This document shows positions 1 through 64,000 of a DNA stretch of 64,000 nucleotides, one piece after another (position 1 is the first letter of the stretch; each line of letters begins with the position of its first letter). Under the pieces are notes generated by a model, which made no database searches, was not told the DNA's origin, and worked only from the letters and a program-made list of their open reading frames with translations. Origin of the DNA: Macrostomum lignano (lineage: Eukaryota); contig NIVC01002229.1 in the NCBI GenBank assembly GCA_002269645.1, positions 1-64,000 on the forward strand, read 5' to 3'. The position numbers were made by a program, and so were the translations under genes.

Positions 1-49
1 GCTATTTTTTAATTTTTAATATACTCTTAGGAAAATTGCAACCAGAAAT

Positions 50-215
50 TTTTTGAAGGGGGGGGGCGATTCTGGAGGGTAAAGTCCCGGGAGGGGGGCG
101 GAGGGGTGGCTCTGTTTTTGGCGAAAATTCGCGTCCCCCTTTGATTTTTTGGTCTCCGCGCCTAGGGGGGGGGCGACCACCCCCCGCTCCCCAGCCCCCC
201 TGATTGCAACCATTC
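50..215. mobile_element. GC-rich terminus of a probable non-autonomous DNA transposon (G/C-run subterminal motifs); other end not in window
   Basis: Runs such as GGGGGGGGCG...GGGGGGGGCGACCACCCCCC...CCCCCCTGATTGCAACCATT in AT-rich context. Resembles hAT-MITE ends, but no partner TIR seen. Confidence 0.3.
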
Positions 216-972
216 TTTCCATATAAGAAATTCAGGTAACCAAATGATGCACGTACACCGTCATATGTAACCGCCATTTAGATTGTAACTAATTTAAGCC
301 AAAGTACAGAAATAAATAAATAAAATTCTAATAAATAAATACAGTTGATTATTTAAAAAACTTTACTAACCATAAAAATTTATGTTTACTTAATTTAACA
401 GTCTTCACATTCTTAAGCTTTAGTGTATGGATTGTTTGTTATATTGATAAACATATTAGTTACATTATTTAAATTCTTGATTTTCTATGAAAGTCATCAG
501 TGAACTCAGTCATTTTTAAAGTTTTAAAACCTATTTTTGGATGAGAGCTGTTTTTTTCTTTCTAGTATTATATTTAAGCTTGAGCAACATCTGTCTCTTG
601 ACTCATTTAACTTGCCGAGTGCAGTAATGTATATAATTCTGCAGTATTTAGGAGCTTGTCTTTTCATTTTTATTACTTTTTTCTTTGTTATCATCCCTAT
701 GTTGCCAAATGCATGGCAATACAGAACAAAGATGTCCGTTTACTACATGCTGCTCCTTATTTATGGATTTATCACAACCGTTCTTGCGCTGGCTACACCT
801 CGCCAATTAAGCAACTATAAGTATGTACACATTGCTCATATAAATGTTAATAAGCAAATCATAGAAATCAAGCAAGTTAGAATTATTTTTTCTGTTTTAT
901 GATTTTGATTGTTGCCTATTTGATGAAGAGCATAATTATAATCTTCTACTAATTTAAATGAATTCCATGAAT

Positions 973-1604
973 GGTGCGCGGTCATTTCGTCTGCCGCCTT
1001 TTCGTCTGCCGGCAGACGAAATGACTTTTTAAAATAAGTAGCAAAATAAGTTTTATAAATGGCTGAAATTAATTTATAGTTTATTTTTAATAAGTAGAAT
1101 TTACTAGTAATTTTTAGATTTAGAATTAGATGTATTTGTATTTTATTTTTGCTATCGCAATGTTTCCAAGAAATACAATTATTCGTATATAAGCTTTAAT
1201 TGAATCTACGTAGTGAGCTGTGAATGGGATTTATAATTTCTGCGCGTGTAACTTACTTATAATAAGTAAAATAATTCTAACTCGACTAATTGCTTTTGAG
1301 CTTTGAAGCTTTGAGACGGTTAAGAGATAGTATGGCGTCATGCCATATCATGACAAAATGCATTGAATTCATTCAATTGCGTAGTTTATTAAATATAAAC
1401 AAAAATATTCAGAAATTACTCGTTTAAGTCATTATTACTAAGAAATATATCTCAAATATCTCAAATCTCAAATTAATGACATCAACTGACATATTTACAC
1501 TTATTAAAACTTTATTATTCGTTGGTAGACGAAACGACTGTATTGTATTCTTGCAGACGAAAGGGTGGCAGACGAACTGGCGGCAGACGAAATGACCGTC
1601 AACC
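973..1604. mobile_element. MITE with inverted termini built from short repeats
   Basis: CGGTCATTTCGTCTGCCGCC (979-998) is the exact reverse complement of GGCGGCAGACGAAATGACCG (1579-1598). Repeated GCAGACGAA units at both ends; AT-rich non-coding interior; no clear TSD. Confidence 0.7.
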
Positions 1605-1635
1605 TTTTCGCTCTCAAACCATTTTAGCAATGGGC

Positions 1636-2110
1636 ATTTTGTCCCCAGACCATTTTGCCCATTATCTATTTTGCCCTTAAACCAGTTTGGCTACAGGCAT
1701 TTCAGCCAAAATGGTAATTAAATAATTTAGAGATACAACCATACATGTATCTTTATTTTCTTTTTTAATGCTATTTTTTAGTTTTAATGTGTAATAAAAT
1801 ATTATTTAAATGGTTACTACAACAATTGTATTATTGCAATTTTGTTTATTACAATTAATGATTATGAGTTTTTTTTAAAAAGTCATTCCTTTTGAAAGTG
1901 TGACAATTAAAGCCAATTTTAACAATCAAAAGGTGAGAAAAGGTTTCGGTTACATGCAAGGTAAAGCCAGAAATACTTAAAGAGTATGATTTGTCACCAA
2001 AATTTAGAATCAAAGTATAAAGTTTAAAATTGTAAAGTTTAGAAATGGTCCATGGCCAAAACAGTCTATGGGCAAAACAGTTCTGTGGGCAAAATGGTCT
2101 GGGGCAAAAT
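1636..2110. mobile_element. Second MITE with repeat-built inverted termini
   Basis: CCCCAGACCATTTTGCCCA (1643-1661) is the exact reverse complement of TGGGCAAAATGGTCTGGGG (2086-2104); further degenerate GGCAAAA units lie internally. Confidence 0.6.
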
Positions 2111-2329
2111 TTATAGGTTTATAGGTGAAACAACCAGTTACTATTCAATGACTCAGTTTTTATCAAAAAAATCTAAAATGAAACCCAACTTGTGATGATG
2201 GCCCTTTTATTATATTATCAATTTGTAATAACATAATAATAATTCTAATTACTCAATACTAATAGTATTTCTGTTTAACTACAATTTCCTTTACTTTTAT
2301 CATTGTTTAATAGATATGCATTTTATGCT

Positions 2330-2512
2330 TTAACATTTAATGCCATTTAATGTTTAACATTTAATGCCATTTAATGTTTAACATTTAATGCCATTTAATG
2401 TTTAACATTTAATGCCATTTAATGTTTAACATTTAATGCCATTTAATGTTTAACATTTAATGCCATTTAATGTTTAACATTTAATGCCATTTAATGTTTA
2501 ACATTTAATGCC
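2330..2512. repeat. 24-bp AT-rich minisatellite, about 7.5 copies
   Basis: Unit TTAACATTTAATGCCATTTAATGT repeated in tandem. Confidence 0.9.
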
Positions 2513-3099
2513 ACTGCCACAACAAATAGAAATCATAATATTTTCCTAGAATCCCAAGACCTATACAATATTAAGTCTTGCAAAATATCTAAAGCTAATG
2601 TTAGTATATCCAATGTTAAGCATGTCACTTGTTGTTAAGGATACTCAAAAAAGGTACTAATTATCACTTTTTTTTCAAATTATTATATTATTTAAAAAGA
2701 TCACTTTGTTCCCTTTATTTAACCTATGTAAATCTGATTAGTTTGAATAAAACAATATAAAAAATCTTTTTTGATAATAGAAAATTAAGCATAAAGTTAT
2801 AAAATATATCAAAGTATATTTTTGCTATCAAAGACTAAAGTTAGCTTATATAAAAAAGCTTTTTGGTTATTGATTGTAAGCTTATTGGAAGAATTAAGAA
2901 TTATATATAATTATATCAATGCATTAATTCATATAATAGCATCAAAGCTCTTAAACTGTGCTAATTGCACTAACTTCATATTCTTTTGTTATTGTTAAGA
3001 AAATTTAACTTATTAGTATAACATATCATTCAATGTTTAATGTTTAACTCAATAGATTTTATTGCCATTTTATAGCTATTAGATATATATTCTTTAAAT

Positions 3100-3621
3100 C
3101 AAGGGTTAGTAGACTTTTCAGTCCAGGCCAGCTTGGAAGACTGAGCTAAGGCAATGGGCTAGCAAAAATACATAAATTGTGGCTATAAATGACCATTTTA
3201 GATTATTAGACCAAATACAAGCTATAACCAACAACTTTACAGTTAAAACTATAGGAATGATGGTGTGAAAGCTAATTTTACTTATAAAGTTGAATGTTTC
3301 AACACAAAATTGATTTATGGGCTACTTTTACATTGTTAGTAAGAGTGTTGCAGGCCAGGCTTGAAGGTGTCATGGGCCAGATTTGGCCTGCAGGCTGGAG
3401 TTTGCCAACCCTTAATCTAAAGAATGACTGCAGGCTAGAAGAGAGAAAGAATAAAGAAGAGAGAAGAGAGGAGTAGAGAGAAGAGGAGAGATAAGAGAAG
3501 AGATATAAACATTGAGTGGGCTGGATTGCTATTGTGAACAAATTTTCAAAGGACATGAGGGTCAAATAGAGAGGCTTTATAGGCTGCATGTGGCCCATGG
3601 GCCAGAGTTTTTCAACCCTTG
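3100..3621. mobile_element. Decayed hAT-Charlie-like MITE(s)
   Basis: Left end CAAGGGTTAGTAGACTTTT. Two right-end-like motifs (GGGCCAGATTTGGCCTGCAGGCTGGAGTTTTGCCAACCCTT near 3375-3413; GGCTGCATGTGGCCCATGGGCCAGAGTTTTTCAACCCTTG ending 3621) resemble Charlie-type ends after CpG decay. No TSD. Confidence 0.45.
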
Positions 3622-3975
3622 CTCATGCTTATTTGAATGACTGGGTTGATACCAAAATTTATGTTATGATTTATCATTATTTTATATAAAGCTGTAAATA
3701 AATAAATAGATTAATCACTTCAAAACATTGTTTTGACTTAATATACGCATTATTATTAGTCATAAAAGTACAAGTAGCCTTCTCTAGATCCTTAAAATCA
3801 ATAAAGAAAGCAATAAGAATACCTTTAAGACTATGAGAAAATCAATTCTATACCTAATATCAGGTGTCATGACTACTTGGTTTCACCACAGGCCATTTTA
3901 CATAAAATTACAATAATCCTAAAGCCATAAGATTCCCATGAGTTCAATAATTCTTCCCTAATTGATACCTCACAG

Positions 3976-4387
3976 GTACCCCATGGCCACGCTGGCCTTC
4001 ACCCGCTGGCTGTATGGCCTTCGCTACCGGGTTAACAACCTGGCGAGGCTCCGGCAGCTGCAGGGCAGCTACGTGCTGGTCTCCAACCACCAGTCCAGCA
4101 TCGACCTCATGGGCGTGGGCCTGCTGTGGCCGTACCAGTGCACCATCGTTGCCAAGAAGTCGCTGATGTTCGCCGGCTGGTTCGGCCTGGCCGCCTGGCT
4201 CTGCGGCTGCGTCTTCGTCTCCAGGGGCCGCCAGTCCGCCCAGGCCGAGATGCGCCGCCTGGCCGCCCGCATGGCCCGGCAGGACGACACCGTGCGAGTG
4301 TGGATTTTCCCCGAGGGCACCCGCGTCTCCGGCGCCGACCTGGGCGACTTCAAGAAGGGCGCCTTCCATCTGGCTGTGCAGGCGCAG
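3976..4387 (+). CDS. AGPAT: 1-acyl-sn-glycerol-3-phosphate acyltransferase (LPAAT), internal exon; 5' part not found in window
   Basis: Motifs SNHQSSID (HxxxxD), VFVSR, IFPEGTR, FKKGAF. Acceptor CACAG ends at 3975; donor CAG|GTGCGG at 4388. Confidence 0.88.
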
Positions 4388-4419
4388 GTGCGGCACCGCG
4401 GGATTCGTTTAGGCCTTTG

Positions 4420-5230
4420 TGGATTAGTTTGAGTCATCGGAATTCATCTGGGTCATTGTGAACTTATCTGGGTCATCGTGGATTCATCTGGGTCATTGTG
4501 AACTCATCTGGGTCATCGTGGATTCATCTGGGTCATCGTGGATTCATCTGGGTCATCGTGGATTCATCTGGGTCATCGTGAATTTATCTGGATCATCGTG
4601 GATTCATCTGGGTCATCGTGGATTCATCTGGGTCATTTTGGATTCATCTGGGTTTTTTTGGATTCATCTGGGTCATCGTGGATTCATCTGGGTCATCGTG
4701 GATTCATCTGGGTCATCGTGGATTCATTCATCTGTGTTATTTTAGATGCTTCTGGGTCATCGTGGATCATGCTTGGGTGCAACCTAGGGATTCACCCGGC
4801 CGTTTCTATTGGCAACACACACACACGTAAGTCGCTATTGGACAGAATAGTAGTCACGTGACTGCTCTCAGCCAATAGCGACTTACATGTGTGTGTTGCC
4901 AATAGAAACGGCCGGGTGATTCCCAAGGTTGCGCATGTATGTCGTGGATTCACAACGGTCATCGTGAACTCATCTGGGTCATCGTGGATTCACTAGGGTC
5001 ATCGTGAACTCATCTGGGTCATCGTGGATTCACAACGGTCATCGTGAACTCATCTGGGTCATCGTGGATTCACAACGGTCATCGTGAACTCATCTGGGTC
5101 ATCGTAGATTCACTAGGGTCATCGTGAACTCATCTGGGTCATCGTGGATTCATCTGGGTCAACTTGAATTCCCCTGGGTAATCCTAGATGCTTCTGGGTC
5201 ATCGCGGATGCTTATGGGTCATCGTGAACT
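4420..5230. repeat. 20-bp intronic minisatellite, interrupted by a MITE
   Basis: Unit GTGGATTCATCTGGGTCATC and variants. Confidence 0.9.
4768..4941. mobile_element. Palindromic hAT-type MITE inserted in the minisatellite
   Basis: Right TIR GTTGCGCATGTATG (4928-4941) is identical to that of the MITE at 15830-16106; left TIR is decayed. 8-bp direct repeat TCGTGGAT on both sides. Interior is a near-perfect palindrome centred on AGTCACGTGACT (4852-4863). Confidence 0.75.
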
Positions 5231-5639
5231 CAAAATCCTATTTTCATTTTCTGAGGCCTGTATAAGACATTGGCACTGCATTGAGAAAGCAGTTAAAACA
5301 GGCATTGAACTGCAGGCCGTGCCGGCCCCACTAGCGATAAGAAATTTGCTTTTTTTTCAACTTTGCTCGCGCGCCAATATCACCCAGCACGTTATCTGCG
5401 AGTAGCTCGGGGGCGTTTGAGAGCAACTGTTCTCTGAGCTGCTGCTGGGGCTGGGCTGTGCGGCATGAGCCCTGCAGCTCGGGCCCTTACAACATGGAAT
5501 TAGACTTCCATGCAGCTATGAGGCTGCCTGACCTAAATTGTATGCCGCCGTGCTGCCTTTTGGACCTTGTGTTTTGTGCCCCTGTGACTGCGTCCTTAAG
5601 CGTGTCTTAATATAGTGCAGATTTTGGTTCACGTTGCTT

Positions 5640-6058
5640 AGGATTATCCTGCCGTCACTCTGGGATTTTCGTGATGTCACTCTGGGATTATCATGCCGCC
5701 ACTCTGAGATTATCCTGATGTCACTCTGGGATTATCATGCTGTCACTCTGGATTATCCTGCCGTCACTCTGGGATTATCCTGACGTCACACTCTGGGATT
5801 ATCATGCCGTCACTCTGGAATTATCATGCCGTCAGCCCGTCACTCTGGGATTATCCTGATGTCACTCTGGGATTATCATGTCACTCTGAGATTATCATGC
5901 CGCCACTCTGGGATTATCCTGCCGTCACTCTGGGATTATCCTGCCGTCACTCTGGGATTTTCATGATGTCACTCTGGGATTTTCATGATGTCACTCTGGG
6001 ATTAACATTATGTCACTCTGGGATTTTCATGATGTCACTGTGGGATAATCCCGCCGTC
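5640..6058. repeat. About 21-22-bp intronic minisatellite running up to the splice acceptor
   Basis: Unit similar to CACTCTGGGATTATCATGCCGT, with variants. Confidence 0.88.
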
Positions 6059-6078
6059 ATTCCCGCCCCCATCGCCAG

Positions 6079-6297
6079 GTGCCGGTGGTGCCCATCGTGT
6101 TCTCAAACTACTCTTCCTTCTACTCGAAGCGGTCGGGCCTGTTCCAGCAGGGCGAAGTGGAGGCCACAGTGCTGGAGCCGCTGCCCACCGCCGGCCTGAC
6201 CGAGGCGGACGTCGCCGACCTGACAAAGCGAGTTCGGGACGCCATGAGCGCTGAGTACAGCCGGCTGTCCGCTGCCAGCGACTGCAAGGCGGACTGA
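6079..6297 (+). CDS. AGPAT: AGPAT terminal exon
   Basis: Acceptor CGCCAG ends at 6078. In-frame VPVVPIVFSNY (LPAAT block IV) through to TGA. Confidence 0.88.
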   Translation: MPVVPIVFSNYSSFYSKRSGLFQQGEVEATVLEPLPTAGLTEADVADLTKRVRDAMSAEYSRLSAASDCKAD

Positions 6298-6361
6298 AGT
6301 CCACCTGGCTGCACGCCGAATTCGTAGAAGAGACGGCTGTCTTGCTGTTGCTCTAGCTGTG

Positions 6362-6588
6362 CGGTACATACTTGGGCAGGTAGATGTAGATCGGTGTGGG
6401 TAGGTAGGATCTAGCAGATAGATTGGTGTGGGACTGTGGGTGGGTAAGATCTAGCAGATAGATAGGTGTGGGTAGGTAGGAGCTAGCAGATAGATCGGTG
6501 TGGGAAGGTAGGATCTAGCAGATAGATCGGTGTGGGTAGGTAGGATCTAGCAGATAGATCGGTGTGGGTAGGTAGGATCTAGCAGATA
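6362..6588. repeat. 32-bp minisatellite downstream of the AGPAT stop
   Basis: Unit GTGGGTAGGTAGGATCTAGCAGATAGATCGGT, about 6-7 copies. Confidence 0.85.
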
Positions 6589-8737
6589 CTCAATCAGCAG
6601 GTTACAATAACTTTATTAATCTTGTGCAAGAGAAGCAGAATTTTGTGTCACTTATTAAAACTTGCCGACAGTTACATTACATCATGTACTAAGCGCTTAC
6701 TATGAGTAGTTGTCAGTTGCGAGCTTTACCTGTTAAATAAATTTCCTACAAGTTTTATTTTCAATTCTGTAAATTCCTATTCGGCATTAGCTATTCGTGT
6801 TTAGTCATCTTGCTGGCCCTCATCTCGCCTGTTACATTTTACTATTTAGTAGCCATCATTTTGAGTTCGATCCCATTGGATCTGCTATGCACATTCACTC
6901 GCCTGCATGTGCTTCCCGAGCTGCGCGTGCAATCCAAAGCCCCAGACGCAATTTCGCACATTTTAGCAAAGCGAATAAACTTTTTCTCATTATTTGAAGG
7001 GCCTCTTTCTGATTCACCCAAACTGGGAACTCGTCTTTGTTCTGCGCATTAAAATTCGGTCTTTGTTATTTGTTATGCATTATCGGGGCTACGCTATGAT
7101 GCAGCTGTTCCAGCATTCTGTTCGAGCGGGACAAGAAATACTCAACTAAGAAACAGAGAGCGGCTCCTTCATCACAGAGATGACCAGTACAAACCGCTGC
7201 GCCGTCAAGGCGAGCGGGCACAACACAAGCACATTAGTGGCGTATAACAATAGTAACAGTTATTATATTATTAATTAATAGTAATTATAAGCTTAGACGC
7301 AAATGCAGCTAGCATAACAAAAGTGCAGAGAAGGAACAGTGAGATGGCAGTCTGAAAATATAAAGCAATTATACAGGATCGGAGAAGCTTTGCACTATTG
7401 AATATTGATTAAATAAGCACCTCACCTCGGTCAGTAGTAACTGTAGGTAAGTCCCGCTAGCGCAGAGTTCGATAGGCAAAAAGAATGACAAAATCGCTAT
7501 CCAATAACGCAATAGATCTACTCTTAGTAGCGCACAGGTAAACTATTAGAATAATTTAATAAGTAGATAATTTTACAAAGCAAAACAGAAGCAGAGCTAT
7601 CCGAGGACTCAAAGCGCAACAATTAAGGAAAGTTAAATAAAAAATTAAACACTATATTATTAATTATTATTAAGACTAAGTATTAACTCCATACTTGACG
7701 CAAATATGGCAATGCAGGATTACTGATAGCTGCAGGACACGACTGTTGATTCACTCGCAGACAATTAACATTAATAACAAAAATCATAAATAGTAGGCAT
7801 CCGAGCATGCACACCAGACAGGCTCTGCACTCGCGGCTACGTATAAACAGGATTTGATAAAAAGAAGGAAAAACAACAGACAGGATCGCAGGAAAAGAAA
7901 CACAAAAACGCAAACCAAGCAATAAATCAGACTAACAGGCAGACAGCTGAGCTCGCGGCCACAGTGTGAGCAAAACCTCCTGACGGTGGAATCAACGCGC
8001 AGCATTTAAAAGAGAACAATGAACCCGGAGCAGCAATGACTGCAGTTATTATAGCAACAGGCAAGGGCAGTACAAAACAGACGCAAAGGAAACTAACACA
8101 GAACTCAATTATTAGGTTAAACGAGCTGCAAATTTGCAAAAACTGGGCGCGCACAATTAATGATGATTATGTAGACTCTGTCGCCAAGGCCAGTTGCATA
8201 CAGATATAAGAACTTCAACTGATGCTCAGCAGGCAGGCAGGCCTTTCGCTACCTGCTGTCGGCTCGGTCTTGGCCATAGACAGTGGAAAGCCAGATTTTG
8301 CCTTTAAGGAGAGGCCCATCGAGTGTTTTGGTATCTGTGGCCAAACCAAAGCAGAGAGAAACAAAACACAATAATCAATAGATAATACATGAATATGACG
8401 CTGGAGTATTAGTGAGGGAAAAGGACAGCTAAAGCCTAGTAGTGCAAGAGGGGAAGGGGCAGACGCGTAAAACAAGACGGGTGAATCGCTTTCTAGGAAA
8501 CGGCAAAATCAGTCAGGCAAAAAAAATCGACACAAAAAAACGGCAAAGAAAAAAGCGGCGAACCGGCTTGCGAAGCTGCGGCGGGCCGGCCTCCTCATTA
8601 CCTGAAATTTGAGGGGTCGAGTTGAACTTGGATCGTACTGAGCTACTCAGAGTTGTAGAAGGTGCTGACATTTTAACTTTAATTTAATTTTTAATTTAAA
8701 GATGTACGAATGTTGTCACAATTAATTATTATGAAAT

Positions 8738-9292
8738 TGAGGCCGAAGAAGCTGGAGTCTGATGTAAATTGAGGCCGATGAAGCTGGAGTCTGATGTAAA
8801 TTGAGGCCGATGAAGCTGGAGTCTGATGTAAATTGAGGCCGATGAAGCTGGAGTCTGATGTAAATTGAGGCCGATGAAGCTGGAGTCTGATGTAAATTGA
8901 GGCCGATGAAGCTGGAGTCTGATGTAAATTGAGGCCGATGAAGCTGGAGTCTGATGTAAATTGAGGCCGATGAAGCTGGAGTCTGATGTAAATTGAGGCC
9001 GATGAAGCTGGAGTCTGATGTAAATTGAGGCCGATGAAGCTGGAGTCTGATGTAAATTGAGGCCGATGAAGCTGGAGTCTGATGTAAATTGAGGCCGATG
9101 AAGCTGGAGTCTGATGTAAATTGAGGCCGATGAAGCTGGAGTCTGATGTAAATTGAGGCCGATGAAGCTGGAGTCTGATGTAAATTGAGGCCGATGAAGC
9201 TGGAGTCTGATGTAAATTGAGGCCGATGAAGCTGGAGTCTGATGTAAATTGAGGCCGATGAAGCTGGAGTCTGATGTAAATTGAGGCCGATA
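8738..9292. repeat. 32-bp homogeneous minisatellite, about 17 copies
   Basis: Unit AAATTGAGGCCGATGAAGCTGGAGTCTGATGT, essentially identical copies, downstream of the FUBP stop. Confidence 0.95.
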
Positions 9293-9457
9293 AGTCTTAC
9301 GTGTAAAGTGGGAAACTCATGAAATTTTGAGTTTCCTCTTCAAGCTATTAGATTTTGTGCACATGAAACGCACTTGAAACCGCACTGCTTCCTAGCGGAG
9401 CCCATACTGTTTCCTTCGCCAGCAAGCAGTGCCGGCTTCCAGCGCAAGCAAAATCCC

Positions 9458-10677
9458 TCACCGCCCACTGGGCGTAGCGTCCCACCAGTTCGCCTGCTGC
9501 CCGTCCTGGGAGCCGCCCCAGCCGCTGCTCGTTTGGCCGCCGCCGCCTTCACCTCCGCCACCGCCGCCGCTGTTCCACTGGCCGACGCTGCCGCCGCCCC
9601 AGCCGTTTGAGGAGCCGCCCCAGCCCTGGCCGCCACCAGCGGACTGCTCCCAGCCGCCGCCACCGCCGCCGCTGCTCCCGCCAGCGCCTCCGCCACCGCT
9701 GCCGCTTTGACTTGAAGAGCCCCAGGCCCAGGCCGCGTTCTGCTGCTGCGATTGTTGCTGCTGCTGTGGCTGCTGAGACTGGCCGTTCTGCCACGACTGC
9801 CACTGTTGCCATTGGTTGTCATTAGCAACGGCTCCGCCGGCTGGCTGCTGCTGTGGCTGCTGCTGAGACTGGCGCAGGATGGCATCGGCGTATTCGTTCA
9901 TGCCCTGGCGGCGGTAGTACTCGGCCCAGGCCAAGCTGTAGTCCAGCTGCCCTGTCTGGCTGTTGAACTGCGGCGCCGGCATCGTCGGATCAGCGGCGGC
10001 TGCGGCAGCGGCTGCGGCAGCCGCGGACGACGAAGACGAGGAGCCGCCGCCAGCTGTGATGGAGAAGTGCTGATCGTGCGGCAGGCCGGCCTTCTCGCAG
10101 ATGAGACGCACAGCTTCGCTGATCTGGCTGGCTGAGCCCTGGATGTCGAAGACCTTCAGGCCAGTCTCGCTGGCGCCGTGCTGGTCGCGCTGGATGGACA
10201 CGTAGGCGCCGGACACTCTGTTGATCTCCTTGACGGTGTCGCCGCCCTTGCCGATGACCAGGCCGGCCTTCTCCGCTGGCACAGCGTACGTCGCCGTCTT
10301 CTTCTCCATGCCGCGCGGCCTGTCGGTCACGGGGATCTCGCCGGTCATCACGGCGTTGATGAGGTGCTGCACCCGGCCGAAGGCCTGCTCCACCGCCTGC
10401 TCGCTGCCGCCCACCTGCAGCAGCCGCTCGGGCAGGTCGTGGTCCTGCGGGCCCTCCTGGCGGAACTGCACCCGGGCGCCCGTCTCTTGGCTGATCTTGC
10501 GCAGCATTTCGCCGCCCTTGCCGATCACCACGCCGACGCAGCGGCGGGGCACAGAGATCTCGCGGAACGAATCGCCATAGTTTCCGCTCCGATGGCCGGG
10601 CGGAAACTCCTTGGCGTCCTTTGAGTTGAGCAGCTCCAGCACCAGCTCCTTGGCGTACTGCAGCCGGTCAGATGGGC
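9458..10677 (-). CDS. FUBP: FUBP/KHSRP/Psi-family KH protein, terminal exon (KH3, KH4, Tyr-rich motif, Q/G/W-rich tail)
   Basis: VGVVIGKGGE and AGLVIGKGGD GxxG loops; DYSLAWAEYYRRQG motif typical of FUBP C-termini. Acceptor CAACAG, phase-compatible with donor at 11153. Confidence 0.88.
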
Positions 10678-10877
10678 CTGTTGGGTGACAGGTCAGGGCC
10701 GCGATGTTTTTGAAGAGATAAAGTTGGAGTTTCCTTCTTGACAGTGCACGTTGTACTATAAGTGCTCCCGAAACCACATCAGTAAATATTATTAATCTAT
10801 GTAATTTCGTACTCATTTCGTATTGGCTAAAGCTTCACTCTTCTTAGTAAAAGCTGATGAGACATTCCAACGATTGA

Positions 10878-11118
10878 TCAGGGCAGGCCGGATTCCCCAC
10901 AGCACCCGAGGTGCCAAACTGCTCAGGGCAGGCCGGATTCCCCACAGCACCCGAGGTGCCAAACTGCTCAGGGCAGGCCGGATTCCCCACAGCACCCGAG
11001 GTGCCAAACTGCTCAGGGCAGGCCGGATTCCCCACAGCACCCGAGGTGCCAAACTGCTCAGGGCAGGCCGGATTCCCCACAGCACCCGAGGTGCCAAACT
11101 GCTCAGGGCAGGCCGGAT
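10878..11118. repeat. 45-bp intronic minisatellite, about 5.4 copies
   Basis: Unit CAGGGCAGGCCGGATTCCCCACAGCACCCGAGGTGCCAAACTGCT. Confidence 0.95.
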
Positions 11119-11153
11119 TTAACTGGAAAAATGAAAAGCCGCTCATGCCTCAC

Positions 11154-11757
11154 CGGTGATCCTCAACGGCTTCTCCTGTAGCGTGGCGGTGCTGGAGTCC
11201 TGGATGAGGAACATCCTGACGCCGGCCTTCTCCTGCAGGCTCTTGATGGTCTCGCCGTTCTTGCCAATCAGCAGGCCGACCTTGGGCCCGGGCACGGCCA
11301 TCTCCAGGTAGTCCTGGCCCCTGGGCAGGTCGGACGGGTTGAAAGCGATGGTGTTCTTCTCGGCATTCTGGATCACGATGTCCATGAGCTGCTTGGCCAG
11401 CTCGATCTGCATGTGCGTCCCCGTGATGGTGACGGGCCGCTGAGCGCCCACACTCTCCGGGCTGATCTGGATCTTCGCCCCAGAGTCATCCTGAAGCCGG
11501 GAGATCGAGTCCCCGCCCTTGCCGATCATCAGGCCCACGTAGCGGTCGGGAATCGTGTGGTCCACCGTCTTGGTCATGGCGCCGTCCGCCGAGGACTTGC
11601 CACCGCCGCTGCTGCTGCTGCCGCTGCCGCCCCGGTCCTGGCGGGAAGTCCGGGTGCCATTGCCATTGTCATTCACCGTGCCATTGTTGGTGCTGCTGCT
11701 GTTGTTGTTGGAGGCCAGCGCCAGGCTGTCCTCCTCAATGGGGCCGCCAGCAGCGAG
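11154..11757 (-). CDS. FUBP: FUBP exon with KH1 and KH2; start unresolved (first in-frame ATG at 11577)
   Basis: VGLMIGKGGD and VGLLIGKNGE. Donor ACCG|GTGAGG at 11153. Candidate acceptor CTAAC...CCGCAG at 11758. Confidence 0.82.
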
Positions 11758-13186
11758 CTGCGGTGAGAGCGTTAGCGCCTGCAACGGGTCGGCGGCATGG
11801 CGGGCTCAGGGACTCACGGAGACAGTCAACCCACAGCCAATGAGTCAAGCAGTCATGGTTTTTCCACTTAATCACTGAGCACGCATGTGTACACACGGTG
11901 TACAGCGACTCTGACTTTCCTATCTTCAGACATGTGCACGCAACCAGGGTTTTGGGAATGACTCTCATTGGCGAGAACTGCACGAATCTCCAAATAAAAG
12001 TGGCCGCACGCGGGATGAAATCAAACCCTGGGAACTTTGGCTTGAGACTGAAGTGTGCCGGCGCTGGGCTGCTCTGCACCTCAGGTTCAGGCTTCCCATG
12101 TACTTCAAGTGGGTCAGCAATATTAGGAATGCTAATCTCTAACTAGTTGGTTCAGTCTGACTACAAGAGCAAAATGCCAAGTTCCTTGGTTTGATATAAA
12201 CAGAAAAAAACATAAAAACATAGAAAAAAACTTATTTATGATACTAAAAGCTAATGACAATATACAGATTTTATCTAAAAACTAGCCTAAGCCCTGAAAT
12301 ATTTCAGAGTTTGTAACCCATGACACTTAAAGTTTTGTGGCAGCAGTTTATAATTTTTAGAAATATTAATATTAAAGTGTAAAATGAAAAATATGAAAAA
12401 TGTTACAAATTTACTGCTTATTTAATTAATGAATAAAAATAACTACTACAGCTATTAGGAGATCTTGCTAAGACACCATTCAAGGCATGTTCTAAGACAA
12501 TTTATATATTCTTAAATCTCAGTTTGACAAAAATGTTCATTTCTCATTGCTATAGAAAAAAACATAAACAATAGGAAAAAATGAAAGGCAAACAAGAAAG
12601 AAACACAAAAATACTACCAAATGATATATTACAATTAGGCAATTTAGCACATTGAAAGATCTTTCAAACTCTACCTTTAATGCTAAAAAATATGTCAAAC
12701 ACAAATGTGTAGTTGGTAGTAATAGTATATATAGTATAGTATAATATGTATATGCTCTATTGATAATAAGTGTAGCTATTATCAACTACACTTGTTGCTA
12801 TTATTATGGCTATTAGTCAAGCATAACCAGATCTCGACTTTTTCCCATAGCCTTATATATCCATATTTGTATTTGTAGCTAGTAAACTATCTATAGGGAC
12901 TTAAGAGCCTTCTGAATTGAAAGTGGAAACATTCATACTAATATTAGCCCCCACCACCTAACCACAATGTGCACATAGCATCCAAACTTTCTAAACCTCT
13001 CTATTGTTTACATCTCTAATCCCAAGTTTCTAAACCTCTATTGTTTACATCTCTAATCCCAAGGACTTCAGAGCTCCCCTGCATTGGAATTGAAAACATT
13101 AAAAAGGAAAAACAATAAAAAACAGATTATTTGTGACTTGTTTTGATTGTCCACAATCATTAAGGTAAAGCCAAAGTTTTGAACTA

Positions 13187-14632
13187 GGTGGCTAGTATAT
13201 AAATAAGCAAAGTGAGGAAAATGAGAATGAGATTGCTATCAAGTTGTATATTCTGGTAGCTAGTATATAAATAAGCAAAATGAGAAAAATGAGAATAAGA
13301 TTGCTAGCAAGTTGTATATTCTGGTGGCTAGTATACTAGATAAATAAGCAAAGTGAGGAAAATGAGAATGAGATTGCTATCAAGTTGTATATTCTGGTAG
13401 CTAGTATATAAATAAACAAAGTAAGGAAAATAAGAATAAGATTGCTAGCAAGTTGTATATTCTGGTGGCTAGTATACTAGATAAATAAGCAAAGTGAGGA
13501 AAATGAGAATGAGATTGCTAGCAAGTTGTATATTCTAGTGGCTAGTATATAAATAAGCAAAGTGAGGAAAATGAGAATAAGATTGCTAGCAAGCATTGTT
13601 GGGCATTGTTAATGAAAATCTTAACTTCCATTAATTGCAAAAGCGTTAGCATTAAAACAAAAAAATCTTAACTTTCTAACTCCTAATTTCGTTAAGTTAA
13701 CTGAAAGTTAACTGATAATCGTTAATAAGCATTAATCTGTTAAAGTTAACACAGAAAATATGGAAATCTTGCACGTTTTTTCCAAAACAGACTTTGTAAT
13801 GCACGTCTTTGCTATTCCATCTTTTTAGTGAAACACAGAGGTCATCTAAGCGATTTGAAAACTAAAAAAGTAATAAATAATCATTTTAAAAACTTGCATG
13901 CATAATACTACTAAAAGTAAAGTATATGGTAAAAAAGTAACTTATTTTATTTGAAACTAAAAAACTAATAACGAGAAACTCATAATTAAATACGCATAGG
14001 AAGGTTGTTTCAGTACCATTAGCAGGTGCAGCAGAAAGTTGCAAAAGATTGGGACAAAAGTGAATCAAAGAGATCGATGCTCACGCGCAAGAAATAAAGT
14101 TTCACGGTATTTTAATTCATCATTATTTTAAAGTTTATTTGTAAGAAGTTATTACATGTACGTCTGTATGATCATCGTCATAAATAAAGAGATTATATTT
14201 AGGCATATATATAGGTAAGCTCAAATACGTTCGTAATGTTTAAACTTCTTGTAAGACTTCTATTTTTATTTGTTCCTTCTTTGCGTCTTTGGTCATTGAC
14301 ATAACACTACCGTTAATGATGAATTTATCGTTAATTCACAAAATTTTTAATGCAAATTCGTTGATCCGTTAGTTCAAAAAAATCTAAACGACAAGTCTGT
14401 TAATGTTAATGAAAAATCTTAATGCTTATTAACGCTTATTAACGGATTAACACTTATTAATGGACTGGTGCCCAACACTGCTAGCAAGTTGTATATTCTG
14501 ATGGCTAGTATATAAATAAACAAAGTAAGGAAAATGAGAATGAGATTGCTAGCAAGTTGTATATTCTGGTGGCTAGTATATAAATAAACAAAGTAAGGAA
14601 AATGAGAATAAGATTGCTAACAAGTTGTATAT
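13187..14632. repeat. About 68-74-bp AT-rich satellite split by a hAT insertion
   Basis: Unit GGTGGCTAGTATATAAATAAGCAAAGTGAGGAAAATGAGAATGAGATTGCTAGCAAGTTGTATATTCT; about 6 copies before 13594 and about 2 after 14480. Confidence 0.85.
13594..14480. mobile_element. Non-autonomous hAT element (887 bp)
   Basis: TIR CATTGTTGGGCA / TGCCCAACACTG (11/12). Perfect 8-bp TSD CTAGCAAG (13586-13593, 14481-14488). TTAAC/GTTAA-rich subterminal regions. Confidence 0.88.
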
Positions 14633-15829
14633 TATAAACAAATTAATTGACTGTGAAAAAAAAGGTAAAAGCAAAGGTAGGAGGACAAAGATTAAGGCTA
14701 AGTAGAACTGTTATTGTCAATACTTTAGAGGAAAAAAGTATTTTTGGGTATTATAGGTTATACAAATTAGTATTTATTGTTCTCTCAATCTTTTATAACA
14801 ATATAGCAATAGAGTGTGTCTTCTTTGATCTTATAAGACTTTTTTTCAAAGAAAAGAAACAAACTAATAATTTATATATTGGTTGTTATCTGCTTACTTG
14901 AGCCTTTTTGAAAGCAACCAATTGACTTATAAAAATTTGACATGCATATTAATATTTGACTTTTATGCTTGGCATAGCTGATAGCCACACTTGGATAAGT
15001 AGCAAGAAAAGAATGAGATAAAGCAAAAAAGCTGGCAAAAGAAGGAGAGTTGGCAATTGAAGTTTTAGAAGAGGTCAGAAGAGAAGGTGACCAAATCTAC
15101 CATTATAAATTATTTCAAAAAATGACTGCAAACTATGATCTATAATCTAGACTAAAGCTAGCTTTTTCACTTCTTTAATTAATAATAATAATGGATTGAT
15201 AGCATAAATTACACTTGTTTTGACTAGCTTGACTATATCAATAGCTAGCAATATCTTTGAAATAACTTGTGCTTAATCTTAATTACTTCTTTGGCTTATT
15301 GCATAATATTCAATGTTGATATTGGCTACTAGTCACTTTGGCAACAAGACATTTTGACAATGGACACTTTAGCAATAAGACATTTTAGTGACAATCATTT
15401 TGGCATTAATGTTAGGCCATTTCTGCAAATTCTCTAGCATAATTAATTTAGACTCAGACTTTGACCCAAACTAATGCCTTTTTGATATTTGCTAATTTAT
15501 GGACCAGACTATGTATTTTATAATTATAGACTTTAAACAAACTTGAACTTTAATGTGTTAAAATCAATAAAAAGTTCTAATTTGGATATTGGTTTTGGTC
15601 GAAGTCTATATAATATAGTCCATTAATTGGTTAGCAAAATTCTTCAGAATATTTCAATTTCTATTGCCAGCAAAGTGACTTGTTGTTGAAATGACTGATA
15701 GCTGGCCAGTTATATAATCATAATCATAGTTGATATCATAGATATCATAGTTATCATTACACAATTATAATTGATAACATTTTTATGATAGCTAATATAC
15801 TTAATATAATTATATTCTATAACTTGTTT

Positions 15830-16106
15830 CATACATGCGCAACCCCCCTGATTTACACTGGCCATGCGACTTACTTTTTGACCAAAAATGCGACTTACCT
15901 GTGAAAGAAACCCTAGAGCAACATTAAAGAAATTTTGGGTAAACGGCAGGAGTAACTATGACTGTCTTTTATGGGCTAAATGCCTCGTCATCTAATTAGT
16001 ACTACGTCTGTATTCTTTGGGGTGGGCATTTTTGCAACATACCCCTGGTCCACCACAATTTACAGTGGCCAGATCAGCCAGGTCGGCCAGCAGTTGCGCA
16101 TGTATG
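15830..16106. mobile_element. hAT-type MITE carrying a 28S rDNA-derived segment (copy 1)
   Basis: Perfect 14-bp TIR CATACATGCGCAAC; TSD ACTTGTTT/ACTTGTAT (7/8). 15937-16000 matches the conserved 28S sequence GGGTAAACGGCGGGAG...TCTAATTAGT at 55/64. Confidence 0.85.
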
Positions 16107-16131
16107 ACTTGTATCACATTTGCTCTATAAA

Positions 16132-18409
16132 TAGGCACTTCAGTGAGAAAATTAAATTTCAGAAATTGTTATAGGCTGCTATTTCACTAGATAGATCTTA
16201 CTTTCCCATTTCCAAAATGGCCAAACTTTAGTGATTTGGTTGAGTAATAAGGAAACTACAGCTATTTTAGTAACCCCGATTTGTGCCTTTAGCCAATGGA
16301 ATTTTTACATTACGGTTTGTGATCATTTTTGGCCAAAAAGTTGGCTTTTTGTCTTTGAACACTTGTAATTAATTTTCTAGCCAACCAAAATGACTGTGCT
16401 TGGTGTCATTTTGTTCAGTTTTTTAGTGTTAATTGTATGAATTATATATTTGAAACAAGTAATTGAAACAGGATGGGTGTATGAAATTTTGACTATTTTA
16501 ACCAGATACGCAATGATTGCAATTTTAAAAATACAATAGCATCTGTTCTGCTTGCTTAATTTATACAAGGCTAGTGTCATTTTGTTCAGGTTTTTACCTA
16601 CTATAATACTATTCTACTTCTTGCCCTAAATTTTTAATGCATGACAGACACCCCAACTGCAATGTAATGTGCTGTACAGGCTTTGCGCATGGGTTTATTA
16701 AAAAACGGTTTTGCCTATCGTGTTCAGCATAGCAGAATTAGTTAAATGACACAGAGAACTAGTTTGCCGGAAGGCAGAGTCTCACAAAAAACACGAAATA
16801 CACGTTTCAATGGGTATTTTACATGTAAACGTATCAAAAAAAGAAACCTCCACAAAATTTTTGCGCCTATAGCTATTGGCAAGTGGTTTTTTTTACTGTG
16901 CTTGTATTGTCAATAGGTAATGAAAAATATAAAGAGAAACAATGCAGGAAAAGGATTTCATGGAAAATTTTGGATTTGAAATTTTGCATAGAGCCATATG
17001 GGCATTAAAAGAAAAAAAAAATTTTTTTTAACACCAGAAAAATGTTTCTAAATTATCCCTTTACACTATAAAACCTTTGTTTCCATTATAAGAAACACAT
17101 TGCAGCTAAGAAAAAGCATTTTCTGAACCACTGTTTTTTTATTCATTTTGGCTTCAATTTTATATTCCTCCTAAAAAATGGTCAACTTTAAAAATAGACA
17201 GTGCAAAAAGTATAACAAAGCTAGACTTGCAGTTGGTGTCATTTGAAAGAGCTCCTTTTTACCTTTTAAATGCATACTTTACTTTCATCCTGGCTTCTAT
17301 AGTTTCTTTAAAATCGCCCTTGAAAAATTGGACTTTTTTCTTACTTTTTTGCCATTGGCACGCACTTCTTATAACTCACTGAAGTCCCTATCTAAAGTAT
17401 AAATAATAAATTGAATAGTAAAAATAAAAAAGATGCCATGTTTTAGTTACATTATATTGGTTTAATAAAACATCAAACTAGACTTGATGCATTAGTTAAT
17501 TAAAACAATATTGCTAAAATAGTATAGGCATTTTAAAAAAATAGATACAAACAACATAAAGTGTAATTTATAAATGTAATGTATTAAAATCTAGCAGTTC
17601 ATTAAAATTTTTGAAATATCTGTTTTCAGATTTTGAGCCTTTGATATTTTTTTTTCTTTTACTTCTACTTCTATATTTGTATATAGATATTTGTAATTAA
17701 AAAGTGTGAGAGTTGGTGAGTAAAATACCCATTGAAACGTGTATTTCGTGTTTTTTGTGAGACTCTGCCTTCCGGCAAACTAGTTCTCTGTGTCATTTAA
17801 CTAATTCTGCTATGCTGAACACGATAGGCAAAACCGTTTTTTAATAAACCCATGCGCAAAGCCTGTACAGCACATTACATTGCAGTTGGGGTGTCTGTCA
17901 TGCATTAAAAATTTAGGGCAAGAAGTAGAATAGTATTATAGTAGGTAAAAACCTGAACAAAATGACACTAGCCTTGTATAAATTAAGCAAGCAGAACAGA
18001 TGCTATTGTATTTTAAAATTGCAATCATTGCGTATCTGGTTAAAATAGTCAAAATTTCATACACCCATCCTGTTTCAATTACTTGTTTCAAATATATAAT
18101 TCATACAATTAACACTAAAAAACTGAACAAAATGACACCAAGCACAGTCATTTTGGTTGGCTAGAAAATTAATTACAAGTGTTCAAAGACAAAAAGCCAA
18201 CTTTTTGGCCAAAAATGATCACAAACCGTAATGTAAAAATTCCATTGGCTAAAGGCACAAATCGGGGTTACTAAAATAGCTGTAGTTTCCTTATTACTCA
18301 ACCAAATCACTAAAGTTTGGCCATTTTGGAAATGGGAAAGTAAGATCTATCTAGTGAAATAGCAGCCTATAACAATTTCTGAAATTTAATTTTCTCACTG
18401 AAGTGCCTA
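16132..18409. mobile_element. Large foldback-like non-autonomous DNA element with about 690-bp near-identical inverted arms
   Basis: 16132-16821 is the reverse complement of 17721-18409 (one 1-bp indel noticed). Ends TA|GGCACTT...AAGTGCC|TA. 900-bp AT-rich spacer without a substantial ORF. Confidence 0.9.
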
Positions 18410-19192
18410 CTTTAGAAAATAAATATTTAAGTGTAGGTTTAGCTTAATTATGGCCTGATATAATAAATAGGCCTAGACAAGACTCTAGTCTAGAGACTAG
18501 ACAGTTATAGCAAGCCCACTGAACCCAACAAAGGAATCTTTCATACAGATAGTGTCGTAGGCGTGACTCTCCCTTCTTAATAATATCTCACTGCTGACAC
18601 CAAGTTGTCGTAGGGGTGGGCGCTCTCACTGAAATAATCCCACCGATTTGCTACCAAGTTGTCGTAGGTCTCTTTCTTCTGTCCTCCAACTATCCCACTA
18701 TTGCCACCAGCTGTGACAGGTGTTATTCCTCTGTCTTTCTAAACTTTTATAACTATTAGTGTTTATTAAATGTCCTACAAGCTGCCACCAAAGTTGTACA
18801 GGTGTTGTCTGCTTAACTAAAGTTATCCTGATTGTATTTCTGTTTTCACTCCCTAACTGTTTCTTAGAATCTCATATATTTTCTGGGTATCTATGTATTA
18901 GTCTGGTAGCGTTTTATGTATTAGTCTGGTAGCGTTCTATGTATTAGTCTGGTAGCGTTCTTAGTATATGGCCTGAGCGGTCTTACTGGTATATGTACTT
19001 TCTCTCTCCAGTCTGGGCGTTACCGAGATTAGAGGGTCACAGCGATTACTCTTAGTACTCTCTTTGCATGAATTCCCAATTCTGACTTTCAATACTTTTT
19101 AAAATGAGCAAAGATCTGAGAATGTTTATCGAACACGTTTTGAGCTTATAGCTATCGAACGAGTTATTCTTTTCTTGCCTACACTTCTCTTC

Positions 19193-19200
19193 CTTTTATA
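19193..19200 (-). promoter_or_regulatory. LTR TATA box (equivalent copy in the other LTR)
   Basis: TATAAAAG on the minus strand about 130 nt from the U3 start; AATAAA at 18767-18762. Confidence 0.5.
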
Positions 19201-19711
19201 CTAGTTGATCGCGTGTATTTTAAACAAATTGTTACAAGTTGAAAATATTTTGAGTATTAAAACAACAAATATAAATTTCGCGCTAATTTGAAAAACGAGT
19301 TTATAAGAAACAAAAGGTACCGCTATTACAACCTTCCTCCTCTTAAACTAAATTTCAAACAAATAAAATGCAGTGAGAAATTTATAAAACTGTCATAGCC
19401 ACAATAGTACATTTAGTGTAAGCAAATGCAGATAGATCATATGAAAACAAAGCACACTAGAAAATGGTTCAGTGCAAACAAGATATAGTATTATAAAGGC
19501 AGAAGTAAAAATGCGAGCACATATTAAAGTCAATTGGTATACTAGCATTAGGCAAAATTGTAAAAGTTATCAACATCAACATATTTAGGCTAAGAGTGCA
19601 AAAAGGTGCTAAAGAACAATAAAGCATGGTGCATAAAACATGGTGCAAGAAATAAGGCTTGATATAGTAAAAGTGGCAACCTATGATCAGTTTAAAGTCA
19701 ATAGTTCATAC

Positions 19712-20587
19712 TTAGAATTCACAGTACTGAGGTAGCTCCCTGTAGAACGGCCAACCGATCTGCGCGAAGCACCAGCGCAACTCGATGTTCAGCAACTGGC
19801 GCTGAGCTGGTCGGGCGTCGCTCCGAAGGGTCTGCTGTAGCCGTTCAGCGACCTCCTGGAGCAGCGCCACTGCCTCCAGGTGGGTGAACTGTTCGCGCAG
19901 GACTCGCAAATGCGGCCAGACCTGGGATCTCTGCGGAAGAGCTTCGTCGAGTCTTAGAAAGGCGATTCTCATCAAGTACTGATGGATGCCGTGGCGCGGG
20001 CGTTCCACCTCGGCGCCTCTGGCCTCTATCAGTTGGCGGACTACAGCTCGGTGGTCTTGAGGCGGGCCTTGCTGTGGTGGACGCGCAGGAGCATTCGGGC
20101 GGGATGGCCGAGATCTTCTCCCAGAAGGCGGCGCCTCCGCAGGAATCGCCATCTGAGCAGAGCGGCCGCAAGCGCCTCCAGCTCGAATCACGCACGACTT
20201 GACCGGGGTGGCCGCCTGGCGTTCTAGTAGGGCGGCCCTCTTCCTTTCTGGCCCATTGTCCTGACTGGCGGCGGGAGCTGGAGAGCTCGGTCTCTGCCGC
20301 TTGGAAGCTGAGTCTCCACCAGGGGGCCTCGGTCGAGTCGGCTGTCTCAACGGAGCCTCGATCTCCTGGCGCTCTCGCGGATCTCGCTCTTGCTGTTCGC
20401 GATGTTCTCGCTCTCGCCTTTCGCGTTCTTCTCGCTCTCGCCTCTCGCGTTCTTCTCGCTCTCGCCTCTCGCGTTCTTCTTGCTCTTCTTGCTGTTGTTG
20501 CTCCGGTTGCTGCTCGTCACTCTCTAGCAGAGCTTGAAGAAATGAATCGATATCGTCGTTGTTGTCCATTACGATTTCTTCGCACAA
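19712..20587 (-). CDS. Orphan accessory ORF of the LTR element (291 aa; E/R-rich helix, basic NLS-like motifs)
   Basis: Intact GC-rich ORF in the env position; ERRERE repeats, KRQR and RKR motifs; TATAAAT about 85 nt upstream. Confidence 0.65.
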   Translation of the reverse strand: MCEEIVMDNNDDIDSFLQALLESDEQQPEQQQQEEQEERERREREERERREREERERREREHREQQERDPRERQEIEAPLRQPTRPRPPGGDSASKRQRPSSPAPAASQDNGPERKRAALLERQAATPVKSCVIRAGGACGRSAQMAIPAEAPPSGRRSRPSRPNAPARPPQQGPPQDHRAVVRQLIEARGAEVERPRHGIHQYLMRIAFLRLDEALPQRSQVWPHLRVLREQFTHLEAVALLQEVAERLQQTLRSDARPAQRQLLNIELRWCFAQIGWPFYRELPQYCEF

Positions 20588-20990
20588 TTCTCTGTATAGG
20601 TCTTTGCAGAGGTCTCGGAACCGTTCTTCGGATGTGTGAACTATGGGAGCCTGCTAGCGGTCAGGGAGTTTGTATTTATAGGCTGGCGGCCGAAAAGCTG
20701 GACCGCATCATTGTGTTCCACGCGGGCCTCGAGTGGGGGGTGCTCGGGTTGGCAGATTTGACACTTCGATTTTTATAGATTTTCTTTAGATTTTTATAAC
20801 TTTTTTATTTTTCGAGATTTTTTTCTTGAGTAATATGTCATATGAAAGCTTACATTTGGCAGAATAATATAGTGTTTTCAGATTTGTTCTATGTACAACA
20901 TGTCAATTTCTATAGGCAAATAACTATTATTAATATGAAATTTTAACTAATTTACACTGGTTTCAATGGCAATTCGCTGACGTCATCACC

Positions 20991-21990
20991 CTATTGTTCC
21001 AAATATCGCGCGTAGCGCCTTCGGGGCACGAATCCGTTCACACCTTCTCCTTGCTGAGTCACTCTATCGCCTCGTGGTCTCAAATTATACCTTTCTACTG
21101 GCTGAGCTTCCTCCTCTAACTCTATTGCTCCTTCCTCTTCTGATGGCTCATCTGAGTCAGTCGCTCTCTCTGTATTCTCACTGTTCAATTCTTCATTTCC
21201 TTCGTTTTCACTCTGCGAATTCGGATCTGCGAATACTCTCCATTGAATTCTGTTTTCTTCGTCTGAGCTTTTCTCCTCTAAAATTTGAACTTCTGGAATT
21301 CTAACTTCTTTTTGTCTATGGCAAATTCTTTTCTTCGGCTTCGGCTGTTCTTTCTTCTTAGTTGGCACTGTTGCTGGTTTTAAATTATTATTAATTTCCT
21401 CTGGTAAATCAATTTCGGATTTCGGCACTGGAGTCAGATTATTACTGTTTTTCTTCGAACAATTTTGCAAATTCTCACAGCTTCTCTTCGAAATCTCATC
21501 TTCATTTCATCTCATCTCAACTCAACAACTTCTCGACTCAATATCTCAACTCGACCCTGACCTCTCGAAAGCTTCTCTGCTGAACTCATGCCAGCTACAG
21601 CTCTACTGTCACGGGTCCTACAACTCTCAACTCTCAATTCTCCTTTCACTGTTTCAGCTTGGCCTCGTCAGTAGAATCATAGAGATTCTGTATTAATCTG
21701 CACTTTAGGCCTTACTGCCCTTCCTTTCCTGCATGGCCTGACTCTCTGAACCTTTTTTGGCTCTTCTGAAAGCGTCATCGGCCTCTTCTTTCTGCCTTTG
21801 GTCAATCTGCAATAGGTCAGTATACAACTGTCCGTGCATCATGCCAATCTCTGCAATCCAATCTCTTCGACAATTTTCTTCGCACAATTTGCACAATCTT
21901 CTCAGTATCATCTTCTCGTCAACTTCTCTGAGTAAAATAATCTTCCTTCAATGTTTTCAGTCCGAAATTGCAGTTCCCTGGCTTTCCTAA
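20991..21990 (-). pseudogene. Probable relic of the pol/integrase C-terminal region
   Basis: RYNLRPR motif near the end of ORF 21470-20991, typical of gypsy pol tails; ILRRLCKLCEENCRRDW resembles a post-catalytic integrase helix. No DDE or RT motifs. Confidence 0.35.
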
Positions 21991-22279
21991 ATAAGTTTCT
22001 TAGTAAAACGGCCCTTCCAGGGTCAAACGGCCCTTTTAAGGTCATCTAGTTAAAACGGTCCTTTTGAGGGTTACCTCCTAAATTTTTAGCTATTTAATGA
22101 CTTTTATTTACTTTAGACGGCTTACTTGGTGAGTACATTGCAATGTGCAGATGAAATACTTCTTAAACAAATATTTTTGGGATTTTTCTAACTTTTATTC
22201 GTTTTTATATTTTTGCATATATATTTGAAACATATTTACAAAAAGCTTTTCAGAATCGCGCTCCTATGTACGAGTCTTC

Positions 22280-22855
22280 TTAAGGTGGCTTCTGCTGAGC
22301 ATGCCGGTTGAACCTGATTCGGCACTGGTGTCCTGCCTGTGGCCTCATAGGTCCTGGTTGATCACAGAAGAAACAGTGACCCGGTTTTGGCTCCGGTCTG
22401 GTTCCACTGAATCGGTGCCTCTTCCAATTCGGCATTGGTCGGGGTGTCTGCGGTACTGTCTTAGTCTCTAGGCTGATGTTGGTGAAAATTACAGTTAGAG
22501 TGACTAGGCACTCCATCAGCGCTTCCATGCCCTTCTTCTGTCTCTGTTCCTCACTCTCTCCGTACTCTTCAATAATCCTTTGGCGGATGTACTGATACTT
22601 GAAGTCTTCTTTCCTATTGCTCAGTCTGCGCTTGACTCTCTCTGGGATGTTTAGATTCGCGAATAACTCTTTCTTGCACTCTTCCTCACTGAGCTTCTTA
22701 TTCCTACAGTGCTGCTCAAAGGTGATCAACCACTTGCGAATATCTTCGCCAGGGGTGTACTTCTCGAATCTTTCTTCTATTGTCACTTTCCCTAGACAGT
22801 CTCGCAGTTGTTCTGCCAGCATAGCAATGGCGTCATTAGCCTGATTCTGATTCAT
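22280..22855 (-). CDS. Gag-like ORF (191 aa) with a degenerate zinc knuckle
   Basis: First ORF after the PBS; FEKYTPGEDIRKWLITFEQHC resembles a retrotransposon gag N-terminus; CFFCDQPG knuckle remnant. Confidence 0.7.
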   Translation of the reverse strand: MNQNQANDAIAMLAEQLRDCLGKVTIEERFEKYTPGEDIRKWLITFEQHCRNKKLSEEECKKELFANLNIPERVKRRLSNRKEDFKYQYIRQRIIEEYGESEEQRQKKGMEALMECLVTLTVIFTNISLETKTVPQTPRPMPNWKRHRFSGTRPEPKPGHCFFCDQPGPMRPQAGHQCRIRFNRHAQQKPP

Positions 22856-24820
22856 CTTCTCTTGAAAAACTTTTCAAATTATTCTTCGGAATTCTTCTAA
22901 ATCTAGTTTTAAGAGCTCGCGCCGTTTCTCTAATCCTTATCGCTGCCACCAAGTTGTCGTAGGCGTGACTCTCCCTTCTTAATAATATCTCACTGCTGAC
23001 ACCAAGTTGTCGTAGGGGTGGGCGCTCTCACTGAAATAATCCCACCGATTTGCTACCAAGTTGTCGTAGGTCTCTTTCTTCTGTCCTCCAACTATCCCAC
23101 TATTGCCACCAGCTGTGACAGGTGTTATTCCTCTGTCTTTCTAAACTTTTATAACTATTAGTGTTTATTAAATGTCCTACAAGCTGCCACCAAAGTTGTA
23201 CAGGTGTTGTCTGCTTAACTAAAGTTATCCTGATTGTATTTCTGTTTTCACTCCCTAACTGTTTCTTAGAATCTCATATATTTTCTGGGTATCTATGTAT
23301 TAGTCTGGTAGCGTTTTATGTATTAGTCTGGTAGCGTTCTATGTATTAGTCTGGTAGCGTTCTTAGTATATGGCCTGAGCGGTCTTACTGGTATATGTAC
23401 TTTCTCTCTCCAGTCTGGGCGTTACCGAGATTAGAGGGTCACAGCGATTACTCTTAGTACTCTCTTTGCATGAATTCCCAATTCTGACTTTCAATACTTT
23501 TTAAAATGAGCAAAGATCTGAGAATGTTTATCGAACACGTTTTGAGCTTATAGCTATCGAACGAGTTATTCTTTTCTTGCCTACACTTCTCTTCCTTTTA
23601 TACTAGTTGATCGCGTGTATTTTAAACAAATTGTTACAAGTTGAAAATATTTTGAGTATTAAAACAACAAATATAAATTTCGCGCTAATTTGAAAAACGA
23701 GTTTATAAGAAACAAAAGGTACCGCTATTACAATAGTTAGCCAATTATAATAGGCCTAATCCTAATTCTACTTTGTTTGATTATATCTCTTCAAAGCTTC
23801 TTATTAGGCTGAAGTTAGGGTATAAGGCCTGATCTGTGACTAAATGACTTTTTATTTTTACATAGTCATGGCATCCTTGATGTCTTGCATTCATGATTCA
23901 TGAATTCATGATTCATGCATTGTATATTGTATACATTATTCAATGTATTGTAAGTTATACAATGTACACATGTATAAACATTTCGAATTTCGAATTTCGA
24001 ATTCGCACCTAACTGCAGCGTGAGTAAATAGTATAAAATTTGCAATCCCAACTTGGAAACATGGTCAAAGCAATTAGAAAATCATTATATATATTAATAG
24101 TATTAGAATTAGAAAAATGCCAGCACATATTTAATAGCCAAGTTTCCTTAATTTAAAAAAGTAATACTACATCGTAAAAAACGAATACTTTTTTTCTAAA
24201 GTTAACGCTAGCATCTCAAATTCTAATACTGCAAGCTGGGGCAAAGCAATGCTTTAACAATATTTTATTTTTTAAGTCTACCCTCAAGCTTCAAGGCTTT
24301 TTTACATTTGGCATTGACAATTGCCTTTCGTACTCTTAAAAAGTGCTAAGGAGTGGATTTGACATTGCATTTGCTAATATGTACTACTTCGATATGTTGC
24401 ATGTGTAGCCTGCCGGATTGGAGGCACATGTAAATGCATCAATTCTAAATATTTTGTCCTGAATAGGTCTTCAGCTAGCTGTTGCCATTCTGTTGTCCAG
24501 CAGCCTGAAGATTTTGCAGTATAGGAATCGTCATGCGGGATGACGACAGGACGACACCTCCTGGGAGACTGCGGCTGAAGCCAAAGGAAAAGAGAGGATG
24601 CGACCTTCAGATGACCTTCAGTATTGCAGCAAGGACCACTGTATTTCAGGTCCTTGTATTGCAGACCGCATACATGCTGTATGATCTGCTAGCTGGTTAC
24701 TGCACTGCACTGATATTACTTGCTATGTATATTAGATCTTCCATACCCACTGTACTACTCGGGGCTTGCTTAACCCCGCCTTTGCCTCCTGAAAACAATC
24801 TGTAACTAAATATCTGTGTG

Positions 24821-25049
24821 CAGGGGCCGCCACCGGGGGGGGCAGGGACTAAATGCGGCGCTAAAATGAGTGACTGCGACGCCAAAATGAGTGACTGCGG
24901 CGCTAAAATGAGTGACTGCGGCGCTAAAAATGAGCGCTGACAACACCGATTCTAAAATAATGTACATGTAGAAATTTAGTCATGGACACGTACATGTAGA
25001 ATTCTTGGCTTTGTCCCCCCTCACCATAAAATCCATGGCGACGCCCCTG
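24821..25049. mobile_element. hAT-type MITE with an internal 21-bp repeat
   Basis: CAGGGGCCGCCA vs TGGCGACGCCCCTG termini; flanks TCTGTGTG/TCTGTGGA (6/8). About 4 copies of CTGCGGCGCTAAAATGAGTGA. Confidence 0.65.
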
Positions 25050-25805
25050 TCTGTGGAAAAAAAAGAAATGACTGAAGGCATGAAGCAGATCAAGAGCATT
25101 AAGATTTTTAGATAATTTTACAGATCATATATACTGCAGTAGTCTCGATTTCTGAGTCAGTGGGCAAAGCTTTCGAAAATATAAAACAATGAAGTAATTG
25201 TCGGTGTCAACTTGCGACACAAAAATTCTTAAAGTCAATATTGCAGCTCCAATACCTAAAGTGGGGATAAAAATTGACGGATAACCGGGACGGCCTCGAA
25301 TTCAACTCCGAGCAGTTTGAAATGCCACGCCCGCTCGAAATGCCACTCATTATTGCTCCATTGTGCGAAATACCGCAGACTGTAGGCGTCAGGCTATTTG
25401 ATTTGAATCGCTTCTACATCTTTTGCAGCTTTTGCTAATGTGAGCCTCAATTTCATTCATTCCCAGCTGAATCGATAAGGATGCCAGGCCGTTAAGGCAC
25501 TCGCTTCACTCAATTTTCTGATCGGCTCACTTCGAGCAGCAAAACCGACTGATGGGGAAATCAAGTTACATATTCTGCTTCTCGCTTCATCGCATGCCCG
25601 TTTTTTTTCTTACGCGGCCACGCCCAGAAAGGCTCCGCCATCAAGATTGTGATCTCGGCCGGAGGCTGCGCCTTCAGTCGGTGCGAAATCCCCTTTTTGC
25701 CCATAGAATCCCGGGATCGCCCGCCCACTGATGCCAATCAATTTGGGCGCATTGGAATTTCCTTCCGCATGATCTGCTGGCGGCTGTCAGTGCGCTCAGA
25801 AGAGC

Positions 25806-26178
25806 AGTTTTTTGCCAGCTATCCCGTGGTGCAAGTGAGGGGAGCAAACAAACTGGGAGCGCAGCCGAGTTTTTTGCCAGCTATCCCGTGGTGCAAGTGA
25901 GGGGAGCAAACAAACTGGGAGCGCAGCCGAGTTTTTTGCCAGCTATCCCGTGGTGCAAGTGAGGGGAGCAAACAAACTGGGAGCGCAGCCGAGTTTTTTG
26001 CCAGCTATCCCGTGGTGCAAGTGAGGGGAGCAAACAAACTGGGAGCGCAGCCGAGTTTTTTGCCAGCTATCCCGTGGTGCAAGTGAGGGGAGCAAACAAA
26101 CTGGGAGCGCAGCCGAGTTTTTTGCCAGCTATCCCGTGGTGCAAGTGAGGGGAGCAAACAAACTGGGAGCGCAGCCGA
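25806..26178. repeat. 62-bp minisatellite, about 6 copies
   Basis: Unit GAGTTTTTTGCCAGCTATCCCGTGGTGCAAGTGAGGGGAGCAAACAAACTGGGAGCGCAGCC. Confidence 0.95.
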
Positions 26179-26934
26179 CTGCGATAAATGCAGCTTAGCA
26201 TTTTTTTATCATTTTTTCACTACGAGTTTCACTGCGCCCAGCATCCTTCATCAAACGGAAGAGTCCGATTCAACGGATTGTTTTTGGCAAATTAGCCACT
26301 AAACTCGCCTGAATTCAGCGGGTGGCTCCTATGCTTCCCATCTCTCTATTCAACTGCTCCAGCCTCGGGGCATTTATTGGGAGAAATTTGCCAACAAGAT
26401 TGATAAATTTATAAAAATATTGCTGACGGGGGGCCGAGAGGGACTTTCTCCCGACAGACCTCGCCCGAGTTGAAGTGGCGGCGGCCACGTGCGCTGCGGG
26501 ACCCCCAAGCGCCATAGAAAACGCCTCAGGGATCCGGGAGTCTGCGAGGAGCTCCATCGCATAGTCCCAAGCCCCATCCACCCCGACACGCATTCTAATG
26601 AGTGCACGGCCTCACCTGTCAATTTGAGACAATTGTCGCAATCGGTTGAGGCGGGCAATCAGTTTGAGTTTGCCAATGGCTGCTCTGCCCTGTAGAGGCA
26701 TGGCGGCGGTACTGAACTGGGGATTAATAAACTGAGTTCGCAGCAGTTTGGATACACTGTACTCAAGCAGGCCTATAGCTGGGATTGCAATTATTACATT
26801 CCAGCCCCAGTCGCCTCAGTGAGTCCGCAATGCTAAAATTATGATATTGAGATTTGGATAAATGGGGCATAGAAAAGTGTAACGTTTTGGGATTGGAAAC
26901 TCATCTCCGCCTGTCAGACTCGGGGACTGGATTT

Positions 26935-27640
26935 GAAGTGCGCCAAATAAGTGTCTGGCGCGAAATGGATGTATGGCGCCAAGTGGGTGTCTGGCGCCAA
27001 GTGGGTGTCTGGCGCGAAATGGATGTATGGCGCCAAGTGGGTGTCTGGGCGCCAAATGGATGTATGGCGCCAAGTAGGTGTCTGGCGCGAAATGGATGTA
27101 TGGCGCCAAGTGGGTGTCTGGGCGCCAAATGGATGTATGGCGCCAAGTAGGTGTCTGGCGCGAAATGGATGTATGGCGCCAAGTGGGTGTCTGGGCGTCA
27201 AATGGGTATCTGGGCGCCAAGTGGGTGTCTGGCGCCAAGTGGATGTCTGGGCGCCAAGTGGATGTCTGGGCGGCAAGTGGGTGTCTGACCCCAAGTAGGT
27301 GTCTGACCCCAAGTAGGTTTCTGACCCCAAGTAGGTGTCTGACCCCAAGTAGGTGTCTGACCCCAAGTAGGTTTCTGACCCCAAGTAGGTGTCTGACCCC
27401 AAGTAGGTTTCTGACCCCAAGTAGGTGTCTGACCCCAAGTAGGTTTCTGACCCCAAGTAGGTTTCTGACCCCAAATGAGTGTCTGGGCGCCAAATGAGTG
27501 TCTGGGCGCCAAGTGAGTGTCTGGGCGCAAAGTGAGTGTCTGGGCGCCAAATGAGTGTCTGGGCGCCAAGTGAGTGTCTGGGCGCCAAGTGAGTGTCTGG
27601 GCGCCAAATGAGTGTGTTGGCGCCAAGTAGGTGTCTGTTG
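26935..27640. repeat. Compound 18-20-bp satellite
   Basis: Blocks of GGCGCCAAGTGGGTGTCT, GGCGCGAAATGGATGTAT, GACCCCAAGTAGGTGTCT and GGGCGCCAAGTGAGTGTCT. Confidence 0.88.
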
Positions 27641-28428
27641 GTGATTTAAAAACCAGCCAAAAGGTGCTACCGAGCCGTTCCTGACTTCAACTTCAAGAAT
27701 TTTCAAGTTTTACAATTTTGAACTGCTTTACTCCAAATAATCTCGAGCATAATAATGGAACTGTAGCAAAAAGGTTATAAGGGCCGTCAGAATCTCTCGT
27801 GTTTGAGTTCGAGCCTCCCCCAGCAATTAAATGTTTTCTCCATTAAGAAGCCCGTCGTGCCGAGCTCGTTAATGGCAGTTAAATCTGTTACAAGAAGCCC
27901 GCCACCCCGCTTCAACAGATTTTTCAACTCCGAGCTCGAACAATATCGAAAGCAACAGAGCCGTGGAGGGTGCAACAGCTCAGAGTCATAGAGCTCGCGG
28001 TGATGGAGGGCGGGGCTGGCAGCTGAGAAAATTGCCGCCTTCAGCTCACAGGTTACGCAACCGGAGTCGGCGACCCCCCCCCCCGCCTGTCAAGCATGCC
28101 TATCCCAGCCTCAAATTATTATCTGCTTTTGAGTTCTCGAGAATTTTGAGCTCACTCGATTGTAGCCTCACACTTTCTCCGCCTTCTGCTTTTCTATTTA
28201 AAAAAATGTTCACTCCACCACATAACTGCATTCTCGAAGTCTCCCCTGTCCCCTGGGAGCCGGGAAACCCCATCAGCTCGGTTGTCAACGCTTCAACAAA
28301 AGCAGACTGCTTTCCTAGAAAGCAAATCGAGGGCTCGAGTCGGCGAAATCTGGGAGCAGGAGTGCCCGATTGTCGCTGACCGCCGGGGCGTGACGGGGCG
28401 GAGGGGCTCGCGTGCGGGGTCTGCCTGG

Positions 28429-29226
<798 letters not shown>

Positions 29227-30119
29227 GCCCTCAGCCGACCCGTCGCCAGCAGATGTCTCCCAGCGCCATGCCGGCATCAGCGGCCGCCGATTGAATTCGG
29301 AAATCGAGTCAGCCGCCGCTTCGAGTTTGGTGCCGCGATTTTTCTGGCTGGCCTTCAGCAGCGGCAGTCGGAATTCCCCAAGGCCAGGCCGGCTGCGCCC
29401 TGCAGATAGACAATTTCATCAGAAACTCATCTGCCCGTGGCCGCGCCCGGCCCCGCTGCAGCTCGCTGGCAAATTTCTTGGTCGAACAGTTTCGCTAAAC
29501 ACCGCCCCCCCCCGCCCCCAGTTCAATTTGGCGCCAGCCCCGGCTCAGCCGGGTCCAAAATCCCCTGGCTCTCGCCTTTAATCTTAATTGTGTCCCAGCC
29601 CATCACCACCTGAGTCTGGGGAGATCTTCCCATTCTCCAACCTGCCCCAGCTCCCAAATCCGCCTTAGTAGATGAGTTCGAGCTCAGGTCTCATCCTCTC
29701 TGCAGCCCCTCGCTGTGCCAGCCTCCCTGCTTCATCCCGTGGCTGCACGTGAATTAATTTGATCTTATTGATGATCTCTGATTCGCTGCTCGCTCCCGTA
29801 ATCTGCCATTAAATGGACAGTAATAAAGTTTTCCTTCTAATCCGCTCGGAGCTCCGGCCAAATCCCAGCGACCCGAGGCCTTTTCTACCTGAGAGGGGAT
29901 TTGCAAATGTCATCATCCAATCTGCCCACCCTGAGCCCCGCCCGCCCCGGGATTTCAATCCCCCCCGCTGCTGAGTCACGGCAGCGGCCTCGGGTCCGCG
30001 GTGGCGGTGAATGTTCGCGGCTGCGGTGCTCCAGCGGCTCAGCGGCTCGGATCGATGGACTCGGACAGCACCTGGGATTTGAGAATGTTGGGGTTGCCTG
30101 AGGAGGACGCGGATACAGG

Positions 30120-30242
30120 CCTCTGTCAGCCTCTGCTCTCCTCTATCTGCCTCTGTCCGCCTCTGTCCGCTTCTGTCCACTTTTGTCCGCTTCTGTCCGC
30201 TTCTGTCCGCCTCTGTCCGCTTCTGTCTGCCTCTGTCCGTGT
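30120..30242. repeat. 10-bp repeat (CTCTGTCCGC/TTCTGTCCGC)
   Basis: Direct inspection. Confidence 0.8.
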
Positions 30243-30267
30243 CTGGCTTCCTCTGCTTGTCAACACT

Positions 30268-31204
30268 GTAGCTTCACAGGCAGTGGAGTAGCTTGATAGC
30301 CAGTGGAGTAGCTTAATAGGCAGTGAGTGGAGTAGCTTCACAGGCAGTGGAGTAGCTTCACAGGCAGTGGAGTAGCTTAATAGGCAGTGGAGTAGCTTCA
30401 CAGGCAGTGGAGTAGCTTAATAGGCAGTGGAGTAGCTTAATAGGCAGTGGAGTAGCTTCACAGGCAGTGGAGTAGCTTAATAGGCAGTGGAGTAGCTTAA
30501 TAGGCAGTGGAGTAGCTTCACAGGCAGTGGAGTAGCTTAATAGGCAGTGAGTGGAGTAGCTTCACAGGCAGTGGAGTAGCTTCACAGGCAGTGGAGTAGC
30601 TTCATAGGCAGTGGAGTAGCTTCACAGGCAGTGGAGTAGCTTAATAGGCAGTGGAGTAGCTTAATAGGCAGTGGAGTAGCTTCACAGGCAGTGGAGTAGC
30701 TTAATAGGCAGTGGAGTAGCTTCACAGGCAGTGGAGTAGCTTAATAGGCAGTGGAGTAGCTTCACAGGCAGTGGAGTAGCTTCACAGGCAGTGGAGTAGC
30801 TTCACAGGCAGTGGAGTAGCTTCACAGGCAGTGGAGTAGCTTCACAGGCAGTGGAGTAGCTTCACAGGCAGTGGAGTAGCTTCACAGGCAGTGGAGTAGC
30901 TTCACAGGCAGTGGAGTAGCTTCACAGGCAGTGGAGTAGCTTCACAGCCAGTGGAGTAGCTTCACAGGCAGTGGAGTAGCTTCACAGGCAGTGGAGTAGC
31001 TTCACAGGCAGTGGAGTAGCTTCACAGGCAGTGGAGTAGCTTCACAGGCAGTGGAGTAGCTTCACAGCCAGTGGAGTAGCTTCACAGCCAGTGGAGTAGC
31101 TTCACAGGCAGTGGAGTAGCTTCACAGGCAGTGGAGTAGCTTCACAGGCAGTGGAGTAGCTTCACAGGCAGTGGAGTAGCTTCACAGGCAGTGGAGTAGC
31201 TTCA
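30268..31204. repeat. 20-bp minisatellite, about 45 copies, two main variants
   Basis: GCAGTGGAGTAGCTTCACAG and GCAGTGGAGTAGCTTAATAG. Confidence 0.95.
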
Positions 31205-32210
31205 TCATAGGAAAGTGGAGCAGTTAAGTCAAAGACAAAAATGCTTGAATTTCTTTTAAAACAGGAGTGCAGAGTTAGGAGCGGCTCAACGTCTACTTGC
31301 CAGTGGTGGCGCAGCCTCCTCCAGAGCCTCATCCTGCTGCCCGGTGCTCTGTGGGGCGTCAAGAAATCACATTCGCGCATGAGCCGCCTGCACGGGCAGC
31401 CCGCAATTCGCGCCCTGGTTTCAAATCCGATCGGCGCCGGCGTCCCCTCCCAATTTTGGCCGGGCGGTGCGGCAGGAATGCAATTACAGGCCCGGTTCAC
31501 CGCCTCATCAGATTAACGGGCCGCCGCCTGGCCGAGATTGGACTCCGACCGGTCCCCTAACGCGACTACGCGGTGATTTGTTTAGGAAGCCGGGCAGGAA
31601 ATCTGCGGCTAATCGCGATTTGCCAGCCCCGCCCAGCCGCTTGATTTGCTCAAATTTGCTCATCGGCCCCCACCTCGGATTGGCTGATTGGCCGGCCCGC
31701 CCGGCCCGGCCGCCAATTTAATCAGGAGGCGCGGCAGGGGAGGCGGCCGACCAAAAACTCGACGCCTCGAGCTGCCCCAACAGCAGATCCTCCCGGCACT
31801 CTCCGATCTCTGACTTGAAATCCGGTGAGTTGAAGATCGCCTGTCTGCGCCTGTCTGCGCCTGTCTGCGCCTGTGTGCTCCGAGGGATTTGGCATCGGGG
31901 AGTCAGCAAGTCAAGGCACCCCCAGCTTCATCCAGGCCCGCGACCGCCGACTTTCCAGCTTCTTCTTTCCAGGTGTAAGATTTCCTCCGCCGGACAGGTG
32001 GGTGGACAGCGCGGATTGACAGGCCTTGGCTGATGCCTCCGAATTCGATTCGGAAATGCAAACAGCTTTGGAGTCCCCAGTGCTGGCAGCAGAAATCGGG
32101 TTTCTCCACTATCGAATTTCAGCGGCTGATGGGGATTTTGTGTCTATTTTTGCTGCTTTTTACATCCTGTGTTTTGTGCGTGATTTCACGGCTCCCGCAG
32201 GCCTGCCGAC

Positions 32211-32394
32211 ATGTTCTACTTTCACTACCCAGCTCTGTCCCCGGCCGCCCAGCCCGCTGCCGCCCCGCCGCAGTCCGCAGCCGCCGCTGCTGCCGCCGCC
32301 GCCGCCGCCGCGGCACACGCGGCCGCCTTCCCTCCTCCAGTGAGCGCGGCGACGCCCAGGTATCCTAGCAACGGCCTGACAACCGACTATCCAT
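32211..32394 (+). CDS. DRGX: DRGX/Prrxl1 homeobox gene, exon 1
   Basis: Starts MFYFH, as I recall vertebrate DRGX does. Donor CCAT|GTAAGC gives phase 1, matching the acceptor at 34035. Confidence 0.7.
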
Positions 32395-33991
32395 GTAAGC
32401 AGGGACTCACCAATCTTTTGCCTCATTGCCTCATTAATCCCCCCAATGACTACAGTAATTAGACTTTACACTGCCCATGTCTTCCTGACTAACCATATCC
32501 TGCAGCATCCCCGGGCCTCATCATTCAGTTGGTTCTCTGAGCTCACATAGCTATGGCAGAGAGAGGCTGAGCACTTCAAAAGTTAAGCAAATTAATTTTA
32601 ATGCCCAATTTCGCCTCAAAATTCTTTACCGAGGTAGGAAAAATGAAAAATACTTCTGCTGATGCTTCTGAGTTCTGAGTTGTTTGAGGCGGTCCGGTGG
32701 AGAGGCAGCTCATGAAGGAAATAAAACTTCATAAAACTCGGATGTAAACTGGACAGGAGCAGGCGCTATGGTTTCTCGCTGTCTCTCTTAGAGAATGGCA
32801 TGCTGAAAGCAGGAGAGCATTAATTTTGATTTCAAGCAATCTAACCTAAGGTAGCTCGTATTGTAGCAGTTAGCAGCACCCTGGCCCTATAGACAGAATT
32901 AGATTGTCTGTGGCAAAACCTCATTAGATGCAAGGCCGCACTGAGTATGTACTTTGGCTATTCTTAGTCACAGTGTAAATAAAAATCTGATTAAATGTGA
33001 TACGACAAAGACTTCCTTCTACTTCAGAATTTCATGGTTCTGACAGTTAAAATCCTATTAGAAAACTAGAAATCCTTAGAAATCGAGTCAACACTCAGAA
33101 GTTTCTGGCGGGTTGCATCTTCAGCGCTCTGTAGTGGTCTTCTCTCATTCCAGTCCAAGTGTTTTTACGTAGATGTCCATGGATTCGGCCATTTGTTGTC
33201 TTGGGTTCAGACCATAGAACCAATGATAAGTTCGGGCTTCAAGATGCGCCATTCAAAGCCAGCCGATGGTCAGTGCAAATTTGAGGGCCACGGCTAACTG
33301 CCCAAAGTTCGGAGTTCGGGGCTTCGGCCGTGTCCGATCGATGCGCCCCCCCCCGCCAGTCTCTCCTGGCCGAACCGCTGAAGGGGAACGGCGGGCAGCC
33401 AGCTGACAGGCCTGGGGGACCGGGGCCGCTGCAAAAGGTTATTCTGCGGCGCGGTCCCGTGGGACTTTAATTGGGTAATAGAATTTGCCCCCCCCCTAAC
33501 TCGCGTGTTGGCCGGCGCGAATTGGATTTAAATTGTCGCTCGCTGACATTTGAACGCCGGCCCCGGGGGCTCCTGGCAGGCCCCTCAGCCCCCGCTGCAG
33601 CCGCTGCGGCCCCCGCGGCCCCCCGTAATTGAGTTAAGTGCAGATTATGCGATTAAGTACGGAGCCGCCATCCAATTCAATTACTGGCCGAGATAATTAC
33701 TTAAGTGAAGGAGGCGCCGCCGCCCCTCCAACAGTTCTTGCCTAGGGATAACAGGGCTGGGGATTCCCGGCTTTGACAGAAATTGCCCAGCTGCTCCTGG
33801 GAGATGGGGCCTCGCCGCCTTCTCTCCGTCCTATTCGTCCCTTCGAACTGTCCTCAGAACCCTATTCCCCATCGTGTGCCCAGAATCCCATTCCCCATCA
33901 TGTGTAATCCCCCGGCCTAGCGCCAGCTTCTTCTCCGCCGACTGCCTTCACGCCGCTCCCCGCCTTTTGCCGGGCCTTTGATGGCCTTTGA

Positions 33992-34822
<831 letters not shown>

Positions 34823-35013
34823 TGAAAGCCCGGGGCTGAAGCGGGGGGCAGGGAAAATTGAGTTGTCGCTCAGCTGATTATCCCATTGGCGCGGCTAATT
34901 CGGTTAGGCAATCAGGGCCGGGCCGTCAGCCCCGGCCCTCGGCTTCAGTTCGGCTCGCCCGAGCAGTTTTTCCTGCAGCTCAGGCCTGATCCGTCATCCC
35001 TTCCTGTATGCAG

Positions 35014-35624
35014 TGTCTTCAGTGCGGCCGCAGCAGCAGCAGCAGCAGCCGGAACAGCTGACGCCAACGCCAAGGACCTCGCCACCAACCAGTAGTCCCT
35101 CCGAGCCATCAGCCGCGGCCACGGTGACAGGACGGTCTGGTGGCGGCCGGCCACATCTCAGCAACTTCTCGGCCGAGTCGCTGCTCAGTCCCAGCCAGCC
35201 CAGGCCGCAGCCGATGGCGGCGCACCAGCTGATGTCGCTGGCGATGCAGCAGCAGCAGCAGCCGCAGCTGCCGCAGCCTCCCCACGCCGCGTCTCTGTTC
35301 GGCTTCGGCCAGACGGCGCAGCAGCAGCAGCAGCTGCTCCGCATGGCCGGCCTGTGCGGCTGCTGCCCCGGACTGCCTCACACGGCCGCCCAGCACCCGC
35401 AGCTCTACGCCCAGCTGCTCCGCTCCGTCTACTCGGGCCCGGCCGCCATGGCGGCTGCCGCTGCCGCCGCTGCCGCTGCCGCAGCCACCGCTCCAACCGC
35501 GACGACAAGTGCGGCCGAAGCTGCTGCGACTTCGCCGACCCCAGCTGGCGCTTTGGATGGCGGCATTGGCGACAGGTGGGAGCTGCAGCGGCTGATCCAG
35601 CAGCACCAGCTGCAGCAGCCGTAG
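35014..35624 (+). CDS. DRGX: DRGX terminal exon (Q/A-rich, eh1-like NFSAESLL)
   Basis: Acceptor TCATCCCTTCCTGTATGCAG; 203-codon GC-rich ORF ending in TAG. Confidence 0.65.
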
Positions 35625-38237
35625 CTGTCTGGCAGTCAGCTGTACCGCAGCCTAGCAGACTCTCAACTTGAGTGTCCGACAGAAACTGAGCATCCACAAC
35701 CCGCGCTGCGCACCTGCGCACACAGCACGCACTGTATAGACAGCCAGGCCCATCCCACCTATGCGCAATTCACCTGTAAGCCCGCTGCACCCGTGAACTG
35801 GCATGCTAGCGGGGCCTCGACCCCTGAGTCTGTACACTCCACTCTATTCAATCAGCTTTTCCTGTGAAATAAAAGCAGAAGCAATACTAATTGCTGCACC
35901 AAGAGGCCCGAGTTATTCGGTGTGAAGTGGCCGCCTTGAGCACTCAAGAGTTGAGAAAGCTCAGCAGGGCTGCAACCGATGGCCTCATTGCTAAAAACAC
36001 AAAAACTGCTTCCGTGACCGGCCGCCCCTGAGAGGCGAGCAGCTTTATTGAATGGAATGAATTGTTTCTCATTAGCTTCATCTCATTCCCAGCTTCCCCT
36101 CAGCGCTGAGTGGAGCAGCGGGGAACCCAAAACAAAGCCTGGCGAGTCTGAGCTCAATCGCTAATGAAGGGCTGCTGTTTAACACGCATTAATGACGAGG
36201 CGTCACTCACCGTGGCTCGGGAATAAACAGTGATTAGCGGGCAAATAGTTTTGAGTAGAAAATCACTTTTCCCCAATCAAGCCGGGGATTTCCGGGCCCC
36301 GCGGCTTTCACTGCGCGGCCAATTAACGAACGGACCGGCGCGGAGAAACCCTCGACTGAGCCGCGGGGTCGCGGGGCCGCCCACCTCAACAATTAATTGG
36401 GAGCAGGGTCCCCCTGATTCCCGAGCTTGCTCGAGCTCGTCTCGGTTGAGTTGCCACCACAGTTTCCCATTGTGAGACGGTGAACGGGGGCGCCAATCAC
36501 CCCCTGGCACGTGAAGAGGCGGATCCCAATTGAGAGCAAAAACTGCCCATTGTTTAATTTTTTTGCCAACTGAATTTTAGGCCACCTTGAGCACTTCGGT
36601 AGTTGCTCGATAGGATTACTTCTCCCAGACCCTGCGACTTAGGCGACTTAACAGGCATAGGGGAAGTTTTTCTCTCTTGCTTCTCGATCCCCTTAGTCCT
36701 TGCGAGGCGTCCTTGGCAACGCGAGGCGCAATGGGGCCGAGATGAGGCGGACGGGAGTGGATGAGGCAGGGGCTGCCAGCCTCCCAAGGCATCGAATGAT
36801 CCGGCGATGTGAAAATGAAATTAGGCCGCTAATATAATTTATTGATTTATTTATTCATTTACTTCGCCTCCTCCGCGCGGCTTAGCGGGCGGGGGCGGGG
36901 GCTGGCGGTCCGAGCGGAGATGGGCAGCGGGGGTGACGGTAATTCGAAGCGACTTACACGCGGCGCATAAGCCGACAATAATGCGTAATTAACTCTATGA
37001 AAAATTCATTGCGGTGACTGACTTAAGTCGGCGTGTGCAGCAGCAGCTAGCAGCAGCGGGGACTTCGCTGCAGTCCGCGTCCCCCGAGTCGCACAGCAGG
37101 AGTTGCTGCCGGAGGGGGCCGCTGCAGCTCGGTATTAGGCCCCAGCTTCATCAGCTTAAGGCTCGGCCATGTTAACTGGGAACTTTTTAGCGATGAAGAG
37201 GCACAGTATAGCTGAGTCCGACTCGGGCTATTGAGCTTTAAAACGCAATTTAAACAGGTTTGTTTGGTACGGGGAGACCTCGAATTAACCGTGTGAATAA
37301 TTGATTCTATTTTTTACATGTATCTTTAAAACAATAAATACTGTTTTAATACATGAAATAAATGTTTTATACATGTAAACTGTAGACTGTAAACAGTACA
37401 TGTATAAACTGTACTAAATTGTTGCGGCTTTTTACAGTCGTACAATAATACCGTTAGTGTAAGCAAACAATGAACTGTCTATTGTCTATGGATTGTCAAT
37501 GGACATTTGGGGCTCGCCTTAGTACGACTTTCGACGCTTGTAAGAGCCGATCGCTAGTGAGCTCAACTTCTCTCACTGCTGACAATTGCGGCCGGGCCGC
37601 TGCAGTAAAAAATATACCTTTTGTCAAACCTAATCAGTTGTTGACGTCGCGTTATTCAAAGCCTATTGAATGTAAACTAAATGTTTTTGTCTTAAACTTA
37701 AACTTTGTCCAAAAAGCCTGCGTGCTGGCCCCACAAACTTTCTAAAGAAGTTCATGCACCCATGCCTACTCGCAAGTAGTAAAGTTAAAGCAATATAAAT
37801 ATCAAATGTACATGTAAAAGCGTGGCTTCATGTAAAAGAATCTAGTCGCAACCGCGAGTGGCGACACAAACGAAAACTTACATGTGTATATAAGCTGTCG
37901 GCCTTAACTCACTCAACAACTCACTCTGCCAGGTGGAGGGGGCATTGCAGTGTACACATCATCGATCACCCTGCAGGCTAGATACATACATGTATCTAAG
38001 GGTCAATTTTATGCAAAAAATATTTCAATCGACTAACACAAAAAATGACAACCATAAATATACGTGCGTAAATAAATATACGAGTATAAGAGTAAATAAC
38101 CACAGTATAAAACTGTTTTACGTGTGGTCCTTGCATGTGTTGTGTGCTAGTGTGCGCTTGCACTGTTGAGCGATCTACTCAGCCCTCAGTGCGGGTGCAC
38201 TCGTCATTGCACCTTCCTCACATGCGTGTACCCCCCG

Positions 38238-38530
38238 ACCCAGCCAGCTGCTGCGCATCCGGCGCCTACAGCTGGCCGGCCACGTCATCCGGACAGAGCA
38301 GTACTGCCCTGAGCCGCTTCAAGACGTGCTGCTGCTATCCCTTCAAGGGCCGCGGCGGCTTGGTCAGGCGAGAAGTCTGCGTTTCGTCAACCTGCTTTTA
38401 AGAGACGCTGAAATCTCCGACCCCCGCGGACTCGCTACTCTGCGCAAATCTGCGCTTGCGCGTGCATTTTGACAGCAACCCAACTTAATTGGCTTGTCCA
38501 GGGTTGCTGTAGTTTGTTGTTGTTGTTGTA
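38238..38530 (+). mobile_element. 5'-truncated RTE-clade non-LTR retrotransposon (3' end)
   Basis: Frame 38221-38472 reads ...IRRLQLAGHVIR... (RTE C-terminal RRLxWxGHVxR motif) to TGA. (GTT)n tail at about 38512-38528; TSD-like TACCCCCC(C)G on both sides. Confidence 0.7.
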
Positions 38531-38891
38531 TATACCCCCCCGCATTGCATGTATGCGTGATGACCCCCAAATGCTAAGTTGTTTACGCGCCAGCCCTGCG
38601 ACCGACCCACCCCCATTATTCTGTTGTGATTGGGCTGGACTGCCTGCTCTGCGTTCCTCCAATTACACAAGTTATGATTTGATTCGCTATCGCTACCTAT
38701 CGCTCGCCACGCGATTCGTAGCGACCAATCAACAAGGGCCGGGAAAACATTTGTGGCCCTAATCTCAAACCCAAAGAGGTTTGGGGTGCGGGGTCCCATG
38801 AAATACATGTAAATAATTTTTTTCTATGAGCGGAGAGTGCGCCTATAGCTTTTAAGACTTGTCTGGACAACTCAGTCAACTGCGAGTACAC

Positions 38892-41821
38892 CCCAGTGAA
38901 AAAAATGATATGGATTCCATGTGGATTTTTCATATGAAATCCATATGTGCATTTGTCTCCGTCCATCCATGTGGAATCAAGATATGGATTCCACATGGAA
39001 GATCCATATGGAAGTAATTATGTATTTCACATAGAATCCACATTGTCATTGAATAAGCAGCCATTATACTGGTTGCCATAATAAATTGTTGCATCCTAAA
39101 TCTCAAAATAATACCAGATCTCAAAATTTCATACGAACCCCAGATCTCAATACCATATAAAAGAAACTGAAACACAGATAAAACACTAGCTATAGCCAAA
39201 AATATTTCTGCACAAAAATTCAAAATTCAAAATTCAATATTCAAAAACGATGTAAGGTGTATTTATGTACAGTAGTGAGTCACTGGCACACAAAGAATAA
39301 ACACACTGATGTAAATATTGATATCTTTAGAGTTGCACTGCGCATATGATATAATATATAATTTGAAATTGACATTGTCAATAGCATTAATTAACAATAA
39401 TATAATGCATCAGAATTAGAACAGTCAGAAACATGCTGCTGCCAATTGCCAGAATGCTGCTTCTTCAGGTCAGGTGAGCAACCTTAGAAAAGAAAGGGGT
39501 TAAATTACAGAATTTTATAACAGATTGATGACAGATTTTGTAATAGATTTTGATAGATTTTGATGACAGAAAAAAATCAGTTTATAACTAAAACTTACCA
39601 TTGCTTCACAAAAGGTAGCATTTGAGATATTAAATTCAAATTCCAAGTAGCTTTGCAAGCTTCTTCAAATGCAAGACCAAGGTGACATCCAAGTTTGAGG
39701 ATGGGTCATGTAATGTTAGGCTGAAATGAAATAGAAAAATAATTGTTGCCAATTAAGATTGATAAATAATATTGATATAATTCATAAAACTAATTTAATG
39801 ATGAATACTTATAAAATAAAATAAAGTTTATTTTAAAATTAACTAGGCCTAAGTCCTAGGTTTATTTTTTAAGCGCAAAGTGTGCATATGCACCCTAAAT
39901 TTAAAAATTGCACCTTGAAAATTGAAATTAAAAAGTTGATGATACAGTTTAGGTGTGATCTCATTACCTATTTTTCTGTTGAAGCCTTTTTTGCACTGCC
40001 TTTATATAAGAAAAAAGAGAAACTGCATTCTAAGCCTTAAAATCATAAAACCCTAAAAGTGAGCATAGGGTATGATTTTGCACCTTGTCTCTAGCAAAAA
40101 AGAAAACCCTACCCAAGTCAATCAATAAAATAAAATTAATAAAATTAAAATAATAAGTACAAAAAATTAATATATGTTTCTATAAATTTAATTTTTTATT
40201 TTAAAATTGATTTTAGACTATAAAGTATTTAGGCAAAGCAATGCATGTTTTTTTATATTTGCGGGCCTATTATGATTAAAAGGGGGGCTGTAGCCAAGCG
40301 GTAGCACAGCTGCTCTGGTGTGCCAGCGACCTAGGCTCGATTCCAAGTGCAGTCACATTAATTTGGGGCTGAATTGGAATCTTGGCTTGGCTCTCTGCTT
40401 GTGCAATTAATGGCCTTGAGAGCCAACCCCCAAGGCACAGTGAAGTATACATGCCTAACAATAAATAAAGTTAGGGCCACTGTACACTCCTGTGTAAATG
40501 TGCCTGCATAGGCCTATGTATCCGCACGCTTGTGTGCCTGCTCAAGGGAGTTAGTGGAATGGGCAGCAATGCCTCTCGCCAGTTGTATGCCTATGTTGCT
40601 TAACGTGTGCCAGGGTGCACACAACCCCCTGACTCTAATAAAAAAAATAGTATGATTAAACATTAGGCCTAATCTTAAAAGCTATGCCCTATAGCTATTA
40701 AATTCTAGACTTGGCCTAAATCAGATCAAATTTACAATAATCATTATTTATTTATAATAGCAACCTTAGGGATCTGCTAGGCTAGCTATGCCAAAAACAG
40801 GTTGCAAGTGTAATTGCAAAGAATTATTTATAATGATTAATAATATTGTTTTTAAAAATGCAACAAGTCTAAAAGATGCTAACAGGCTTTTTTTGAAGAA
40901 AATCATAAATGAATAGATTTTTAACAGATTAACTAGATTGACTAGTCACAATTCACAAAGTCAAGCTAGTCTTAACCTTAATTAAAATAGAAGGACCTAA
41001 ATTGATAGTTATAGGCCTAGTAGGCCTAGCTTAAAATAGGCCTAATAAGCATACATAAATAGATAAGACTAATAGGTAGGACTAAGAGGAAATTATGAAC
41101 TTCTAAAGGACTATTTAAGTTTAAAAAATGAGTAGCCAATCTATGGACATGGCCATGGGATTCCTAGAAATTGGATAAGCCTAAATAAATTTATCATGGA
41201 TGGATTTTACCAAAAGTATTAGGCCTATCTATGATGAAATACTGACTTATCTAATTTCTAATCCCATGGAGGCCATGGCCTTATAAGTTATTGCCTATAG
41301 GCTACGTCTACTAAAATTTTTAAGGTGCTTAAATAGCCATAAACAAGGCAATTTATCTTTCAAGGCCTTGAACCAAGACATTGACGAATATAAAATAAAA
41401 TAAATTTAATTTTAAAAAGCACGAAATGTTTTTTATTGTTGACTTTTATTTTGTCTATTTTAACAAACAGTATCTTATTTTCTGATTATAATTTAGCTTT
41501 AAGATATTAATTTTTACTTAAAAGCATATAAATATAATAATTAATTATAGTAATTTCATAAAAACGTCTGAATGTGGTGTATCACAGTTTTTTTATCGAA
41601 GTGGATTCCATGTTGAATCAATATACGCTTATTTCTCATGAATTCCTTGTAAAATCCACATCAACATTAGGACAGTAAAAATTAAAAAATAGTGCATAAA
41701 AAATACTTTGCATACCATTATGTCATCTTTAAGTCATTAATTTGCAAAAATTAAAGAAACATTTAAATTCCACATGGCCACGTGGAACCCACGTGGAATC
41801 CATGAATCATTTTTCACTGGG
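38892..41821. mobile_element. Non-autonomous CMC/EnSpm-like DNA transposon (about 2.9 kb)
   Basis: TIR CCCAGTGAAAAA..TGAT..ATGGATTCCA.GTGG at both ends; 2-bp TSD AC; subterminal GTGGATTCCA/TGGAATCCAC repeats. Confidence 0.7.
40281..40647 (+). mobile_element. Full-length tRNA-derived SINE
   Basis: A box TAGCCAAGCGG (40291-40301), B box GGCTCGATTCC (40334-40344), A-rich tail, TSD TATTATGATTAAA/TAGTATGATTAAA. Second copy at 48921-49178. Confidence 0.85.
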
Positions 41822-43369
41822 ACGCACTGCAAAAGCTCTGGCCGCCCGCTCTGCCTCGATTCATGTCTGTGGTTTGTAATCACCGTTCTCTGAAGAAAGA
41901 AAACAGTTGAGTGTTCGACCTTACGCTCACTTACTGAAGTCATGCAGTCCGGCCAGCGGACTGAAGCGATATCATATCTCGATCAGGCTCGTCCGCTGCT
42001 GAAGAGAGTCTCTGCATGCTATAGCAAGTTTGATCAGCAGGCCGAGTCACAACCAGTACACATGTTATAAAAAGATTGTACCTGTGACTCGCAAAAGTAA
42101 AATAAAGAGAATCTACAACTTTTTAAGACCATTTTTATCAATCAAGCACCAAGGACGAACTCAAGCACACACTGCAGATGGCATGCAGGTTCTTTCAGCA
42201 AAAAATTAGTGGAATGAACGGGCGGCCGGGCTGGCCGGACCTGGTTGTAAAAACGGAAATCCTTCCAAATAGAAATAGTTCATGCTTTTGCTTTGATCTG
42301 AATACACCATAGGCGTAGGAACAAAGGGGGGGGCGTGGGGCGATATGCCCCCTCTCACTTTTGAAACTGCGCCAATGGATAATACATATGAATAATATAA
42401 ATACAAGTTTTAACTTGACTGGAAGTTGTGCATTTTTTATGCGTTAGCTCCGAAACCGAAAGCAATAATCCTCGAAAAACATTCTGGGCGAGCTTTAAAT
42501 CTTACGGATTTAAAGTTGCATAGCCGTTTTTTACTTCTAATAAAATCGGCTTTTTTAAAAAGCGTGGCTGCGAAAAACTAAATCGTTTTATAGTTAATTG
42601 TTCCTCCCAACATGAATTTGAGTTACAATAATTTTGTGTAAAACACTGGTAGGAATTAGCATCTAAATGCATAGACCATCAAATTGTTTTGACATACCCA
42701 GACACAGTTTGCCAATAATGACAACTGATTGATGTTTGTTAGCCTAGTAGTAGGTCTAGTGATTTTAACTATTAAAATTTGATTTTAACTAGGCAAATAA
42801 AAAGCAAAAAAATAACCACTTGTCTTAATGTATTTAAATCTTCTATATAATATATATACCTAAATTTTATACAATGTTGTAATTAAATATTGAATAGGGT
42901 TGGACTTGGAGTAAAAAATATACTAGAGTATAATTTAAAATTCTATGCATTGCAGTAGACTAGAATAATCGGCATAGTTCTAGTTCACTGCGTTAAATTA
43001 TTTCGCTCTCTATTCAAGGGTAGGGGTTTGGAATATAACAATGTAAACTAGAACTATGCCGAATAATCTTATTTATAATAAATATAGTACTAGGCCTATG
43101 GTTTATTTAATAAATGATATAGATTATATCAATAAATTTTTTTTGAATTTTGGTAGGCCTAAAATATACTTTTGAGTTTTTAATTTGAAAATCAAAGATT
43201 TTTAATTTAATTAGTTACCAAGTCAGTTCATAGCCAATAGCTTAGGTTATTATGAATGGAGTACTTATAGGCATGGCGACTGTGTCTATAATATTTGAGC
43301 TTATGGGCATGGCAATAATCATTGATTTAAAATGCCTGTTCTATAGGGCTTTCTCTCAAGCAATTGGTG

Positions 43370-43430
43370 GCTCAGTGAATATGTCAATTGCCTTGTGATT
43401 TTGAGTAGCAGGGGTTTGAATCCCCAAGGC
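43370..43430 (+). pseudogene. Decayed tRNA-like head (tRNA pseudogene or SINE 5' end)
   Basis: GGTGGCTCAGTG...GGGGTTTGAATCCCC with A/B-box spacing. Confidence 0.35.
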
Positions 43431-43748
43431 TTGGAGATTTTTTAATTTGAAATTTTTTAGGAAATAGAATTTTTTTGCCTTGAATTTTTTCAAGTTTTTA
43501 AATAAAGTAAAAAACTAAATTAAAATAAATTAAATTAATTTTTTTAATAAAAGTAACACTTAATCTTAAAGTGTGGCTGATATGTATCAAAAGAATATTT
43601 CTTTTTCATATATAATTGCGGCCGCACTTTTTTAAGATTTCGTGATACTCTTAAAAATTTAATTTAATTTTTAAAAACTTTCAAGTTAAAAAACTCCCCG
43701 ACAACTTTTCTCTTTTTTCATCTGATCAATGATTGTATACATGGCATC

Positions 43749-44022
43749 CCCTATTGCAGCGCATGGCTTAAGTACGCCAGACGCCTACACAACCTGCGCC
43801 ACGCTGTGAAATGACTTACCTGTGAAAGAAACCCTAAAGCAAAATTAACGCAGTTTTGGGTAAACGGCAGGAGTAACTATGACTGTCTTATCAAGCCTAA
43901 ATGCCTCGGCATCTAATTAGTACCGCGCCATACTAATCGCCGCACGCCGTACGCGCCGCGCCGCGCCGTATTAGATCTGCGCTGGACGCCGTCCACCAAA
44001 ATGCCCATGCGCTGCAATCAGG
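43749..44022. mobile_element. MITE of a second TIR family carrying the same 28S-derived segment (copy 2)
   Basis: TIR CCCTATTGCAGCGCATGG / CCATGCGCTGCAATCAGG (16/18); 8-bp TSD ATGGCATC; 43858-43921 matches 28S at 54/64. Confidence 0.8.
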
Positions 44023-44059
44023 ATGGCATCTATGCCTTTAAGCTCCAATATTAAAGACA

Positions 44060-44365
44060 TGGCCACCCACCGTGTCTCTTAAGTGTAAACCCAGTCAATA
44101 TAACAACATGGCCACCCACCATGCCTCTAAGTATGAACCCAGTGAATATTAATAACATGGCTGCCATGCAAGTTTTATTGACATGGCAACCATGTCTCTA
44201 ATAGTGACTAGGTCTATACTTATAGACACAGTAGCCATGTCTATAATGCAGAAACTTAGAGACATGGTGGCCGTGTCTATAAGTATAGACCTAGTCACTA
44301 TTAGAGACATGGCCACCGTGTCTATAAGTTTTTGCATTATAGACATGGTCACTGTGTCTCTAAGT
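44060..44365. repeat. Direct and inverted GACATGGCCACCGTGTCT repeat cluster with a long hairpin
   Basis: 44190-44229 is the exact reverse complement of 44273-44312. Confidence 0.8.
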
Positions 44366-45015
44366 ATGGCATATTATGAACAATTATATCATATGAACAG
44401 TTATGACATAATAAGCCCTATTGTCAAGAAGGTGTCCACCATAGTCAAGGTGGTGGTAGATTTCACGCAAAATTGCGGCATACACAGAGGGTTTTTTTGG
44501 CACACACAGCATAAATGGCGCAGAAGAAAATTTATTGTGATTTGTGCACTGTATGTGCACATACAATGCACAAAGCATCTTACCTAGCACAGTCTATACT
44601 GTATTAACTTCTTAGTTCACATGTAAAAGATGAAACACAATGACAAACTTGCTTTTTAAAATTTAAAATGGCATGAAAAGGTTTTTTAAATTATAGTTAA
44701 CATTACATGTATACCTGAAGAAAAATTACAACAATCATTGTTTGTATATTATGTTTGCAATTTATAATATATGTACATTATAACAAAAAAGTGTTTTGTC
44801 TGATACTCCTTTAAAACAATTACATGAAATTCTGGTACTTAAATTCTTTAAAAATTCTTTTAAATCATATAGAATTTTTTTTACTCTCATATCACTTCTT
44901 AACCGCTACCCTTTTTATCAAAATATGCTGCCTTTTGTTACAAAACCTAAAGGTACTTATACCAATTTTCAAGTATCATTGTATAGCACCCTTTTATTCA
45001 GATACAACTTTTTAA

Positions 45016-47138
45016 GGGGTGCACGACAATTGACTGCCACAATTTGACTGCCACAATTTGACTGTGGACAATTTGACTGTGGACAATTTGACTGCCGAGC
45101 AATTTGACTGCCAACAAAATGACTGTGAACAAAATGACTGCGGACAAAATGACTGCCGACAATTTGACTGCCGACAAAATGACTGCGGACAAAATGACTG
45201 CCGACAATTTGACTGCCGACAAAATGACTGCCGACAAAATGACTGCCAACAAAATGACTGCCAACAAAATGACTGCCGACAAAATGACTGCGGAAATTTG
45301 ACTGCCGACAAAATGACTGCCAACAAAATGACTGCCGACAATTTGACTGCCGACAAAATGACTGCCAACAAAATGACTGCCAACAAAATGACTGCCGACA
45401 AAATGACTGCGGAAATTTGACTGCCGATAATATGACTGCGGCAATTTGACTGCCGACAATATGACTGCGGCAATTTGACTGCCGACAATATGACTGCAGC
45501 AATTTGACTGCCGACAATATGACTGCGGCAATTTGACTGCCGAAAATATGACTGCGGCAATTTGACTGCCAGCAAAATGACTGTGGCAATTTGACTGCTG
45601 AGCAATTTGACTGCCAGCGAAATGACTGCCAGAAAAATGATGCTCCTAAAGTTTAGCACTCTGTCAACCCTTTTAAGTCTATGCATGTAGTTAAATATTG
45701 TATTTACAAGCTAGAATGATGCAGAACAGAACACATAACTTTTATACAACAAGCTGTAACAGCTGTTGAAACCCGCGGATTTTGAACAGTGGGAAATGGG
45801 AATTCCAATCTTAGGAACTATTTTGCATATATTCTAAAATCTGAAGTTAAACTCAAGCAAAAACTTTTATTATTAGAGTTAAACATAACATAGATTACAT
45901 TCTTGTAAAATTAGGATTGGAGGCAAACTATTGATATTGTTGGCTGGGGTGCGGCGCAGAATGTCAGAAAAACTCTGGCCTCTACTTCTGCCTCTCGATC
46001 CCTATGTTCCTTGCATCCTTTGAACCTTCTATCTTCTCTTCTGTTTTCTCACTTCTCTCTCGTCTCTTCTCTCTCGTCTCTGCTCTCTCATCTCCCCTCT
46101 CTCATCTGTCATCTTTACTCTCTTATGCTGGTATGTTCTCTCACCTCTCTGCTCTGTACTCTTCTCTTTCCCCTCTTTTGACTCCTCTCTTTCCTTAGTC
46201 CTCTTCTTTTCCCTCTTCTATACTCTCTCCACTTTATTCACTTCTCTCGTCTCTCTGCACTCTGCTCTCTCCGCCTTCATCTCTCATCTCTCTCTCCTCT
46301 TTTGCATAACGAGAATGCGCCTAGCAAGTTTTTCAAATTCATTCGTCAATATAAAGCTGTGCACAACTAGGCTAGGCTTTTGGTTTTGGTGTTTGGGGTT
46401 GCCAACTTTGGGGTTTGGAGTCAAATAATAAAAGAGAGGGTGATCAGTGGAGCCCACAAGTTTAGGTGGCGAGCAAACTCATAAAACTCCATTGAGAGAG
46501 GGTGGCCTCTTGTTTTCTATATTGTCGGCAGTCAATTGCCGCAGTCATTTTGCTGGCAGTCAAATTGCCGCAGTCATATTGTCGGCAGTCAAATTGCCGC
46601 AGTCATATTGTCGGCAGTCAAATTGCCGCAGTCATTTTGTTGGCAGTCAAATTTTCGCAGTCATATTGTCGGCAGTCAAATTGCCGCAGTCATATTGTCG
46701 GCAGTCAAATTGCCGCAGTCATTTTGTCGGCAGTCAAATTTTCGCAGTCATTTTGTCGGCAGTCAAATTGTCGGCAGTCAAATTTTCGCAGTCATTTTGT
46801 CGGCAGTCATTTTGTTGGCAGTCATTTTGTTGGCAGTCATTTTGTCGGCAGTCATTTTGTTGGCAGTCATTTTGTCGGCAGTCAAATTGTCGGCAGTCAT
46901 TTTGTCGGCAGTCGAATTGTCGGCAGTCATTTTGTCCGCAGTCATTTTGTCCGCAGTCATTTTGTTCGCAGTCATTTTGTCGGCAGTCAAATTGTCGGCA
47001 GTCATTTTGTCGGCAGTCGAATTGTCGGCAGTCATTTTGTCCGCAGTCATTTTGTTCGCAGTCATTTTGTCGGCAGTCAAATTGTCCGCAGTCAAATTGA
47101 CCGCAGTCAAATTGTGGCAGTCAATTGTCGTAGACCCC
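45016..47138. mobile_element. Foldback element with about 620-bp arms made of 12-13-bp tandem units
   Basis: Termini GGGGTGCACGACAATTGACTGCCACAATTTGACTG vs GGGGTCTACG... (33/35). Left arm (TGACTGCCGACAA)n, right arm its reverse complement. TTTTTAA direct repeat at both flanks. Confidence 0.88.
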
Positions 47139-47336
47139 TTTTTAAGATTCAAGCATGCTAAATATACATGCCAATGAACTATACTGGGTGTCCTGATAGA
47201 TAGTTCACACCTTCATAGTTCACATCTTGCATTGTTGCAAGCTTCTTATTGTTTATCTCCACACATTTGTAATTGTGGATTTGCAAGTTGCTCCAGCACC
47301 GATCCATGCCGTATTCCTGAGCGTCCTCGCCGAGCC

Positions 47337-48662
47337 ATGGACAGCGACGATGACGACTTCAGCGACATGGACGAGCTGGACTTCGACTCGTCCCCGGAGG
47401 ACACCAACGTGGAGCTGGAGAACCAGTACTACAACTCCAAGACTCTGAAGGACGAGAATCCTGAGCTGGCGCTCAAGGAGTACCAGAAGGTGCTCGACCT
47501 GGAGGGCGCAGAGAAGGGCGACTGGGGCTTCAAGGCGCTCAAGCAGATGATGAAGATCAACTTCCGGCTCGGCCGGTTCGACGAGATGATGAGGCTGTAC
47601 AAGGAGCTGCTGACGTACATCAAAAAGGCTGTGACCCGCAACTACTCTGAGAAGTCCATTAACTCCATCCTGGACTATGTGAGCACCTCCAAGCAGAACG
47701 ACCTGCTGCTCAACTTCTACCACACCACGCTGAACGCGCTCAAGGAGGCGAAGAACGACCGGCTGTGGTTCAAGGCCAACCTCAAGCTCGGCAAGCTGTA
47801 CCTGGACAATGCGGAGTGGCCGCTGCTGCAGCGGATCATTAAGGAGCTGCGCGCCTCATGCGAAACCGAGGACGGCGAGCTGGACAGCAAGAAGGGCACC
47901 AACCTGCTGGAGATCTTCGCCCTGGAGATCCAGATGTACACCTTGCAGAAGAACAACAAGAAGCTGAAGGACCTGTACAACCAGTCGCTGAACATCAAGT
48001 CGGCCATCCCGCACCCGCTCATCATGGGCATCATTCGCGAGTGCGGCGGCAAGATGCAACTGCGCGAGGCCGAGTTCGAGCAGGCGCACACCGACTTCTT
48101 CGAGGCGTTCAAAAACTACGACGAGTCCGGCAGCCCGCGCCGCATCCAGTGCCTGAAGTACCTGGTGCTCGCCAGCATGCTGCGCCAGGTGGGCATCAAC
48201 CCGCTGGACAGTCAGGAGGCCAAGCCCTACCGCAACGACCCCGAGGTCACCGCCATGACCAGCCTGGTGGCCGCCTACCATGCCAACGACATCCACAGCT
48301 TTGAGCAGCTGCTCCGGCAGCACCGGGCGGCCATCATGGAGGACCCCTTCATCCGGGAGCACATCGAGGAGCTGCTGCGCAACGTCCGCACGCAGGTGCT
48401 GTGCCGCCTCATTCAGCCCTACACTCGCATCCGCATCCCCTTCATCTCGGCGCAGCTCAACATCGACCAGGCCGAGGTCGAGGCCCTCATCGTGTCCTGC
48501 ATCCTGGACAACCTCATCGTTGGCAAGATCGACCAGCAGGCTCAGGTGCTGGTGATCGAGCGGGCCGCTGTGCAGCAGCAATACCAGACCATGGACAAGC
48601 TGGCCAACCAGGTCACCGGCCTCCACAAGGCCGTCATTGCCCGCCTGCCGCTCAAGCACTGA
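47337..48662 (+). CDS. COPS2: COP9 signalosome subunit 2 (441 aa, intronless CDS)
   Basis: [96 protein letters not shown]. Confidence 0.97.
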
Positions 48663-48920
48663 CCCGCCTTCCCCGCTGCCCCTACACTGCGATCCGAATC
48701 TTGCGCTACTTATTGAAAGTCCCGCCTTTTACTAATTGGATAAATACGCAAATGCTCTCCCTACATGGCTTTTGTCTTCGCTCAATCAATCGGATTTTTT
48801 CATTTCAACTTTACTTTGCTTAGGCGGAAATAGATGCCTAAGTATTTGTCATAGGCTAGTCTAATTTATTTAGTCTGCTATTGGTACATAATGGTCGCCT
48901 GGCGCGACGCTTTGATGTGC

Positions 48921-49178
48921 CGATTCCAAGTGCAGTCACATTAATTTGAACATCGAACTGCTAGTGCGATTGACGCCCTTGAACGCCAACCTCCAAGGCA
49001 CAGGGAAGTGTATAATACATGCCCATAAACGATAAAGAAAGTTAGTCACCGCTGTACACTTCTGTGTGAGTGTGTTTGTGCACTTTTGTCTGCTCATGGG
49101 CAGTAATGCCTCTCGCCGGTTGTGTGACTGTCGCTTAAAGTGCGCCAGGGTGCACAGCCCCCCTCCTGTAGTAAAAAA
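48921..49178 (+). mobile_element. Second, 5'-truncated or diverged copy of the tRNA-SINE
   Basis: Shares CGATTCCAAGTGCAGTCACATTAATTTG, CCAAGGCACAG and AATGCCTCTCGCC...CCAGGGTGCACA plus an A tail with 40281-40647. Confidence 0.8.
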
Positions 49179-49297
49179 TTGGCACATACGCTCGTAATCG
49201 TTGGAGCTTAATTAAGATTAGAGATTAGTCTGTCTATTCTCACTGCTTGACCAGCTGCCCGCTACTCGCATCCAATGTTGCAGAGCTCTGCGCAGAG

Positions 49298-50878
49298 ATG
49301 GCGGGCCAGCCGGAGCCACAGCAGAGCAGCGGCACCAGCTGCCCGATGTGCAAGAAGGCATTCTCTGATGGGCCAGCGGCCCACTACCTGCAGCACGTGC
49401 TGACCCACTCAGATGGCGCACAGAGGCGGCACCGGTGCGGTCAGTGCGGGAAGCGGTTCAACTGCCAGAGCAAACTGAAGAGGCACCTTGTGATGCACAC
49501 GGGCGAGCGGCCGTTCCAGTGCGAAGAGTGCGGGAAGCGGTTTGACCGCCAGAGCAATCTGAAAAGGCACCTTGTGGTGCATACGGGCGAGCGGCTGCTC
49601 CAGTGCGAAGAGTGCGGGAAGCGGTTCAACTGCCAGAGCACTCTGAAGAGGCACCTTGTAGGGCACACGGGCGAGCGACCGTTTCAGTGCGAAGAGTGCG
49701 GGAAGCGGTTTGACCGCCAGAGCAATCTGAAAAGGCACCTTGTGGTGCATACGGGCGAGCGGCTGCTCCAGTGCGAAGAGTGCGGGAAGCGGTTCAACTG
49801 CCAGAGCACTCTGAAGAGGCACCTTGTAGGGCACACGGGCGAGCGACCGTTTCAGTGCGAAGAGTGCGGGAAGCGGTTTGACCGCCAGAGCAATCTGAAA
49901 AGGCACCTTGTAGTGCACACGGGCGAGCGGGGCGAGCGGCCGTTCCAGTGCGGTCAGTGCGGGAAGCGGTTCAACTGCCAGAGCAAACTGAAGAGGCACC
50001 TTGTGGTGCACACGGGCGAGCAGCCGTTCCAGTGCGAAGAGTGCGGGAAGCGGTTCAACTGCCAGAGCAAACTGAAGAGGCACCTTGTGGTGCACACGGG
50101 CGAGCAGCCGTTCCAGTGCGAAGAGTGCGGGAAGCGGTTCAACTGCCAGAGCAAACTGAAGAGGCACCTTGTGGTGCACACGGGCGAGCAGCCGTTCCAG
50201 TGCGAAGAGTGCGGGAAGCGGTTCAACTGCCAGAGCAAACTGAAGAGGCACCTTGTGGTGCACACGGGCGAGCAGCCGTTCCAGTGCGAAGAGTGCGGGA
50301 AGCGGTTCAACTGCCAGAGCAAACTGAAGAGGCACCTTGTGGTGCACACGGGCGAGCAGCCGTTCCAGTGCGAAGAGTGCGGGAAGCGGTTCAACTGCCA
50401 GAGCAAACTGAAGAGGCACCTTGTGGTGCACACGGGTGAGCGGCCGTTCGAGTGCGGTCAGTGCCAGCGGCGTTTCACTCAATCGAGCGCCCTGGCGGAG
50501 CACCTGCGGCAACTGCACTCGCCTGGACGGCTTTGTCAGCTTGGCCAGAGCCGCTCGGCTTTTAAGGACTCTGCCAACCTGATCAACGGACAGAAGCAGT
50601 CTGCCTGCAGCCAGTACGATGACAGCTCCCAGCTGCACACGGGTGAGTGCAGCAGAGCATTCACAGCCGGCCAGTCAAATCACAAGCTGGCGCACACAGA
50701 TAGACGGCCTTACAAATGCAGCCACTGCCAGAGAGGCTTCAAGCGGTTGTCTCACCTGAATGATCACGTGCGGCGGCACACCGGAGAAAAACCATTTGTC
50801 TGCCGCATCTGCGCTGTGCGATTCTACAGCTGCAGCTCCTTGTGGACTCACTTCCGGTACTGGCACAAGCCGCGCTGA
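49298..50878 (+). CDS. Tandem C2H2 zinc-finger protein (526 aa, about 16 fingers, 12 homogenised)
   Basis: CxxC...H...H fingers with TGE(R/Q)PF linkers; 84-bp DNA repeats; no recognisable effector domain. Confidence 0.92.
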   Translation: MAGQPEPQQSSGTSCPMCKKAFSDGPAAHYLQHVLTHSDGAQRRHRCGQCGKRFNCQSKLKRHLVMHTGERPFQCEECGKRFDRQSNLKRHLVVHTGERLLQCEECGKRFNCQSTLKRHLVGHTGERPFQCEECGKRFDRQSNLKRHLVVHTGERLLQCEECGKRFNCQSTLKRHLVGHTGERPFQCEECGKRFDRQSNLKRHLVVHTGERGERPFQCGQCGKRFNCQSKLKRHLVVHTGEQPFQCEECGKRFNCQSKLKRHLVVHTGEQPFQCEECGKRFNCQSKLKRHLVVHTGEQPFQCEECGKRFNCQSKLKRHLVVHTGEQPFQCEECGKRFNCQSKLKRHLVVHTGEQPFQCEECGKRFNCQSKLKRHLVVHTGERPFECGQCQRRFTQSSALAEHLRQLHSPGRLCQLGQSRSAFKDSANLINGQKQSACSQYDDSSQLHTGECSRAFTAGQSNHKLAHTDRRPYKCSHCQRGFKRLSHLNDHVRRHTGEKPFVCRICAVRFYSCSSLWTHFRYWHKPR

Positions 50879-51588
50879 GCTGCCTGATGATCTGTGCTCC
50901 TGGATTTCCATCTTTGAATTTGTGTTGCTTTTTTGGCAAATATGATTCACTGGGACTGAGAGCGCTTGAAACTCGGTCTTGATTGCAATTTTTATAGCAG
51001 TTGTGAACCTTTCGAGACTGTTGGACTCCCCCCCTGAATGTTCTGCGTGTTATTTGCCAGTCTGGGCAGCTCAAGCTCAGTTATGATTCTCAATTTATTA
51101 TTATTCTTTAATGAAATGCCGTTGACTGTGTGGCCATTGTCACTGCCAGATAGAAACAGTGCTGGCCCCTGATGCATTTGCGTCTTAATTAGCATTTCTG
51201 AGTGTTCAATGCTGCTCTCCATCTCAGCTTCTTTGGCAGTCGCGTTCTGCGTACATGGCAAACTTTTATGTAATTGGTGAACTTTTTTGGTAGCCTAGTA
51301 ACCATTGTGCATTTTTATGTGTGTTTTTTACGTGAACGTTATTGATAATTAATAAACCGCGCTACTGTTGTCTGGTTGGTGCTGCTGAAAGTTATAAAGC
51401 AGGTTAAGTTTACTGTAAAACTTTGTGTACCAGTCTGTTCTGCTCAAAGTGTAATTCTACTTTGATTCGAAATTCAGATTCGTATTTTTATTATATAGGA
51501 AGTAGGTAATGGGAAACGTATATAGTGCTATATGGTGCCATCTTCGCAGCAAGGCATTGTAGCTCGTAACTTAACAAGCATTTTTTCA

Positions 51589-51590
<2 letters not shown>

Positions 51591-51666
<76 letters not shown>
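51591..51666. repeat. (CA)n microsatellite
   Basis: Pure dinucleotide run. Confidence 0.97.
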
Positions 51667-51669
<3 letters not shown>

Positions 51670-53099
51670 CCGCTGGGTACAATATGCAGTATCACTTGAC
51701 AAAAATTGCAAGTCAAGATGTCAAGATTCTTGGCATATGTCAAGATTCACAAAAATCGAATGGGAGCCCACAAAAATGAATTAGATGATTTCGAAATTTT
51801 TGGAACAGACATGTTTTGTATGTGTGTAGCTGACGAATACGACTACCAGTAGCTCGTACATGTACTTAATTGATGTACCTGTAAGTCTACGAGTACTACA
51901 TCCGCTCAAAACTACTCAAGTAGGACAAGAAACTACTTTTCTTGAAAAATTTAGGAGGCAGGTTTTACCTGCCTGTGACAACGAAGATAGGCGGTTTTTG
52001 TTTTAGATCATAGTCAAGCAGTTCGTAAAAATACCAAAAATGATTGTAGAAGGATTTAGTTAAACTATGAAATAATTTTGTTATAGAGTATATTTTCTTT
52101 TCTACGAGCTTTCTGATCATTTATCCTTATTTAGTGACTGTTAGTTTTAACTTTTTAAAATAAAGCTTTTAAACTTTTGAATAAGTTTTCTAGGAATAAA
52201 TTGTCTCTTAGTGGGTCGGTGCTAGCAGCGTTGCAGCGTTGGTTGGTTAAGCTAATATTTTATTAAGCTAGCTTTAGCCTTTAGGGGTTTAATATTGATT
52301 AACTAACTGGGCATATAATATACACAGTCTGGCAAGGGTACGTACGAAGTAAAGATAAAGTAGAGAGTAAAGTACAGACCGATAAGATCATAAAACTAAA
52401 AGCAGAGCAGAGACAGCATAGCCTCACTACGACGTCTACAGACAGGGAAAGGCCTGCACTAAAGCTAGAAGTTTATTAAAAGTTTCGTGAATATCGGTGG
52501 GGGAATCGGGAATTCAGCACCTTATATGTATGTTTCAGATAGGATAATTGCAGTCTAAATGAGAAGTTATTCATTTTATTTTATTTTATCTAGCAAGTAT
52601 GAAACCTTGTAATAAACAGAAATTTTTTGTTATTGTTATGTTTGTATCATATTTTGATGGATTTTCATATATTGTGGGCTATTGGCATTAGGCTATGACT
52701 GAAATTATATTTTTATTTTATCAAGTTAAAAGGAATGCATTCAATGATTTAATGATTGATAAATGTGAGGTTGAAAATTGTTAAATAAAAATGGATAAAA
52801 TTGATTTAACATAGAAACTACTGCTAGCCATTTTTTCAAAAGTATTTTTTTGCAAATAAATAAAAAATGAATAAAAAATTATTAAATATATTTATCAAAC
52901 TTTAATTAAGATTGATTAAAGATACCAACTGTGTTATCTTTTCATATAAAGGCCTTCTAAAAAACTATAAAACTTGTATATAAGTTTAAATTTAAATTAC
53001 AAGTATTAATATTAATATCTATATATAAGACTATAATATAATTTATATATGTAAATATAAGATTAAAAAAGTTAGGCCTATACTATATATAAAAATATT

Positions 53100-53796
53100 G
53101 GCATTCTTCTCAAATTATCCGTTAAACTTTTTTTTCAATGTTTTTTGCATTTTCTCCACTGTAGAAGTTGATTTTAACATGTTTGGATATCCCCCAAGCT
53201 ATTAAAATAGTAAAATCAACAATTGTTTTTTAAGTATTTTTCTATCTCTAGACTGAATGGGACAAAAAAAGTAAAGGGCACAAGTTAAACTTGTATTTAT
53301 ACTATGATAGCCAATAGGTTAGCTAAAATATCTATGGTAAATTAACAGCTAGGATTGTCTATAAAGAAGAACATGGTAGACAAAGGGAGTTGGCTAACTG
53401 AAAAGTATGAGACTGAATTGCAAAACAAAAAGTACAAATCCAACACATTCTCTGACATGGCACTGATGCTTGTTGGGAGTCTATGGTCCAAAGGGATAAG
53501 TTGGTTAGAGAGAGGAAAAGTCTGAGCACTTAGACTTATGGTTTTGCTGCTAATTAGTTCTTGCTAAGACCATTAACCAACCATTAAGTCTAGTATAATA
53601 CCATGCCAGGAGGCTGCCCTTGAATTGTTGAGAATTGTTAGGAATTTATAAAGATAGAAAAAAGTGCTAAAAAGTTGTTAATTTTTGTTTTAATAGGTTA
53701 AAAGATGTCCAAACATGTTAAACCCAGCTTTTAAAGTGGAAAAAATGCAAAAAAACATTGAAAAAATAGTTTAACAAATGATTCGAGAAGAATGCC
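53100..53796. mobile_element. Decayed MITE with about 95-bp imperfect TIRs
   Basis: GGCATTCTTCTCAAATTATCCGTTAAAC...AACATGTTTGGA mirrors TCCAAACATGTT...GTTTAACAAATGATTCGAGAAGAATGCC; no TSD. Confidence 0.6.
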
Positions 53797-54581
53797 AAAA
53801 TATCTCTATTGCAGCCAAGGTCTAAACTTAACTATGCTAGATACTTCCTTTTTTTATGCTATATTATAACAGTGTGCCAGATTATACCTGCACTAATGAG
53901 GCCAATTTGTATTAAATGCTATCTACAAAAATGGCCATTGGGCATCGGCTATAATAGGGAAAATGTTAGGGTCTAATAAAAAGTATTTAGGCAAGATGAT
54001 CATAGGCTTTTCATATTACCAATTCCAAACAAGAATCAGTTCAAAGCTTTTCATTTTGTCTATTCCATTTTTAGAATTGGTTCTAGAACAGTGATTTGAT
54101 TCTAGAACTTGGTTTAAGAAATTTTCTTGATCTATTGTTGTATTTCTATGGAAAGAACAGGATGAATTTAAAATAACATTTTAAACATTTCAAAATGAAT
54201 ACTTAAAACTCAAAAGTATAGGCCACATTTTAGATAATAATATTTTTATCTTTTGAGTAGTAATATGGTTAAATAAAAACAGAAAAATTGACACTTTTCA
54301 TTTTCCTACCAATTCTAATTCTGGAATTGATTTTTATGAAAAGCCTAATATGCAAATTTAGTAAAGTGCAATCAAATATTAAAAATTAAATGTATGAAAT
54401 GTTTTCTAAAAAAAAACAAAAGGAAATTTAAAGAATAGATAATAGGTAAATAATAGAAAAAAGAATTAAAAAAATACTAGGAAAAAGCATTAAAAGATAA
54501 AAAATAAATTGAAAAAAGATAAAAGGTAAAAAAGCCTAAGAAAACAGAATATGATAGAGGAAAAGTGAAAGAAAAAAGGTT

Positions 54582-55403
54582 TGTAACAGTGGTTATTCCT
54601 CTGTCTTTATGAACAATCCCAGCGTTACTACCAAAGTTGTAACAGGGGTAACTTCTATCCCTACAAATGATTCCACAGCTATTACTAAAGTTGTCACAGG
54701 GCTTAATTTTCTGTCTTTATAAATGTTGGTAGCTGCCACCAAGACAATATTCTATTAATAAATTATGAGTTTATTAATCTTAGAATAAGTCTAAGAAATG
54801 GTTCTTGGAATTAGTCTGAGTATATATCTAAGTACTTATCTGAGTATTTATCTGAGCATAAGTCTTAGTACTTGGTCTGTGAATTATTCTTAGAATACTA
54901 TTTAGCCTTTACAAGTATCGTTCTCCTGTTATTCCAGTAGCATTTACTGTTATTCTGGCCTGAGCGGTATATTGGCTTACTGGTATATGTATTGCATGTA
55001 CTTCCAATCCTGGGCATTACTGAGATCAGAGGGTGACAGCCTCCGGTTATTCTTTCATGTATCAATTTAGGATCTACTTCGTAGTCTCTTACTACTTCTA
55101 CTTCTCAGTAGTATATACTGTATGTGTTCTCTGCCACTTCACTTCTCTTCCTGCAAATGAATAACTCGGAAAACAATCTTCAATAATGTTTACTTGGAAC
55201 TCTTACTATTCCCTATTAACTGTCTTGTTATCGAACCGCGATGCACAAGGTTGGTCTCTCCTCTGCCAAAAATGCTTCTATTTATACTAAAATTTACTGC
55301 TAGTTTAATCAAAAATTAGTTTGCGTAAAATATTATGAAAAATATGTGTATTATAACAAATGTTTTTTCCTAGATTCGGCATGCATTCAAAATGAGTTAT
55401 ACA
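54582..55403 (-). mobile_element. Solo LTR of a family related to the 18553 element (right boundary uncertain)
   Basis: Shared blocks TGT.ACAG..GTTATTCCTCTGTCTTT, TGGCCTGAGCGGT..CTTACTGGTATATGTA, CTGGGC.TTAC.GAGAT.AGAGGGT.ACAGC, and the same PBS/terminus units. Confidence 0.7.
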
Positions 55404-55674
55404 GTTATCAATTTTATAATAAAAGAATCGGTAGGGGCCCTGCATAGGTTAGAAAACATATACCAAGCAACTCAAATTGCTATTTTGAAGTTTTATATAA
55501 AGGTTTTTATATGACAATTTATATACAATAATCCAATAATAGTATTTTTATATATTATAATTATATGTAACTTATTAACATAATAATAATAATTGATTAC
55601 ACCTGCCCTAATTAAGCCAGATATGCAACCAATAGCTTAGCTGCATCTACAAGTATTGCATAGCACATCTGAAG

Positions 55675-55963
55675 CATACATGCGTAACCTCAAAAATTCG
55701 GTTGGCTGTGGGACTTAGTTTTAACAAAAATGCGATGTAGTTTTTGGCCAAAAATGCAACTTTTGTAATATTTAATACATAAAAAAAGCCTAAAACAAAA
55801 TTAACGCAACTTTGGGTAAACGGCGGGAGTAACTGAAACTGTCTTACTAAGCAAAAATGCCTCGTCAGCTACTTAGTACTACTATTTTTTTGGGTGGGCA
55901 TTTTTGCAACTTCCTTGGTTGGCTGCCAGATCGGCCGACTCAGCCGACTGTTGCGCATATATG
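55675..55963. mobile_element. hAT-type MITE carrying the 28S-derived segment (copy 3)
   Basis: TIR CATACATGCGTAAC / GTTGCGCATATATG; perfect 8-bp TSD ATCTGAAG; 55814-55877 matches 28S at 50/64. Confidence 0.85.
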
Positions 55964-55989
55964 ATCTGAAGGCTATATACACTGTTCTA

Positions 55990-56140
55990 TCCAAGGATTG
56001 GGGGTTGTCACACATATCTTCAATTATCCCAGCTTAATGCTGGCACCTATTTTTAGGTGAACTAAAGCAATGCAAAGTTAAGTGCCTTGCTCAAGGACAC
56101 AAATTGTTCTAAATAGGTCAAGAAGTGAACCCTTGATGCA
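55990..56140 (-). mobile_element. CORE/MIR-like SINE fragment
   Basis: AAGTGCCTTGCTCAAGGACAC resembles the CORE-SINE conserved block. Confidence 0.35.
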
Positions 56141-56504
56141 AATTGCATTATAGTTATTATAGTTAATAATAACGTAGCATTGTATATTTTACAGATATTT
56201 AAAGTATAAGAATATTTAGTTAAATGTATTAAAATATAGGATGAAGATATTTCTTTTTTAAATATATTAAATTGATTTTGGTGTTATAGTAAATTCAATT
56301 TTTTTAATTAATATTTTGCCAATTAGGGCAGGAAATTTTAAAGTAGCCTTTTGGTTGCCTTTTTGGTTAATCGATTTTGAGATTTGAGATTTGAGATTTT
56401 GATAAAATTGTTGCTGGTTGGTCATTAAATTTTATTTTGCTATCCGTGGGTTATTCTAGAGTATAAGACTAATGTTCTGAGACTAAAATAAGACAAATGT
56501 GATG

Positions 56505-56630
56505 ATGCTATGTTAGGAGACTGGAATATTGAGGCTATGGCAGGAGGCTAGAATGTGATGAGGCTATGCCAGGAGGCTGGAATGTGATGAGGCTATGCCA
56601 GGAGGCTGGAATATGATAAGGCTATGATAG
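56505..56630. repeat. About 29-bp repeat, about 4 copies, just upstream of ACY1
   Basis: GAGGCTATGCCAGGAGGCTGGAATGTGAT variants. Confidence 0.8.
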
Positions 56631-56685
56631 GAAGCTGCCGCGCACTGAGATTATTGAAGATTGGCCAGATGCTGAACTCCCGCAG

Positions 56686-57135
56686 GCGTCCCCGCTGGTG
56701 CTGAGCGAGCCGGAGCGGCAGCAGGCCGTGGAGAATTTCCGGGCCTACCTGCGCATCAACACGATGCACCCGCGGCCGGACTGCGGCTCCGCAGTGGCCT
56801 GGCTGCGGGGTCAGGCGGCCGAGCTCGGCCTGGACTCCGAGTGCATCGAGTGCCACCCCGGCCAGCCCGTGCTCATCATGCGCTGGCCTGGCAGCGAGCC
56901 GAACCGGACCTCCCTGCTGCTCAACAGCCACATGGATGTTGTACCGGTGTTCCCCGAGCACTGGCGCTGCGACCCGTTCTCGGCCGACATGGACGAGCAG
57001 GGCAACATCTACGCCCGTGGCGCTCAGGACATGAAGTGCGTGGCTGTGCAGTACCTGGAGGCGCTGCGCAAGCTCAAGGCTGCCAACTACCAGCCTAAGA
57101 GGAATATCTACCTCAGCTTCATGCCTGATGAAGAG
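56686..57135 (+). CDS. ACY1: Aminoacylase-1 (M20A), first visible coding exon; start codon unresolved
   Basis: AVENFRAYLRI, LLLNSHMDVVP, IYARGAQDMK, FMPDEE; donor GAG|GTGGGT. Confidence 0.9.
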
Positions 57136-57404
57136 GTGGGTTGATGGGGTCTTCTGTTGGCATTTTGTGTCTCAATGTTTCAATCTCAGCTAGCTTGTAA
57201 ATCACTGGGTGGGCACAGGACTGCACTTTATCGGCATCGGCAGCTTTGCACTCTTCAGCTCGGGCCGCTCTGCTTTCAGTTTTCTGCGCAGATCAACTTG
57301 GTTTATTGCGGCACTGGCCTGACGTGCAGCTGAGGGCTGAAACTCTGATTCGGTGTCGAATGCTGGCTTTGAATTGGGGCAGCTTTGTGAATTCTCGCTG
57401 GCTA

Positions 57405-59135
57405 AGTGTCACTCAGTGTGTCACACAAGTTATTAAGCTCCAATCTCTTAGTATCACTCCGTGTGTCATACCAGTTATTAAGCTCTTATCTCTTAGTGTC
57501 ACTCCGTGTGTCATACCAGTTATTAAGCTCTTATCTCTTAGTGTCACTCCGTGTGTCACACAAGTTATTAAGCTCTTATCTCTTAGTGTCACTCAGTGTG
57601 TCACACAAGTTATTAAGCTCCAATCTCTTAGTATCACTCCGTGTGTCATACCAGTTATTAAGCTCTTATCTCTTAGTGTCACTCCGTGTGTCATACCAGT
57701 TATTAAGCTCTTATCTCTTAGTGTCACTCCGTGTGTCATACCAGTTATTAAGCTCTTATCTCTTAGTGTCACTCCGTGTGTCATACCAGTTATTAAGCTC
57801 TTATCTCTTAGTGTCACTCCGTGTGTCATACCAGTTATTAAGCTCTTATCTCTTAGTATCACTCCGTGTGTCATACCAGTTATTAAGCTCTTATCTCTTA
57901 GTATCACTCCGTGTGTCATACCAGTTATTAAGCTCTTATCTCTTAGTATCACTCCGTGTGTCATACCAGTTATTAAGCTCTTATCTCTTAGTGTCACTCC
58001 GTGTGTCATACCAGATATTAAGCTCCCATATTCAGGCGTCATTCCGTGTGTCACTAGTTATTAATCACCCATATCCAAGTGTCACTCCGTGTGTCACTAG
58101 TTATTAAGCTCCCATCTAATGTGTCACTCCGTGTGTCACACCAGTTATTAAGCTCCGATCTCCAGGTGACACTCCGTGTGTCACACCAGTTATTAAGCTC
58201 CGATCTCAAGATGACACTCCGTGTGTCACACCAGTTATTAAGCTCCGATCTCCAGGTGACACTCCGTGTGTCACACCAGTTATTAAGCTCCGATCTCCAG
58301 GTGACACTCCGTGTGTCACACCAGTTATTTAGCTCCCATCTCCATGTGACACTCCGTGTGTCACACCAGTTATTAAGCTCCGATCTCCAGGTGACACTCC
58401 GTGTGTCACACCAGTTATTAAGCTCCAATCTCCAGGTGACACTCCGTGTGTCACACCAGTTATTAAGCTCCAATCTCCAGGTGACACTCCGTGTGTCACA
58501 CCAGTTATTAAGCTCCAATCTCCAGGTGACACTCCGTGTGTCACACCAGCTATTAAGCTCCGATCTCCAAGTGTCACTCCGTGTGTCACACCAGTTATTA
58601 AGCTCCAATCTCCAGGTGACACTCCGTGTGTCACACCAGTTATTAAGCTCCGATCTCCAGGTGACACTCCGTGTGTCACACCAGTTATTAAGCTCCGATC
58701 TCCAGGTGACACTCCGTGTGTCACACCAGTTATTTAGCTCCCATCTCCATGTGACACTCCGTGTGTCACACCAGTTATTAAGCTCCAATCTCCAGGTGAC
58801 ACTCCGTGTGTCACACCAGTTATTAAGCTCCAATCTCCAGGTGACACTCCGTGTGTCACACCAGTTATTAAGCTCCAATCTCCAGGTGACACTCCGTGTG
58901 TCACACCAGTTATTAAGCTCCAATCTCCAGGTGACACTCCGTGTGTCACACCAGTTATTAAGCTCCAATCTCCAGGTGACACTCCGTGTGTCACACCAGT
59001 TATTAAGCTCCAATCTCCAGGTGACACTCCGTGTGTCACACCAGCTATTAAGCTCCGATCTCCAAGTGTCACTCTGTGTGTCACACCAGTTATTAAGCCC
59101 CGATCTCCATGTTTCACTCCGTGTGTCACACCAGT
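57405..59135. repeat. 45-bp intronic minisatellite, about 38 copies, two sequential variants
   Basis: CACTCCGTGTGTCA(T/C)ACCAGTTATTAAGCTC core; left variant ends TTATCTCTTAGTGT, right variant CAATCTCCAGGTGA. Confidence 0.95.
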
Positions 59136-59170
59136 CACGCCAGCCCACCTGCATTTGCCTTGCCCGCCAG

Positions 59171-59425
59171 GTGACCGGCAAGCTGGGCATGGGCAAGTTC
59201 TGCCAGTCCGACAAGTTCCGCAGCCTGAACGTCGGCTGCGCCATGGACGAAGGCCTGGCCAACCCCACCGAGGCTTTCACAGTTTACTATGGCGAGCGCT
59301 CCGTCTGGTGGCTTCGCTTTGAGATCCGCGGCCAGCCCGGACACGGCTCCCGGCTGATGGAGGACACGGCAGGGGAGAAGGCGGCCAAGCTGATCCAGCG
59401 GCTCTACCGCTTCAGGGACAGTCAG
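59171..59425 (+). CDS. ACY1: ACY1 exon
   Basis: VTGKLGM...LNVGCAMDEGLANP...YGERSVWW...GQPGHGS; AG/GT boundaries in phase 0. Confidence 0.92.
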
Positions 59426-59438
59426 GTGCGACAGCCAC

Positions 59439-59880
59439 TGAGCATTATTGAGTGCCACTTTGAGCATTATTGAGTGCCACTTTGAGCATTGTTGAGTGCC
59501 ACTTTGAGCATTATTGAGTGTCACTTTGAGCATTATTGAGTGCCACTTTGAGCATTATTGAGTGCCACTTTGAGCATTATTGAGTGCCACTTTGAGCATT
59601 ATTGAGTGCCACTTTGAGCATTATTGAGTGCCACTTTGAGCATTATTGAGTGCCACTTTGAGCATTATTGAGTGCCACTTTGAGCATTATTGAGTGCCAC
59701 TTTGAGCATTATTGAGTGCCACTTTGAGCATTATTGAGTGCCACTTTGAGCATTATTGAGTGCCACTTTGAGCATTATTGAGTGCCACTTTGAGCATTAT
59801 TGAGTGCCACTTTGAGCATTATTGAGTGCCACTTTGAGCATTATTGAGTGTCACTTTGAGCATTGTTGAGTGCCACTTTA
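59439..59880. repeat. 22-bp intronic minisatellite, about 20 copies
   Basis: TGAGCATTATTGAGTGCCACTT. Confidence 0.95.
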
Positions 59881-59918
59881 AGTAGCTCACTAAGTAGCTC
59901 GCATCGCATTCTCTACAG

Positions 59919-60434
59919 GTGGAGCGCCTGGAGCGCGGCCGCGGCATCCGCCTTGGCGAGGTGACCACGCTGAACCTGACGCAGATGAACGGCGGGGTGC
60001 AGACCAACGTGCTGCCGGAGAAGCTCTGTCTGGACGTGGACTGCCGCATCGCTCCAGACGTCAATCTCGTCCACTTCGAGGCGGAGCTGCGCCGCTGGTG
60101 CGAGGAGGCCGGGCCGGGCGTGTCGCTGGAGTTCACGCAGAAGTTCGACGCCGGCAAGCCGACGGACACGTCGGAGCGGAACCCGTGGTGGTCGGCCTTT
60201 GCCGGCTCCTGCCAGCGGCTCGGCATGAACATCGAGCCCGAGATCTTCCCGGCCGCCACCGACAGCCGCTACCTGCGCTCCCTGGGCATCAGCGCCATCG
60301 GCTTCTCCCCGATGAATCGAACCCCCGTCCTGCTGCACGACCACAACGAGTTCCTCAACCGGGACGTCTTCCTGCGCGGCGTGGAGCTGTACACCGCCAT
60401 CATTCCTGACGTTGCCGACTGCCCCGCTGCCTGA
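59919..60434 (+). CDS. ACY1: ACY1 terminal exon
   Basis: VTTLNLTQMNGGVQTNVLP, IFPAATDSRYLR, GFSPMNRTPVLLHDHNEFL. Confidence 0.93.
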   Translation: MERLERGRGIRLGEVTTLNLTQMNGGVQTNVLPEKLCLDVDCRIAPDVNLVHFEAELRRWCEEAGPGVSLEFTQKFDAGKPTDTSERNPWWSAFAGSCQRLGMNIEPEIFPAATDSRYLRSLGISAIGFSPMNRTPVLLHDHNEFLNRDVFLRGVELYTAIIPDVADCPAA

Positions 60435-61207
60435 GAACCCGGCTAGCAACTGCTTAGAAACCACACAAACATAAAAACCGCATAGCAACTGCTTGAAACC
60501 CGCATAAATCGGTGAATTTCTGCTCCTAGTTAAAGCTTGCTGTAGTCGCATATCTGTATGTTATTCTGTCAATAATGCAATAATAAATCATTTGTTCTTG
60601 ATTTTTGATCCAAATTTCCCCAGAAATTCAATGACGTATGGATGATTGATTCACTATTTTGGCAGCCCCCATTCTGACCGAAATTCTTGCATCGCTGGTG
60701 CTCAGTACTTTTAGTGCCGTGTATTTCGTGTCTCTGACTCGTTTTATTTGTCTTCGCTCGCATGATTTTCCATGCTTGTCATTTATCAATTTATTTGTTT
60801 ATTCCTGGTGACAGCCATCGATTTTCCAACTGATTTATTGTCGCTCTGGTCTGCTTGCTGTTTGGTTTCTTGGAAATATATTGCTTTGAACGCTATCTCT
60901 GACTGCTGGCCTTATTTCATTTGTTGTGATCGATTTCTATCAGTTTGAGTAGTGCCGGTAGCTTATTTTGCCACTAGGAGTCATAGGAAGTGCCGCGCAA
61001 TGCACCTGAGTTCAGATGCAGTTTTGGCAGTTTGTATCTGCAGCGCACCCGGCAGGAAAGAGGGGGAGGGGCAGGCAGGAAGTTCAGTAGGCAAACTTGC
61101 GTCTGCATTTCCAGTTTGTTGTTTGCGCAGCCTGATAAATAACTGGACAGAGCTGGCCTGCAGGCTTAAATGGTGGTGTGGGCTATGGAAAAGTGAAGGA
61201 GGGTCAG

Positions 61208-61384
61208 GGACAGACAGGCAGACAGACAGACAGGCAGACAGACAGACAGGCAGGCAGACAGGCAGACAGACAGACAGACAGACAGACAGGCAGGCAGGCA
61301 GACAGACAGACAGACAGACAGATAGACAGACAGACAGGCAGACAGACAGACAGACAGGCAGGCAGACAGGCAGGCAGACAGGTA
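61208..61384. repeat. (CAGA/CAGG)n compound microsatellite about 70 bp upstream of the kinase ATG
   Basis: Direct inspection. Confidence 0.92.
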
Positions 61385-61451
61385 GTCGCGCAAGCTTCTC
61401 TCTCCGGCCCGCAGCCTCCCCAGTCGCCAAGCGCCGCCTCCCGCTAGCTCG

Positions 61452-62172
61452 ATGGGCTGCGCGCAGTCCAGCAGCGGGCAGGCCAGGCGGAAGAGCCGCC
61501 AGCTGGACCGGGAGCGCTACGGCTACGCGGTGGACAGCGATGAAGAAGACTTGCCAAAGAAGCCGAAAAGCCAGCAGCCGCTGCAGCTGCAGAAGCCGGA
61601 GAAGCAGCAGAAGCAGTCGCTGGCAAATCAGCAGCCGGAGCCGGAGGCTGACCAGCAGCTTCATCCCGGCCGGACTCGGCGAGTTCAAATTGACAGCGCA
61701 ATCCGGGTCAAGTACAATGTGAGCAGCATCCTGCACCGTACTGAGCACTCCAACTCCCTGGTGCTCAAGGCCGTCCACAGGGACACCCACGAGCCCTTCG
61801 CGCTGAAGCTCGTGCCGGCGGCCCGCGCCAGCCGCTTCCGCACGGAGCTGTCGGCCATCCGGCGGGCGCGGCATCCCAACATCGTCCGCTGCGTGACGCA
61901 CATCGAGACTCCCCGCTTCCTGTGCCTGGTGCTCGAGCTGGCCACCGGCGACCGCCTGGCGCAGCGGCTGAACGAGCGCGGCCGCCTGCCGGAGCTCCAG
62001 GCCGCCGTCTACTCCGCCCAGCTGCTGGACGGCCTCGCCCACCTGCACAGCTTCGGCTGCGCGCACCGCAACATCCGAACGGAGAACCTGCTGTTCTACC
62101 ATGTGGGCCCAGACTCCCGCCTCCTCATCATTGACTTCGCCTGCGCTTTGCTGCCCGACTCCCCTGATAGCG
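61452..62172 (+). CDS. PSKH: PSKH-like CAMK-group pseudokinase, exon 1
   Basis: MGCAQS acylation motif; FALK, ARHPNIV, LELATG, HRNIRTENLLFYHVGPDSRLLIIDFA, close to PSKH1 [26 protein letters not shown]. Donor AGCG|GTGAGA. Confidence 0.8.
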
Positions 62173-62184
62173 GTGAGATGACCA

Positions 62185-62552
62185 ATCTAGTCTATGGCCA
62201 ATCTGGTCTATGACCAATCTATTCTATGACCAATCTATTCTATGACCAATCTATTCTATGACCAATCTATTCTATGACCAATCTATTAGTCTATGACCAT
62301 TCCAGTAGTCTATGACCAATCCAGTAGTCTATGACCAACCCAGTAGTCTATGACCAATCTAGTAGTCTATGACCAATCTAGTAGTCTGACTACTCTTTTC
62401 TACTACCGCCCTGTTTTATAACCACTATTCTTATCAACACTATGCTTTTGACCACTCTAGGATATGACCAGTCTAGGCTCTGACCACTCCAAGCTATGAC
62501 CAATTCTAAGCTATGACCACTCTAGTCCAGTAAGACTATTCTATGACCAGTC
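62185..62552. repeat. 16-19-bp intronic minisatellite
   Basis: TATGACCAATCTATTC / TATGACCAATCTAGTAGTC variants. Confidence 0.88.
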
Positions 62553-62611
62553 TGCCCCTTATTCCACTGCCACAGCTGCCTAACCCATCCACACCGCCCT
62601 CCGATTCGCAG

Positions 62612-63090
62612 AGGCCCTGGCGCCCCACGGCAGCAGCGCCAGCGAAACTCCTGAAGGCGTCGACGGGCGGCCTTGCGGCCAGCCGGCCGACATTTGGGCC
62701 GTTGGCATGGTAACCATTGCCATGCTGACTGGCCGCAAATCCGCCGCTGTCCGGCCCGGCCAGCCGCCGTTGTTGCCGCAGTCGCTGTCCGAACCGGCGC
62801 GGCAGTTCCTGGCCGCCTGCCTCCGCCCAGACCCCGCCGATCGACCGGCCGCTGCTGAGGCCCGCCGCTGCGCCTGGCTGACCGCAGCGTCTGCGGTGAC
62901 GGCCCGACGGCCGCCTCTCAGCGCTCGGCCTCCGGCAGCTCCGAGGCGCGGCGCGCCGCCTCCCAGTCCGGCTCGTCCAGCCGCTGCTCCTCCAGCCGCC
63001 TGGGCGACTCCCAGCTGTCCGAGACCGGCACCGAGCTGCGGTCTAACAGCGACAGCACCTGCAGCTGACCGACTCAGCAACTGCAGCTGA
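62612..63090 (+). CDS. PSKH: PSKH-like pseudokinase, exon 2
   Basis: Branch-like CCTAAC and acceptor GATTCGCAG (phase 1); TPE..ADIWAVG, ARQFLAACLRPDPADRP (subdomains VIII-XI). Confidence 0.72.
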
Positions 63091-63497
63091 CCGACTCAGC
63101 AACTGCAGCTGACCGACTCAGCAACTGCAGCTGACCGACTCAGCAACTGCAGCTGACCGACTCAGCAACTGCAGCTGACCGACTCAGCCACTGCAGCTGA
63201 CTGACTCAGCAACTGCAGCTGACCGACTCAGCCACTGCAGCTGACTGACTCAGCCACTGCAGCTGACCGACTCAGCAACTGCAGCTGACCGACTCAGCCA
63301 CTGCAGCCGACCGACTCAGCCACTGCAGCTGACCGACTCAGAAACTGCAGCTGACCGACTCAGAAACTGCAGCTGACCGACTCAGAAACTGCAGCTGACT
63401 GACTCAGCCACTGCAGCTGACCGACTCAGCCACTGCAGCTGACCGACTCAGCAACTGCAGCTGACCGACTCAGCCACTGCAGCTGACTGACTCAGCC
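63059..63497. repeat. 22-bp minisatellite, about 20 copies, starting inside the kinase CDS
   Basis: CTGCAGCTGACCGACTCAGCAA and variants. Confidence 0.95.
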
Positions 63498-64000
63498 ACG
63501 GTTAAAAGTTAATAGAAATTTCGTATCAAAGCCTATTTATATTTTCAAACTTCACCCGTGTGGTCAGGTGCTGCTCACATCGCAATATTTAGCGACCTTG
63601 AAATTGAAAATGAATTTTTTTGAAATGAAATTTTGTCTAGCAGATTACAGTTGAAATAGTTGATTTTTTAGCTATTACCGGTATAGCTGTCTGTCTCCTG
63701 GTCTCGTGCCTCTGCTGTACTTTTCTGTAATCTTTAACCTGTATTCACATTTTTTTGTAAACAAAAATGCTTATTCGAATTCAATTTAGGGTGAGATCTC
63801 CTGTTCTGCCCAACACTTTTTTACTGTTGTTATTGTTCAATTTGCCACTCGAATTCTCTGCCCAAGCTGTATTCACGTGATTTATGAATTCATGTATTGA
63901 CTGTGCGCCCATTCACCTGCTGTAATTCGCCTCTGCCATTCATGCGCTCGCCACTGTTTCTGCAACATCTAATTATAAACTGAGCGTCCGCTTGTGGAAA

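Follow-up and report, generated by a model that had tools for sequence, protein, structure and literature searches.

A 28S rDNA-derived segment with an altered centre in hAT-like MITEs of the flatworm Macrostomum lignano

Introduction

How did short cut-and-paste transposons come to carry a piece of 28S rDNA whose divergence from the ribosomal sequence is focused on the R2 nick site? Three dispersed miniature elements (MITEs) of the flatworm Macrostomum lignano raise this question. More than half of the M. lignano genome is repetitive, and simple and tandem repeats account for 15%. The sequenced line, DV1, has extra chromosome copies, so large blocks of sequence occur two to three times.

The 28S region concerned is a target of unrelated mobile elements. 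The N-terminal ZnF/Myb domains of R2 bind upstream of the nick (bioRxiv 10.1101/2024.11.11.623112), and the homing endonuclease I-PpoI recognizes the site CTCTCTTAAGGTAGC (PMC2602781). Transposable elements are documented to gain stretches of rDNA through modular reshuffling, in most cases with no advantage to themselves; the review of the interplay between rDNA and transposable elements that describes this names no DNA-transposon MITE with a fragment of the 28S core (PMC10946416). The sequences of the MITE modules described here were not found in any paper in the literature.

Materials and Methods

The window is the whole stretch of DNA analyzed, bases 1–64,000 of M. lignano contig NIVC01002229.1 (assembly GCA_002269645.1; COPS2 gene record). 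The Mlig_3_7 assembly of this flatworm has the accession NIVC00000000, and its NCBI annotation leaves out transcripts that overlap repeats. Duplicated COPS2 regions on NIVC01000020.1 (locus L004) and NIVC01001504.1 (locus L005) were compared with the window. In total, COPS2 and ACY1 homeologs gave access to about 60 kb of further host sequence (L004–L008).

The reference 64-mer covers 28S helices H69–H71 and corresponds to positions 2244–2307 of the Rfam LSU_rRNA_eukarya consensus. The host 28S was taken as canonical at this 64-mer from the universal conservation of the segment (Rfam consensus and general knowledge). The Rfam gathering score of LSU_rRNA_eukarya is 50, and the 25–27-bit cmscan matches reported here were obtained with relaxed thresholds. 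The sample for the 28S module comprises three independent copies and one ortholog of copy 3, at L004.

Results

Three 28S-like sites lie in the window, all on the forward strand (Table 1). Their positions and ungapped identities of 55, 54, and 50 of 64 nucleotides had been predicted from the sequence and were reproduced. Each half of the 28S segment occurs three times in the window, with zero occurrences expected (100 shuffles). Beyond the 64-mer, similarity to 28S is not significant by shuffling on either side (p 0.09–0.96); for copy 2, cmscan draws a weak collinear 28S alignment eight bases further downstream, to about 43,929. Because the LSU similarity scores lie below the gathering score, the segments are derived fragments and not rRNA genes. 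No RNA families were detected in the whole window at Rfam gathering scores. A structured RNA or snoRNA-like guide was considered and dropped, with fold z-scores of −1.1 to +1.4 on both strands. Neither these z-scores nor the 25–27-bit Rfam matches, below the gathering score, point to an rRNA-like structured RNA, in agreement with the predicted absence of an rRNA-structural constraint.

Table 1. Positions of the MITEs, target site duplications (TSDs), terminal inverted repeats (TIRs), and 28S-derived segments in the window
Feature	Position	Strand	Length	Details
Sibling MITE without 28S module	4768..4941	+	174 bp	Palindromic body; right end is family A GTTGCGCATGTATG
TSD of sibling MITE	4760–4767 and 4942–4949		8 bp	TCGTGGAT twice, perfect
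MITE copy 1, family A	15830..16106	+	277 bp	TIRs 14–15 nt, perfect, CATACATGCGCAAC / GTTGCGCATGTATG
TSD of copy 1	15822–15829 and 16107–16114		8 bp	ACTTGTTT / ACTTGTAT
Family A subterminal repeats	15864..15898	+		ATGCGACTTAC twice, CAAAAATGC once; inverted CAAAAATGC at 16026–16034
28S-derived segment, copy 1	15937..16000	+	64 nt	55/64; centre TTATGGGCT; cmscan LSU_rRNA_eukarya 26.8 bits, E 1.7e-4
MITE copy 2, family B	43749..44022	+	274 bp	Ends CCCTATTGCAGCGCATGG / CCATGCGCTGCAATCAGG, unlike family A
TSD of copy 2	43741–43748 and 44023–44030		8 bp	ATGGCATC twice
28S-derived segment, copy 2	43858..43921	+	64 nt	54/64; centre ATCAAGCCT; cmscan 25.2 bits, E 3.2e-4
MITE copy 3, family A	55675..55963	+	289 bp	TIRs 14–15 nt, CATACATGCGTAAC / GTTGCGCATATATG
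TSD of copy 3	55667–55674 and 55964–55971		8 bp	ATCTGAAG twice, perfect
28S-derived segment, copy 3	55814..55877	+	64 nt	50/64; centre ACTAAGCAA; no cmscan match

Mismatches to 28S accumulate in a 9-nt centre, AAGGTAGCC, which holds seven of them in copy 1, seven in copy 2, and eight in copy 3, in line with the pile-up that the original prediction had described. Position 28 is changed from C to G (CTCTC>CTGTC) in all copies, also as predicted. The functional R2 core TTAAGG/TAGCC (slash, nick) was not found at the nick in any copy, 7–8 of the 9 nucleotides of AAGGTAGCC being changed in each. The 15-bp I-PpoI site is likewise not present in any of them, as every copy has the C>G change at its third base and 6–7 changes in AAGGTAGC. 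The upstream region putatively bound by R2 ZnF/Myb is kept, with 1–3 mismatches in the 27 nt of block 1, the part of the 64-mer upstream of the centre.

Comparison among copies gives the same picture. Copies 1 and 2 differ at 1/55 flanking positions and 5/9 centre positions (Fisher p = 9e-5), and copies 1 and 3 differ at 6/55 and 8/9 (Fisher p = 5e-6). Among the three copies, divergence is focused on the centre and not uniform, and the focus is statistically real. Within family A, the blocks on both sides of the centre are identical at 49/55 positions (89%) versus 70/83 ungapped arm positions (84%). The 64-mer is free of indels in every copy, whereas indels are numerous in the arms of copies 1 and 3; the fixed length hints at a constraint on length or spacing.

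The centres had been described as differently scrambled in each copy. They do differ, but they form two types only: AYYAAGCCW in copies 2 and 3 and the L004 ortholog, and TTATGGGCT in copy 1. Copies 2 and 3 have 5/9 centre positions in common, or 6/9 when the L004 ortholog stands in for copy 3. Copy 3 and its L004 ortholog differ at 1/9 centre and 5/55 flanking positions, which matches the approximately 5% divergence of the surrounding DNA. Since this pair differs at a single centre position, the centre is inherited and was not scrambled at each site, and the same pair rules out in-place hypermutation. A hAT excision footprint was also rejected as the origin of the centre, because it would add about 5–8 nt and the length is unchanged. 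In block 1 of copy 3 (55835–55838), a clustered three-base change relative to L004 20979–20982 (TATG in L004, TGAA in copy 3) is an example of multi-nucleotide mutation in the M. lignano genome.

The predicted identity of the elements as MITEs is upheld by TIRs, 8-bp TSDs, empty sites, and an excision footprint. The four elements are 174–289 bp in length and have no coding capacity, with stop-to-stop frames of only 28–66 codons, and copies 2 and 3 vary in presence at orthologous sites. The insertions occupy intergenic stretches close to COPS2, ACY1, and FUBP-like genes. A Pokey-like piggyBac identity does not fit the 8-bp TSDs, which are not TTAA, or the intergenic insertions. The ends are common to copies 1 and 3 only; copy 2 is a member of another MITE family, with a TIR that comprises a 14-nt perfect inverted repeat inside an 18-nt imperfect one. 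Copies 1 and 2 nevertheless have a 111-nt internal stretch in common that is 90% identical, consisting of about 45 nt that start at a GACTTAC motif and, after them, the 28S-like part. The 46 aligned nucleotides upstream differ at 5/46, the arms are unalignable, and the TIRs differ. The sibling MITE without the 28S module sits within a 20-nt tandem-repeat array (4322–5332).

The duplicated loci record recent mobility. Copy 2 is absent from both: L004 has a clean empty site with ATGGCATC once, and L005 has a 13-nt footprint of two partial TSDs (ATGGCAT/GGCATC) at about 7000–7012, between flanks that are 99% identical to the window. Such a footprint is a typical excision signature. Copy 3 has a clean empty site in L005 and is present, partly deleted, in L004. 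These empty sites and the footprint identify the MITEs as real cut-and-paste elements that were mobile after recent duplications.

The deletion in L004 (at 20958, relative to window 54992–55815) spans 824 bp with a 3-nt GTA microhomology. It removed the left 141 bp of the copy-3 ortholog and 683 bp of flank, and its breakpoint lies at the start of 28S block 1. L004 is the older homeolog at the copy-2 site, where it carries the clean empty site. Around copy 2 (42500–45000), identity to the window is 99% for L005 and 83–92% for L004; around copy 3 (54500–57000), it is 94–96% for L004 and about 85–92% for L005. The switch could be due to recombination or conversion between duplicated chromosomes, or to an assembly chimera.

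The 8-bp TSDs, found in all four elements, suggest the hAT superfamily. The TIRs do not begin with the hAT consensus YARNG (CAG/TAG...); the ends are CATAC... in family A and CCCTA.../CCTGA... in family B. No transposase ORF was found in the 64-kb window or in the approximately 60 kb of extra host DNA. "hAT-like" is the most that can be said, since the TIR starts are off-consensus, no transposase was found, and the P superfamily also makes 8-bp TSDs.

Subterminal repeats of family A (Table 1) are putative transposase-binding repeats. Nine CAAAAATGC sites occur in the 64-kb window, six of them inside copies 1 and 3. For GCGACTTAC, four of five sites are inside copy 1 and the sibling MITE, which bears a GCGACTTAC / GTAAGTCGC subterminal motif. 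The fifth is isolated in GC-rich sequence (…GAAGCGACTTACACGCGGCGCATAAGCC…) at 36949–36957 and may be the remnant of a related element. The idea that ACTTACCTG and ATTTTGG are U1-snRNA-like or SL-RNA-like was rejected, because GCGACTTAC is a repeated subterminal motif that also occurs in the module-less sibling and has no Rfam match.

The subterminal motif overlaps the 28S-like segment. The 3′ part of the centre with the start of block 2, the part downstream of the centre (C[T/A]AAATGCC), resembles the repeated motif CAAAAATGC, and in copy 3 an exact CAAAAATGC spans part of the centre and the block 2 start. AAATGCC at the block 2 start is a near copy of CAAAAATGC / CCAAAATGCC, the subterminal motif of both families. 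Also in copy 3, GCAAAAATGCC (55851–55861) matches the subterminal motif exactly, and together with 55897–55907 in the right arm it makes up a perfect inverted repeat of 11 nt. The 7-mer AAACGGC, common to block 1 and the sibling MITE, was set aside as compatible with chance by our own estimate.

Further copies of the module were sought. The approximately 60 kb of L004–L008 contains no new independent copy and one orthologous copy. An exact-pattern scan for the MITE variant GGAGTAACTATGACTGTCTT, with or without N9 AAATGCC, returned one chance 20-mer on a viral contig, and the scan for GGAGTAACTATGACTGTCTT of metagenome and prokaryote genome contigs returned no match. None of five MITE-internal peptides was found in the protein collection. 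A route to more M. lignano DNA through transposon proteins (the gag-like ORF and the L004 reverse-transcriptase ORF, both described below) yielded no close relatives on record.

The neighbouring DNA contains other repeats and mobile-element remains. Two inverted arrays of a 15-nt tandem repeat (45100–45600 and 46530–47115), with arms of up to 236 nt that are 93% complementary, form a foldback-like structure upstream of COPS2. Arrays with 8-, 20-, 22-, and 16/32-nt units occupy 28284–29400, 30201–31100, 59329–59988, 62943–63602, and 8606–9419. The long arrays fit the reported 15% content of simple and tandem repeats. An aminoacylase-1-like gene (PAA59806.1; 56686–60434) has exons at 56686–57135, 59171–59425, and 59919–60434, and its first intron is full of 45-nt tandem repeats (57271–59005). 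A C2H2 zinc-finger gene made of 84-nt tandem repeats lies at 49247–50878 in the window, 11927–13576 in L004, and 11920–12942 in L005. Its annotated products of 530, 212, and 327 amino acids across the three duplicated loci indicate rapid gain and loss of finger units. On the reverse strand, three ORFs at 19712–22855 include a gag-like CCHC protein (22280–22855), whose sole detectable homolog is an M. lignano CCHC-domain protein with 39% identity; they are probably an old retroelement remnant. In L004, positions 14950–17180 encode a reverse transcriptase (RVT_1, E 1.8e-25) followed by a 236-amino-acid ORF, outside the L004 gene calls. The best database relatives of this reverse transcriptase are only 27–39% identical.

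Discussion

The 28S fragment was probably captured once, since all copies share the 64-nt length and the C>G change at position 28. Module shuffling is indicated by the 111 nt that copies 1 and 2 share between unlike arms and TIRs, and by a family-A-ended MITE that has no module. The characters group the copies in conflicting ways: TIRs unite copies 1 and 3, positions 12 and 41 unite copies 1 and 2, and the centre and upstream part unite copies 2 and 3. These incompatible groupings point to exchange between MITE lineages, as would be expected if non-allelic copies repair excision gaps. One or two events in transposing lineages probably account for the altered centre.

We tentatively favour the reading that the segment is a passenger 28S fragment with an incidentally rewritten centre, carried in hAT-like MITEs. 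A piece of host 28S rDNA of about 65–75 bp (H69–H71) would have been captured once into a short cut-and-paste element, as filler DNA or by template switching during excision-gap repair. It would then have spread by transposition and, along with about 45 bp of MITE sequence next to it, have entered a second family with different ends. A few complex multi-nucleotide events in transposing lineages could have rewritten the middle 9 nt into the two centre types, each of which would then be stably inherited per insertion, and the 3′ half of the centre may have merged with the subterminal motif CAAAAATGC. The 28S-like DNA would then be a passenger, or at the very most a cis element that the transposon has co-opted, and would not act as a working rRNA piece, an R2 or I-PpoI site, or a decoy. 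This reading is the simplest given the documented reshuffling of rDNA pieces, the inheritance of the centre, the module-less sibling, and the motif overlap. Under it, the hotspot at the nick site is a coincidence, and one that is inflated because this stretch is among the most recognisable in 28S. A neutral passenger does not predict the steep gradient between copies 1 and 2, from 1/55 differences in the blocks through 5/46 upstream to 5/9 in the centre, with unalignable arms.

Two rivals are kept alive by the near-identical blocks, the lack of indels, and the hotspot at the nick site. One, which we consider rather unlikely, is that the MITE once carried a full target of an R2-type or homing endonuclease; copies with an intact core would have been hit and disabled by R2 or cleaved and misrepaired, and only lineages with a destroyed core would have kept transposing. 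It accounts for the concentration of mismatches on AAGG/TAGCC (7–8/9, in both centre types), and an intact centre would plausibly have been a target because the upstream R2-binding region is intact; Platyhelminthes, Schistosoma among them, are reported to have R2. Gapped alignments resemble small indels at the nick: cmscan aligns copy 1 with a TA deletion after GG, and the type-A centre fits a replacement of AGGT by 3 nt. Yet all copies have kept their net length, an unusual outcome for scars of end joining, and the collected copies include neither a canonical centre nor an R2 insertion. The two centre types also share a derived frame (G at 38 and C at 40 in 3/4 copies), which leaves one or two events at most and makes chance possible. 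The other rival, unlikely in our estimation, makes the two 28S blocks a constrained cis element, such as extra sites for transposase or a host factor that raise transposition, with the 9 nt as a free spacer of fixed length and the R2 site irrelevant. Blocks identical at 54/55 positions between families with unalignable arms and TIRs, a 64-mer without indels next to arms with many, and the likeness of AAATGCC at the block 2 start to CAAAAATGC / CCAAAATGCC of both families are as this reading would have it, and both module-bearing families moved recently. Within family A, however, conservation of the blocks (89%) does not clearly exceed that of the ungapped arm positions (84%), the sibling MITE transposed without the module, and a 7-mer shared by block and arm is at about chance level (roughly 0.75 expected by our own estimate); the sample is four sequences.

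It is doubtful that selection maintains the blocks for a continuing interaction with a 28S-directed protein (the R2 ZnF/Myb domains or another rDNA-binding factor) while the core has been ablated to avoid cutting or invasion. Equally doubtful is the corollary that the module is a disarmed copy of another transposon's target, arising from conflict between MITE and R2 or serving as a binding platform. The original prediction went further and saw in the blocks uncleavable sites that would sequester a protein directed at rDNA (a homing endonuclease, or R2 through its ZnF/Myb domains) or would anchor the MITE in nucleolar chromatin. Although the sequence stays close to canonical in the upstream R2-binding region and in the 23 nt downstream while the cleavage core is lost, we consider such a role very improbable. 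The centre is stable between orthologs (1/9), inserted copies decay in place with their blocks (copy 3 versus L004), and the sibling MITE dispenses with the module. Neither a benefit to the MITE nor a mechanism of selection is evident, and the review of rDNA and transposable elements lists nothing alike, the word "decoy" occurring in it zero times (PMC10946416).

Whichever reading holds, these MITEs add a flatworm case to the short list of mobile elements with captured rDNA, and they are the first case of a conserved 28S core piece inside a cut-and-paste MITE. Recently active MITEs, with an excision footprint, in a transgenesis model bear on genome stability and on insertional tools in M. lignano. 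If loss of the cut site was selected, the module would record how two unrelated mobile elements came into conflict at a single target, and it would offer natural variants of the R2 target that are bound but not cut, relevant to the engineering of R2 for gene insertion.

Among known systems, hAT MITEs such as Mar in Drosophila and BniHAT in Brassica are alike in size (about 170–290 bp), lack of coding capacity, short TIRs, 8-bp TSDs, subterminal repeats, insertion polymorphism, and an excision footprint of two partial TSDs. The M. lignano TIRs (CATACATGCG..., CCCTATTGCAG...) differ from these in departing from YARNG, and no autonomous partner was seen in the window or the approximately 60 kb of extra DNA. 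Capture of host fragments is known from mosaic MITEs, from Pack-MULE-like transduplication, and from filler DNA in deletion derivatives of Ac/Ds and P. These share with the M. lignano elements a host-derived internal filler and the same module in families with different termini; here, the piece is ribosomal and very short, and its mechanism of capture is one that we infer.

Transposable elements that carry rDNA include SINEs with 5S promoters, the Cassandra and Ajax TRIMs, mammalian SINE28, and Pokey with its IGS repeats (PMC10946416, Table 2). In these, too, an rDNA fragment was gained by modular reshuffling and spread through the genome. Their fragments are a Pol III promoter, the 28S 3′ end, or spacer repeats, whereas the M. 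lignano cut-and-paste MITE carries about 65 bp of 28S core (H69–H71), of which a use to the element is not evident. Relative to the R2 and I-PpoI site in 28S, the flanks, of 27 nt on the upstream side and 23 nt on the downstream side, are 89–100% identical to canonical, but the core CTCTCTTAAGGTAGC has 7–8 changes in AAGGTAGCC plus the upstream C>G, and the MITE sites lie outside rDNA without an inserted R2 or intron. Pokey and mPok, piggyBac elements of Daphnia, are likewise DNA transposons or MITEs tied to the same 28S region and dispersed in the genome. Pokey inserts into the 28S TTAA and duplicates TTAA, whereas the M. lignano MITEs contain the 28S fragment themselves and lie, between 8-bp TSDs, in ordinary intergenic DNA.

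What the first reader, a model, noticed from the sequence alone, without database searches (positions are those of the whole stretch)
18553..18810. LTR end is a tandem record of reverse-transcription primer tRNAs (captured plus-strand strong-stop ends)
The true junction is GCTGCCACCA-AGT|TGTCGTAGG (about 22941-22963), and the working PBS pairs only 11 nt with tRNA-Leu. Inside each LTR this junction recurs four times (TGT at 18606, 18660, 18712, 18795; spacing 53, 54, 52, 83). The internal copies carry about 18 nt of tRNA 3' end. ATCTCACTGCTGACACCA (18585-18602) is 16/18 to the Leu-CAG/CAA-type end ATCCCACT(C/T)CTGACACCA. ATCCCACCGATTTGCTACCA (18637-18656) and ATCCCACTATTGCCACCA (18692-18709, 15/18) match the Leu-AAG/TAG-type end ATCCCACCGCTGCCACCA. 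tRNA ends are recalled from conserved vertebrate sequences. Eighteen nt is the length RT copies before stopping at m1A58, so these look like mis-transferred (+) strong-stop termini that recorded different isoacceptors. Conservation of the PBS and att parts while the spacers diverge suggests a function, such as extra priming sites or decoys for 18-nt 3' tRFs that silence LTR elements.
Basis: partly seen in the sequence, partly recalled or inferred. Interest (0 to 1): 0.85.

Follow-up and report, generated by a model that had tools for sequence, protein, structure and literature searches.

The report
Tandem primer-binding-site modules inside LTR
The end of this flatworm retrotransposon's long terminal repeat carries four extra, diverged copies of its own "LTR tip plus tRNA-primer site" junction, and a distant relative has the same layout, so the element probably keeps several alternative start sites for reverse transcription rather than a log of captured tRNAs.

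Summary
The window is Macrostomum lignano contig NIVC01002229.1. At 18553-23733 (minus strand) lies a 5.2-kb non-autonomous Ty3/gypsy-type LTR element. It has two identical 779-bp LTRs, a 4-bp target-site duplication (ATAG), a polypurine tract, a gag remnant and no pol. The last ~250 nt of each LTR hold four modules (A-D). Each is an LTR-tip-like motif ending in ACA, a 2-4-nt linker, an 18-20-nt tRNA-Leu-type PBS-like stretch and a spacer. A fifth module (E) is the working LTR/PBS junction.

A related autonomous element in an independent assembly (gag ~38% identical) carries four such modules just upstream of gag. This array is the only nucleotide similarity between the two elements. LTR-tip and PBS parts are conserved, while spacers are at shuffled-sequence level.

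The "captured strong-stop ends recording different isoacceptors" reading is not supported:
- All modules, the working PBS included, lie 3-4 edits from one Leu 3' end.
- The isoacceptor call rests on one base.
- Several modules carry indels that no tRNA copy could have.

Best reading: an old, constrained multi-module U5/PBS cassette. The LTR boundary falls at whichever module primes, here the last. Use of the internal modules as alternative initiation sites is inferred, not shown. It appears to be a new variant of a known kind.

The parts
18553..23733 (-). Whole non-autonomous Ty3/gypsy-type LTR retrotransposon (5181 bp), flanked by the 4-bp target-site duplication ATAG (18549-18552 and 23734-23737).
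   Evidence: Identical LTRs and flanks. No pol in any frame. The gag relatives are retrotransposon gags and the relative L066 has PR-RT-RNaseH.
22955..23733 (-). 5' LTR (779 bp). Element sense runs TGTAATAG...CCTACGACA.
   Evidence: 100% identical to 18553-19331.
18553..19331 (-). 3' LTR (779 bp).
19332..19344 (-). Polypurine tract AAGAGGAGGAAGG, directly upstream of the 3' LTR.
   Evidence: Read from the sequence (output).
22933..22954 (-). Module E, the working site. It comprises the linker ACT (22952-22954) and the PBS TGGTGGCAGCG (22941-22951), which is an 11-nt perfect match to the tRNA-Leu ...CGCTGCCACCA end. A decayed remainder ATAAGGAT follows (22933-22940).
   Evidence: LTR identity stops exactly at 22955. 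Match lengths.
22955..22963 (-). U5 tip (att) CCTACGACA of module E. The same sequence at 18553-18561 is the tip of the 3' LTR.
   Evidence: It mirrors the U3 tip TGTAATAG (TGTnnTAG).
22987..23016 (-). Module D in the 5' LTR: PBS-like TGGTGTCAGCAGTGAGAT (22987-23004), linker ACT (23005-23007), tip copy CCTACGACA (23008-23016). The 3'-LTR copy is 18585-18614.
23039..23070 (-). Module C in the 5' LTR: PBS-like TGGTAGCAAATCGGTGGGAT (20 nt, 23039-23058), linker ACT (23059-23061), tip copy CCTACGACA (23062-23070). The 3'-LTR copy is 18637-18668.
23094..23124 (-). Module B in the 5' LTR: PBS-like TGGTGGCAATAGTGGGAT (23094-23111), linker GC (23112-23113), older-type tip copy CACCTGTCACA (23114-23124). 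The 3'-LTR copy is 18692-18722.
23174..23206 (-). Module A in the 5' LTR: PBS-like TGGTGGCAGCTTGTAGGAC (23174-23192), linker ACTT (23193-23196), older-type tip copy CACCTGTACA (23197-23206). The 3'-LTR copy is 18772-18804.
18553..18804 (-). The whole module array as it sits in the 3' LTR. This is the finding's interval.
23164..23169 (-). AATAAA, a candidate poly(A) signal (3'-LTR copy 18762-18767). It lies between modules A and B, which would put A in R and B-D in U5.
   Evidence: Motif position only. Its use as a poly(A) signal is inferred.
22280..22855 (-). gag-like ORF (191 aa), truncated relative to its 313-aa M. lignano homologue P0001.

Best explanation
The LTR end is an old, vertically inherited tandem array of modules. 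Each module is a U5 tip (integrase-recognised att), a linker, a tRNA-Leu-type PBS and a spacer.

In an LTR element, U5 ends wherever the tRNA primer sits. In this copy minus-strand synthesis started at the last module (E). Everything upstream, including the four older modules, was therefore copied into both LTRs.

The genomic RNA starts in R of the 5' LTR and ends in R of the 3' LTR. It would thus carry the whole array at its 5' end whichever module is used, so the array is inherited intact. Only the DNA-level LTR boundary would move.

The internal modules keep exactly the two things an initiation site needs. These are a tip ending in CA at the right distance from TGG, and 15-16 of 18 potential base pairs to tRNA-Leu. 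Everything between them has randomised. I therefore infer that they are kept by selection as alternative, back-up initiation sites and LTR termini.

Shown:
- the anatomy of the array;
- that E is the site used in this copy;
- the conservation pattern;
- the presence of the array in a distant relative.

Inferred:
- that internal modules are actually used for priming;
- the origin of the array by template-switch duplication of the junction.
For: - LTR identity ends exactly at the ACA of module E, with target-site duplication and polypurine tract in place.
- The 16-nt CCTACGACAACTTGGT is identical in C, D and E (0 of 100 shuffles).
- The relative L066 (Logan contig SRR28338157; gag plus PR-RT-RNaseH; gag ~38% identical) has four modules of the same design at 738-938, just upstream of leader and gag. 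L067 has at least one, and L068 has two PBS-like sites.
- blastn finds no nucleotide similarity between L066 and the window element outside the array.
- Segment identities: tip plus linker 88% within the window and 77% within L066 (shuffled 48 +/- 8). PBS-like parts 68-75%, with best matches across elements (D~a 89%, E~d 90%; shuffled 49 +/- 7). Spacers 40-50% (shuffled 42 +/- 7).
- Tips cluster by element, as expected if each must fit that element's integrase. PBS parts do not.
- The U5 tip motif mirrors the U3 tip (TGTnnTAG), so it is the integrase site.
- A (10 nt) and B (8 nt) keep contiguous matches to the tRNA-Leu end, and D keeps 9 nt to the CAG/CAA type. These lengths are in the range known to work for Ty3 and Ty1 (my own knowledge).
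- Engineered retroviral vectors with two PBS initiate at both (Voronin and Pathak 2004; known to me from the title in the reference list seen and from memory).
Against: - Only one genomic copy with both LTRs was available, so no copy was seen whose LTR ends at an internal module.
- Module C has only a 4-nt contiguous run and L066 a lacks a well-placed CA, so not every module can be functional.
- Orthology of internal modules across elements (D~a) rests on two shared G-to-A changes and is not statistically secure.
- The M. lignano tRNA-Leu set was not obtainable. Planarian and human ends served as proxies.
- The organism behind L066-L068 is unknown.
Confidence: 0.5

Rival explanations
1. The array is conserved for a function other than priming. 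The PBS-like repeats in the 5' RNA would bind extra tRNA-Leu molecules or 18-22-nt 3' tRNA fragments, as a decoy or sponge against PBS-directed silencing. Alternatively, the repeats are protein or RNA-structure sites for packaging or dimerisation.
For: - The conservation pattern and cross-lineage presence are the same as for the best explanation.
- 3' tRNA fragments of 18 and 22 nt are known to act on PBS sequences of LTR elements in mouse cells (PMC7599909).
- All modules keep 15-16 of 18 potential pairs to tRNA-Leu.
Against: - A decoy needs no integrase tip, yet the tip plus linker is the best-conserved part and co-varies with each element's own terminal tip.
- No shared hairpin was found across modules.
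- Nothing is known about such tRNA fragments in Macrostomum.
Confidence: 0.2
2. Neutral relic. The junction was duplicated a few times by reverse-transcriptase template switching or replication slippage, independently in each lineage. The copies are simply decaying, and the apparent conservation reflects short motifs and few sequences.
For: - Reverse transcriptase readily duplicates and deletes direct repeats (my own knowledge).
- Tip motifs cluster by element, as independent duplication predicts.
- Older modules A and B are more decayed and lie further from the tip.
- The D~a similarity could be chance.
Against: - Spacers within each element are already at shuffled-sequence identity, while tip plus linker is 77-88% and includes 16 of 16 identical bases in three window modules. 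Uniform neutral decay cannot give that contrast.
- Two lineages with ~38% gag identity both keep four to five modules.
Confidence: 0.15
3. Each module is a mis-transferred plus-strand strong-stop end, that is, a fresh copy of the U5 tip plus the 18 nt copied from whichever tRNA-Leu isoacceptor primed that cycle. The array would then be a record of primers.
For: - In antisense, each module reads exactly like a tRNA 3' end joined to the start of minus-strand DNA, CCA included.
- B, D, L066 a, b and c are exactly 18 nt and end at the position-59 equivalent.
- Tips cluster by element while PBS parts do not, which this model also predicts.
- D is one edit closer to the CAG/CAA-type end.
Against:
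- A, C and E, and L066 d and L067, carry indels incompatible with a tRNA copy. The E-type indel is shared across lineages, so the tRNA sequence is evidently not re-inherited at the site known to be used.
- No planarian tRNA ends like any internal module.
- Recent capture would leave similar spacers, but they are random.
- I could find no simple strand-transfer path for the first duplication.
Confidence: 0.1

Closest known systems
Canonical tRNA-primed Ty3/gypsy (Metaviridae) LTR retrotransposon, U5/PBS junction
   Same: - LTRs run TG...CA, with a 4-bp target-site duplication and a polypurine tract.
- The PBS lies 3 nt after the LTR and is complementary to the 3' end of a tRNA (Leu), with a short (11-nt) perfect match.
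- Relatives encode gag and PR-RT-RNaseH.
   Different: - One junction is the rule. Here four extra junction modules lie inside U5/R of each LTR, and four lie upstream of gag in a relative.
- This copy lacks pol.
Engineered MLV and HIV-1 vectors with two primer-binding sites (Voronin and Pathak, J Virol 2004; title seen, content from memory)
   Same: More than one PBS lies on one genomic RNA. Initiation at the downstream site carries the upstream PBS into the LTR.
   Different: - Those vectors are artificial, have two identical PBS and no duplicated att.
- Here the array is natural, has 4-5 diverged modules each with its own tip copy, and is conserved between lineages.
Tandem repeats in LTR U3 or 5' UTR regions (enhancer repeats)
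   Same: Short tandem units inside an LTR. This element also has an ordinary one, a 23-nt repeat at 18892-18967.
   Different: Those repeats are homogeneous and regulatory. The units here are heterogeneous except for the att and PBS motifs, and they lie at the U5 tip.
PBS-directed control by 3' tRNA fragments (18 and 22 nt) in mouse ERVs (reviewed in PMC7599909)
   Same: The target is the 18-nt PBS footprint.
   Different: No natural decoy array has been described, as far as I know and as far as the searches show. Nothing here tests binding of tRNA fragments.

Membership tests
LTR retrotransposon, Ty3/gypsy (Metaviridae) | Two direct LTRs with TG...CA ends, flanked by a short target-site duplication | tested here: met
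   779-bp LTRs, 100% identical, TGT...ACA, target-site duplication ATAG.
LTR retrotransposon, Ty3/gypsy (Metaviridae) | PBS next to the 5' LTR and a polypurine tract next to the 3' LTR | tested here: met
   TGGTGGCAGCG lies 3 nt after the LTR. AAGAGGAGGAAGG abuts the 3' LTR.
LTR retrotransposon, Ty3/gypsy (Metaviridae) | gag plus pol in the order PR-RT-RNaseH-IN | tested here: not met
   The window copy has only a truncated gag-like ORF and no pol, so it is a non-autonomous derivative. The relative L066 has PR, RT and gypsy-type RNaseH domains. Its integrase lies beyond the contig end.
Non-autonomous LTR element (LARD-like) | Intact LTRs, PBS and polypurine tract, no pol, and evidence of recent mobilisation in trans | tested here: met
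   Identical LTRs imply a recent insertion and pol is absent. The autonomous partner was not identified.
tRNA-Leu-primed element | PBS complementary to the 3' end of a host tRNA-Leu | tested here: inconclusive
   There is an 11-nt perfect match to ...CGCTGCCA+CCA. That end is present in human and in the planarian tRNA set. M. lignano tRNA genes could not be fetched, and the window holds none.
   A, C and E are 19-20 nt with internal indels.
   All lie 3-4 edits from one Leu end. Only D is one edit closer to another type. No planarian tRNA ends like an internal module.
Multi-PBS element with alternative initiation (proposed here) | Several modules, each with a CA-ending tip at PBS distance and a tRNA-complementary stretch, conserved between lineages | tested here: met
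Multi-PBS element with alternative initiation (proposed here) | Family copies whose LTR boundary falls at different modules, or cDNA starts at internal modules | not testable with these tools
   No other genomic copy could be retrieved.

The most novel reading that the evidence does not exclude
The array is a working multi-PBS cassette. One RNA genome can start reverse transcription at any of several module sites, possibly with different tRNA-Leu isodecoders. This would yield proviruses whose LTRs differ in length in steps of one module (a 'breathing' LTR boundary) while the RNA stays unchanged. Such redundancy would protect the element against loss, occupation or tRNA-fragment blocking of any single PBS.
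Probability: 0.3. Interest if true: 0.8.

Novelty: new variant of a known kind. Interest (0 to 1): 0.6.

Why it matters
LTR elements and retroviruses are taught as having one PBS that fixes the U5 boundary. A naturally conserved series of PBS-plus-att modules would show three things:
- The boundary can be modular.
- Engineered two-PBS vectors would have a natural counterpart.
- There would be a tractable system for asking how primer choice, integrase end recognition and host PBS-directed defence shape each other. M. lignano is transgenic-ready and has heat-inducible LTR elements (PMC12801592).

There is also a practical side. LTR-annotation tools that expect a single PBS directly after the LTR may mis-call boundaries in such families.

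Tried and rejected
Searches for more copies:
- No other copies or solo LTRs in the window. The only extra hit is an 85-nt, 75% match at 54956-55040.
- An exact two-module pattern found nothing in JGI metagenomes.
- Exact-protein look-ups of the window gag, of P0001 and of the GC-rich ORF were not on record, so no second M. lignano copy could be read.

tRNA and RNA checks:
- ARAGORN found no tRNA gene in the window.
- Rfam found nothing relevant in the element.
- A panel of 248 tRNA 3' ends from viral contigs was biased by the search pattern. It showed only that Leu acceptor stems vary so much that 1-3 differences cannot assign an isoacceptor.
- Folding the modules gave no common hairpin, so I dropped the structured-RNA idea as a primary explanation.

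Control set:
- 52 distant Ty3/gypsy loci came from metagenomes. 19 had LTR pairs, but none has a TGG-type PBS next to the LTR. They are probably primed differently and are useless as a control.

Literature:
- Word searches for multiple or tandem PBS returned only noise.
- Voronin and Pathak 2004 (PMC400373) is not held.
- The M. lignano LTR paper does not mention PBS or tRNA.

Other:
- A PPT-like TGTTGT motif at L066 565-582 could mark an LTR start, but TATA boxes lie upstream, so the L066 LTR limits remain undetermined.
- Assembly artefact was rejected. Both LTR copies are identical and an independent assembly shows the same design.

Full report
**What and where**

The window is positions 1-64000 of Macrostomum lignano contig NIVC01002229.1 (assembly GCA_002269645.1). 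The window's COP9 subunit 2 gene was found on that record at the same coordinates.

The finding lies in an LTR retrotransposon on the minus strand, 18553-23733.
- The LTRs (18553-19331 and 22955-23733) are 779 bp, 100% identical and run TGT...ACA.
- ATAG flanks both sides, and AAGAGGAGGAAGG abuts the 3' LTR.
- The 3.6-kb interior holds a 191-aa gag-like ORF and no pol in any frame. This is a recently inserted non-autonomous element.
- Its gag is 39% identical to a CCHC-type protein of M. lignano, P0001.
- A related Logan contig, L066, encodes gag followed by protease, reverse transcriptase and gypsy-type RNase H. The lineage is therefore Ty3/gypsy.

**Checking the observation**

In element sense the LTR ends as five modules.

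| Module | Tip copy | Linker | PBS-like part |
|---|---|---|---|
| A | CACCTGTACA | ACTT | TGGTGGCAGCTTGTAGGAC |
| B | CACCTGTCACA | GC | TGGTGGCAATAGTGGGAT |
| C | CCTACGACA | ACT | TGGTAGCAAATCGGTGGGAT |
| D | CCTACGACA | ACT | TGGTGTCAGCAGTGAGAT |
| E | CCTACGACA | ACT | TGGTGGCAGCGATAAGGAT |

- LTR identity stops exactly after the ACA of module E. E is therefore the site used when this copy was made.
- The 15-mer spanning the junction occurs 5 times in the window, against about 1 expected with up to 3 mismatches allowed. No shuffle of 100 reached 5.
- The B and D PBS-like parts match published tRNA-Leu 3' 18-mers within 2-3 mismatches, against 0.01 expected per window.
- Low-mismatch copies of the module core occur nowhere else in the window.

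**Are the tRNA ends valid for a flatworm?**

- ATCCCACCGCTGCCACCA is a published human Leu 3' fragment.
- The planarian tRNA catalogue (PMC7962491, supplementary file 8) contains genes ending ...AATCCCACCGCTGCCA and ...AATCCCACTTCTGACA. The two vertebrate Leu ends therefore hold in a platyhelminth.
- M. lignano's own tRNA genes could not be reached, and the window holds none.

**Testing the capture reading**

One search compares every module with these ends.
- All lie 3-4 edits from the same ...CGCTGCCACCA end.
- The working PBS plus its flank (3 edits) is no less tRNA-like than B (3), D (3), C (4) or A (4).
- The difference is where the edits fall. E keeps 11 contiguous matches from the CCA end, A keeps 10, B 8, D 5 (9 to the CAG/CAA type) and C 4.
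- The second isoacceptor rests on D alone and on essentially one G-to-T change.
- A, C and E are 19-20 nt long with internal indels, which a copy of a tRNA 3' end cannot have.
- None of the internal variants, from the window or from L066, is the end of any planarian tRNA.

The 18-nt extent is simply the footprint that any tRNA-derived PBS has.

**Relatives change the picture**

A profile search with the window gag and P0001 returned three Logan contigs.
- L066 has four modules of the same design directly upstream of its leader and gag. They are CCCTACCACGT-ATT-TGGTGACAGCAGTGAGAA, CCCTGTAACA-AATT-TGGTGGCATCGATCGGAT, CCCTACAACA-AATT-TGGTGGCCGCGTTGAGAT and CCCTACAGCA-ATT-TGGTGGCAGCGGTAAAGGAT.
- L067 starts only 49 nt upstream of one such module. 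L068 has two PBS-like sites.
- With sensitive blastn, the array is the only nucleotide similarity between L066 and the window element.

Segment-wise identities:

| Segment | Within window C-E | Within L066 b-d | Between elements | Shuffled |
|---|---|---|---|---|
| Tip plus linker | 88% | 77% | 66% | 48 +/- 8 |
| PBS-like part | 68% | 74% | 75% | 49 +/- 7 |
| Spacer | 50% | 40% | 43% | 42 +/- 7 |

- The best PBS-like matches run across elements: D~a 89% and E~d 90%.
- The last modules of three lineages also share the first leader bases (GAT(C)TAGA) and, in E and d, the same odd TAA(A) insertion. The working PBS is therefore inherited as such, not refreshed from the tRNA.
- This is not one fixed duplication in neutral decay. 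The tip and PBS parts are constrained while the spacers are free.

**How it most likely works**

U5 ends where the primer sits. With several modules on the RNA, priming at the last one copies all upstream modules into both LTRs, as seen here. Priming at an internal one would give a shorter LTR and leave the downstream modules in the leader.

An AATAAA lies between modules A and B. If it is the poly(A) signal, modules B-E occur only at the 5' end of the RNA. The RNA genome would then be the same whichever module was used, so the array would be stably inherited and each module could be kept by selection.

What is conserved is what an initiation site needs:
- the integrase tip, CTAnnACA, which mirrors the U3 tip TGTAATAG;
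- a CA placed 2-4 nt from TGG;
- a tRNA-Leu-complementary stretch.

Tips co-vary with each element's own terminal tip, as expected if one integrase must recognise all of them. I therefore favour alternative initiation sites and termini (confidence about 0.5).

The origin of the array is most simply template-switch duplication of the junction. The older A and B modules carry a different tip type (CACCTGT(C)ACA) that resembles the tip of L068 (AACACCTCAC). This hints at recombination between lineages.

**Rivals**

- A tRNA or tRNA-fragment decoy, or another RNA-level role, explains the PBS parts but not the tips. No shared hairpin was found.
- Neutral decay cannot give 16 of 16 identical bases next to randomised spacers.
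However, it is contradicted by the indels, by the inherited imperfect working PBS and by the random spacers.

**Limits**

- Only one copy with both LTRs was available, so no LTR boundary polymorphism could be looked for.
- Host tRNAs are proxied by planarian and human sequences.
- The source organisms of L066-L068 are unknown.
- The orthology of internal modules (D~a) is suggestive only.
- The control set of 52 distant gypsy loci turned out to lack tRNA-type PBS and was uninformative.
- I found no description of natural tandem PBS/att arrays. The closest parallel is the engineered two-PBS retroviral vectors (reference seen). The literature searches here were crude.

Noticed in passing
window 18892-18967 and 23294-23369: A 23-nt tandem repeat (TATGTATTAGTCTGGTAGCGTTT, 3.3 copies, 92% matches) in the presumed U3 of each LTR. 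It is probably an ordinary promoter or enhancer repeat.
   Followed up: no
window 19700-20600 (ORF 19712-20587, minus strand): A GC-rich island (63-67% GC) lies inside an element that is otherwise 30-45% GC. It encodes a 291-aa ORF with ERE/RER low-complexity repeats and no Pfam match. It may be a captured host fragment. An exact-protein look-up found nothing.
   Followed up: partly
window 22811-22855 (gag N-terminus) versus P0001: The first 15 residues, MNQNQANDAIAMLAE, are identical between the window gag and the M. lignano protein P0001, although the rest is about 37% identical. This suggests a conserved 5' cis region or recombination with the autonomous partner.
   Followed up: no
window 54956-55040: An 85-nt stretch is 75% identical to LTR positions 417-491. 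It may be an old fragment of a related LTR.
   Followed up: no
L066 565-582: AGTAAGAGAAAG|TGTTGTGACC looks like a polypurine tract followed by an LTR start (TGTTGT is the reverse complement of the tip ...ACAACA). If real, the L066 LTR would be only about 225-340 bp and mostly module array. TATA boxes lie upstream, so this is unresolved.
   Followed up: partly
L068 141-165 and 288-307: A third relative has a PBS-like GGTGGCAGCAA fused directly to a tip-like CCCTACCAAAC. An AATAAA follows at 222, and then a second PBS-like TGGTGGAGCAGCGTTGGAAT preceded by AACACCTCAC. That tip type matches window modules A and B.
   Followed up: partly
window 9458-10816(-), 47322-48662(+), 49247-50878(+), 58054-59280(-): Host genes appear as long single ORFs: a FUBP-like KH-domain protein, COP9 signalosome subunit 2, a 13-finger C2H2 zinc-finger protein, and an ORF with Slx4 and ET-module matches built on 45-nt repeats.
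   Followed up: partly
window 28429-29226, 8734-9291, 10878-11119, 25806-26178, 30268-31204: The satellite load is very high. It includes (CTAT)x200 and several perfect or near-perfect minisatellites (32-nt x17, 45-nt x5.4, 62-nt x6, 20-nt x46).
   Followed up: no
loci L072-L115 (metagenome contigs Ga0307512/14/15): A family of about 6.1-kb Ty3/gypsy elements with about 220-bp LTRs has no TGG-type PBS after the LTR (...CCTTACA|CTATT...). It may be self-primed or primed by an internal tRNA fragment.
   Followed up: no
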